DNA of 61,557 nucleotides, counting the filler, from Choristocarpus tenellus KU-1152 (taxonomy: Eukaryota > Protista > Phaeophyceae): NCBI GenBank assembly GCA_964200185.2. It is 13 parts of 13 records of this genome, joined end to end, with 100 filler letters (N's around TTAATTAATTAA, not from the genome) between each part and the next. Parts side by side here need not be neighbours in the genome. Positions count along the whole stretch, not along the records: positions 39,483 to 42,268 come from CAXNAD020024775.1; 12 more parts are not named here. The stretch is one strand, 5' to 3'. Shown here piece after piece: positions 1-61,557 of the stretch (position 1 is its first letter; the number at the start of each line of letters is the position of its first letter). The notes under the pieces were generated by a model that saw nothing but the letters and a program-made list of their open reading frames with translations, was not told the origin of the DNA and ran no database searches. The position numbers and the translations under genes are program-made.

Positions 1-1991
1 AATAAGGATGATCAAGATGTAATCCTGCTCTCTTGGGATGGGTGCAAGTGTTTAGTTGGCATGATTGATTGCCATCGTAAAAAAAAAAGGGGGGGGAAGG
101 TGGTCGTGGTGTCACAGCAGTCCTTTGTTGGTGTGTAATATCTTCCACCACCAAACCACTGTGTTGGTGCACTGAGCTAGTTTGTAAAGGAGCTGTGTTC
201 TTGAGTGCAGGAGAAATATCTGTGGTTTATTCTTTGAAGACAGTGAGTACTTTGTAACCTGATCCAGGCTAGAGAATGAATAACCTAAGCAATAGGGGTG
301 AGAAGACCCCTACAATCCGAAGGTGCTGGAGACATACTGCTTTGTTATGGGAGAATGATAAATAAATAGTTAATACAATATGTGTAGAGAGTTTGCTCTG
401 CCTCTTTGAGGTGGGTCTGGAGAAATTGGAAGTTGAAGAGGATTGAGAGTTTGGGGGTTGTTGGCGCTTTTTTGTGGCTGTATTGCACTAAGGTCACCTG
501 TCCGATTTGTCTGCACTGATCTAAAGTGGGAAATGCAATAGGTCGGTTTACCTGTCAATGTTGGAGATACAGCAGACCCATCAAAATGTGTTTGTAGAGA
601 CTGGAGGGAAGAGGTGCGGCAAAGGGGTCTAGACAAGTGGGGGATTTACACCTATGGAAGGCGTGCAAGACAGGTAATGTTTTTGCAATGTTTTTTAAAT
701 GCAATTTATCTCTTGTGTCCTGCAAATTAAAAAGGCATGCCTTCGTACTTGAGGTATCATTTAGCTACTGAGTTGGCATACAACCCAAAGTTCTACTAGG
801 CAATCAATACAGACTTCTGATCATGCACAGCAAAAGAGAGGTTGTCAGGCATAGTTTTTTGCGCGATGTAGTCAGCAGGGACCCATGAGTCCCTGCATGA
901 CTGGAGGTATGAGTCTGGATATCGGTTGTGCACACTTAGTAGGAGTTGAGCTTGATGAACGGCCATCTCGTCAGTGCGTCACTTTGCAGCTCCAACTCTA
1001 ACATGAGAGGGGACCCACGATCATTGCAATCTGACAGTTGCACATCCAACCACATTAAACCCTAAACAACTGCAATCCTGTCAACATTAAATGCTGACGC
1101 AACTTGCCAGCTGCAATACCTTCATGTTTTGAGGCACTCAAGCTATCTAAAATGTCCATTAGTGGGTTTAGTTTTGAGTGCACACGTTGCATGTATGTCC
1201 CCTACCCCCCATGGATATTTGCGATTATTTTAGAGGTGATGGTATGATCCAAGGGTTGGTAGTATTCAACAAATAAGGGTCGTGTTAAGTGTTGCGCCTT
1301 GCTCTGTTGGTTCATTGGTTGATACACCACACTATATCAATACATCATACCACTCTTGCCATTGTTCTCTTCAAAACCCTTCCAGGTGAATGTAAGAACA
1401 TCATTTACCGAACATGAAGTATCTGCAAATATATTGAATCAAAAGTAGACCATAGTGAAGGACTAGATGCAATGCCTCAATCACAAACCTGGAAAAGGCA
1501 CAACCCAACTCATCTAGGGCTTTGGTGTAGTGCATGTATGGTTGTGTCACATGTGTTTATTTCTAAATCAATCCAGGAACCTACCCCTTTAAAGAGTTAA
1601 CAAACGCACTATGGCTGATGTGAAATATAAGGCTATGGTATTACCCACTTGACACCTCTTGACATTAATCATTAGGAAAACAACATGGACATCCAAAGGA
1701 GACCACCAACCTTTCTTATGAAACCCTTTGAAAAAAAGACACGCCAAAGATCAGATAAAAGTATTAATGAAAAAAACACAACCGCAATAAAGAAATGGTG
1801 TAACAAAGGCAGTACAACAACAATAAAGAGAGGCAAAGAAAATTCAACAAATATGTACCTCCCACAACCAACATTCTTGCTGAGCTTGTTGGCGCTATCA
1901 CTACTCAGAACTTACCCATCACAACAAGGCAAAAGATGACCCCCACCACCCTGGAATGTTGTGCACCCATCTTTGAAGCACTCCTAACCTG

Positions 1992-3440
1992 TCATACCAC
2001 GATCAACACCTGTCCAGCCCACACAGCTCCCAGTGCCAAAGCCATCACCAGCCCAAAGGATATGTGAAGAGCTCCTCTCTCTGCTGCTGAACGAGGATTA
2101 TCAACCATCACACCACCCTCACCATCATCAGTACTGTTACTAGTCCCTCCAACACTATCATCATCAGTTGCACTGGTAACAGTAGTATTACCATCGTCAT
2201 CAGTAAAACTGGTAACAGTAGTATTACCATCATCATCAGTAAAACTGGTAACAGTAGTATTACCATAATCATCAGTAAAACTGGTATCATCAGTCAAACT
2301 GGTAACAGTACCATTATTGGTATTGACACCCACATAAATACCGAATTCACGATCAAAATCTGAGTCACCAGCCAGCTGAGTAACCTCAGCCAGAGTCCCA
2401 CCACAAAGGAAACCATATCCACAATAACCCAGAAAGAAATCCTGGGCCGGGTAGAAAAAGATGAAGTCAATGCACATCTCGTTCTCTGAGCCTAAGCCAA
2501 ACATCTTGGTGTCCCCCTCTGAGTCATAGTAGCAGTCTGTCTCAAAACGGTCTCCCTTTCGGATGGTCTCATCCACAGATCGGGTTCTATATGATCCCCT
2601 CTGCTCAAAGTTGTAGTATTCCACTTTGGAAGTACGAATAATGACATCGTTTCGGTATTGACGGGTCTCCATCCGCCGTCCAGCATCATGCATATGCAAT
2701 GAATGCCTGAAGACAGTCACGCTGTCGCTCTGGTGGGAACGTAGGGTGGAGCAGGTGGAGCCTCAGTCACGGACAAGTGAAACAGAGCAAACCAGCCAAA
2801 CTGCACCGAAAGAGTTCACGAGCCATGTCTACTTTATGCAACTAAATGCGAAAAATGAATAGATATTAGTTCTCACCCGTGATAACACACTCTGTGAACA
2901 CACACCAGTACCCACCTGGAAAGTCTTTGTGCAAAGCGAAGGGCAATCGAAAGAGTACATGGAGCGGTCAGTGAGTAGGTTTTCTCCTTCCAGCAGGACA
3001 AATGGGTCACCAAGCTGCATCATTCCAGCATCATGCTGCCGGAGCTCTTCTGTATAGTACACCCTGACCCCTGAGCTGTCTCTCACGCCAGCAATATTTT
3101 GTGGGTTGTTGTAGTGGGTCTGAATCGCGATCGACTTGAAGGCGATGGCAGTTATATCACCATCAAAGCGGAAACCAGCCACATCTGGTAGAACTTCTCC
3201 CAACGTAACCCCTGTAGCCCACATAAAGATATCTGCAAATCCGAAGTTTCCTGAACAGGCATCATCAAAATACCCTTTCAGAACAAGGTGATGGATGTAT
3301 GACTCTGTTTCAGGGTCAACAATTGCCTCAAACCCTACGACATGAATGGGACTTGAGGGTACACCCAATGCCGTCAGGTCTGCCCGTGATAGGCAAGTAG
3401 TTTCATATGTTGTTGCTGTGGGAGGTATTACAAAATCAAC
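1992..3440 (-). CDS. DBH/MOXD1-like copper type II ascorbate-dependent monooxygenase, last two exons (5' part not in contig)
   Basis: Exons 3440-2916 (tgcag|VDFVIPP...TKTFQ|gt) and 2729-1992 (ccag|SDSVTVF...stop) join in phase 0. Copper-ligand motifs are YIHHLV and QTHYNN (CuH site), LHMH and ENEMC (CuM site). Also has RDSSGVRVYYT and DAGMMQLG. Ends in a Thr/Asp-rich stalk and a hydrophobic tail. Confidence 0.9.
2158..2314 (-). repeat. 36-nt coding tandem repeat (GNTTVTSFTDDD units)
   Basis: About 4 degenerate copies of ccatcatcatcagtaaaactggtaacagtagtatta inside the last monooxygenase exon. Confidence 0.85.
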
Positions 3441-3810
3441 CTGCAAAGGTGGACATGAGAGAACAGAGTCAGGAGGCGTGTTTACTACTCGAAAGTGCAT
3501 TTTTTGTAGTAAGTTCATGAAATTATGTAAGATGAACCAAGCACCGCACAGTCAACAAGTGGTGAGAAGAGTCTGGCAGTGACAGCACACTTTCAACAGG
3601 AGGATCAGAAGTGCGCTGCAGGCACTGGTGTCAGCGAATGACAAAATTCAGCGATGTTCTCATCTACTAATATATATAAATATTAATTTGGGGTTGGCAA
3701 AATGAAGAAGCATCTTCAAAAACATCGCAAAATATTATCAAAATGTGCAGTTTCTTGCGCGGTAATAGGAAAGACCACGATGAACCCCTCTAAACTGACC
3801 GTATAGAGCT

Positions 3811-3950
3811 CAACATGTACACTTAAGGTCCAACATGTACACTTAAGGTCCAACATGTACACTTAAGGTCCAACATGTACACTTAAGGTCCAACATGTAC
3901 ACTTACGGTCCAACATGTACACTTAAGGTCCAGCATGTACACTTAAGGTC
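3811..3950. repeat. Minisatellite, 7 x 20 bp (caacatgtacacttaaggtc)
   Basis: Seven head-to-tail copies, two of them with single substitutions; no spacers. Confidence 0.95.
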
Positions 3951-4097
3951 TATCTAGTTCGGTATCGCACAGACCTAACCAAGGCAAAAAGCAAGTGCGT
4001 CTGTTGCAGCAGTGAGGAGCGATAATTTGATACACTACATAATCTAGAAATGTCTAACCTTGGACCCCATAAAGTCATTGGGTCAAAATATCTGGGG

Positions 4098-4197
4098 NNN
4101 NNNNNNNNNNNNNNNNNNNNNNNNNNNNNNNNNNNNNNNNNTTAATTAATTAANNNNNNNNNNNNNNNNNNNNNNNNNNNNNNNNNNNNNNNNNNNN
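4098..4197. other. Artificial contig linker N44-TTAATTAATTAA-N44 (first of 12)
   Basis: Identical 100-nt linkers at 4098, 7381, 10379, 22908, 26124, 29189, 33332, 36573, 39383, 42269, 53822 and 58431. The core gives stops in all six frames. Confidence 0.99.
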
Positions 4198-6104
4198 CCC
4201 AGATACTTTGGGTCTCCCTCCCCCCCCTCAATTTACACTGTGTTCTGAAACTACACTATCGCCTCCCCACTCGTATACTCTTATTTTTTTCATGACTGAT
4301 GATGTGTATTTTCTACCAGGCTAGATTACTTCTTCCACAGCTCTTTACCTACCTAGAGGGGTTTCCCGACCCACAACGACTGTGTAGCACACCATGGTAT
4401 GGGTTTCCTCTCTTCTCTGCACATTGCTTCACTCTTCTGATTCTGAAAGGCTTAAGGCCTAGCCGCACTCAATCACCTACTTGCTTTGAACACACAGTTC
4501 AGATAGCAAAGCTAGTATCTCACACATTAACAGAACAATTCCAATCACCTGTTCCATCCCTTACTCGTCATACTCCAATTTAGAAAATTGTGCACACCAA
4601 TGAGCTCAGACTCCGAGACGGACGGCGATGACATTGTGGTTGCAAGGTTCAACAAGGAGCAGTGTACTCAGTCTAATGCCCAGTCACAGCAAAATGGAAG
4701 CAACTTTGAGGCGCTGGGATAGGACAGTGGCCAACTTTTGGGAGCATTTTGAATGCATTCTATGCATAGACTGGGTTTGTCTGGTACAACGTGGATGATG
4801 CCAAGCGTCCATGTGCCAGCCTTCTGTTCATCACCAGTTACATTGCTGATTGGTGACCATGTCTGACCACCATTTGTCAGAACTAAGACAATCAATTGAA
4901 CCATCACAAGCTGAGTTGAGATATGTACACATGGAAGCGGATGGATATATCGCCTGGACATATTGTATCTATCCCCTGCAACAAGAGCCATACATCAAAG
5001 AGTCAATGTTCCCGTTACCTGGGTCCCTTGCTTCCAGCTTTGTTTCAGCAGCTTTGTGTCCCTCACTTTGCACACATCAGTACCTAGTAGCCTGGATTTG
5101 TTTGCCTCGCTGGGTAAGAAGGAAACTGGGCAGTACTTCAACCCCACTATGTCATTGGCTTGATATACATTCAACCAATGCCTCTTACTTCTTTCTGGGT
5201 CAAAAACATAAATAGAACTAACTGTACCAGGCACCACTCTCCTTCAACGATTATAGTCTGGGCGCGTTGTATAATTTTGTCTTGCAACTGTATGCTATCC
5301 AGTATAAGAGCAGTAGTATCAGTAGGGTGGAAGGGCAGGGAAAGCAATTTTTTGGGAGGAAATTTTCTTGTAATAATTGCGATTTTTGTCTTGTCCAGTA
5401 GAACCCACCAACCACACCCAGGCATCACCCCCCCCCCAACTCCACCACCACCTTGAGAGGAGTCTATTTTGTAGCATCACTCCCGGCCCTTCAACTGGCC
5501 AACTCCATTCTGTCACCCTTACCACAGGAATGGATGTGACTCATTTTACCCAATCGTGGTCATTGATAAAAAATTATTTTCACTCTACTTCGTCGTGTTT
5601 TTTATTCTGTGCTCCGTACAGAAGTCAAGCATCTCGCACCTTTTGTCTATCCAGTTTTCCACAACCCACCTTTTTCAGCCACAGATAAGATATGCAACAC
5701 AACACCACAACACTCTGTGACAGACTTCCCCAAGCCGTCTGTCTCTCCAGAGGAAGTTGTTAAAAGACTGAAGGCACACCGAAGTTGCTTTCACTATGCT
5801 TACGCTCACGACTGATTTAGGTCCTTGGACGGCAAGTGCAGATATACACACGATGAGAAGGTAGTTCCTAAAGAAAAATTCTCCTACCTTCTGAGACCCC
5901 TTCAGGAATCTCCAGAAGATGCCAGATCTACTAAGGAGTCTCGCACGATGGTAGCCTTAACGGATGGACATATCCAATGGTTAGCAGCGACCAGCGATGC
6001 AAGATTCGGAACTTCCTCCACTGTTCGCAAGGAAGTCAAATCGATCAGGAAGTAACGTGTTAAAACATATGCTACTCATCTTTTGTGTCATTGATACAAT
6101 ACAG

Positions 6105-6475
6105 TAGTTGTAACCTCAATACCTTCGCGCTGGAAAGTTTTGGGCGCCTCGGTAAGCAAGTGGAACGTTTCCTATATGAGCAAGCTACACACGCGTTAGA
6201 AAGGAGAGGAACTGGAGGCTACAGCAGATAAGGAGCCGTCAAATCCCGCCTATCTAGACGGTCCATGTGTTTTAAGCTGGAGTCACCAGGGAAATGGGCA
6301 AGGAGGGGTTTGTTAGATTCTTAGGATGTTCTAGCTCCTCACCTTGAGGTTGAGGAGTAGGTTTGAGACACAAGAAGGGCATAGTACGACATAGTAGTAA
6401 AATAGGATTTTGATATTTTTCACTTTTGTGACAACTGTTACCCCTTTACAGTTTTTTCAGACATGTTAATAGTTA
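6105..6475 (+). mobile_element. 3' end of RLE-type (CRE/R2-like) non-LTR retrotransposon, degenerate copy
   Basis: Homologous to 33048-33331 and to 7133-7380 (minus). Encodes ...LESFGRLGKQVERFLYEQATH..., followed by a 3' UTR matching the reverse complement of 6960-7035. Confidence 0.6.
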
Positions 6476-6478
6476 TTT

Positions 6479-6695
6479 ATTATTATGCCCTCTGACATTT
6501 TGCAGATGTGTCAGGGGGAAAACAAATGAAAACTATATATATATGTCAGTATAAGCCCTAAAGAAATAAAATATCATAAATGTGAAAACACCATAAAACA
6601 ATGTAAGTGTGAATACCACTAATCTGTTACTTCACTATCAATATGGTACTTCTGCCTTCCTGTGCTCCCCATCTACCTACTCCGGCGCCCCGGGG
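6479..6695 (-). mobile_element. 3' UTR fragment of the same non-LTR element with (TAA)n-like tail
   Basis: Diverged direct repeat of 6908-7090. On the minus strand it ends ...aaatgtcagagggcataataata. Confidence 0.5.
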
Positions 6696-6907
6696 GGGGA
6701 GCTAGGCTTAGTTTTAACTAGTTATTCTGTTGGCATATCTACAAATGTCAGAGGGTATAATAATATATATATACAGTATTACTGTTCGAACTGGGTGTTG
6801 ATTCACACATTTCCAACATTGGCATCTCATCATACAGATGTGTCAGGGGGAACAATTACCGTTAGAACCCCATGGTTCATAGCAAGTATGGAACTGTCGA
6901 GACCTAT

Positions 6908-7380
6908 ATTATTATTTTGCTGTCTGACATTTTACAGATGTTTCAGGGGGGAAACCAATGAAAACTATTCACATGTGACTATAAACCCTAGAGAGGCAAA
7001 AATTGTCCCAAATGTGAAAAACACTAATCTATTTGTTATTTCACATTACCACTGACTTCCTGTGCCCCCAATCTACCTATTCCTGCACCCCACAGTGAGG
7101 AAGTAGGGAGGCATACCAATAATCCAACAAACTCCTCCTTGCCCATCTCCCTGGTGACTCCAGCTTAAAACGCATGACACGTCTAGACAGTGCCACCTAT
7201 GTTGTTTCTGAGACTATTTGACATAGGCGGGATTTGACCGCCCCTTTCCTCCTGTAGCCTCCAGTTCCTCTCCCCCCCACCATGTGTGTAGCTAGCTCAT
7301 CCAGGAAAAGGTCTAGACAGTGCCACCTACGTTGTTACTGAGACTATTTGACATAGGCGGGATTTGACCGCCCCTTTCCT
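6908..7380 (-). mobile_element. 3' end of the RLE-type non-LTR element (coding end + 3' UTR + tail), with an internal direct repeat (130-bp period)
   Basis: 7133-7380 is the reverse complement of the RLE-coding segment at 33110-33320. 7181-7250 is repeated at 7311-7380. Tail is ...aaaataataat. Confidence 0.6.
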
Positions 7381-7803
7381 NNNNNNNNNNNNNNNNNNNN
7401 NNNNNNNNNNNNNNNNNNNNNNNNTTAATTAATTAANNNNNNNNNNNNNNNNNNNNNNNNNNNNNNNNNNNNNNNNNNNNCCCTCCCCCCCCCAGATACT
7501 TTGACCCATCAACAGTCAATGTATCAACAGTCAAGTTCTTTGATAGTGATGGTGTGGAGGGTAGTAGGGGTGTTGTTGGATTCAAGGGAATGCGAGGGGA
7601 CAATGCAACGGATCTCTGGTGTTAGAGACTGATGATATTCATTGACATTATCATCAGTCAGTGGTGCAGAGCGTCATTATTCAAGACAATGAATGCACTA
7701 AAGATGGATGAAGAGGTTGTCTGTGTGCTTTGGAATGATTAGGTCATGCGATATTATTATTATTATTTTTTATTTTATTATTATTATTGCTGTTGTTTGT
7801 CAG

Positions 7804-8796
7804 GGTCATATGATGGGGTGGCGAGGATATGGTCGAACAAGGGGGTTCTCAAGCACACGCTGGAGGCACATGAGGGGCCAATCTTCTCACTGAAGTGGAA
7901 CGCCAAGGTGTGTCATCACTAGCCATAGTGGTACTGTACACTTGAAAGGATTCGAATCATTTTGATACTTGATATTTTGATACATTTGATATTTTGATAT
8001 GTTTTGATATCGTGAGCACATTGCTTGTAAGTGAATTTTCCCTCGTGTTTTGTGTATTGAGATTCAATCAAAACCTAGTTTACAATATTTTCGTGCTTGA
8101 TCATTTATTCCTCATATAGGCGTGGTATCTTTGCTTCAGTCGTGGGCTGGTGGTGACTCTCTTTGCTCCTGCCCTCTCTTTTGTAGATGGGCCATGCATT
8201 GTGTTTGAGGCACTTACATATCTACATGTTGGTGTGTGTATGCAGAGGGGGGATTATAGAGTTCACCACTCCTCTGAGACATGATACATGCTGCCTCCGG
8301 CATTGACAGTTTCAAACCAATCTCAGGGCAACTACCTGCTCAGTGGAAGCTCGGACAAGTCTGCCATTGTGTGGGAAGCCAACAACGGAGAGGTCAAGCA
8401 GCAGTTTCGATTTCACGAGGCTCCAACCCTTGTAAGCTCACGTCTCACAGGCACCTTAGATTCTGCAGGCTTTGCCTGTTCCGGGCGATGGTGGTTGTCC
8501 CCCCACTTCTTGTATATATGTATATATATAGAGAGAGATTCATATAATAGATTCATGTTTTCAGCAGTTGTGCTAACGAACCGGATTTTTTTTTTTTAAC
8601 CCTATTTTGATGGGGGTTTCCGGTTGCGGGATGGCGTGTGTGTGTGTGTGTGTGTATGTGGATGGGTTGGGCAATAACTGCAAACTGGGTTAGGATGTGG
8701 ACTGGAAGGATGATGTGACCTTTGCAACCTGCTCGACTGATAAGGCCATTCATATTTTGATTGTGGGAGAGGAGTATCCTCGGCAGACCTTCACAG
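7804..8796 (+). CDS. TBL1: TBL1/TBL1XR1 (ebi)-like WD40 protein, three internal exons
   Basis: Exons 7804-7907, 8327-8431 and 8694-8796 with AG/GT ends splice to [90 protein letters not shown]..., closely matching TBL1-family WD repeats. Confidence 0.9.
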
Positions 8797-10147
8797 GTGA
8801 GTAAATAAGGCGTCATATTAGAGTGATGTTGGGGTCAAGGGGTGTGTGTGGGATTTGGGTTAAGGCAGGGTACGAGGTTGTTTCATTGACAGGGGGGAAG
8901 GGTAGAGGGTTTCCATTTTTTCAGGCGGCATGCAGTGGAGGGATGCAGATAAGGCTACAATATATGTTGGTGAGCGATTGGATGTGTATTGTCAGGGTTA
9001 GATGTGTTGGTATGTTGGTATGATGTACATGACGAATGGTATATGGTGAATACCATATACCGTGAACAGATTACTCAACCACGGGTCTCTCTCCGTTCCT
9101 CATGCAGGGCTTGGGGTGAAATCTTACATTGTTAAGTTTCTGAGTTGTCCTTCAGTTATATACACTGCTGGGCAGTGTGTTATTTTGACAGGAGTATCCA
9201 TGCGGGGGGGGTGAGTGAGAGTTGAATCTGTAAAGCTTGGAGTTGTTAGAGAGTTAATTTACTGTTTTTCGTATAATATATTCAGTAGTGATACTCTTGC
9301 GTTGTTGTTACTTAGGAGAGACTTATTTGCAGCCCCTGGAGTATTCTATTGATTGAGATGTGCCAACGATGTTCCGGTCTATTCTGTGTATCACGCTTGG
9401 AAATCATGAAAAAAACAGATTCATCTGTAGTAACAGTTTTTTGTGATTGAAAAGTGTTCTATCCGTCAAGTGATTGAAAAGCTTTTGGGTGTTGAATATC
9501 TCTCTGACGTCACGTGGGATTTCACGTGGGAGGCGTGTGTCGTGTATGATACACATTGTACACCTGCCAAGGTGGTGGAAACCCCCTAGTTTTGTGAACG
9601 GCGGTGGCATGCACACCAGAACATCAGCGCAGGGTAGACAGTGGTGCCTCTGAGACTAGCTGTCTCACTGGACTAGCCGTATGAGGGTATCAGTGACAAA
9701 AAGGGAAAAGGCGAGGAGGTTGTTCGATGCATATACGTAAGAGCTCAGGGGGGAGAGGTGAATTGACAACGTTTAGTTTTTTTTGTAGCCTGTTGATATT
9801 TGGAGGGGGCTGTGGGGGGGGGGGGGTTATTGCACTGTGACAAATTAGTTTTTAAAAAGTGGTAGGGTGTAAAAATGATTGGAAATGGACACTGAATATT
9901 TTTTTTGCTTTATGTTTGTAAAGTTCTTTATTTATTTATTTATTTATTTTTGTGATGTCGGTTGAGATGGACGTCGGTATCACTCCTGTATATTCTTGGA
10001 TTCTTTGTTGTTTGAAAGAAATGGATGTCTTTGAAAGAAATGGATGTCTCCCCTCTCCAGAATCATCTCGAATCATGATGCGTGATTTATCGTTTACTTT
10101 GATTTTCTTTTAATGTTCCAAATAATGTCTCTTGTGTCTACTTCCTG

Positions 10148-10341
10148 TTTTTATTTTTTTCAAGTAAATTCAGACCAAAGAAAAAACACTTGAAGTACTT
10201 TCTAGTTTTTCTTTTCATCCCCCCCCCAAAAAAGAAATCTCTTTTGATACTTAATTGTGTGAAATCTTTTTTATATTTTTTTCAAGTAAATTCAGACAAA
10301 AAAAAAACACTTGAAGTACTTTCTAGTTTTTCTTTTCATCT
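10148..10341. repeat. AT-rich direct duplication (~70-bp unit, ~120-bp period)
   Basis: caagtaaattcagac...aaacacttgaagtactttctagttt(t)tcttttcatc occurs twice near the contig end. Confidence 0.8.
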
Positions 10342-12259
10342 CTCTTCCCTTAAAGAAATTTTTTTTTATTATTTTATTNNNNNNNNNNNNNNNNNNNNNN
10401 NNNNNNNNNNNNNNNNNNNNNNTTAATTAATTAANNNNNNNNNNNNNNNNNNNNNNNNNNNNNNNNNNNNNNNNNNNNTGGTGGTCTGTGGCAGGGCAGT
10501 TGGGTATCCCACGGACAAAAAAAAATACGATATATCATCAGGATGGCAGGAAGATCCTCAAATTCCTGTGTTTTGAAGTACTTCCAAATTGCACGTAAAA
10601 AAAAGAAACATTGAAAATGAATTTCAAAATAGGAACAGATTGGTTGCACTTAAACCATATATTGTGGATCTGGAAAACTGTGGAACTATGGTATGCCCCC
10701 CCCCTGTTCCCCGGCATCCCAGTCGGTTGTGAGCAATCGAAAGGGTGGGTGGGTGGGAAAGATTTCTCGGAGTTTGCCTTTTTCTACCCCTGCTTGTCCT
10801 GTCCCACCAACCTCGAGTTTTCCTTATGTTCTGATCCATCCCTTCCTACCTCATGCTTCGAACTACCACCCGTTTCTTTTAACTTCTCTCCGACCTCTTC
10901 TTCCTCCTAGCCACCCAGAACGTAACTCTTTGTCCACCTCATTATTTCCTTCTTACCCTAATCGGCTCTCTATTCCCCATATATCATCCTTCCCAGAATT
11001 TTGCCGCCTATAAAACTCAGATTACTTCATCAAATTCCCCTTTTCGAAGATTTCCGTTAAAGGTAGTTTACCTAACCCTAGACAACTGTATAGTAGTGCT
11101 TTGTCAAAACTTACCGTTACCATACCGCAGCATGTGCCTTTGCTTTTTTGAAATATACTTTGGCATTTTGACGTCACTGTTACCGTACCCAAACTGAGAA
11201 AGTTTGTTTAACATGATCAGTATTATTCGCTTTATCTATTCTTGAAGTTCTCCACTACCTCCACTCTACCAGGTTCCTTCAGTGGTGGTCGTGGGCATTA
11301 CAGTATTATTATTGTGCGAACTTACTGTTCCATTACAACTAATAGAGGACCTGTCCATGTTGTCTTGATTTCTTCTCCAGATTTTGGTTCAAAAGTCTAC
11401 TGTTTGTAAGTTTGTCTCTTTCGTTCAATAGTAAGCGTATTCCTCGTGTCCGCAACGAATATTCTCCGGCACGATCCAGATCTTCTTTGTCCCCTTTTGA
11501 GTTTTAGACCAAGATCGTATTGTACAGGTGTACCTCCTCACTGTACTTACCCTAATCGTCCACACACGTCAACATACACATCAAGTTTCCTCTCAAGAAA
11601 ATCTGACCTTGAAAAGGGTTCGAACCTTAGCGTTCCTTTGATGGAATAGTATCGGACTTCCAATTAATGTAAGCAGACAACTTACAATCACATACATTCT
11701 ATCAACTGATACGTTGTTGAAAGATGTATAGTATGTTTCTTTCAAGAAATATCCTTACACTCAATATGTTTTTCCGTGAACTAAATCAAACGTGAAATAG
11801 AACCTTGGTGAAAAATATGAGTCCAGTGAACAGCAACTTTTTTTCTACGATTACTATTTTCGAACTACTACGAATGTTGTTGTCAGACTTTTTGATCAAG
11901 AGTTCCCGCTTTTTCAGAAAAGGGTGCCCGAAAAAGTGGAAGGGAAAGGAGTCTTTCCCGAACTTCAGCATTACACCAATCAAAATATGTTTTGTATATC
12001 TCGATTCCATCCCGGACCTGTAGTTCGAAATCGGGAAAACCCCACAATATTCGGTTGGACCGCATATACGGTGGGGCGGAGACATCCCGATACAATTATT
12101 TTATCGTGTGACAATCGTGTCGAGACCCTCTCCTAGTCAGTTGGATGTGAAGAGTTCAAACACACACACACACCTTGTTCCTTCGACGCAAGACATTGAG
12201 TGGTGGAGGGGTGACAACTTCTATTCTGGAGAGTGGTGACAGGGAGCCCGAAGGGCAAG

Positions 12260-15200
12260 ATGCTTGAGTGGCGATGGCGAAGGGGATGGATCCCTATCCT
12301 TCAACTTACTCTCCTAGTCCTCGACGCTAGCAGTAACTGCGTTGAACCCGAGGGGAACTCGTGTGTGTCCCACACCCCTGTAGGCGATGCTCAAATATCA
12401 CTCGGGGTTTACTATGATAAAGAAGCTTGCGGCTCTGCTGAGGAACCAAGGGATGACCCTGAAATTGGCTGCAATGGTAAGATTGATTGCGCCTGGAGTT
12501 GCTTGTTTCTCGTAGAATGCCCTGGTCGTCACCTCTATATGATCGCGAACTAGATAATCACAATTACTACTTCATGTAATATCCTGGCGTTCCTATCATG
12601 GCGATCACCAACTAATTTACCATGTGGCCTGACACTCACGAGAGAATTTGAAGGTAGCGCAGTTGGGTCGATCTTGTGTAGATATCGCCACTCTTCAACG
12701 TCGTACTTGCATGGTTACAATCTACACTTCGCCCAACCTGCTCACTCCATACAGTTGATGAAGAGGCTGCATGCAGACTGTGCGTCATTGGGGGTAGGTC
12801 AGCAATCTTGCCAGAGTGCCCTACGTGCGTGTTAGAATACATCGAGGAAACACTATATACTCCAGCACCTGGAACAACACTAGCCCCTGGAGTGACCCTC
12901 ACCCCTGCCGCGACACCATCACCTGGTGCTACATTGGGGCCGGCTACAACCCCTGGATCCTCCTTGACCTCGTTTCCTGGATCAACACAGTCGCCAGCTG
13001 CGACAAACGCGCCATCCATGACACCAGCCCCAGGACGGACTCAGGCACCTGCTACAACGCTTGCACCAGGGGTGACACTAGCTCCAGGAGCCACCTTGCC
13101 CCCTCAAAAGACACTAGCGCCTGCGGAGACGTTAGCACCAATGACAACATTGCCTCCGGGAGAAACGATGGCACCAGCGCCAGTTGGACCGTTGATAACA
13201 CCTTCCCCAGCAGCAACGCTGACCCCACACACAACTAAAGCACCTGAGGCCACTCCATCGCCGGGGGTAACCTTTGCACCGGGAGCAACACCGTCGCCAG
13301 CGGAAACGCCTAGGCCTATGGCCACCCTGCCGCCTGGAATTACACAGGGGCCAGCATCAACCCTTCCACCCGTGGAGACTCAGGCACCTGGTGGAACATT
13401 AGCGCCAGGAACAACCTTAGCGCCAACGGTGACACTGGCGCCAGGGGAAACAATTTCGCCTGTTGTGACCGTTCCCCCTGGTGCAACATTGGCACCAGCA
13501 ACAACTCTTGCACCTGTTGTAACCCTGGCTCCTACCGCGATGTTGCCACCCGGGGCGACACTGTCACCTGGAACAACATTGGCGCCGGGGGTGACACAAT
13601 CTCCTGGGGGAACACTGTCTCCAGGAGCAACGCTCGCACCAGTGATGGCAACACTAGCGCCAATGGTGACATTACCACCAGGAGAAACACTGGCTCCAGG
13701 GGCAACGCTTGCACCGGGGGAGACCCTAGCTCCTGGTATGACACTTGCACCCATGGCAACAGAGGCACCAGGGGTGACGTTGGCACCAGGTGTGACAATT
13801 GCACCACAGACAACCCCTGCACCAAATGAGACCCTGCCTCCTGGTGCAACATTGGCGCCGGGGGCAACATTGGTTCCGACGGAAACACTAGCACCAAGAG
13901 TGACACAGGCACCGGGGGTGGCGATGGCTCCAGGAACAACACTTGCACCGGGGGCAACACTTGCACCAGCTATGACATTGGCGCCAGGGATGACGCCAGG
14001 ACCCATAGCAACACTTGCACCAGGAGCAACACTTGCACCAGCTACGACAATGGCGCCGGGGATGACGCCAGGACCCATAGGAACACTTGCACCAGGGGTG
14101 ACGCTAGCACCAGGGTGGACGCTGGCTCCAGGGGCGACACCTGCACCTGGGGTGACTCTGGCTCCAGGTGTGACATTGGCACCAGGGATGACGCTGGCCC
14201 CAGGGGCAACATTAGCACCGGGGGTGACTCTGGCACCTGGGGCAACATTGGCACCGGGGGAAACACTTGTGCCTTGGGAGACCCTGGCTCCTGGAGTGAC
14301 CTTATCACCGGGGACAACACTGGCACCTGGTACTCTTGTGCCGTCAGGATCCCCAACTGCAGCATTGAGCCGTGCCGGGCTCTCAGGGTCACTGACGTTC
14401 TTCTCACCAGATAATCCCCCGTGCTTGGAGACTAGAACATGTAACAGTGTGTTCACGGATGCTCTAGGGGATGCAATCGGGGATAATGACTCCACCTCTG
14501 TTGTGTTGTCATCATTGACTATTGGTTCAGAGAGCATCAGTACAGAGGACAGGAGGAGACTCAGAGTTAGCCACCACAGCCTAAGGGGAGGAAGGGTGCT
14601 TCAGAGCAATGGGGTGTCCTCCACTGTTGTCTTTGAGATTCAGGATCTCAACTCAACAGATTCTCCATCAGGTAATATCTCCCTTTTCCTATGTGTGTTT
14701 CAACAATCCCTATTCATCATGCAAGTTGTCTCCTTGAAGAAAATAATGTCTAAAGAAAATATTGTTCATGTTCTCAAATCTTCCCCTCCTCTCCACGTAA
14801 TGGGAAGGGGGATGGAGATTTCTAAGATGCTGAGTAGACATAGCGTTTATACACCTGCTCCATCCCTCCCTTGCCCCTTTTGAAGGCCAACATTTCGTGT
14901 CCTTAGAGTAACAGTATTAAGGTCGGTCTTGAGAGCGTGTACTCATGTGTGTGTCCACTTGCTTTGCTCTCATCCTCGATCTCCTCCCTCTATTCTACTT
15001 TGTTCATATTATGTTCCATATTTGAAGGTGATGCTGCAGCAAGGATAAGAGCCTTAGAGGAGGGTGGCCTGGCGGGCATGCCCAAGAGCCTGGGTATGGA
15101 TGAGACATCAACTATTGTGTCGATTACAAACCTTCAGTATGAAACGTGTGAGTGTTTTACCATCAACACCTTGAGCATGTGGATGGCTAGCTGTACATAT

Positions 15201-18200
15201 AGAGGTCTAGAAGTGGTGAATGACCGCTTCAGAGGTACTGAAGTCATGCATATCTGGAAACCTTGGTAGGGAATGATATATATTTTTCGGCATATGCCCT
15301 TCTTCTTCCCTCCATCTCTAGATTCTTGTTTGTCACACCATGTGTTCTCATGAACTAAGAAGTGGGTGTTGCCATCATTGAAACTCTCCCCACTCCAGCA
15401 TGATCAGGATAAAATAGTAATAGCACTAAAACAACACAGCTTGAGCTCAGGTGTCACATGGACAATGGGCGTCATAGAGTAACTGACTCTGGAACATTGT
15501 ACTCGTAATGTGCGTTACAGAGCAAACCTTGCATTTTCATGCATAACGGATGTTATTGGCAAAACATAGCTGACCGGTCCAGGATAAGACTAGTGTTGAG
15601 CGTTATGTTGCCCTATGTATGGTCAATACACTTGATTGGTGTTCCACTGAGCATGGACCAATCTTGTGCGTAGGGAAGAGAGTAGAGATTGGATACCGCA
15701 AGCAATTTTGTTCGTAGTTTGGTCCTTCAGGTGTTTTTTTTTCAGGCTCAGAGTTTCTACATCCTCCAGATAACTGAGTACATCCAGGTGTGAGGGAATA
15801 AGCATAGTGTTCGGTTGGCGCCTATCTTCTCTTTGCCCTATCTCACACCGATCTCCCACCCTCACGCACATCCCCTCCTTCCTAATGCTGTCTAAAACGA
15901 ATCTCTCACATCAGCGGGGGCGATATCTCAAAATTTTGATTTTGAAGATGTATCATCTGGAGTGGTTTCTAGATCTACGGACCGCTCCGCCAGGGCTTGG
16001 TTTGGTATTATACTGGTGAGAGAATGTGTAGTCGGTCTTTGGGGTTTTGTTTGTGTGAGTGTGTACAAGTTAAGTATCCTTTTTCTAGATTTTGTGCTCT
16101 TTTTTTTCGCCCAGCGCTATTATACTGTATCCTGGATTTGATCCTAATCTCTCGTGATATTCCCGTGTCTCACAGCTCTGCTCCTGTTCTATATTACACC
16201 TTGGATGCTTGCTCAATTGACCTTGTCCAGGCAATACTATCCATTGCGGTGGTGCTTATGATGGTGGTCATTTTATGCCTGGTGCATAGGTATTGTCCAC
16301 CTGACCCTGTGAACAAGGGCCATAGAAAGGGAGTGTACCACGGGGAAGTCCCTTTCCCCTTTGGCACCAAGGATGATGATGAATACGATGATGACCAGGA
16401 GTCGTCGGTGAGTCCAATTTTTTGCTACCTCCCTACCCCCTGTAAGGGTACTCTGTATGCAAGTGTGCTTTGTTGTGGTGGAAGGTGGGACATGAAAACA
16501 CATGAATATGGCCTATTGGCAGCATTCACCCCCTAAGGGCACTAAAAAAAATGTACTCCAGTGCACAGCATGGCATTAGTATAGTACAGGATGTGAAACA
16601 TATCGGCATGAATTTTGTATACTTGAGTGCTGGAAGTATGCTGAAAGATGCTTCAGATATTCTTAGCGCTGGCCCAAACTACCATACAACCCCAATTCAT
16701 AAGAATTGGTCCCCACCCAGTCCCTAACCACACTCATCTTTCCCACGTATACATGTATGTCCCAGGACGATGAGTTACCGAGGAGGAACATGGCAAGGCA
16801 GAGATCAGCAAGGTTTATTGCTGGAGGTACAACACCGAGTATGTCATCGGGTGAACATGGTCAGTTGAGCCATCCTATCTTAGAGGGGGGTCCATTGAGT
16901 ATTGAGTGCTTTATTTCTTCCCGTGTGCCACATCCCCAAGCCTGAAATGCTGCTAGCCAACTTAAGGAGGTTTTGGCTATAGAAGAGAAGGCAAAGGTTG
17001 TCTACAATCGCTCGAAATAACCCTTTTTTGAGTGGTGGAAGCACACATACCAGAAGGGAGTCACAAGGACCTGAATACTCAACGACCTCCCTCTTTTAGA
17101 TAGGATGGCTCAGCTGTATCTATGCCTGCTAGCCTTTCTATCTGCCGTCACCCTTACCTTGCTGTTATCTCCTCCCCACAGTACTCTCCCACCTGAACCA
17201 CAAGAGTTTCAGTTCATCGGCACAGAGAATTAATTAATGATAAACACCACTTTTTGGCTAATAACACAAAATGAATAAAAAAATCCTCCATTTTCCCAGT
17301 ATAACAGGCGTCTCACTATACGCTTGCTTGTCAACAACTTATGAAGACATTGATGATATCTAGCATAGGTGTGTATGTGTCTATGTACACTTGTCCATTT
17401 CCCTCTCGCCTACATCCTTTTGTCATTTCCCGCTTTGTTGCTACTTCCCTGGGCAGCATCAGGTCCGTGGTCCCCTCTGGAGGCCATCCCTGAGACCAGA
17501 TCATTCCCCCCCCAAAATAAGGGTAGCATGAGCAGTAGGGGGAGCAGTGGGGGAACCAGCAGTAGGGAGAGCAGTACAATGAGCGAGAAAGGGACTGAAT
17601 CACCAACTCGAGGTGACACCAGGAGTGATACAGGCACCCCTCAGCACCAAAGAGTAGGTGTGGGGTTGTTAGGGTTGTCTACAGAGGCGGGTGAAAGCGG
17701 AAATATTGCGGACATTGAGAGTGGTGGAAGAAAGACTGTGGAGCCTTCACCAGCTGGCTTGGACACAGATGATGATGGTGAGAGTTTACATGTATGTATG
17801 GGTTTTTGTATGTATTGGTGTGTGTTGGAGCTGTAGCTGCTTCTCCTCCCTAACCCCTCTAACCTCTGTACCTGCTACTTGCAAAGGAATGCCTCCTTTG
17901 TTGTTTTGAAAGCTTCTCTTTCTGCTAGCTTGATCTATTTTGACATCAGCCATGATCTTGAACCCTCTGGTCCCTTCAAGCTCTGCCTGTTTAATTTTTA
18001 TTGCTCCACTATTGCTACGTGAGCAAAATACAATAAGAGACACATGGCATAACACCTCTGAGCACCAGCGCCTCTGCCCTGATCAAATTCATGCACCCAC
18101 TTAAAGAATCAAGTTTGCCTCATTTTATCTGTATTCCTCCCACATGCCTCCAACAATATGTAGTTCCCTTCCAACAAGCATTTGAGGGCTGGGTGGGGTC

Positions 18201-20914
18201 TATTCGGCGCTCAGCACAATCACCAGAAATAGGCCACTTGTCACAGGGAGATGTGGAGGGTAAAAAAACTGAAAAGGTGGAGGAGGGTGATGCTGGGGCG
18301 GGGGGGAGCGGTCAGGGTAACACCAGGAGTCAACCATCAACCATCTCTAGGGAGGAATCTGCAGCAGCCAAAGCGATTGCAGACTATGTGGTTGGTCACG
18401 GGACTGTTGAAGGCGAATACAAAGGTGACTTCAAGGATGGGCGAGTTATGGTGGAGTTGGGGAAGGCTGCGGGAGATTCCTCAGATGAAAGCTTGCCGAG
18501 CAAGGATAGTGAGGAGGCTGAGAAAGAGCTGGAGAGGGCGGCAATTGATTTCCAGGATGCGATTGCTGAGACGGAGACAGTGAACTTTGAGGTTAGGGGG
18601 GTGGCAAAAGAGAGACTCGGGAGGGCATGAGATAAAAGTGCAGGGGCATTTTTTATTCAGAAGAAGAGTGATATATTGATAGGTGATGAGGATCATTTTT
18701 ATTTATTTATGATTATTGAGGTATTCTGTTATCATATTTTATTCGTCCCTCCACATTTCTTTCGTCCTCATCATCCCCGCCATCAATCACTCTTCTCCCT
18801 CTGGCCCGTCCTTCTAGGCTGTTGACCGCCATTTCCGCAACCTGGATCAGACGAATAAGGGCCAGAGCTCATCATCTACCCGCTATGACGACTCCCAGAG
18901 CGAGTCCTCAGGATTTTCGGCATACCTTACCTCACAGTCAAGCATATCATCCACTAATTTCTCCTTTCCTGCTGCAGCAACAACGGGCACATCCTCCTCA
19001 TCTGCTGGCACATTCTCTTCCTCACATCAGGGGGGAGGGGAAGCAAACTCTCATTCACCATCCCTAGTCAAGTCTTTGGAGGACTCAAAGGAGGGTGATG
19101 AGGGAAGAAGGGCTGCAAGAGGTGATGCAAGTGCCATTGCTACAGGTGGGTTGTAGGTGTAGCTAGAGGATATCATTAACTTTGGTGGTGAAATAGTGTT
19201 AAGAGGGGATGGGGAGAAATGTGATTGTGATAAGAGTGGAGTACTGTACACTGTGGAATATTGCGGAATGAGCACAAGCAGTTTTCATGCTCAGATTATC
19301 CAGTCATTGCCTTAACTTTGTCCCACCCTCTCTCCACGACAAGCCATCTCTTGTTGCACCACATAGTATTACCGTGCCCCAACCTTGCCATGACTCTTCA
19401 ATTCTCTGCCCTCTGCTTTTTTTGTGCAAGGTGCAGCAGCATTCATGGCTGGGGCAGCAGCAGCCACGGAGGCTCAATGTGGTGAAGGCAAGGTTGAACC
19501 AGTGGAGAAGTCACAGGAACCACCACAAGAGGAGCAGCCCCAAGACCAGTTGGAGGAGCAACAGCAAATGCAGGAGTCACAGCAGCGGGCAATTTCTCCC
19601 TCAAGCATAACAACTGAGGATGAGCTTACAGGGCTCACATCCGTCGACACTCCCCCAACCATAACTCCGCCCACAAGTGCCCGGGTGCCCAACTTGACCA
19701 ACATTTTGGTCAGTGAGACACCCTCATCTGACAACGTTAGTGAGGAGTATATGACTCTATCCCCTTCCCCTCCCCATCGCCGGGTTCCCTCTGTTCTCAC
19801 CCGTGTGGAAGAGGCATCGATGGAGGAGAGTGAGGGTTGGCCCTCCCCTGCTACCACTTCAGCCCTTGGCGTTGGTGGTGATGGTAATGACATGACGTTG
19901 AGCCCTGGCTCAGTTTCATCTTCTGCAGTGCCAACCGTAGTTGACAATGGGGCAAAGACCTTGATAGGGGAAGGTTTGACAGAGACAGGGTCTGGGACTG
20001 GAGTTGGAGGACCTTTGGGGGAAGGGGCAAGGACTTTTGAGGAGGTAAAGAGTGAGAGCAGTGCTGTACCCACAACAGTCTCAGCAGTCACTTCGGCGGC
20101 GGACGAGACATCTTCGACAGTGACAGAACGAGGTGTGGGAGGTAGTCAACCCTCATCACGATGGACTCCATGGCCACAGCTTCTTCGGTGGGGGAGTTCG
20201 GCTTCCACAATACCACCTTCTGCGCACTCAGGGAACAGGCCAATGTCTACTTCGATCATTGTGCCTTCACCAGATACCATGGGAGGATCTGTAATGTTCA
20301 GCGGTTCTGGTGATATGACAGAGTTGGGTTATGGGAGCAGTAACAGCGTATATGGGGGGAGTAGTAGTCTTGGTGGGGGAGGGGCTGGTGGAGTCGCTAG
20401 AGGAGAGGACAGCAGTGTGACCCCCACCAGGAACCCAGGGTATCCTGCGGGACTAGGTGGGCCTGAGGGTACCATGAGCACGCTCTCCTCCACTGCAGGA
20501 GGTGGATCATTCTTTGAGATTAGTCCAAGGGTAGTAGATCGACAAAAGAGAGGACACCGTCGAGGTAGCAATGAAGTCGATCGAGTCGACCGAGGCATGC
20601 AAAGGACTGGCAGGGAAGGAGAAGGAAAGGCAGTGCCGTCAGAGGTCAGGCTAGAGCCCATGGTTGCAGTAGAGCCTGTGGGTGCATCGCTGGTAGAAGA
20701 TGCCAAGGGGTTGGAAAGTGAGGTTGCAGGTGCAATGCAGGAAAAAGCGTCTCTTGCATCTACAGAGCCACTGGAGCAGTCCAGAGCACCTACCACAGTG
20801 TTAGGGGCAAGGGTGGAGGCTATAAGAGAGGCGAAGCAGGCGAGGGAGGCAAAAGGACAGTCTCAGACGGGAACTGGGGCAGACGCACATCATGGGACGA
20901 AAAGGTTACAATAA
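12260..20914 (+). CDS. Mucin-like type-I transmembrane protein, complete 10-exon model, ~1,723 aa
   Basis: Exons 12260-12476, 12755-14671, 15028-15147, 15915-16015, 16231-16407, 16766-16850, 17463-17777, 18164-18591, 18818-19145 and 19431-20914. All introns are GT-AG, phases are consistent, total 5172 nt. Layout: signal-peptide-like N-terminus, Cys-rich module, ~500 aa of TLAPGx repeats, TM helix (AWFGIILAILSIAVVLMMVVILCLV), then a long S/G/E-rich tail. Confidence 0.8.
12860..14345 (+). repeat. Coding 18-nt tandem repeat array encoding (T-L-A-P-G-x)n
   Basis: Dozens of hexapeptide units (TLAPGA/V/M/E/T) with heavily varied synonymous positions. Confidence 0.95.
16868..17110. mobile_element. 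MITE, family with AGCCATCCTATCT terminal inverted repeats (intronic)
   Basis: agccatcctatcttagagggggg ... ccctcttttagataggatggct; a related element lies at 22194-22459. Confidence 0.7.
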
Positions 20915-22193
20915 GGAGTGACTGAAGCTCTTATTTTACTTTACGCAGAATACAAGTCTTGATAAAGTTGTATTGTCACTGGTTTTCATTCCCTTGTCCT
21001 TTTTCTGTGTGCTATTTTTATACATTGTGCAATGGGGCAGACTCTTTGTAGCATATGTGACTGAAATTTTGCTCCACAGCACATACATCATGCCATGGCC
21101 TTTGCATTGCATATTCTGCATAAAGTCTGATGTGGATATTACTGGAGTTCTTGTCTTGGATTCTGCTCCCTCAGTCAAGTGATATACAGAAATTAAGTCC
21201 GTATTTCTTGATTGGCAATCAGATTGACTGCTTTTCAAGGAGCAACTGATAGCTTCAAATACCTTCTCCGTGTTGGATATTTAATGTGCATGCGTTTTTA
21301 AGTATCGAGCGTAGATATGGCCTTAAATTATGATGGGATTTAAGTGAAGAGTTTGCTTGTCTTACGTACAATACAGTGCGTTTAGTGTTTGTATGGTAGA
21401 ACTCCTTGTTGAGAATTGCCTATGTGTTGATCATCGTGTGATAGGTTTGCGGTCACCTTTTCTGGGTTAACCTTACGTTCTTTGAATATTTATTTAGTTT
21501 AAATAATCAATTAATCCTGGAATATCCCCAAAATGAGGCGGCAGTGGTCTCAGGCCCCAAGCAACGTGATACAAGAATTATGACCCATCCCTGCTAAACA
21601 CTTGCATTAAAAAAATATGCCCTAGCTAAATTCACACCTTGAACAAGCAAAGTGCTACTCAACGCTTGTGTCAATTGTTTTCGTCCCATGCATTAGTTAG
21701 TCTTTTCAAACCTATGGTCAGAGGTTGTAGTGTATAATGCAGGGGTGGCACAGAATATACAGAAGAGACTAAATGTGTAGAAAAGAAGAGTCCAATGTCT
21801 TGACTGGAGTACCTGCTTATTGTATTTGTTATTCAAGTAAGCGCTCTTGTGCCATTTCCTCCACAGCATCTTGTTGTCTACCATGTTGAGGTTATTTGCT
21901 CTGTTGTAACTAAAAATATCTGTTGTCTTAGACGGTACTTGGTTGGGATCATTTGTGTTAGATTTTCGATTGTCCAGGACAACTTGGATGCTTCATAAAA
22001 CTTCCTATACGAATTTGCAATAAACGTGCGAATTTTGCACCTATATGTGAACATTCTTTAAATGCAACCTGGTTACCTCTTGCTTACTTTGACTCGATGA
22101 GGAAAATATCTGTACCGCTCTTCCAAAAAGGAACTCTTCAAAACTGGAGGTATACTGTCTTGTGTGTCTTAGTAGTGGCGGGGGCTGAAATAT

Positions 22194-22459
22194 AGGCATC
22201 CTATCTTAAGAGGGGGGTGTTTTTGTGTACTTTGGGGACCCTTGTGACCTCCTTCTGGTAAATAAACGTGCTTCTACCACTCACTACGGATGGGGATTTC
22301 CCACTCTTCGTATGGCATTCATGTCGACAAGATGTTTAACTCTTGAAGGAAGACTAGAAGTATTTTAGGTGTGGGAATGGGGTGTCAGGCAGGAGGTTAA
22401 AATGACCTAAACTATACAAGAGACCTATCAAGTACACCCACCTCTAAGGTAGGATGGCT
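22194..22459. mobile_element. MITE, family with AGCCATCCTATCT terminal inverted repeats
   Basis: aggcatcctatcttaagaggggggtgt ... acacccacctctaaggtaggatggct, flanked by AATAT on both sides. Confidence 0.7.
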
Positions 22460-23007
22460 AATATATGGAGTAGTATCTACTACCTATATCCCTAAACAAT
22501 ACGTGTAACACATCTTAGATCACCCAAAGCATTTAAGAGGATTGTAGTTTTCCCCTGTTTGTCTGTTCGTGGCTTGACTTCCTGCAGGTTTGTTTGTTCC
22601 CTTTTTCGGTTTTTCGTTTTGTTGTGCTTTCTACTGGTGTTTGAGCATCTGTAGACCCCATTGCACCAAACTGAGTTCTGTTTTCTGGGAATTGAACGTG
22701 GCATTGGTCTGTAATTGTACCTTCTGAAAATGATAAGATATATTGGTTGGTCAGCTCTTCTTATTAGTCTTGTGTTCGGTTTTCCTTTCACATCTTCCAT
22801 TTATTGCTTTTCTTTGTGTTAAATAACCTACCTCATCTGGCTCAAAGTGACGGACGTATGCAAGGGCACCCCGGTACATGCACCTGCACTGGAAGAGGCC
22901 CCTCTACNNNNNNNNNNNNNNNNNNNNNNNNNNNNNNNNNNNNNNNNNNNNTTAATTAATTAANNNNNNNNNNNNNNNNNNNNNNNNNNNNNNNNNNNNN
23001 NNNNNNN

Positions 23008-23360
23008 ATAGCAATAGCAGCTACAAGAGTTTTGAAAATCATGAGTAGCTTCCCAAAATTTGCTACGGGGGAACAACCTTGGCCCTGTACGTCCCAAAAA
23101 TGCATGGGAGGTAAGTCTTGATGGGACGGATACTTGATAATGAAAGGGTTTTAGCAACAAAAAGCAGGAGGGAACAAGTACATAGTATTTTTTATTATTA
23201 TTTCCTCACTCTTAGGCTGGGGATCATCCCGACCCGTATACTGTACAACTCCAGATGCTCTATCTATTGTAACTAATCTTTGCATCACGATAATCGTACT
23301 GCCTCCGTTTATGGCTTGATTTCGGGCTTTGGGCTCCGTTATCCCACTGCTCGTCACCCC
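23008..23360 (-). mobile_element. Degenerate Ty1/copia-like reverse transcriptase N-terminal remnant
   Basis: Frameshifted minus-strand fragments occur in copia order: EPKARNQAI, KNTMYLFPP (cf. NxTWxLVP), YRA-RL (cf. YKARLVA), SPVANF...KTLVAAIA (cf. FSPVA...IRxLLALAA). Confidence 0.4.
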
Positions 23361-24100
23361 ACCTCCTCCTTCAAATCATGCATGGGACAATCATAGTTGA
23401 ACTTCAGGTTAGCAACCGACCACACCACATCCCAGATCAAGGAACTCATCAAGAGGAAAGGGGCACCCTTCATTTCATTGATAGGGTGACAACCATGCAA
23501 ACCACCTAACTGCCAACTGGAAGATTAGCCGCTGACTGGAAATATCGAAGTTGACCTGTCGTGGGAGGGTATCTCTGCCGTTGGAACAGGGGAGAAGAAT
23601 CCTGTCTACACAAAGTGTCCAGGTCACAAGGTTGCCTTGATGTCTCATGGCAATGGAGCCTTGCGACCTCGTTCTTGGTGCAGTACTTTGTGGTATAGTC
23701 ATAGAAAATTAGATACAGGTAGGTGTTCATAATGAACAACATTGAAAAATAATGTAGAAATGGTTAGCATGATGTGATTCTTCATCTATCTCCACGAGGT
23801 CACAAAATCAGGTGCTAACAAGAAGAACTTCAGTCACTGATGAAGGATTCTCCTATTCAAGGATAATATTGGTTCAATAGTAGAGTCTCATACCTGCGTC
23901 GAGACATGTAGCAAATAGATAGGTGGGTATAAACCCTCATTTGTAATGGGAGCAAAGAAAGGGAGTGAGGGGATGAGGAAGATTGAAGTTGAAGGATCAG
24001 TTTTGTGGTTTTGAATCAGGATATCGATGGTGTGAGTCAAAGTATGCGAGAGGTATCTAGTGTTGTGTTTGAAGGATGTTGACATAGATGGGCAAGTTTA

Positions 24101-24267
24101 GGGTCAAAGTATCTGGGGGAGGGGGTCGGCGTCCGTTTTTCACTTTTTCGGTGTGATTTGGCCGCACGTGTCGGATTTGAAATGTCAGCAAAAAAAAGAG
24201 TTGTTTGACCGAAACGGACGCCCCCTCACAAACCAACCCCCCCCCATCTCCCCAGATACTTTGACCC
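24101..24267. mobile_element. MITE (167 bp), TIR GGGTCAAAGTATCTGGGG, TTA target-site duplication (Tourist/PIF-Harbinger-like)
   Basis: Perfect 18-bp TIRs with TTA at 24098-24100 and 24268-24270. Confidence 0.9.
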
Positions 24268-25965
24268 TTAGGCATTCTGTACAGATGCTTGTGGGGAATT
24301 TTCTAAATTCTGTCGAAACTTTTCAAAATAGACACATCAATGCTCACAAATCCAAAATGTGTACGTCATCCAAAGAAATATGGTTGACTCGAAGAAGATT
24401 TAAAATGTGGCTTATCAATACCATGCACGGAAGCGATATATAGCTACCCTACTATAACCTGTAGAAAAGAACCACACAAAACTGATTGAGACCTAGATGA
24501 CCTTGAGCTTGTACTGCAACCTATGGCGGGGAATAAAATGGAGTTTCTTGACTATGAAGGTGGGGCCTGGCTACCTTCCCTCTGTCATCCCCTTCACACA
24601 AACACTGGAGTGGTAATGATGGCCGGAGTTTGTGATGCATTAGAATGATATTGGATGAAGCTTTAGTTATGTAACCAATGTAGAGCAATATCTTCAAATA
24701 GTTTTTTTTTTACCAGTTGTATTGTTTGCTTGCTGGGTTTAATATTGGAAGCAAACAAACTCAAGAAGTAAACAAGGTTTACTACCGCTACTTTGGACCC
24801 TCCAAGGCTGGGAAATGTTTTTTTCCAGAGTGGAACTACCGTGATGGAACAGTCCCATATCAGTCAAGAAGGACTGGTGATGGTGACCAATCAAGTAAGT
24901 GATACTGCAATGTTGATGCATGATGATGGTGTGGTTGAGATAATTCATGACCCAGTGAATAAAATGAAATTATTACTAGGGAAGCTTTGTGATTAGTCTT
25001 TGATTTTGTCATCCCATAGAAGAAATGCAGAATCCACATTTTTGTGGTCTACCTACGTACTGGATTTCATTTCAAGGATCCCAAGAAAGGGCAAAATATG
25101 TCATTTTGTACCATCACACAAAGAGCCTTAGCGGAATTGTTGTGTCACTTTTTATGTAGAAAGGGGAATATCAATTTCACGTACACTGACGAGCACATTG
25201 GGCAATGAAAAAGAGTGTATTGCACAGGGTAGGAAAGATGGCTTGGAATGCAAAGGTCCAAACCTGCCTACCTCTGAGTTGTTTTGTTCACAATAGTTAA
25301 TACTCCGGAGTATAATGCTAGCGTTGTTGTAGCACTCTAGAGATATTTTAAGTGAGTGTCAATTCTACTTCCAGTCCCAACAAACGAAAAATTATTTCAT
25401 TTATGTCAAAAAGTTTGTCAACCCATTTATTATTTTGCATATTATCCGCTAGTAAAAGAAAGGACATGAATTATTTGTCTATTAAGTAACAAGGCGGACA
25501 ACAAAGAAAATGCTCCTGAAGTATTAACTTATTACTGGTGTCGTCATAAACTATTATTATACTTTAAAGTATTATTTTGTGCCCACAGACATTTTGCAGG
25601 TGGGTGTTTTTCACGTGTGGGAATGACACAACATGCAAGACAACTCAATGAAACACATCATGTTTCCTTACACCAAGGACTTCCCTATAAAACAGTACAG
25701 TAATTCGTTGTGCGTACTACTTTACAAGGCAGGGTTCAATTTAGTAGTAGCGATAGATACCACTTCAACACTTGTCACATTGAGATATTCAATCTAAATA
25801 CGAAAGGAGAAAGGAAGGTCATCACAAAAGATTTCACTCACGGGCCAGTTTCAATAGGAGATCCAGAAGTGCCGTTCCGAAAAATAAGAAAATCCGACTT
25901 TTCATCTACTGGACAGATACATTAACCATATACACCCAAATACTGTATATGCTCTCCTGTTAAAC

Positions 25966-26123
25966 GGCTCAAAGTATCTGGGGTGTGTGTGTGTGGCGGC
26001 TGTGGGGGCAATTTTTTCATGTCATGATGTTTGGGTTATTTGGTTGCATATGTCGGATGGACAATGTAAGTACACTTTTCCTGGTCATGGCCCAAATGCA
26101 CACCCTGGTGTAGACCCCCCCCC
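25966..26123. mobile_element. MITE with CAAAGTATCTGGGG TIR, truncated by contig end
   Basis: Starts ggctcaaagtatctgggg; the interior is the reverse-complement homolog of 34149-34330. Confidence 0.8.
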
Positions 26124-26277
26124 NNNNNNNNNNNNNNNNNNNNNNNNNNNNNNNNNNNNNNNNNNNNTTAATTAATTAANNNNNNNNNNNNNNNNNNNNN
26201 NNNNNNNNNNNNNNNNNNNNNNNCTTATTCAAAATCGCAGCATTTGATTTTGCCCCAAATACACTACAAACGACAGA

Positions 26278-26548
26278 GAGCCAAAGTATCTTAGAGGGTA
26301 GAGTCGCGTCCGTTGGGGAGCCCAAATCCAACATATAGTTTTGGACATAGTTTTGGTCATCTTGTTTGTTATGAAGTATCAATGTCCATGTTCTGGACAC
26401 AGATTTCCATAATAATAATATTTACATTTTACTCACTACTACTTCAAAACGTTTTCGAGGAACTAGATGTCAAAACAAAACCCACCGGAACATAAGCCTC
26501 AAATTGAGAAACAGAACAAATCTCGTACCCTCTAAGAAACTTTGGCTC
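26278..26548. mobile_element. MITE (271 bp), TIR GAGCCAAAGTATCTTAGAGGGTA, AGA target-site duplication
   Basis: TIRs of ~23 bp with one mismatch and AGA on both sides. Homologous to 49243-49509 and 36673-36755. Confidence 0.85.
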
Positions 26549-26690
26549 AGACTCGACCCTGATAACCTCTAACTTGCTCCGAGTCAGACAGTGATTGTCA
26601 TAAACGTATTTGTCGAAAATAAAAGTCAGACTGTGTAAATATATGCGCCACGTACAACGGATTCGATACGAGTAACTGTACACGTACGTC

Positions 26691-26860
26691 AGGGTTTAAA
26701 TAAACCCTAATCAGCCTCTTTACGGGTCTCAAACGTTTCTATCTATTCCAGAAACGTTTGAGCCGCTTCTTTATGCTACATATGGTTTAAATAAACCCTA
26801 ACACGAAACTTTAGTGGTTTAGGGTTTATTTAAACTATATGCAGCATAAAGAAGCGACTC
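26691..26860. repeat. Cluster of three inverted repeats/hairpins
   Basis: agggttta..taaaccct (26691-26708); perfect 13-bp arms 26728-26740/26750-26762; 42-bp arms 26760-26801/26819-26860 with 3 mismatches. Confidence 0.9.
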
Positions 26861-27872
26861 TATCATATTCCTTGTACGCAATTATGAATTATTGGCATAG
26901 AACACTCAGAACATATGCAGTAGGGTTTCTCCACGAGTAGAATGGTAGTCTAATCCTTACACCAACAAATACAGATACAAACCACATTCTTTATTGATCT
27001 CATAAATTCAAAACGTGATAGTAGGCCGAAAGGGTCACGAACACACAGACACCCTCTGTCTCGGTTCAATATAAAATCCTATTCTTTTTGGTATTGGTAT
27101 TTTTGTTACGCGTATCTCGTAAAAAAATTGCAATCTGAGTTATAGGATCGAAAGGTCAGACCACATACAACAGCACCTACCATCTCTCAGTCCTCATTTC
27201 AATTCATTACCTTGCGTAGATACCAAGCAGACCTCTTACTTACCCATCCCCATCAGACTAACCCAATATTTTCCATGTCCAACATTTCAAGAACAACAAC
27301 CCACCCGCCCGCCGATGGGAAAGGTTTGGAACCCAGAGGCCAGGACCGTCGCCAAACAAGCATGTCCAGCATACTGGATTAACACTATATAGGTTCATAC
27401 AGGATGAAACTTCGCCATATCACATGCACGGATATGGTTTGTCCGTTAAGCGGGTGTGGCCTTCAGCGCGTGAGGAAGTCTATAGAGGAGAAAGGGTGGC
27501 TGATTAGCTTGCTCCAAGTGTTGTCATCCAGCGAGAAGTTTAGGTAATACGGATGAGCTAAACCCCGAAACAGCGCTCACCATTGAAGGGCGAGTATTGG
27601 ACAGAAACCATAGAGTAACAGTGCTGAAGAATATGTTTGATCCCGAGAGCTCTTTCACCATGCGGATCTACATAGAGTTCGACCAAACTGAAGAGAGACT
27701 GATTGCCAACGGTGGGTGACAGATTGTTTTCGTTGTTCCATAATCGCCTGATGGCTATTATGATATATGAAGCTGTTGTCGAGTTTGCCTTGCTATGTGC
27801 ATTGACAGTAAGTCCGTTGTGGTCCTTTTCTTTGCTCATCATCTTTATCCATCGTGGTATTCCTGTCCACAG

Positions 27873-29188
27873 CAACATGTTTCTCGATGTCGCAGGCCGC
27901 GTGTGTCCCGTGATCGCCCCCCACCTAACACTTGTCCCGTTCGCCCACTGCACCGTTATGCTTATAGCATTCAACGAAGCGACAGAGAGTGTGGTTGAGC
28001 GCACGTTATACGATGAGATATATTTTCAGCACAAGCTTCAAGAAGCTATGAAGCGACAGAGGGAGAAGAAAGACGTGTCAATCGCAGATATCCACAAAAT
28101 GTACCAGCAGGTGAGATGATTGTCGACATTGGTGGGATTGTCGTGCTCTATTCCTATATTTTTCACTTTTCCCATGTTGTTCAATGTCCTTCGTGCTTTC
28201 CACTTCCTTTTGTATCGCTTGCTCTCTCCCCCCAGCAAATACGTACTTGTCTGTTTCATTGTCCATTTTCGCGCATGATTGTGTTTCTCGTCTTCACTAC
28301 ATTATTTTTCCATACTTTCTCCGATTATTACTTTATATCCTATTGTTTGCAATTTTTAAATTGATTATTTGCCTTGCGTTCCACACTCTTTATACTAGTA
28401 TAACGTTAGTGGTGCGAGATTTCATGAATCCCTACCATGACTACTTGTGTGATGTCACTGTCAAGTTCGACACATGTCCGCCCCACTCACTCCCTCCCGC
28501 ATTCTCTTCATTCAGAGGCTCTTACTGCGTCAAAGGTGGGCTTGTCATTAGAGGATCATCCCCTAATGCTAGTGTACAAGACGAGGAGGGGGGGGCGCCC
28601 TCAATTAGGCACAGACAACCATCTCAAAGTCACCAGGACATGATTTGTCTTGCCCATAACGACGGGCTGCAGTTCACATGCAATAAGCGAGTCACCGTCG
28701 ACGACATCTTTGGCCACGGACGTGAAACGTCTCCTGTTCCACGCCATGATGGATGTCGAATACGAAGGTGCTGCCTCGGACATCCCCATGAGGGCCCTCA
28801 ACTTCCTTGTTAACAGGTTCGTCTATGACGTCACACATATCCTTCTTCACAGAAGCAGCGATTTATTTTTTTTGTAGAAGGTATAGGACATCGTTAAACA
28901 GTATCAGAACGATCTGGGTGACGGTTCAGGAGCGTCATTCCATACCACGAGTTTATTTCCCGAATCGGTACGTTAAGCGTGGCAACACACAAAGAGCGTG
29001 TTGCCCTGTATCAGAAGGTACTGCATAAACTGCGAAATGATGAATCCGTGCGCTATACAATTACCACATTAGGGCTAATTTACGAACTGCCCTCCCACGC
29101 TAGGTACACGAATGCTGGGGACACCATCGTCTCCTACAGCGCAGAGAGGCACAATGTGGTGGAGGCAACCCTTGAACGGAGCAGGAGG
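27873..29188 (+). pseudogene. Second, rearranged copy of the beta-class DNA methyltransferase-like gene
   Basis: From ~28141 it aligns, introns included, with 40625-39575 (minus). Exon 28516-28816 carries two frameshifts and a stop. Exon 29104-29188 reads tag|G-YTNAGDTIVSYSAERHNVVEATLERSRR. A different upstream exon lies at 27873-28110. Confidence 0.7.
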
Positions 29189-29288
29189 NNNNNNNNNNNN
29201 NNNNNNNNNNNNNNNNNNNNNNNNNNNNNNNNTTAATTAATTAANNNNNNNNNNNNNNNNNNNNNNNNNNNNNNNNNNNNNNNNNNNN

Positions 29289-29403
29289 GTTTGGTGCTCT
29301 GTCAGGAAGGGGAAGTTGACCCCCCCCCCCCCTGCCCACCCCCGCCAGGCCCCCCGCGGGTGCCCCCCCCCCCCCCCCCCCCCTTCCCCAGATACTTTGA
29401 GCC
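29289..29403. mobile_element. MITE right end (CCCCAGATACTTTGAGCC) at contig start
   Basis: Same TIR core as 24101-24267, preceded by poly-C tracts. Similar ends occur at 4080-4097, 4198-4214 and 7491-7507. Confidence 0.65.
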
Positions 29404-29502
29404 TGCTGCCAATGACGAAGCGAGGATAACAAGGCAGCATAGTAGTAGCCCAATTTTTTTCTGAGGGTAAACAGCGTTTCTTAATTTTATCACTTCTCTC
29501 AC

Positions 29503-29763
29503 CACTATCCCGGTGTCGTTCAGGGGACGGCGGATAGACCCCCCAAACACGGGGGTGGGGGCTGTCTTGAACTTCGACTGCACCTGGTGACCTGAAGTCA
29601 CCCTGACAGGCATACAAGACCGAGGGAGTGAGTAAAGTAAGTGAGGATGGCGTTTCAATGTAAGGGCCAGGGAGAAGAGTGAGGGGAGGTGGCGCCAGGG
29701 CAACAACTCGAGCACCATCAACGTGCCTGATGTCCCTTCAGAAAAAAATATTAGCATTGGAAA

Positions 29764-29794
<31 letters not shown>

Positions 29795-32576
29795 GCTGAG
29801 GAAATGAGTACATCCCGTGGTTGGCGCATTTGATCACGTATTTTCCATATTCTGAAGTAGTGTTGGGTCTTATGTGTTCCACGAGCGGCAACACAACTCC
29901 TGCAAGTGACAGAGAAGGGGTAAGGTGATCAAGATTGATATATATATATATATATTGGGGGGGGCTGTGATATGCGTTGGAAAATGCATGGAATGTTTCG
30001 TTGTTGTTTTTTTCCCCGTTTCTCAGTGTGTTTCTGAGGTACTGTGCGTGTATATGCGATGCCCGACAGGTTTGGATACACTCGAGGGGCATTTGCACCT
30101 TCAATTTCTCAATTGATCCGATGTTTTGATATCCAAGGTAACAGAGTCAATCTAGTGCCTTGAACTGTGTATGAAAGGGTTGGGGTTAGATCAAGAAAAC
30201 TAAATGTCGGTAATGTTTTCGCTTAAGTGGTGATGAACATGAACAAAATAGTGGACACGTGCGACTCCTGATTTCAACTCCTCCACACGAACGTTGCGTC
30301 AGGTCGCAGCAGATCAGTTTTGAATAACAATGTTGAAGTTTTTTTTGTTTTGTTTTTTTACATATTTTTATCGTGTGCCAGGTTCTCGCAACTCCTCTCA
30401 GTGATGAGAAACAGCGGTAAAGGAAAAACGATAGATTGGAGACACGTTCCAGCTCCTTTTAGGGACAGATCTCGTTTGTACTTACTTTTCTTGATTCATT
30501 AGACATCCACAAGGTGCATGACAGTGTTGTCACTTATGTATGTGAATGCTTGCTGCTGCTTGCCCTGAGAAAGGTGTTAATATATCGGAATCTTTCAGAG
30601 TTTAACATATCATGAAATTGACTGTGCTTGCTGTGTTCAAAATGCAAGATTGCCACACCAAGAATGTGAAACGTTATTGACATCGAAGGTTTTGAGAACA
30701 TTGCAAGGTAAGCACATCCTATTGGTATGGTTTGACCGAATATATTGGTGCATTAGTATCGAGATGTTGCTTTTCAAGGTTCATCTCTGGGACAACGCCC
30801 TCCCCCCACTTACATTGTGTTGCGAACAAGTGTTTTGATCACGTCATTGCCATGTTGAGACAAAAGAGTTTAAAACTGTTTAACAAGGCGGGAGAGCCAA
30901 CGAAGACAACCTAGGGATACAAGTAAGCGCACTTCCTGAATATGATGCTACCTATTCCCAGCTTTAACAATGCGCCCATTCAATTGAGAAAAGTCCAGAG
31001 AGTATGAAGGGAGAAATATCCCAGACAAAACAAATGTGTGCATGATTAACTGATTCGGTGGAGATAGCTTGACGTCTGAAAAAGAATAAAAGCAAAAGCA
31101 TTTACAAGAGCAAGAAAGCATTTTGTGAATGGAAAAACACCATTCACTGCCAACAGCCCGGGCACAATAGAGCAATTCGAAGGAGAATTTCTGTCAGGGA
31201 CGGCAAGAAGCCGGATCTTTCTCGAGCAATGGAGGTATGCACCTGTCTAGTTCATACTGTGGCCCTGGTGTATCTTTCCCAAAAGCGCTCTCCACAGGTC
31301 GTCCTACTTCTCTAACCCCAGCAGTGTAGGTTCCCCATCCAACCATAGGCTGACTCCTGCAGTCCAAATAGATGAGCAGAAGCGGAGCAAAGGGGAAATG
31401 GTGCAAAAATGTGTCATCAGTAGTTCTAATTACAACCGGAAGAGTAGGAACACGCGTAACAGGAGGACGTAGAGGGTAAGATATCTGAGAAGATACTGGA
31501 CGGAAAGAGAACAAGAAGAACAGCAGGGTAAAGAAGGAAATGGGTGGGCTAGGCAAGAAGGAAATGAAAGGCAAGGAAAGTTCCTAGGGTGAAAGAGTGT
31601 TGGCTAAGTAGTAGTCCGGAGACTTCCCATGCCGTATGCATATCGCCGAGAAAAATGCTGTATTAGAGCCAGCATGACCTCACACATTAGGCTGGGGTGT
31701 AACCTGTACGCACCAGGATCTATCCGTGAGGCATATTGAGCCAAGAACTGTTCATCAGTCTGATAGCTCTCACGCAGCGCTATGAGACTTGGACTGCTAG
31801 TAGGACTCCTAAAATACTACCTTCCTACATGCATGCTCTATATAGCAAGAAACAATTATTTCTTCGGGGCGTTCTTGAGGTGGATGTCGTCTTAAAGGCT
31901 ACCTTCAGAGGCCGCGTATTCGGTGTGGTGTACGAAAATACTCAGCATTTGCATGCGACCAAGGTAGGACAGACTGTCCACCAGCGCACCAACAAGCTAT
32001 AAGTCTACCTTTACTACAACGGCACGGATACCGGATAAGAGAGGTCAGCCAAACGCGAGGATCGGCAGTTTCTTCAGAATTCAATGCTTGAGGTCAATTC
32101 AACGTATTCTTGTCGTGGAGACTTCCTTAGGAGAGAGAGGTGCTAGGGATCACCTCTATAACATACTTCATCACCACTCATGATGGGCAAGATTATTCCA
32201 TCTTCCGGCTATCACTGATCTGATAGAGGTATGTTTTAGCTTGTTCGTGTTCCCGATTTATCTGTTTGGAGAAGAAGAGATGGACCATTCGAGTATACTT
32301 CTACGTGTCAAGCGCAAGGCAAGACCGTGTAGTTCGTAGAAGACGAAGGGGCCAGCATCCATTCAACTACACTAAAAGAGAGGGAGAACAAGAGAGAGAG
32401 GATCGAGAGAGATGTAGAGCTGACCTGAACGTCGATAACTGCTGAGGTCCAAATCCACTCGGTACCTCGTATTTGGGACCTGGTGCCTGCTTCGCACGCA
32501 ACTTGGCGATAGTTTCTGCCCGTAACGACAAGCAGCCATCCTTAAAGCTAACCTCAGGACCCTCACTAGAGAGCAT
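29503..32576 (-). CDS. SHIPPO-repeat (PGP repeat) ODF3/STPG-like flagellar protein, three exons, partial
   Basis: Exons 32576-32425, 31356-31243 and 29602-29503 are phase-compatible and give ...QAPGPKYEVPSGFGPQQLSTFRSQPMVGWGT...DTPGPQYELDRVTSGHQVQSKFKTAPTPVFGGSIR.... The start of the first exon is uncertain. Confidence 0.75.
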
Positions 32577-33047
32577 GGACTGGGCTTCACTAAGGCGTCA
32601 GCTTGCTCCTAGCCACCGGCCTCGTCTTGCAAAGCAAAATAGTACGATGACAAACTGGCTGTCGGTATTTAGTGCTGAATCGTAATGACTCTTGACAAGA
32701 TGTAACGACTCCGATATTCAACCTTTCGGAGTAATCACTATTTATATTATTATTTCATATTATTATGCCCTCTGACATTTCTATATCATATCGTACAAAA
32801 CACATGTCAAAGCACGTGTTAAGAATACTCACTGGGTGATCCTGGAACCCAAGGATCTCACACAGAACAACACATAAAATGTTTACAGGAGACGTACCTC
32901 GAAAATACAGACCCACGATAACAGAGGTTTATTATTATTAGTATATATTGACGGCTAATCGATGATGAAAACTGATCGATCTTGGAGAACAATAAAGGTG
33001 GACAAGGTGGTCATTATCCCTTCCTCTTATTGTATTTTTACTCAATA

Positions 33048-33331
33048 TAGTTACAACCTCAACACCTTCACGGTGGAAAGTTTTGGGCGCCCCGGTAAGC
33101 AAGCGGAACTTTTCCTGCATGAGCTAGCTACACACGCGGCAGGGGGGAAAGGAACCGGACACTACAGGAGAAAAAAAGGAGCCGTCAAATCCCACCTACG
33201 TCAGATAGTATCAGTCACAACGCAAGTAGCCTTATCTAGACGGGTCATGCGTTTTAAGCTGGAGTCACTAGGGAGATGGGCAAGGAGGGGTTTGATAGAT
33301 TCTTGGGATGCTTCCCTAGCTCCTCACCCTG
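33048..33331 (+). mobile_element. 3' coding end of RLE-type non-LTR retrotransposon (best-preserved copy)
   Basis: LNTFTVESFGRPGKQAELFLHELATHAAGG...LRQIVSVTTQVALSRRV resembles the C-terminal restriction-like endonuclease segment (F-x-V-E-x-x-G-x-x-G...FL..LA...S...Q) of CRE/R2-type elements. Three copies are in the window. Confidence 0.65.
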
Positions 33332-33431
33332 NNNNNNNNNNNNNNNNNNNNNNNNNNNNNNNNNNNNNNNNNNNNTTAATTAATTAANNNNNNNNNNNNN
33401 NNNNNNNNNNNNNNNNNNNNNNNNNNNNNNN

Positions 33432-33487
33432 ATGAAAAAATTGACCCCAAATGGACAGCCGCCACCCCCTCCCAGATATTTTGAGCC
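33432..33487. mobile_element. MITE right end at contig start
   Basis: atgaaaaaattgaccccaaatggacagccg...cccagatattttgagcc matches 34273-34330. Confidence 0.75.
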
Positions 33488-34148
33488 TTTCCGAGTAGGT
33501 AAAATGTATACGACTAGAAAGGTGTGTCTGTAGCAAGGATGTTGACACTTGATAACAAACATGATAGCAAAAATTACATCACAATTACCACATTGGATTC
33601 TGAACTCCAAACGATCGCGGCCCTAAGCTCTTAAATGCCTCGACTCTCTGCCACTGCACCAAGGATTGCTAAAGGTGTTTTCGAAAGGTAATGGGTTTGC
33701 TTTGAACGTGAGTGGGGAAGTGATATAGTTTGAAAGACCTGTCCTTTGAGGTGGGGTGAAGGAAACCCTAACATCCTAGTCTTAAGACATCAAGATTCAC
33801 TAAGTTCATCATTCCCTCCGGATTGGACCTGTTAGGCGATGTGTAGGAAGTCCTGAATACTGCTTACATGCAGCACTGCAGGATCGACAATGATCTGGCA
33901 GTATTCCATGGCCGCATCATGATTTTGCCTGAATTCCTGTCAAACAGTAGTGGGGGAGGCAGGAGACACATGCGGGTTAATGTAGTGATACATTATTTAT
34001 GGTGATAAGAAAGAGGTAGACTCTGTGCACGTTTGGACTTTGATGAAGATCACATTGCTTTTAAAAAAAGGTACTGTAGTACTTTATTGACGTAGTATGT
34101 AAGATAGTGAGACTATGGCGATAAGATATGTGAGTCAAAGGACAATAT

Positions 34149-34330
34149 GACCCAAAGTATCTGGGGTGTGGGGAGGGTCTACACCAGGGTGTCCATTTGG
34201 GTCACAATCAGAAAAAGTGCTTTTATTTACATTATTCTGACGTATGCAACCAAACCACCCAAAAATCGCGACATGAAAAAATTGAACTCAAATGGACTGC
34301 CGTCACCCCCCCCCCCAGATACTTTGAACC
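34149..34330. mobile_element. MITE (182 bp) with CAAAGTATCTGGGG TIRs
   Basis: gacccaaagtatctgggg ... ccccagatactttgaacc; flanks TAT/TAA (imperfect TSD). Homologous to 25966-26123 and 33432-33487. Confidence 0.85.
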
Positions 34331-36672
34331 TAAGATTGTTGATCATGTGTAGGATTAATGGGGTCGAATACCTGAGACTCGTGAACTCCATTGAAAATGA
34401 AATATATAACGACATTGCCATCACCACAGTGCATCACCCTGCCTGGGGGAGAAGGAACGTGGCAATCCAATTGCCCCCTAGGCCCTGAGAAGTAGTTGTT
34501 GGCAGCCTCATGCTGTCCTCTCGACTTGGAATTAAGGTTGTATAGGTGGTGTTGTCCATGTTGCCCATCAAATACCTCCATAATTTCATCTGGAGAGGGG
34601 GGAAATAGGGTCGAACATCACACTGCTGTGGCGAGCTGAGTGAGGTGTACAAATGACAGACAGCCCTGAACCAAGCAAGCCCCCAAGAGTCTGGCAGCGC
34701 ATCATTGTCTGGACCACTGTTTGCATGCTTGGTGGGATGAGCTGTTAAAGTATCCTCAAAATCATCAAAGAGGATAAAGGTGATAAACCCAGCGAGATTG
34801 CTTGGTGTCTGTAGAGTGATTAAAGTTAGGTGGGGCATGCAATGCCCCATAAAATCAGAAATATTTCCTTTTATGTGAGAAATATTCTCATTCAACTAAT
34901 CACTAGTAAAATGTTCTGATAACTCAACCACCAATTGATTGTTCTGTTACTCCATACACATTTTACAGTAACTGTCCGATAGAGTTGGAGAGTCTAATCG
35001 AACATGAGCATGGAGGTAAAGCAAGTCAGAGATGAAATGAAGGTGATCAAGGAGGCGAAATCGTCGATGTTGTGTTGATGAGTATGATACTTTGGGGGGG
35101 GAAAGCAAATGTGTTGAAGGGAGGAGGATGGAGCTGAAATGTAGGAGGGTGACAATGGTACACAGGACAGGCAAGGAATAGGAATAAAAGACGATAGAGA
35201 ACACAGGGCCACCGCAAGAAGAGTTGGACAGACTCCACAAGATGGTGTGAAGGTTTGTGGGGAGTGGGTCTCCCCCCTTAACCATGATGGGGAGGAGACA
35301 GGAGAGTCTGCAACAGGAGGTATCGCTGGGATCCGATGGCCAGCCTCTCCTACTGAGAACCCTAACCCACGCCCAGCTCAGCAATCACAACACCCAACAC
35401 TCGAATCTTGCCCTATCTGCATCTCCCAGATACAATTGCGAGTATTCCCCTTCACCTATCCACACAACCTTGAGCTGGGCTGTGCCTCGGCCCTTTATCT
35501 CCATGCCCACCCCCAACACCCCGTCCTGTGGTCCACCACGCCCGAATTCTATTATACTGCCATGAAGATGAGTGTGAGAACTGAGGACGTCCTTGAATCC
35601 ATCCGTATACAATCATCCTCTGCCCCTTTCGCCATCCCACCTTTTCGCCTACTCTCCATCCCACACCCTCACCCCCCAGCCCCTTCCCCTTCATTTTCTC
35701 CCTGTTCAAGCTGCCTAGAGTTGCTCCCCCTTGACTATGGACATCCTCGCTTGTGGTTGCTCGCTCCACCTCACCTGGATGGTCGGCCTCTGTGGAGATG
35801 CAAACCACCCTTTTACATGCCCTTACTGCGGAACACACTTGCCCATTCCTACCCTCTTCAACCACGCCTACACCACCCTCACAACCAAAGACCTCACTCC
35901 TAGTGAGGTTATAGCCCATTAAAATTCCACCACCTCAGCCCAAATCCACCTTTTCTCATCACCCAACATCCCCCGCCAGAACTTACAAACCACCCACCTC
36001 ACCCCACAGGCTAGGGCACCTCTTCCCCCCACACCCCAACCCACCCCCAGCATCTCTGACCCTGACTCGGAGCCAGGCCTGGGCCCATTGTCTGACCCAT
36101 CAGGCCAAGAACCCTGGGCCCCCCACCACCACCGTATCCCCCGTACCAGATGTTACACTACACCCACCTGGTTCACACAGAACAGTGGGGCCCACACAAC
36201 ATCCTGACTCTATGTCCCCCTTCTTTTAGATGCCGTTGGCTTCCCACTATTGAAACCTGAATCGAATGCATCGTACATGTAGGCAAATGTAGACTACTAG
36301 CGATGAGGAATCATGGTGTTGCGAAGCACCGATGTGTGATGTGCGTAATCTATGTTATGTATAGACGTGATTGTGCTTCAAAGCACCGATGTATTTATTC
36401 TATTGTAGCTGAGGTCATTGATCTCTCAGAAAGAATTATGCAATGTGAATTCAGTGTTCTTTCATGTGATACTCAACGAAAGAAGTCCATGCTCTTTGTA
36501 GAGGCTTGTTGCCTTGGCTGGCAAGGGTTTCCGCGGATGGTTTTAACTCTTCTTGGGCAGGATCTGTGATGTNNNNNNNNNNNNNNNNNNNNNNNNNNNN
36601 NNNNNNNNNNNNNNNNTTAATTAATTAANNNNNNNNNNNNNNNNNNNNNNNNNNNNNNNNNNNNNNNNNNNN

Positions 36673-36755
36673 ATAGTCAAAATTACATCAAAATCACAAC
36701 ATCGTATTTTGATCCCCAAATGGACGTGGCTCTACCTTCTAAGATACTTTGGGTC
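36673..36755. mobile_element. MITE right end (TAGAGGG subfamily) at contig start
   Basis: tggacgtggctctaccttctaagatactttgggtc matches 49475-49509. Confidence 0.75.
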
Positions 36756-39485
36756 TGTACCTCTTTCTCTACCTCGGATATGAGATTGCGATTGAGTTTG
36801 GTGGAAAGTCGAGGATGATGGGTTGGAGGCGTGTGGCTTCAAATAAGTGTTGTATGTTGACAGCCGCAAGTGTTGCCATACTTTATCGTACGGTAAAGTA
36901 TGGCAAAACAATGACATGAGGCGTGTGACTTGAAAAAAGTTGGTAAATGGACCGCCGCAACTTTCGCTACACTTTGTCGTAGGACAAAGCAACAGAAGGA
37001 ATGATTGACTCCCTCCCTCAGCATCTAGAAGGCATGGAATCGAAGCAAAATTATCTCAGAGAAACCCCTATCCCTTCACCAATTCATATTCAAGGTTTGA
37101 TATGTCAATTGTATAGAGCTCTAGGCATTCATACTGCCGGATATTGGAGGACATGAACTTCGTCGTTAGATTTCGTTCTGCTCTTGATGGGAGATTGTGT
37201 GCGTCACCCGTTCAGATCTACGGTGGAACTGGTGAACACCACGCCTCTCTGATTTCGATGCAAATGTGTGATTTCGGAAGGATATGGTGACCATATTCTT
37301 CGCTATGCCTAGTCTTCAAGCGCTAATCCCTCTTTCAGGTAATTACAGAACGCACAGGCTACATTGGAGTATGTTTTGCTGCGATGGAGGCCTGGTCTTG
37401 CCTTTGGGACGTCCTGTGGTCTCCTCCTCCGGAGTCCATGAGTTCATTCCCGTTGTTAGCCAGATCCCCTAGTGGCTGACCGGTCGTCATCGTACATCTG
37501 CGGTGCGATGGGTGTTGTCCTCTCGAAGAACTGCGACAACGATTCCTCTATATTGTCCAGGCCCGTTGGTTTGATGTCGAAAGAGTGAGGGGGTGTGGGA
37601 TTTGTCGCATATGTGGTTTGGCGAAAGTTTTTTTGTTTTGCACTATAATATAATTCAACAAAACCGCAAATATATGAAAAAAAAAATGCAAACTATTCAT
37701 ATTTATGTCTCTATTTATTCTACTAGTTCAACGCCGTCGTAGACATAGATAGAAATTTCAATACATCTGTGAAGAGAGCAAAATACGTCTTATTATATCT
37801 CCTTTTTGATTCCCGAGGAAAAGGAACACCCCAACTAGCCTATTCATAACCACAATATATATACTACTATTTAATAGGGGTACAACATTCAGTAAAGGCG
37901 GTTCTTTTATTGATCATCGTGAAATTGTTAACAACCGAAAAAAAAAGTTGAAAAGACTATACTTTCTTGGTGAAGAGAGGATAGGTGCGTATCCAGTCCA
38001 TGAGAATCGGGCTCGTCTGTGGCTATCCCTGTGCGCTGTACGTAACGCTAAACACCGGCATGTCGGAAGGTAAAAAGACGACAGGACTTCCTCTTAATGA
38101 AAGGTGATCAGGTGCGTACGGCTCGAGGATGATGTGAACCGACCACGACATGGCATCCTATCTGGGCCTGACTCGATGCGCAAAACATTTTCTCTCTCTC
38201 TCCTTCTGTTTGTTTATCCTGTCCCATATTTCCAATGTGCCCACCCGATGCAGACATCCCGCGATCAACTGAGAGGCTTAGTCCAACCACCGAACGCCGC
38301 CATGCTTCCAAAGGGAACCAGAAGGTGAGTCCCCATAAAAGAAAAGTTCACAACATACACTGGAGCGTTTCTGAATGACCAATACCGCAAACACACCATC
38401 ATATTTAGCGCCTTTGGCGGATGTTGCGGCTTTCGTCCGTTCACGTACATGAATAGCATATGGCTGACATGATGGTGTAGCCAAGCGGTTGTATGACCCC
38501 CTAGTCACGGCTCCTAACCCAAACATTGTCGAATAGTGTGCCGAACTGAATGCGCCCATCTGGGGTTGAGCCTTCCTCGTCTATTGGCCGTTCGCGATGT
38601 GTAACGTATCCCGCCAATTCCTTTGTACACGTTCCTCTCGATACTAAGTTCCAACATGCCATGTATTCGGCTTTTGCCAACGCACAAACATGCCCCTTCC
38701 ATTAGGAATGATCTCGCTATTGCTTTCTTAATGTATAGCACAAATCCGGGTTAGGTCCAGATGACGTCGCTGTTCACCACTGCACAAATTACCTTGGGAG
38801 GTAATGGTATTTCTCATTAGTGAAGATAAGAGGGTGTGAAGCCTCACACGACCCCTTTGCTGAATGTGAAAAAGAATGGATGGTTGAAATTATCAGAGTG
38901 ACCTTTGTGGGGTCTCTTCTCATTGCTTGTTTTATTATTATTTGTGCTTCCTACCTAAGTCCACAATTGAATCAAAGTAGTTGAATGCATAATAATAACC
39001 AATACATAATCCCATACATAATCCGGATGTACTATCTCATTAGTTACATCACGTGGACTCAATTCAACACACAATAATCTCATATACACAAAATGAGATC
39101 CACCTCACTATTATCCTATTTTGCACACTCCCCCATGAGAGTGCAGGCAATGAAGAGTTGCTGGAACTCTCAAACCAAAAACATCTTACTGTGCATGTTA
39201 AGTTGTCTTTGACGATCTGTTGTCCCACATAACTAGTTATATTATTGTTTATTAACTTGTACCACAGTTGAGAAGAGAGTGAGATACCTTCACTAGGTGG
39301 GGCTCACCAGTCCTTACACTTAATGACTCAGAATACCAAATGACTCAACGTATCTCTAGTACACGTCAGAAACACTCCGACTNNNNNNNNNNNNNNNNNN
39401 NNNNNNNNNNNNNNNNNNNNNNNNNNTTAATTAATTAANNNNNNNNNNNNNNNNNNNNNNNNNNNNNNNNNNNNNNNNNNNNCTT

Positions 39486-42268
39486 TCACTTGCCGTCCTT
39501 GTAGGCTTGGCCGAAGGACGTGTCCATCTTCTCTTTCACCTCGTCCTTTGACGCCGCATTGGACACGAACACCTCCACCCTCCTGCTCCGTTCAAGGGCC
39601 GCCTCCACCACATTGTGCCTCTCTGCGCTGTAGGAGACGACGGTGTCCCCAGCATTCGTGTACTTATCATAGGAGGGCAATTCGTCAATTATCCCTATGG
39701 AGTATATTGTATTGCGCACGGATTCATCATGTCGCAATGTATTAGTAACGTTCCGATACAGGGCAACACACAGTTGGTGCGTTTTGATGCTTAACATACC
39801 GATTCAGGAAACAAACTCGTGGGATGGATTGACGCCCCTGAACCGTCACCCAGCTCGTTCTGTTACTGTTTAACGATGTCCTACACCTATACAAAAAAAA
39901 CGCTGCTTCTGTGAAGAAGGATGTGCGTGACGTTATTAACGAACCTGTTAACGAGGAAGTGGACGGCCCTCATGGGGATGTCCGAGGCAGCACCTTTGTA
40001 TTCGACGTCCAACATGGTTTGGAGTACCGGAGAAGATGCATCACGCCCGTGGCCAAAGATGTCATCGACGGTGACTCGCTTATTGCATGTGAATGTTGTC
40101 CCATCGTTGTGCGCAAGAAGAATCATGTCCTGACGACATCTGAGATGGTTATTTGTGCCTAATTGAGGGCGCCTCCCCCCCCTCGTCTTGTATATTAGGG
40201 TTAGGGGATGATCCTCCACAATCAAGCCCACCTTCGACGCAGTAAGAGCCTCTGAATCAAGAGAAGGCGGGAGCGAGCGCGTGGGTCCGGCATGCGTCAA
40301 ACTTGACAGTGACATCACACAAGTAGTTATCGTAGGGATTCATGAAATCTCATACCACTAACATTATAATAGTACAATGAGTGTGGAACGCAAGGCAAAT
40401 AACCAATGCAAAAAATGCAAACAATAGGAGATTAAGTAATAATAGAAGTAAATATGGCAAAAAAGTGTAGTGAAGACGAGTAACGTCAGCATGCGATTCG
40501 CGGACAATGAAACAAAGAAGTATGTAGTTGCCGGGGGGAAAGAGCAAGCGACACAAAAGGAAGTAGAAGGTACGAAGGACATGAAACAACATGGGGAACG
40601 TGAAAAATATAGGAATACACACGACCTAATCCGCATCTCCTGAATGATCGCACAGTATTCGATCGACACAAGGACGGAATGATAACGGCCATGGTGGATT
40701 GCAATAGTCTCCCGCAATATACCCCGTATTTCAGCGCTGGTACACTCTGCACCTCACCATGTAGGCGGTGTGCTTGCGCGGCCCACGGGTGGGGCACAAA
40801 TAGCGCGATGGTGCCCTGAGGATGCATCTTAGGCCGCAAGCACTGAAGCATCTCGCGCAGGTGTGTGTTGGTCGCCTCTTCGTCGATGAGGAGTCTTGGC
40901 TCGACGGCAATGGACACTATCACGAGCTTTGGCGAGTTGTGGAAGGCGAAATCACCAAGTTTGTCTACGGATATCGTGGGGTCAAGAGGGCGAAGGTCGT
41001 GTAGTGCAGTGTTCTCACTCCTGGTTGGACATCATGACACATGACACAGTAGAAAGACAGCCCGACAAGAAGGGCGGCATAGTCAGCTACGGTGTAGGCA
41101 ATCTTTTCATTAAGTGAGTTCCTGACGATATTTCCACGGCATCTCCAAAATGTCAGGCCGTACCCTCCACAATGCCAGACTCATCAGATACATCTCGTGG
41201 AAGGAGGGTAGACTTCAAAACACTAAGTTCCATGACCCATGGAACCCTCCAAAAAAGTGACACATCCAAGGTACAGAGGACGAGCAATCCACATGATGTA
41301 CAAGCAGCCAAGACCTATGTGCAAACCAACGCGAAAACAAACCTGCAGAGACGACTTGTGTGTCTGTATAATGTGCAACCACGCTGAGACCCAAATGCAC
41401 TTCTCCATATCGGCCGTTTCGCTGCGTGAGGGGGGACGTAAAAGGCTTTGCGTCGTGGGTGTCCCGCCCGCGCTCCTTGCGCGAGCCTTACCCTTGCCCT
41501 TGCCCCTGCCCCGACCCGCCGCTTCGTTCCCCACCGATCCAGACCCTTCACTGCCCTCCTGTGCCATGGGGCAATTGATACATGATCGATCCTTGTGCCT
41601 CTCGTCGCCTACAATCTCCACGTATGCACATTCGCCCATATGCGTGATAGAGCACTGTGGGCATGTATACCTGTCACGTGTGTCATCGAACGAGAGCGCT
41701 AAACAGATAGGATAGTATTTTTCGAAATCATTAATTGGGCGCAACAATGCAACGCGGGGATCCACGGTTATGAAGGACCACGAAATTGGCAGTGCAAAAC
41801 AGCACAAAGTAGTACAGGTGATATACAACAGTCGGTGATGTACATGCATTAACACACAAGTGGAAAGTGGCAATAAAGAGATGTGGGGGTAGCGACCGCC
41901 GCGTTGCACACAGAGGGACCCCGCAGCATTCCACCGGTTCAATGGCGTGCGCCGCTGAAAAGATACAACATATCTATCCGTTCGGGGGATTCGATGGAAA
42001 CCAATCTTACGCAATTAATTACACTCCGCCCTACATGTGCACCGTTACAACTACATTACTCACCGAGACGTAGGTGGAGGATTGCATTCAGTACAGCAAA
42101 CGCCCGCGTTCCACCCTCCCTCTTCGTTTTGTTCTTCTTCTGCACCAGGAACACTGCCGACAGAACCCCCTTCGCCCGTATCCTCCCTGTCTGGCAGTCC
42201 GTACCCTCCCTCGTCTTCTTTCTCACGGTCTCCTGATGCCGATTCGTTCTTGCTCTCAACTTCTGCGC
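39486..42268 (-). pseudogene. Intron-containing gene for PHD-like zinc finger + beta-class N6A/N4C DNA methyltransferase-like (N6_N4_Mtase fold) protein; 5' part missing; probably pseudogenised
   Basis: Exons 42268-42064 and 41670-41343 join in phase to give CTEC-x9-CPQC-x3-H-x3-C-x15-CINC. Exons 41020-40758, 40251-39945 and 39663-39486 join in phase to give a ~250-aa MTase-like domain (...LRPKMHPQGTIALFV...DIPMRAVHFLVNRYTNAGDTVVSYSAERHNVVEAALERSRRVEVFV...). The last acceptor is TAA instead of TAG, and the 41343-41020 junction is not phase-matched. Confidence 0.7.
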
Positions 42269-42734
42269 NNNNNNNNNNNNNNNNNNNNNNNNNNNNNNNN
42301 NNNNNNNNNNNNTTAATTAATTAANNNNNNNNNNNNNNNNNNNNNNNNNNNNNNNNNNNNNNNNNNNNTTGTTACTTATTGTTGTTAATTATAGCACAAA
42401 ATGAGAGCGTACGTGAGGGGAAATGTGGGGGGGGGGGCGATGAAACAGGGGGTTCAATAGCAATTTCCAGGACAACACTGGCAGCCATTTACTCTCTAAT
42501 GCTCATCATCTGGAAAATGCCCTTATTGTGTAAGGAACATAGTGCGAAAAGCTTAGTTATATTGTGTGGTCGGTACCTTTCTAAGTTGTGTAGTATTATG
42601 AAGTAGCGATCTGATGCCTTGCTCGGGCCATTGCTTACTTTCACAAACAGTTTTATCTCCCCTGACCCCCCCTTTTTCTCTTCCTAATGTCCCCTCCTTA
42701 CACCTCTGAAATGGTTTACTGGGTTATTGTGTAG

Positions 42735-45700
42735 GTGGCCTCAGCAAATGCAATGACAGTGTTGTGTGCCGCTGGTCGTTCCTTTGCCGGCATGGACCTC
42801 TCCAAGATAAAGGTGTGACAAAGAAGAAAGAAGCAAGGGAGCATTCAGCTTCTCCTACTTGGTCTATAGCCTTAGCCCTAACCTGAAAAACTACCAATAA
42901 TCAAGAATTTGTACCATAAAGACTCACACCCACAAAGGAGCCTTGATGTCACCCATGGTGCAGCAGATGGTGATTGGTTTTCTTTGCTTCTGATGAAAAC
43001 ATACATCACTGTCCATCTTCCCTTACCCTATTTATCATGTGCTTCCCTGGTAAGGAGTACTCTAGTGTGCTCTGCTCTATTAATGGCGCCCTTTCTTTGA
43101 CCGTCTGATACTCCAAGTACTTCAAATTCTAACGTATACACCACTGTCTCGTTACATTGCCAACTTACCCCTCCCCCCCCTGGAGGTCCCTGGATCCATT
43201 ATGGATGGGGGAATCTTTGACGGCTGCTCCCTGAGTGGTGCAGATATCACGTCATGCTCCCTTCAGGGGGCTAGCCTAGGACGCTGTAACCTGGACGACG
43301 CACGATGTCGTGGATTGTTGACAGGGGCCCTTCCTGTACTTCAGCCAATGGGAGGCGCAGCGATGGGGCTTGCAAAGCTGTCTATGGATGGGTCATTAGC
43401 AGCGATCATTGCTTCTGATGGAACGCTTGTTGTGGTATGTTCGGGTTAGGTTTAGGATTTTGAGCCTAGGTTGGGGTCAACCTTGTCTCTTGATCGTAAT
43501 CTTTGTCCTTGGTGATGTGCTTGTGCCACCTTCCCCCCTGCAGTGCTCAATGTGGCCAGCACAGAAGTAGAATGCAGTAGACTTGAATCTACAGGCTTTT
43601 TGCACACCATTATGGTAGTCAAAGCAGAACACTGAACAGGAGGCACTATCCCTAGTCACATGTGTATAACTATACAAGGTGGTAGGTAATCCTGACCCTA
43701 ACCCTAGTTCAGTATCCCTGTGTAGTTTTGTTGTTGTGCACACCTCTTTCCTGTGCCTCTCCACTTCCTGTAAGTCTTTTCATGCACATGCCATCACGAA
43801 TGACTCTATTACAATATTCTATAGTTTATTCAAGATCTACACATATGTACTCAAGCACGTGTCTGATAATATGTACCTTCAGATCTTGGATGTTGAGACG
43901 GGGAAAGAGGTTTGCTCTTTCGCAGCAGGGAGCCCCTTCCGCAGGCTGTCCATGGGGTTGCTGGAACTCTCTCCAAACGGAGCTTTTGTCGTGGTGGAGA
44001 GCCTGGACCAAGAGGATGACATGCCTCCTGACAAGTATAGCAGCTACAGCAAACACAGACACTTCTTTGGAGGTGAAGGAGACGGTGGGAGTGAGATCGC
44101 CCCAACACCATCTTCAAGGTGTGTGTCTCAATGTGTGTCTGAGATAGGATCCTCCATGCAGCAAGTGTAGATTTGCTCCTTCTTTCAGAGTGACTTTTGC
44201 GTGATATGATGGTGGGTGTTTTTTCTGCTCAATAGGTTGGATGTTTCTCATTGGTGGAATTTTATCTCTTCCTTGAAACTCTGTGACCTATCCTTGAACC
44301 TGCTGGACACTCTCCCTACTCTAGAACTTGAACACAGCACCTTACTCCCCTGCATGATGTTTTTAAGAAACTACACTACAGTATAGTATAGGACTGCCTC
44401 GATTTTGGAGTTGCCTCCATGGTGATACAGTTATGGTATCAGCAGTATGTATTTGTGTCAGTGCACTTAGAATTGTTCCTGTTCCATAACCCCAATCCAT
44501 ATAGTCAGTAGAACCCTCAATCCCTACTCAAGAGTGTACGTCCCCAAATCTTATAACTGCAGTTTAACCCGTTTGTTTTTTCCCGTTCTAGTCAAAACCT
44601 TAGACCTGACCCCAGACCCTCAAGGTTTCTTATGACCCTCAATCCTTACCTTAAAGCCCTAGCGCTGACAACCTTATTAAGGAGGCAGCTATTGTCTAAC
44701 CACTGCTATCAACCCTAACCCCAATCCTAGCCCAAACACTATCCCTGAAACAAGTTTGTATTTTCTTCACTGTAAAAAATCTCATTCTGGTACGGGACAC
44801 TCTGGATTGCTGTAAACATAGGTTCACAGTAGCGCAAAAAGGAGAACCAAGGGGGCGCTATCTGGAGTTGCATCGGGTTTCAGATGGCTTTCTACTGTTT
44901 GAGGCGGTCACCTTACGAGGGTCACCCTCACCAACATTCTCAAGGGATTCTTCGCTTCTCCTCCACCAGCACGTATGGAACTGCTTGGGTGATGGATGGG
45001 GTTCAGTGAAAAGTGATAGGGGATAGGTTTGGGGTTAGGTTTAGGGCTGTTTGGGTTTAAGGTTGGTTTAAGGTGGCGTGTGGTTTAGTGTAGGGGTGAA
45101 CCTGGGGTCAAGCAAAGCCCAAGTCCGGGGTAGAAGTTATTTGTTGGCATAGGTTGGGGTTACAAGTTCGATTTGGCAGGGGATGTGGTTGAAATGTGGT
45201 GTTAACCAGAGCCCAGGGGTGAACTATGTACCTTGGCCTTCTCTTTCAATGTAGAATGAATCGTTACTGGCTCTTGGCAGCCTTCTTTCCACCCCACCCA
45301 TCTCCCTCCAAGGTCCCTGTCCCCATAGAGAGCTCTGCCCTCTCTCATTTGCTCTTGCTTATATATATATTCATATGTGTATATTGAAAACCGTGGCGAC
45401 ATGATTGTGGTTGGATGTATGAAGTGCACTTATTTTTCACTGGTATTGTACTAAAGACCTATCAGCTAATATGTATTGTCTTTGCAATCTAGACCGTTTG
45501 TGTAGCACCCTGTGAGATCCCCCTTCTTCCCTGCCTCCCATCAATTGTTAATTATAAATGTCTACTTTAAGTAATTTTTACTGTGTTTGTAAGATCCGAT
45601 TTTTTAAAAAGTGTGTCTATCCTCTGATCGTGTCTTTATTCTTGGTATACTGATAAATTAGAAAAGAATTGCAACAATTTTTCAACCTACTTAAGTTAAT

Positions 45701-48700
45701 GCCATCACAAAAAGCACCAAAAATATATTCACACCAGGGTGAGAACAGTATTGGGGTGGTCGACTGTGCTAGCGGCGACTCTGCTGACCTTATGGAGTTA
45801 AGTTTTGAGGCTGGCTTCAAGATAGAGGAAGACCTATGGCAGCAATTGGCAGTGAGGGTATCTAGAACTGCAAAACAGGGGGCGGGGGGAGGTGCAGGGA
45901 CTAATGGCAAGCACAACAATCGTGTCAGTTGGGGTAGGGTATCATGTTCCCATCCGCCTAGACCTGCACCCTTATCTAAGACGAGACCGGACACAGTGAA
46001 AAGGGCTGATGTTTTGCGTTTCTGTGCGGCTACTGGTGCAGTTCCTACCCCTGCCAATCGTGTCCGTAATGGAACTGATACAAGGGTTGATTCTAGTGCT
46101 TCAAGTGCTTTTGGGGGGGAGCTGGGGGAAGGGTACCAAGACATGTCATTCCCGCCCATGAGGAGTCTGAGGGTAACTTCTCTGGGGAACAAGGTGGGTG
46201 TGGTATGGTGTGGGTTAGGCTTGGTGGGAGAGGAAGGTGAAGAGGAATAAGATAGGCTTGGTGAGAGGTTCCATGGTCGTTGCATCGAATTGCACTAGTA
46301 GTGGACTGGTGAGTGGTGACCAGATTAATTATAGGAACAGTAGTAATGAAACTTTAATACTTAGTATTAGTAGAAAGAGGGCGTAATAGTGGTAATTGAG
46401 TGGAATGTGTATGGGAAATGGCAGTGCATAGGCATCGTGCGGTAATGACTAGATGCGACCTACACCAGCTATTCTGTTGATGGATAGTGTTGCTTTTGTA
46501 ACTTGTCCATTACAACCCGAATTTTTTCCTTTTGTTTTTCTCCTTCATCTTGACACCTATATCTGTTGGTCTGTATCAATAATATCTGTCTGTGACAAAA
46601 AGGCATCCGTCTGAACCGTGATATATATGGACAGAAACATGGTACTTTGTGTTGACCTTGGTCCCTGTGTAGCAAGTGTGCTGGTCATTCTGAAGCGATA
46701 ACTACTAATGCGTTGCGGCAGTGACGTGATGTATACATACCTGATTTGTTTCGAATAGAAGAATAGAAATAGCAATGGGGTTTAGGTTGACTTTAGGGCT
46801 ATTTGTTGTTGTGAAGACTTCAATTTATTTTTTTATGATATCAAGTTAGGGTTAAGGTTATGTTGACTTGGCTTGCGTTTTGTTGCAGAATCACAAGCAG
46901 TCACAGCAATGGCATGATTGTATTAGAAAGACCTAACTCTGCCACTGGTTTGTGGTTTGCTTGGATTGTGTGTGTGTGTGTGTGTGTGTGTATGTTGATC
47001 TTGAAAATACTAGGTTCAGGTAGGAGTGGGTGGGGATGAACCTGTCATTCTGGAGTATCCTCTCTTGGAGTTGCAGGGGGCGATGAGGGTGGGTCATGAA
47101 GCGTTGAGGTGAGACGTGGCTACATATATTTTTTTCTTTAGTGGATTATTGTTTTATGATTTTTGTTATGAATATCTCTTTTGAAGTACATAATGTTTTT
47201 TTTATTATGGATTATTGTTTTATGATTTTTGTTATGAATATCTCTTTTGAAGTACATAATGTTTTTTTTATTATGGTTTAAAGATTTTCTCTGTGGCAAT
47301 GTGTGTCTTCATATATCCATCTATCACACTCTTTCGATCCACTGCATTGGAATGCATTCTGCAATGCTGGTACTAGTTCTAATGTAGTATTACTATAATG
47401 TAAGGGTGCACTCTGCAGCACTAGCACTATTACCAAAGAGGTACCACTGTACTGTCAGAGTGCCCTCTTCAGCATTCAGTACCTAACCCAATTTCAGCCC
47501 TACGACCTGCCATCTCCCTATCACTGTCTTCCAGGAGACATACCGTTGTGAAATGTACCACTGATGCTGGCCACCTCTAGGCAGTTCTCAGATTCTGCAC
47601 TATGGCTTTGGTATGTGTTACATTCATGTCTGTCCCTTCAAAGTACAATGTAGAACCTGACCTTAGAGTTAATCACTTCCCTATCACTCTTCCTCAGTTC
47701 ATAATGCCATTAATGTATATTTTTGAATAACACCATTAATATGTTTGAAGGGGACACACTGTTGTGGAAGCTCCAGCACGTGCTGGAGGACTCTACGCTG
47801 TCCTTGGTCCTGGTGACATGGTGCAGATCCGGTCCAAGAAAGAACCAGACCAGCAGCCATTTAAGGAGTTGAAATCGGACTTCCTCACCAAGAACAACTG
47901 CATCAGAACCGGTGATAGTGGTGCTGCCACCAAGGGTGGTAAGAAGCACCATCGTCGTGGTAGCGACTCTGGGAGCAGTGGAAGCTTTATGAAGGCAGGG
48001 AAATGGAAGGGTGATACTCTTGACAGAGAACTTTTTCGATTGTGCACAGGGACGGCAGATAAGGTGATGATACAAGAGTAAAAATAACAAAAACTAATAG
48101 TTAGAGGGATGGGAAAGAGAGCTAGCTAGCAGTTATGTCGTTAGGTGGGACTGTTTGATAGAGTGTCTGCGACAATTTACTTGAAATGTTTGTTTTTTTG
48201 TTTTGTAAAATCTGTTGTTACTGAACACACAAGCCAGTGATTAGCTTCAGCAGCTTCAGAACACAATAAGACCACCAAGATACTCCATACTACTTTTATG
48301 TTCCTGAAGAAGGCAATGATGTTGTTGTTCTCCACTGCCTTTTCAATAACACTGAAATCTTTTCCCCTACATCCTAACCTAAACTCAAGGGATCCGTATG
48401 TATTCTACTCAATAGCATTCTACAGCATGATGATTAATCAGTCTTGCCCTGGTCCTGACTCCGATGCTACCAGCAAGACTGAATCATCAGCCTTGCCCTA
48501 ACCCTGAAGTGGACAGTGGATAGTTCCAAGAATTTTCGTCGCCTGTTCATCTGTCTTCCTTGACTACCATTGCTCATTTTTGGTTTGGTTTGGGTTGAGT
48601 GTTCAGGTGCAAGAGCTGGCTTTTGCCCCGACGGGAGAGTACTTCTTGGTTTTAGACCCTGGAAGGCATTCTGTAGCTCTCTGGTCTGTCCGTCCAACAG

Positions 48701-51700
48701 CTTCGCAGCGGCAGGTGAACATGGGATATGGCGATATACACCAAGACCCGAGTCTCTCTCTCTATATATATATATATGAAACAATGGATCCAATACAATG
48801 TTCTTGTACTGTGGATATTTTGAGAATAAGTGTGGTTTTTTTCGGGGTTGAGCAGGATCAATTTATTTATCAGTTAGGATCAGGGTTGGTGCAATTTGTT
48901 GCTTCCAATGCCTCTTTAGAAATCCATGTGCTCTTTCTGATATCCCTAACTCCACCCCTATCCCTTTGCTTCAAGGCGTGTGTCATGAAGGATCCTCTAC
49001 ATGCTTATGTATTATAATTTCTAGTATATACAGTAGCTATAATAAGTACTGGAGAGAATACATATTGGTGTATGTTCTGCTTGTTTGTGTGAATCACTCT
49101 ATCATGTATTTTCTATAGACATGCCTTAAAAAATTGTACCATGTACTGTCCATACTTACATGCACATGTCTTCAGGCATTTTCTCTACAGAAGATACCAA
49201 TCAATCAAAGTGGTCCACGTTTGTAATCATCTTGAGGTATAAGAGTGAAAGTATCTTAGAGGGTACGAGTTTTGTCCTATTTGTCCATTTGGAGGTTTGC
49301 TTCTCACGGATTTTTTTTGATGACAATTCCTATTCCGAAATATATGAGAGTAGATAAAATGTATACAGTATTGAGCAGGTATCATGCATATGTCCGGAAC
49401 AAGGACATTGACACTTCCTAACAAATACGTAGCCAATATTACATTAAAATCACATTTGATTTTGGTCCCCCAAGTGGACGTGGCTCTACCCTCTAAGATA
49501 CTTTGGCTCATAAACTGTATATGCACTTTAACAGTAGATACAGTGCATGTACACACCGGAAGTGTTTGAATTATATTCTAGTGTTCTCTGCGCTTGAGCT
49601 CTTGGGAAGTTGCCTGGAATCAACACAATACCAAGTATGTGCCTTATCTGTATCTTAGTACTTTCCTCGTGAATCACCTTCCCCCCCTGCCCCCACTATT
49701 CTTCCCCTTGTGTTTTGTACTGATGGTATGCTCTTGATGATTGGTACTACTATATAGGGTGCCATTTTGTCATTGTGCCTCTCTTTTCATTGCTACACTT
49801 AAGCACTGAACCGATATCCCACACTCTGACCTTCTATTTTGAAATCTCTCTATATTCCTTTCCCCCCCCCCCCAGAAAATTAAACACTACTATATGTTGC
49901 TATGTAGTACTTATGATGCTACACATTTGACCTAACATTTGGTTCATTTTATTAATTCTATGACAAATATTTGTGTATGTATTTGTTTTATTTCACTTTT
50001 TCGTGCTATGTACATGGTGTATGACTCCATCCATGTATATTTTCTTTTTATATTTGGATTGCTTGCTACCAAAAGATTGATGTACTTGCATGTAGCTGCA
50101 GGTTGAACAAAAAATCTTGTGTGAGCAATGCATAGGATTTCATGTTCAAGATCCCACAGGAGTGAACCAGGCATTTCCAACATGGAATACATTGCCCATT
50201 TATTGACGTAGGAAATACTATTAATATGTGACTGTTTTGCTCCGTGTGTTAGTGGAGCTCTATCTATTATATAGAGCGTGTCCTTAACCTTAGTCCTAAA
50301 CCATTTCAGTATGTCACCATGCTGTCGGGTGGTTGTTGCTAATTTCTTCACTGTTTCCATTGCTGTTCTGGTGGTGCTACAGAGCTTGGACAATGTGTGC
50401 TGTGGTGTGACACATGCCTCCTTCTTGGAGGGGGGAAAGATGATGGTCATCGGTCATGGCGATTGCACCGTCAAGGTGTGATAGGGCGATGTTGGATGAA
50501 CCCCAAACCCACCACATACATATAGAGGGCACACTACATGTCTGTATCTATGCGCTGAAGGATACTTTCATTTGAACCAATGAATGTACCCTCTTCTAGA
50601 GATGTTATATTGAATAATCTTTTCGTCTTACCTAAGCAACCTTCCATACTAAATCCTGCACCCACCACAAACTCTTCTTCCTAATGACTCCTTGTATACG
50701 CCTCCCAACACCAGGTGTACTCTTGCCAAACAGGCGATGTATTGGCCTCCTACCCTACAACAGCACCCCCTGTCCTTGTGGCCTCAGTCTCCACTTCTGG
50801 TGGGCAATCCATACTTCTTGCAGTTGCCGGAGGTGTGCTGGTCAGATGGCCGCTGCACAAGGGGGGTCTGCGGCTACCAGGCTCAATCGGAGCTTCAGGT
50901 GAAGGCTCCAGAGCCAGCTCTGTTGCAGGATTGGGTGCCAGGTGCATCAACAGCAGCGTTTTGGATCTTGTGGGTTCTGTGAGAGCTGTGGTAGCCTTGC
51001 CTTTGACCTGGACTTCTTCATTGTCCTCAGCACAGTCATTATTGGAGGGGGGGCGGGGGGGGGCGGGGGGGCAAGGAGAATCTGTTGTGGTGGCAGGGGA
51101 GAGGGGTCTGGTGGCCTTGGATGCTGCGAGTGGGGATGTTGTTTCAGAAATGGGGTTGGGGGGCCATGTGGGGGGAGTTTCATGTTTGGCGATACTTCCG
51201 GATGGAAGTGGTCTGGTTACAGCAGGAGAGGTAAGAGGACAGGGGACGGGGTAGGAAGTCTCTGAAAGAGGGCATAGGAGTATGTTAATTTGTGGCAGAG
51301 GGTGTTTGTTGTATTTTATTGATTGCTTCGTTTTGCTCATCATGTCCAATACTCTGACTTTTTATTATTGCAGGGTAAGGGTTAGGTAGGTGCACGTGCA
51401 TTAAAGCTTCAACTACTAAAATGCATCATGCTGAATCTGATATTTCTTTGAAATAAGTTGTTTTTGTTGACATAACAGGAGTGGGTGTTTTTTTCCAGTA
51501 ACGATACTTCCATACAATGCAGGGTGGGCTTGTTATGTCATGTTGTTGCGGACTGTTTGACAAATTGAGACCTTGGGCCACTTTCCCCGTATGTTTTGAC
51601 CTAAGTATGTTTTGACCTAAATTGTTGTGTGAAGACCTTTTGTCATTAGATAGTAAGAAGAGAGGTGGTGATACAGTTCTCGTTTGTATAATATTGACTG

Positions 51701-53821
51701 CTTTCTTGCTTGGCATCTTGGGTTTTGTCTTCCATAATGGTATGTACCTTGCTGCTACGGGCAAGCAATTGCCATCACCTTAGAGCTCCACTCTTGCTAT
51801 CTTATCAATAGGAAAAAAGTGTGCATTGAAGAATGTTATAGATCTGTGATGTGTGCTGTATCATTCTTGTGGTCCAGAGCTGTTGAGCACTTCTAATCCT
51901 CTTGCCCTTGAGCACTGATGTACATTAATTTACATTTGGACACACTTCTTCGGTCGTAAATTTGGGCATGTCTCATCTTCATTTATCTTCTTTCAGTTTA
52001 GTCCCTCCTTGAAGTATGTGCTTACAAGTAGAATCTTACGATTACCCTTACTGTAGTCCATGCACCAGAAAATATATACTAAATATGAGTATCTCAATAA
52101 CATCTCAGGATAATGTCCTCATCGAGTGGGATCTGCGGACCTTGTGTCCCAAGCTCAGGCACAACCTTGGGGTGGATGCAAGGTCCCTGTCGGTCAGTCC
52201 AGACTCTTCTCGACTGGCTGTGCTGACCCTTGATAAGGTCCTTGTGTTTGAGTTGGACACCCCAATGGAGGAAGGATCGTCATGGTCCTTTGGCATCAAC
52301 CTTGCGCAACAGGACCAGGGGCAGATGCAGGGGGGGGAGGCAGAAATTGATTCTGATGACCCGGTTCAGGTGTGTAATTGCAAGCATTGGGAGGTGTTAT
52401 TACGAGGTACTTCAAGTGTGTTTCACCTCAAATACAACACATGTTGAACTGACTAGCATGTAGAGAGAAATATGTCGATATTGGTGTGGGAGTTTGGGTC
52501 TGCCTTGTTTTTTCTGGGAATTGGACCTTAATCCTGCTCACCTTTCGTGAACACGTGTACATGTGGTTGCAGTGTTTCCAATGTTGTATTGGATTGGGTG
52601 GGGGTGGGGTGTGTGGATGTGATTACTTGTTTCTACGGAGTACTCTGGTACTTTCTACCAGGTTTAAGTCTACGTACTTCATGTAGGTAGAAATTAAATG
52701 AAGTGGTGTCTTATGGAGCCAATACAGATACACCTACCTGGCGGTTGAACCATTTCTCTTCTGCTTTGCTTTTCTTCCACTGCTTGCTTGTCTTTAGAGA
52801 GTCTGATTTTCTCTTATATTTTCTTTAGCAAAGAACAGCACTTCAATGTACCTACAACAAGTCACCGATTTATTTGGCTGAAATCTTTCTATCCTCTGGA
52901 CTGATAGTGGTATGTCCTATACCAGGTGGTCCTTTCAAAATTAAATGAACTTTGGTACTAGTGACTGTATTAGATAGGGTCATACCCCTCCTACTTGTTC
53001 ACTGCCTAAGTTTTTTTGGCATTTTGATATTTAATTTCAAGAAGCAAGGGGTATGCTGATGTGTTCGAAACTTCCTTTATCTGTACTGCCATTTGGGTCT
53101 GTTAGGGGAAGTCCTATGGTGTTCCTATGGATATGATGGGAGACACTAAGCTATGTAGGATCCAACGGTTGACTTATGTTCATTGCAAACATACATATTT
53201 TTCTTGACTTTCATCGTTTATATTTATGTATCATTTACGTCTTTGTTTCGGGTGCTACTATACATGGTCACAAGGCGAGAGAGAGGGCTGCAGCAGGAAG
53301 GAATCCCAAGTACCGATCAATACCTCATTTTACACTGGAACACCTATACAAGCTGACTCCTCTTGCAAATGCCACAATACAATACAACATTCTTCAAGCC
53401 TGCTTTTTCTGTATTTCATATGTTTCAATTTTCTCACCTATCCCCCCCCCCCTCTACCTCTCAGCTGGCCTTCTGGGACAACCGTACATTAGCCATGGCC
53501 CTCAGTCGGGGCCGCATACAGCTGCGTGATCTGGCCCCCCTGCCATCTGTCACAGTGGCTGCTATGAGCTCAGCTACAGGATTGTTGACTGGAACTGAAG
53601 CAATTTCACAAGAAACCACAGAGGTAGAGGACAGTTCAGGGATTGTTGTCAAGGGGAGGACAGGGCAACACCGAAGGGCAATGGAGCTCCCTGTTGAGCC
53701 TCCTGTAACTGCTGATTGGTCTGCGCACTGTGGCCTTGTTACCTGTATGGCTGCAAGACGAGTTGGAAGCGAAGCCTTGACTAGTGTTAGTGGAAGGAAT
53801 GATTTAGTGGGGAGCTGGGGG
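42735..53821 (+). CDS. Pentapeptide-repeat + WD40 protein (C-terminal half typical of NACHT-pentapeptide-WD40 STAND proteins), 12 exons, partial at both ends
   Basis: Exons 42735-42812, 43186-43434, 43883-44118, 44822-44972, 45738-46193, 47014-47108, 47751-48063, 48607-48714, 50383-50475, 50715-51230, 52109-52369 and 53465-53821, all phase-consistent. Starts ASANAMTVLCAAGRSFAGMDLSKIKVPGSIMDGGIFDGCSLSGADITSCSLQGASLGRCNLDDA. WD motifs include GHVGGVSCLAILPDGSGLVTAGEDNVLIEWD. Confidence 0.8.
47142..47276. repeat. Intronic tandem duplication, 2 x 66 bp
   Basis: tggattattgttttatgatttttgttatgaatatctcttttgaagtacataatgttttttttatta is repeated essentially exactly. Confidence 0.9.
49243..49509. mobile_element. 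MITE (267 bp), TAGAGGG subfamily, intronic
   Basis: gagtgaaagtatcttagagggtac ... ctaccctctaagatactttggctc; inverse-orientation homolog of 26278-26548. Confidence 0.85.
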
Positions 53822-53921
53822 NNNNNNNNNNNNNNNNNNNNNNNNNNNNNNNNNNNNNNNNNNNNTTAATTAATTAANNNNNNNNNNNNNNNNNNNNNNN
53901 NNNNNNNNNNNNNNNNNNNNN

Positions 53922-56900
53922 GTGAGTCTGACCCCGTTAGTTGTGACGGGGGTCACTTCAGGCATGTATGGGCGTGCTTGTGTGCTTGTGGGTGACTCCA
54001 AGGGGCGTCCCTTGCCCGCCCATCGTATGGGCGCTGGTGACGAAGTCAGGTTACATAGCACCAAGGGCAAGGGAGGGGAGACAGAAATAACGGATATCAC
54101 TGGTAAGTCGGATGAGCGGAGGGTCGCTTTCTAGTTTCATCCATTGCAGGTATTGCAGAGTTTGAGTGTTCGGAAATTCAAAATCCGAAAAGTCAGTTTG
54201 TGGTCTCTGCCAGCCTGAATGATATATGGACCATCCTCCACATCCTCTCGTTATATATATTGGTGCGTGTAAGAGACTAGATTCATGTTGGCCGGCTTTC
54301 CTTCTCACAATGGCTAAGGCGCCCCATCTACGCTACGCTAATGTACTGACGTATGGTCTGCCCTACTTGCATATCTGTAAGTCGAATTGATTATGGAACC
54401 TTACCGATCCTACCCCCTCTCCCCCGCTGGTGCTCTGGAAAAGTGTAGGAGTGGTTGGCAAGATGACTGAACAAACTGTGGAGATAGTTAGCGATGATGC
54501 AGACGATGCTGGTGCCCTACGAGCTCCTTTGCGCCTAGATGTGGTTGCCAGCGAAGCCACTCATAAAAAGCTTATGCAGGTGCCCTCCCAGCAGGCTCGT
54601 AATCTGCTACACCAATCACCCACTACTAAGACTGAAGTCATGCAGGGGTGGAGTCAGAGGGAAAGATTTTTGATTGCTTTATTAGGAGGGCATATTAAAG
54701 GATTGAAGACAACCACTACAAGAATACTGAGATAGCTCAACCCAACATGAGAGTGTTGTGTGTATAGAATTTTAATCCAAATTGGCATTTTATCCACCAG
54801 AACTGTATTGAATTTTGTCTCATTGTTTTAGCCCCTTCACTTCGCACCTTTTCATCTATGCACTGCATATGCAAAGATGGAAGGGATTTTTTCCACTTTT
54901 CCTCACATTCTCATGCCACACATCGGTACACCCTCCCACCAACCACCATAAGGTGTGAGTTGGGAGTACATCACACCAACATCTAATTTCACTGCTGAGA
55001 ACCCATGAATCCATTTCGCATCACAGTAACTCTTAAAGTTTCCTTCGGTGTAACCATCAGGGTCTAGATGCCCTGGAGACCTACCCAGCTGGAGGGCCTG
55101 CGGAACGTGTGAGAAACGTCCTCTTTGGCTTGGAACCACACAGCCTACCAATGCCACCTACACTAATGGACCTGGGGAATATGCCAGGGCCAAAATCATC
55201 AGGACTGGGTCAAGGACTTGCTGCATCACCAGCACTGACTCCTTCACCTCCAGAAGCCGTTATCAATTCTGCCCTCAATGATTCTCAACGTGCCGCAGTG
55301 GCCTTTGCACTAGAGTCCCCAGAGGTGGCACTAATACACGGCCCTCCAGGTACTGGGAAAACCACAGCCGTGGTGGAACTGGTGCTACGAGCAGTTGCTT
55401 GGGGCCAGCGATGTCTTGTGTGCGCCCCATCAAATGTGGCAGTTGATGGTGTGCTGGAGAGACTGGTTGCCATGGGAGGAGCAGGACTGGAAAAGGGGCA
55501 TGGGGCAAGGCCACCTCGTGTTGTTCGTCTTGGGCACCCAGCCAGGTTACTGCCAAAGGTGAATATTTTTGTGGTTTTTGTAACTTGGGGCAGTGGGACT
55601 GTCCTATCTGTATGTGTTCTGTAAGCAAGGCATCTATTGGTGAGAGCTCTCTGGTTCCAATGGCAATCCCATACCTCTAAGGGAAAGTGTAAGCTAGGGG
55701 TGTGTGCCACCCACATGTGATACCACAAACACACAGATTCACGTCCATCATCTTCGCCCTCCTCCCTCCCCTGATTTGTATTGTCTTGACTACTCTCCGA
55801 AGGTTCTTGAACACTCGATGGAAGCCCTTGTTGCGTCCCATGATGGCACTGCCATTGTGCGCGATATCCACAAGGAGATCAGCACCCTGGTTGGTCGACT
55901 TCGCAGAGGGAGGGAAGGAAAGGAAGTTGGCAAAGGAAGGCCAGGAAGGGCAGAACAGGCGGGCTGCAGAAGAGAGTTCAGGAAGGAGGTGGGGGTTGCA
56001 GTGATAGGAGCACCAACCAAAGTTTGATGGGGAGGGGAAGGCAGATTTCAGCTGCGGATATGTAGACTTAAGGAGTGGACCTCTGAGCAACATCTGCACT
56101 GCACCATGTGCTTCTTGGTTGTGTGTATTGTGAAGGATGTTGCAGGTATTATCATGGCTTTGAACCTCTCCATGCACTTATTTTACATTCTAATCTCTAC
56201 ATGACTGGTCAAGTGGTGAACACTAGTGCAAACGGGGTGAACGAATTGATCGATACCAATTTTTTTAATTGCTGAAGAACAGACCAGGATCCGCAGGAGT
56301 GCCGTTGATAGTTTTTGAAGCATATATCCGGTCAACGATGGGGGGGGACTCTTAGATGGTGGAACCAGTGTATCTAGGGGCGTATCGTTGACTGTGTGTG
56401 TGTTTTGTGTGTTTGTGTGTATTTTATTTGCAGTTACGTGCTTGATAGTACATTTACCTGGTACTGCTGTACAATAAAACGCCTCTCCTGATTCTAATTA
56501 AGCTCCTGACTCTGCTCCTAGCCCCCCATGGTAAGGGTTGCTACTGTTACTCCATTAGAGTCACACATGTTGTCTTAGGATTAGGTTTAAGCTTGACATG
56601 TTCTTTATGTTACACTCTGGCACCAAATTCTTGTCTGCACATGAGTTGGCGACTACGATTCCACCAACTCGAACTCTATGCCTTCATATTTCCTGCACAA
56701 TCAGTACTACCAGGCTTAACCCCTCCACTCCCCTCCCATAAACTTTCCAGTTCCCATTGTCCCCCCCCCCCCTACACACAAAAAGACCACTGATGTGTAT
56801 GTACGGGTTTGTCAAATGCGAACTGTTTTGCACACAAAGATCAAAGCCCTTCGAAAGGACGCCCGTAAACGAGAGGAGAAGGTGGTTAAGGAAGTGCTTC

Positions 56901-56998
56901 GATCACGAGAAGTGGTCCTTGCCACGTGTGTTGGTGCAGCTACTAGCTGCTTGCGGGAGGAAGAATTTGACATGGTGATCATTGATGAGGCCGCCCAG
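53922..56998 (+). CDS. IGHMBP2: IGHMBP2/SMUBP-2-like SF1 (Upf1-like) helicase, five internal exons
   Basis: Exons 53922-54102, 54449-54579, 55061-55558, 55803-55988 and 56840-56998 join in phase. Motifs: LNDSQRAAV, IHGPPGTGKTT, CAPSNVAVD, VRLGHPARL, VVLAT, FDMVIIDEAAQ. The N-terminal GMYGR...LPAHRMGAGDEV is typical of SMUBP-2. Confidence 0.92.
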
Positions 56999-59111
56999 GT
57001 GTGTGCAAACCCTCTATGTGTGTGTGTCTGCTGTGTGAGAACATACAATGCCCTACATGCACAGTAGACAGTAGTTGTAGTAGAGGAGAACGCGACATGG
57101 TCAAACACCAAGGTTATTCCAGAGTACCGGGCATTACTGTTTTTTGCCATTGATAATTCACTTTTGTGGTACTGGAGTGTATGGGCACTGTGTGGTCAGT
57201 GTAACTTGTGCCTGTTGTGCACTGGGTCACTTCTTTCCTGGGACATAATCAGAATGGAAAGAGTGGGGTTGGTAATGTGAACTCTAAGTCTACTCCGTTG
57301 TTGTTGCGTGTTGTACTTTTTCTTTAGCATGTGTTGATAATGATCCTGTAATATTTGGAAGCAATTTAACTGCAGAGTGCATGCCCTCACCCTGACTCTG
57401 TTACTGTAGACCCTAGTCTCGCTGCCGTGTACGACGTACTGGATTGAAGTCTGTGGTGTTTAGTGTGGATATGGATAAATGTGGTTATCCTTTGGCATAC
57501 ACCGCTTCGGGCATATGGTAGTAGCGGTTGAAGGTTTACAAGGTCAGAATCAGCGCCAAACATTGAGGTAATGATAAGAGATCGAACCTGGCGACCTCGT
57601 CATTGAGAGACCCTACTCTTGGTTCATTGCAAGCAGGGCAAAAGGCTTGGTACAAAATACTGACTTGTAAGACCCGAGGAATCGATAGACTTTTCACACC
57701 ATTGGAAACAGAACGGTCAGTTTCAGGGGAGTGGGGTGCACACTGTGTGTGTGGGAGCAAGCAGTAAGTAGTGTGTGATTGACAGCAATTATTTATGCAG
57801 CACTATTAATAACAATTTGAGACTCAAGTGCCCTTTTTTTTGCAGTTGTTGCAGTCGGGAATAGTTTGTCACTAGCTAATCTCAATGCGGAAGCATGGTG
57901 CATTGAAGTGGCTCTCGCCCTTCAAAACAGACCTGGGAAAAGAATGACAAATAATTGTGCAAGCCCCCCCCCTGCCAAGCTGTTGCTCTGTTGTCCTCTC
58001 TTAGTATGAGGAAGCACAATGGCAAGAGTCCCTATGAGGCTCTGTAGCTTGTTATCAAGTTCGTTTCAGGGCACACTGATTCCAGGATAGTGATTAGCAA
58101 ATGTATTTCAGAGTTGAGAGCATATGTGTCTCTATAGATTGAAAATGGACCGTAACAGGCGGGTTAAAAATTTCAAATAGTGTATCTTAGCTGGAGTTGC
58201 GACGAGAATAGCTTGGTGACATGTTGTCGAAACGAGTCATTGGCATCCTCCCTCAAGACAGCAATACAGAACAAGCCCATCCCATCCCATCAACTCTTCG
58301 CCTGTGCATTCGCGAATAATTTTGGTCCTGGTTGCCCCTGCCCCCATCTCCACAACGAAGGCCTCCCTCCCCCACCCCCCCCCCCACCCCACCCACACTC
58401 GGGCTTTCATTTGTCTCTTTCCTTTCTTTTNNNNNNNNNNNNNNNNNNNNNNNNNNNNNNNNNNNNNNNNNNNNTTAATTAATTAANNNNNNNNNNNNNN
58501 NNNNNNNNNNNNNNNNNNNNNNNNNNNNNNGCGAGAGGGGGGGGGGGTCGGGGGTGGGGGGTGAAGTGGTGTGTCGTTTCTCATACCATTTTTTTTCTTT
58601 TGGCTACCATTTTTTACTTAATTACTGACTCTCTAGTATCCATTCTTGTCAAAACAGAATCGGTTCCGTCTGTTCCCCATACCGCCTCTCGCAGGGTTTC
58701 ACAACCTTACCCCCACCGACTTTCTTCTCCTTTGTATCTCTCACCTAAGACATGAACTGATTCACATCTTGGAACACACCTCTTTCTTTTTTCCCTTCGC
58801 GGTAACGATTCTAACACATCAGTGTGTACACACACACATACACACACACAACACACACAACACACACAACACAACACACACAGAATGATAACACCCTACT
58901 TTTATCCTTGTAAAACCTTTTTGGTATACATATACGCTATACCTCACACATAACATATACACACATACTATATTTATTATTGCACATCAGAGCTGTTCCT
59001 ATTTGTATCCACTCTTCTTGTCTGTCTCAATTTCTTATGTGCCCTTCCTCTCATTCGTGAACATTTGGCCAACGCTACTTTTTCCACTCCCCTCTCCTTC
59101 TCTACCTTCCT

Positions 59112-59116
<5 letters not shown>

Positions 59117-59154
<38 letters not shown>
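59117..59154. repeat. (CT)n microsatellite
   Basis: About 19 CT units. Other microsatellites: (GT)n ~8636-8655 and ~46968-46991, (CA)n ~29766-29794, AAT-rich ~61220-61270. Confidence 0.95.
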
Positions 59155-59158
<4 letters not shown>

Positions 59159-61557
59159 CCTTGGACTCTTCTGCTGACCAAAGGCAGGGTTCAGTTGGAC
59201 CTTTGCTGGTGGAGTATGACTCTTGCTGGTTGAACTGTGGGGGGGCAAGGAGACCCCCCACCGTTGGAGGTACTTACCTAACCTGTCTTTGTTGTACGAA
59301 CTTAACTACACGTATCCGATAGAGGACTAGTTCGATAGGGGACTCAAACTTCAAACAACTCTGAAACTGAAAAAAAAAAAACAGCTCTCTATAGAGCCGG
59401 TGCTGGCATGAACAGACGGATGGACGGACAGACGGACAGGCATTAATTCTTGGTCTTAAACCTTGCACAGGCGAGAGGGACACCAAAGGTTGCAAGGGTC
59501 CCTTCTTGGGGGAATCAAGTGTGGAGAGCAGGTCTGAACAACGCATCCAGTGGCATAAATCACGTTGAGAGTCTTCCGGTTTGTCGAGTCTGAGGTATAC
59601 GTACCTCTTTAGATAAATTCAGTGGCACAGGTCAGAGTCTGAGGCGTACCTCTTCTGAGAAATTCAGTGGCACATTTCAGGTTGAGAAATTCACTGAGGG
59701 TCTTTCCTGGTTTCCAAGTCTGAGGAACACCTCGAGAGGCACATCTCTGGTCAAGAGTCTTGTGGGCGGGCCTTATCTTGATTCGCTGACACCGATCATC
59801 TATGGAGTCTTGGTCCAAGTTCTTGTCAGAACCACCAAGGATCCTCTGTTCTAGTTCTGGTCAGAATCACCACGGATTCTTTGTCTCTGTCTCATATCCT
59901 CTTGAGTGACGATGATCTCTTTTCTTTGAGGCCATCATCATGTTGGGGGGAGAATAACGCACGACTGCTGCTTGCAACACCACTTGTCATCCAAAGCTAA
60001 GTGCTATGTCCAGAAAAAAATCGAAAACACTTGCTCAGCATTTCAAACCTGAACCTAATTATACGGAAACAGCCATATTTCCTCTCTATCTTTTCACTGC
60101 CTTCACACACCAGCACAGAAGCAACACGCACTCCTTGGCACCACTACCACTACTACCTACCACAAGGGATCATAAAGCATCCGTCGCATGGCCCACGTCA
60201 AACACTTCCCTTTTTCAGTATCGCCTTCCATCTCTTCTACTCTTCAAAGAACACACCGCCAAAACAAAGATAACCTAACCAAATTATGCAATAAACACCT
60301 TCAAACTTTTCAGGGCCCTATGCGGCGGTTACGACCGCAGCAGCAATCACAGTTACTTTACAGTTACGGTACAGGTACGGTCAGCGGAAACGTCTATGGT
60401 TGGACCTATACCATAACCCTGCTGTCAGAAATATACAATTGACCATTGCCAACTGTGTAGACATTTGAAAATTGTGGATAACCATAATAATCTCGGAAAG
60501 GTATCGTAGCAATTACCGGTGCTATGCACCCTACTGTTCCCCTACCACCCAGATAGTATTCTATTACAATGACCATACTATCCAGTTCTTAACTACCCAT
60601 GACTGGACCATAACATTTGTCTCGCTGGAGTCCACGTACCGTAACCGTACCGTTAAAGTACCGTCCACTGGTACACGGACTATAAAAACAAAAAACGAAA
60701 AATCGGCAACCTATAAATATACACATATTTTTATTGGTATAATAGTAGATAATAGCAGTAGTTTACCTTCACAACAGTGATCTTCAACCTTCAACTTCTC
60801 AACCTGAGACCATTGTATTATCATACTACTATTGATACTAATTCCCTCAATGGTACCTTACAATCTTTTGTGCCCCTCTCGTGTACGTACTGTGCCACAT
60901 CAAGTCATTCCTACCCGCCCCACCAGTCTGCCTATGTGCCTGTCTGTACCTTAGCACTATCAGATCTCGTCCTTGTGTATAGGATCACCCATGGACTCGA
61001 GCAAATTTGTCCAAAAAAAATTAAATGAGAAAAAAAGGTCACCCGCACCGGCTCTTTTGGTCCCTCTCATGCAAGTACTGTACATAACCAGGTAGAAAAT
61101 CCTGCTTACAAAGCTGTAGCTTAACATAGACACAGAGAAACGACACCCCTTTCAAATTGCTTTAGAACAACAGGGGGTCAGGTGGCAGGCAACACCCTGG
61201 GGAACCCCAATGGACCCTAATAACAACGATAGTAATAATAATAGCAATAATAATAGCAATAATAATAATACCATTATCATAATGAATATGATCAATATGA
61301 CAATAAAGGTAAATGTGAATAGCTGAAATGATTAGATATCGGTTCGCTTTTTGAAGTAACTAATGAAAGATGTTACGGTATTGCCAAAAATGACACAATA
61401 TTTTACACAAAATATAATTGCACTCAAAGGTAAATCTTGGCAAAGTGACACACTTGTCTGAATTTGCACAAGGTTTATCTCCACCAAGCACAACTTATCA
61501 ATGCTCAGGATTTGAAAAATAATCCAGATTTAGAATTAGTCCTAAGATTAGAGCAAA

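Follow-up and report, generated by a model that had tools for sequence, protein, structure and literature searches.

A brown-algal ParB-like/finger gene family with a probably non-catalytic methyltransferase domain, represented in Choristocarpus tenellus by a dead 3' gene fragment

Comparison with described systems

In the published view, algal transposons that carry ParB and amino-methyltransferase genes may methylate their own DNA. The nearest example is Sola1-1_Ec32, a 21.5-kb giant transposon of Ectocarpus whose accessory gene encodes a 1104-aa protein with ParB-like and N4/N6 methyltransferase parts and a predicted methylating function; the accessible part of that paper tabulates the gene as Ectocarpus specific, cites a 2011 review for green-algal examples, and contains the term "PHD" 0 times in the main text (PMC12477816). 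Here we describe a comparable gene in the window, by which we mean the whole stretch of 61,557 nucleotides, filler included, that was analyzed from Choristocarpus tenellus. Compared by description only, and with the available portion of the Ectocarpus report, the two have in common a brown-algal host, a multi-copy state, and the combination of ParB-like and N4/N6 methyltransferase parts, and the 1104 aa of the Ectocarpus protein are close to the ~1170 aa of the gene models P0047 and P0049 summed. The window family differs from that description in having homologs in four genera, in the loss of its enzyme motifs, and in a Cys/His finger found in one subfamily. The family likely rides on a giant transposon of the kind reported in Ectocarpus. 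Relative to the accessible text of PMC12477816, the motif loss, the finger and the spread over four genera are new, while the ParB plus N4/N6-methyltransferase transposon gene is already published; no prior report of motif loss or of a finger in this family was found in the accessible literature that was searched.

Several other systems are similar in part, as described in the accessible portions of the respective papers. In the red-algal Plavaka giant transposons, PAG2 combines a PF01555 methylase with a chromatin domain (SET) and PAG3 joins a ParB-like domain to a modifying domain; unlike in the window family, ParB and methylase lie there on separate genes, and PAG2 matches PF01555 by profile (bioRxiv 10.1101/2025.02.11.637652). 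N4CMT of bdelloid rotifers is likewise an intronised bacterial beta-class fold fused to a small chromatin-type domain, and it is among our structural matches (Z 13.5), but it belongs to the host's own genes, retains SPPY, has proven activity and uses a chromodomain as its reader (PMC8885841). In clade 4 of Iyer, Zhang and Aravind (basal fungi), methyltransferases are fused to PHD or other readers and a second domain is inactive; in the same work, DIRS1 elements carry inactive methyltransferase domains, and clade 6 and the chlorophyte Dams derive from phage ParB-terminase loci (PMC4738411). Clades 4-6 are unpermuted, unlike the window family, and no description of a permuted, motif-less, ParB-fused brown-algal family was found in the accessible text of PMC4738411. 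Finally, phage fusions of ParB_N and N6_N4_Mtase have the same domain order and supply the top Atlas and BFVD structure matches, the top viral one being a 494-aa phage protein named ParB/Sulfiredoxin. We found 16 phage ParB ORFs with a downstream motif IV; the phage fusions differ from the window family in that they keep motifs IV and I (both in 15 of 16 fused ORFs) and have no introns, long linker or finger.

Exons, introns and splice sites

The window gene takes up one whole 2.8-kb contig (39,483 to 42,268) bounded by artificial spacers, and its neighbors in the window are therefore not known to be its neighbors in the genome. Exons upstream of exon 1 lie outside the contig, which ends at 42268. 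The five minus-strand exons proposed in the initial annotation of this DNA were borne out near the positions given there (Table 1): joined by coordinate, they yield 408 codons with no internal stop, and the joined protein shares 60% identity, across 325 columns, with a single Scytosiphon gene model (tblastn) that extends from the second half of exon 2 (in its entirety) through exon 5. Where the window protein stops, at a TGA at 39488-39486, the Scytosiphon model has Trp and its reading continues beyond. Exon 1 matches the C-terminus of the Undaria model P0047 and part of the Choristocarpus model P0048 (tblastn), exon 2 aligns to P0001, P0002, P0048, and P0049, and exon 3 is 63-74% identical to P0001 and P0002. 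Across these gene models, the ParB-like region is joined to exon 1 or 2 (P0047, P0048), the finger to exon 3 (P0001, P0002), and the end of the finger to all that follows through exon 5 (P0049).

Table 1. Window coordinates of the exons and introns of the gene (copy A) and of the two parts of copy B
Feature	Position	Strand	Description
Exon 1 (as far as contig reaches)	42064..42266	-	Linker rich in Gly and acidic residues, followed by the first of the finger's Cys pairs
Intron 1	41671..42063	-	393 nt, GT-AG, phase 2, intact
Exon 2	41395..41670	-	Completes the C4-H-C3-like finger and continues through a basic linker rich in Lys and Gly into the methyltransferase-like domain
Intron 2	41021..41394	-	374 nt, phase 2; TT at the donor in copy A (dead)
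Exon 3	40758..41020	-	N-terminal part of the beta-class fold, eroded motif IV, MHPxGTIAL strand
Intron 3	40252..40757	-	506 nt, GT-AG, phase 1, intact
Exon 4	39945..40251	-	Shows the strongest conservation in the family, in columns of Glu, Tyr, Gly-Gly, His, Asn, Asp, Gly, Pro and Arg
Intron 4	39664..39944	-	281 nt, phase 2; AA at the acceptor in copy A (dead)
Exon 5	39486..39663	-	TNxGDTV strand, eroded motif I (Glu replacing the invariant Gly), last strand and helix
Copy B, ParB-like exons	27314..28113	+	Decayed, with stop and frame break; located by tblastn of P0048
Copy B, continued after internal deletion	28135..29188	+	Runs from the end of intron 3 through exon 4 and intron 4 into the start of exon 5; frameshifted

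Joints were present at all four introns in the public run X4, and none of them in runs X1-X3, among the 15 of 21 joint rows listed. X4 was read as RNA from these joints and from its exon-rich depth rather than from its record, and X1-X4 all belong to one study. The joint skipping the 393 nt of intron 1 occurred in two X4 contigs; intron 2 was skipped in two rows of one contig each, with short sides of 21 and 26-28 nt; three rows gave a net skip of the 506 nt of intron 3; and the 281-nt joint at intron 4 was found in five contigs. The models P0001 and P0049 are spliced at intron 2 as well, and one intron position is apparently kept across diverged members, the exon 4 boundary being the exact end point of 19 of the 54 stored proteins. 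The proposed spliced gene does exist: the X4 joints and the gene-model alignments uphold the proposal that a methyltransferase fold has been intronised, and the joints together with the brown-algal models P0001, P0002, and P0049 place the finger and the methyltransferase in one reading frame, as had been suspected. Further X4 joints, of 559, 624, 408, 212, 161, and 47 nt, fit none of the introns in Table 1; they may come from other copies, deletions or alternative splicing.

Copy A itself cannot be spliced canonically at two introns. Three of its four junctions had been taken to be in phase, but intact, in-phase GT-AG junctions are confined to introns 1 and 3; at the NR|YT junction, the acceptor AG of the family (39665-39664) reads AA in the window, which puts this junction out of phase. 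At 39664, essentially the whole aligned depth of all four runs (24, 24, 7, and 4 contigs) carries a base other than that of copy A, and so does copy B. The remaining junction had been placed, with reservation, at 41343 to 41020: a joint is indeed present in X4, but its donor is 41394, the phase of which (2) matches that of the acceptor before 41020. A donor near 41343 was rejected, as it has phase 0 against the phase 2 acceptor; positions 41343-41344, moreover, differ from the window in nearly all the aligned depth. The joints in X4, and P0048, which reads through the donor place with a codon that requires GT there, support an intact intron 2 donor in other copies; 41394 is absent among the differences listed (40 of 593 and 40 of 107). 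The window's own copy is a dead fragment only.

Domains of the encoded protein

Fold comparisons were run on the model of the homolog P0049, with a mean pLDDT of 51 and ~60-85 in the domain. This model matched M1.HpyAVI with a Foldseek E of 3.2e-7, and M.MboIIA and CcrM with VIA Z scores of 14.4 and 14.3 (both rmsd 3.4, 192 aligned), above the METTL3/MTA1 rows at Z<=10.4; all 10 Atlas structure rows were PF01555 clusters at TM 0.71-0.74, three of them ParB_N fusions. A profile-profile comparison gave a 92.6% match over 217 columns to 59 YhdJ-like enzymes (best of 20 shuffles, 0.85%), with a colinear alignment of the motif IV, target-recognition and motif I regions in beta-class order and a motif I flank score of 15.4 against a reference median of 18.3. 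The beta-class amino-methyltransferase fold recognized in the initial annotation is thus sustained, and it is predicted to be seven-stranded and permuted. Pfam searches returned no PF01555 match for P0049 (E<=1) or P0050 (E<=0.01), both of which contain the whole domain. Likewise, Pfam searches of single exons and Pfam and PHROGs searches of homologs gave no PF01555, PHD or ParB_N match; no significant PDB sequence match was obtained with P0049, with the finger half, or with profiles of exon 4 and of the ParB region, and the best E values for tblastn of P0049 and P0048 against 50,697 phage records were 2 and 8.

The catalytic motif IV, (D/N/S)-P-P-(Y/F/W), was found in 57 of 59 reference enzymes and in 0 of 9 family sequences, and the SAM-binding motif I, FxGxG, in 58 of 59 and 0 of 9, respectively, with six family sequences covering the place of each motif. 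The best motif scores of the window protein were 5.8 and -3.6 bits, against reference minima of 19.9 and 20.6. At the motif I place where Gly is invariant (100% of the 59 references), all six covering sequences, from two subfamilies, have Glu; and at the E216 place, where strand beta2 ends and real enzymes have an acidic residue that binds the SAM ribose, all four covering sequences have Val. In other words, wherever a sequence covers PP(Y/F/W), FxGxG or the acidic residue that binds the ribose, it has a replacement there, and the loss extends to a subfamily ~32% identical to the window protein. If the region is gap-free, the first residue of motif IV falls at P0049 106-108 (from the starts of the structure alignments, CcrM Asp31 and M1.HpyAVI D29), and the alternative hhalign register, at an upstream L-D-P, is also without motif IV. 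A swap of SPPY to APPA abolishes N4CMT activity, according to the accessible text of PMC8885841, and D29A and E216A abolish SAM binding by M1.HpyAVI (PMC5173035). The first residue of motif IV is still Ser or Asn and the upstream Asp is kept, so that a remnant pocket is possible. Judged from these residues, the domain is most likely a pseudoenzyme, and since both enzyme motifs are missing the protein likely binds rather than methylates DNA; the epigenetic writer proposed earlier is not supported, given the absence of motifs IV and I from all nine family sequences. Exon 4 likely corresponds to the DNA-contacting loop and target-recognition region, a register to the beta-class loops that comes from the profile alignment.

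The finger has its ligands in C4-H-C3 order (Cys 58, 61, 71, 74, His 78, Cys 82, 98, and 101 of the joined window protein), and its halves are kept in P0047, P0002, P0001, and P0049. The PHD pattern is His-x2-Cys, with a hydrophobic residue at the second position ahead of the final Cys pair; the window and P0002 have His-x3-Cys instead, and Arg occupies that position in 4 of 4 sequences. Neither the separate exons nor P0002 matched a PHD profile; the whole finger spans an intron. Of the C4HC3 PHD-like finger annotated earlier, the eight ligands in PHD order therefore stand, but the spacing is non-PHD and the halves match no PHD profile. In the subfamily of P0017 and P0050, no Cys occurs in the 200 residues before the methyltransferase domain.

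Homologs and copy B contain a region that the initial annotation had missed, and that is likely, with moderate support, an N-terminal ParB-like DNA-binding region. Its Atlas feature scores are 0.91-0.93 (TM 0.44-0.53), 8 of 10 Atlas structure rows list PF02195, and there are weak matches to KorB and to a regulator helix-turn-helix (E 0.04), while the profile test gave 5.5% versus 3.2% for shuffles and the region's own model (pLDDT 42) was too poor for a fold search. ParB_N domains have the signature Gly-x-x-Arg; G-N-H-R is kept in three of the four models covering this part.

Copies, selection and possible roles

The window's 13 contigs contain two copies of the gene. The ParB-like part of copy B matches P0048 in three pieces at 56-71% identity (tblastn, E 6e-34 and 8e-17), and its continuation is 85% identical to 40632-39579 over 1068 columns. 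In the sequencing runs, 2738 and 2356 contigs (all identity bands) aligned to the 2.8-kb gene, and the four Choristocarpus models each lie on a separate short contig; copy B and the thousands of diverged run contigs support the multi-copy element that had been proposed. Among 1.84 billion representatives, an exon-4 search gave 44 matches at E<=0.001, of which 43 were retained; P0015, a 5477-aa repeat protein, was discarded as a repeat artefact. These show 21 conserved columns at a median pairwise identity of 33%. The family is thus diverse; Pfam does not detect it, and it occurs in a group in which little is understood of how transposons are controlled. When proteins of 451-2000 aa were searched by profile, P0049 alone was recovered, which is weak evidence of absence. 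Copies A and B differ by 17 synonymous and 23 non-synonymous changes (dN/dS ~0.42-0.55, p 0.007-0.043), and this ratio, the Scytosiphon identity and the exon 4 columns together indicate that the protein stays under selection. That the motifs are gone in two deep subfamilies of a protein under selection points to a binding role, which changes which experiment is worthwhile.

We consider it fairly probable that the window holds the 3' part of a dead copy of a brown-algal ParB-like/finger/motif-less methyltransferase gene, which serves a giant transposon by encoding a non-catalytic accessory protein that binds DNA and chromatin. Such a gene would have descended from a phage-type ParB plus methyltransferase fusion, its chemistry lost and its DNA-contacting loop region retained; sequence comparison does not show this ancestry, the match between the profile of the family and phage ParB-fused methyltransferases being as low as 1.7% and not significant. 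The element's own DNA would hold the binding sites of the ParB and helix-turn-helix part, and the disarmed methyltransferase would grip DNA, as beta-class enzymes do in the form of dimers. The finger, gained in one subfamily, may supply a contact to chromatin or protein, and the net effect would be to help expression or transposition of the element, with no writing of 4mC or 6mA. If the window family is the same as that of the published Sola1-1_Ec32 gene, the methylation prediction made for the latter is probably wrong. There is a small chance that the phage ParB-methyltransferase has become a selfish chromatin factor, with a ParB-type clamp, a rebuilt Glu pocket and, in one branch, a new zinc finger, that shields element DNA from silencing or writes a non-methyl mark; if true, the element would have an anti-silencing system of its own, in a lineage for which the loss of both 5mC and PRC2 has been reported.

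That the gene belongs to no transposon, and is instead a host multigene family or an endogenous giant-virus gene that was intronised and amplified, seems unlikely. Brown algae carry many Phaeovirus insertions, some of whose genes have introns (PMC11890097), Pandoravirus methyltransferases are among the viral structure matches, and within the 2.8-kb contig the gene is accompanied by no transposase and by neither terminal repeats nor target duplications; however, close-match scans of 2.9 million viral contigs found no related locus (nor was one found in metagenome contigs), the gene has four introns with one position apparently kept, and the thousands of diverged contigs, along with frameshifted and internally deleted copies, amount to transposon-like behavior.

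It is quite unlikely that the protein is a re-purposed enzyme, in which the rebuilt Glu pocket and a ParB/sulfiredoxin-like domain carry out a non-methyl reaction on DNA or nucleotides. The uniform Glu of motif I, the invariant His (43/43), Glu (36/36), and Pro (40/40) of exon 4, and the retained G-N-H-R signature would all fit such an enzyme, but the conserved polar residues equally fit DNA binding or a dimer surface, the SAM-loop Glu may do no more than plug the pocket, and none of the analyses points to a ligand or a reaction. Distinctly improbable is a silent partner like METTL14 or MTA9, that is, a dead domain which pairs with an active methyltransferase encoded elsewhere and provides DNA recognition. 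Beta-class enzymes are dimers with divided labor, and METTL14 and MTA9 have an eroded motif IV (PMC7544214), but no active paralogue appeared among the 43 exon-4 matches (most of which do not cover the motifs) or the full-length models, and a survey of brown algae reports only DNMT2-like DNA methyltransferases (PMC13076208).

Lastly, an active, chromatin-guided amino-methyltransferase, whose finger would read histone tails while the domain writes 4mC or 6mA in the manner of N4CMT with its chromodomain, is very improbable: the beta-class fold and motif order, the structural match to N4CMT, the prediction published for the Ectocarpus protein and the Ser or Asn kept at the first motif IV place are outweighed by the replacement of all three catalytic and SAM-binding features wherever they are covered, by the non-PHD spacing of the finger and by its lack in P0017 and P0050.

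Structure and state of the gene copies

The gene under study (copy A) occupies one whole contig (39483-42268) of the 13 that make up the window, each separated by identical 100-base spacers, and the window neighbours therefore do not count as its genomic neighbours. Among named proteins, gene models from brown algae come closest: those of Choristocarpus tenellus show 74-93% identity over exon pieces, further relatives come from Ectocarpus sp. CCAP 1310/34, Undaria and Scytosiphon, and such named models account for four of the seven exon-4 matches looked up by name (44 matches in all).

Four public sequencing runs from one study (X1-X4) were mapped to the copy A contig. Joints at all four introns, together with a depth over exons several-fold above introns, were observed in X4, and none of the four joints was seen in X1-X3. 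Judged by these joints and depths, X4 is probably RNA. Introns 1 (42063-41671) and 3 (40757-40252) are GT-AG and in phase in copy A. The X4 joints, supported by contigs with short sides (21-28 bases), locate the second-intron donor at 41394, and two models (Choristocarpus and Scytosiphon) splice at the matching position, which settles the junction before 41020 that the initial annotation had left open. In copy A this donor reads TT and the fourth-intron acceptor reads AA, so that only two of the four junctions work, rather than the three previously described as matching in phase. Base 39664 is another nucleotide than in the window in essentially all of the X1-X4 depth, and also in copy B, a second copy on another window contig.

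Joined at the family splice positions, the exons read through 408 codons with no stop inside, and the product is 60% identical to the Scytosiphon homolog P0049 over 325 columns. The copy A stop (39488-39486) sits at a Trp of P0049, which runs 265 residues further; the Ectocarpus homolog P0050 terminates a few residues past this place. Copy A is a real feature but a dead copy. Residues 330-590 of P0049 form a C-terminal extension with low model confidence and no window counterpart, and may be part of the gene. X4 joints of 559, 624, 408, 212, 161 and 47 bases match none of the four introns above across 39483-42268, and the homolog P0046 passes from exon 3 to exon 4 in another frame; either alternative splicing or deleted copies may account for both.

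The 2.8 kb of copy A attracted 2738 contigs from X1 and 2356 from X2, a mapping depth that by itself is no copy number. These contigs span every identity band from <90% to >99% and, with copy B, bear out the multi-copy element first proposed. Copy B is frameshifted and 85% identical to copy A over 1068 columns, introns included, with fewer differences in exons (40/385) than in introns (94/660). Synonymous changes make up 17 of the 40 exon differences vs. 24-29% expected (p 0.007-0.043), and dN/dS is about 0.42-0.55; the pattern fits decay of copies descended from a mobile gene under selection. A palindrome (26760-26860; 42-base arms, 93% complementary, 17-base loop) lies ~450 bases upstream of the copy B ParB-like exons. 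Plavaka elements of red algae have inverted repeats next to their ParB-like accessory genes (bioRxiv 10.1101/2025.02.11.637652); a small foldback element is an equally good reading of the palindrome. A short dispersed repeat occurs on three contigs (26277-26355, 36678-36756, 49456-49509); similar letters appear as loose ends within intron 2 of other gene copies, suggesting that a small element inserted there.

Fold and enzyme motifs of the methyltransferase-like domain

Plain HMM scans detected no methyltransferase domain, whereas structural comparison upheld the beta-class fold originally claimed. P0049, modelled with a mean pLDDT of 51 (about 60-85 within the domain), matched M1.HpyAVI at E 3.2e-7. 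Over 192 aligned residues (3.4 A) it reached Z 14.4 with M.MboIIA and 14.3 with CcrM, and METTL3 and MTA1 scored lower (Z 10.4 or less). The Atlas database's own model gave TM 0.71-0.74 to PF01555 clusters in 10/10 rows. A profile of nine family sequences scored 92.6% against 59 YhdJ-like enzymes (unique and covering the domain, from 76 matched ORFs), vs. 0.85% for the best of 20 shuffles. The methyltransferase fold, as predicted by these models, is real.

Beta-class enzymes require (D/N/S)PP(Y/F/W) and FxGxG (PMC7544214), which are present in 57/59 and 58/59 reference enzymes, respectively. The nine family sequences contain neither motif anywhere (each place is covered by six of them), and Val stands at the place of the ribose-binding acidic residue in 4/4; the epigenetic methyltransferase module of the initial annotation is thereby not supported. 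Structural alignments begin 10-12 residues ahead of CcrM Asp31 and M1.HpyAVI D29; read gap-free, they locate the catalytic position at P0049 106-108, where small or aliphatic residues come after a Ser or Asn. The place preferred by hhalign, an L-D-P upstream, also lacks an intact motif. The motif I flank is retained (15.4 bits vs. a reference median of 18.3), and the whole motif scores -3.6 vs. a reference minimum of 20.6, with Glu at a Gly position invariant in the references. Homologs P0017 and P0050, a subfamily 32% identical to the window protein, have the same losses, so these are old rather than decay of copy A. With three defining features lacking, the family falls outside the active beta-class enzymes. 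The conserved positions lie instead in exon 4, where 21 columns reach at least 70%, and include a Gly/Arg-rich stretch that lines up with a loop joining the two strands that follow the first helix pair. Loop-45 of CcrM enters DNA (PMC6787082), and the stretch may be its equivalent, judged via YhdJ.

Finger, ParB-like region and proposed role

The PHD-like finger first described survives in its eight ligands in C4-H-C3 order, kept in four genera where covered. In PHD fingers, His is followed by two residues; here three precede the next ligand, and Arg occupies a position that is hydrophobic in PHD. Neither finger half, taken separately, matched a PHD profile or structure. In P0017 and P0050, Cys is absent from the 200 residues before the methyltransferase-like domain, so the finger was gained or lost in one branch; histone reading is putative.

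Homologs extend the gene upstream: P0047 (Undaria) ends in exon 1, P0048 (Choristocarpus) spans the N-terminus to exon 2, and in P0002 the N-terminus is continuous with the finger and exon 3, which, with the X4 joints, supports the finger-methyltransferase fusion. Copy B passes from the N-terminal exons (27314-28113) into intron 3 by an internal deletion, which ties both ends of the gene to a single contig. Similarity to ParB with a helix-turn-helix is seen in the N-terminal region (Atlas feature scores 0.91-0.93; TM 0.44-0.53, with ParB_N in 8/10 structure rows). Profile and fold tests did not confirm this identity (5.5% against the ParB profile vs. 3.2% for 30 shuffles; fold model of poor quality).

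Compared by description, this layout is like that of the transposon accessory protein of Sola1-1_Ec32, a 21.5 kb element carrying a 1104-aa ParB-like and N4/N6 methyltransferase gene for which self-modification was proposed; its main text makes no mention of PHD (PMC12477816). Methylase-SET and ParB-oxygenase genes are described in Plavaka elements (bioRxiv 10.1101/2025.02.11.637652), adenine methyltransferase domains that are inactive or fused to PHD are known from fungi and DIRS1 elements (PMC4738411), and N4CMT is a proven reader-writer (PMC8885841). A brown-algal survey describes DNMT2-like proteins as the only DNA methyltransferases and PRC2 as lost, its 4mC and 6mA measurements being reported for the outgroup only (PMC13076208); DNMT1 is reported in Discosporangium (bioRxiv 10.1101/2024.02.19.579948). 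Our literature search found no report of motif loss or a finger in the family.

We favor, with some confidence, the reading that a giant DNA transposon encodes this protein as a non-catalytic accessory. Its ParB-like part and disarmed methyltransferase would both bind the element's own DNA, and the finger would add a further contact. Gene structure, copy decay, domain order and motif loss were observed and the fold is predicted; we infer transposon carriage, DNA binding and benefit to the element. That this is a host or viral gene family, with copies that look mobile, is unlikely; rebuilt chemistry is a shade less probable, and a silent partner of an active enzyme slightly less again. An active methyl writer, both motifs being absent, is very improbable.

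Other features in the window

Additional features identified elsewhere in the window
Feature	Position	Strand or orientation	Description
733-aa open frame	12682-14883	+	6-residue Thr/Leu/Ala/Pro/Gly repeats, 18-base unit
Two open frames	1992-3551	-	Match copper type II ascorbate-dependent monooxygenase N-/C-terminal domains, E 2.4e-9 / 1e-14
Exon-sized frame	55037-55624	+	Matches AAA_11, superfamily 1 helicase piece, E 7.8e-26
506-aa open frame	19394-20914	+	No Pfam match at E<=1
Other dispersed repeat family	6105-6328, 7095-7313, 33048-33327	direct and inverted	81-91% identity, two contigs
20-base unit	3811-3950		Seven near-perfect tandem copies near contig end

The 733-aa frame, whose sole Pfam match is Hexapep (E 3.8e-10), looks like a cell-surface repeat protein. 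A 36-base repeat (2157-2286) lies within the monooxygenase-matching region.
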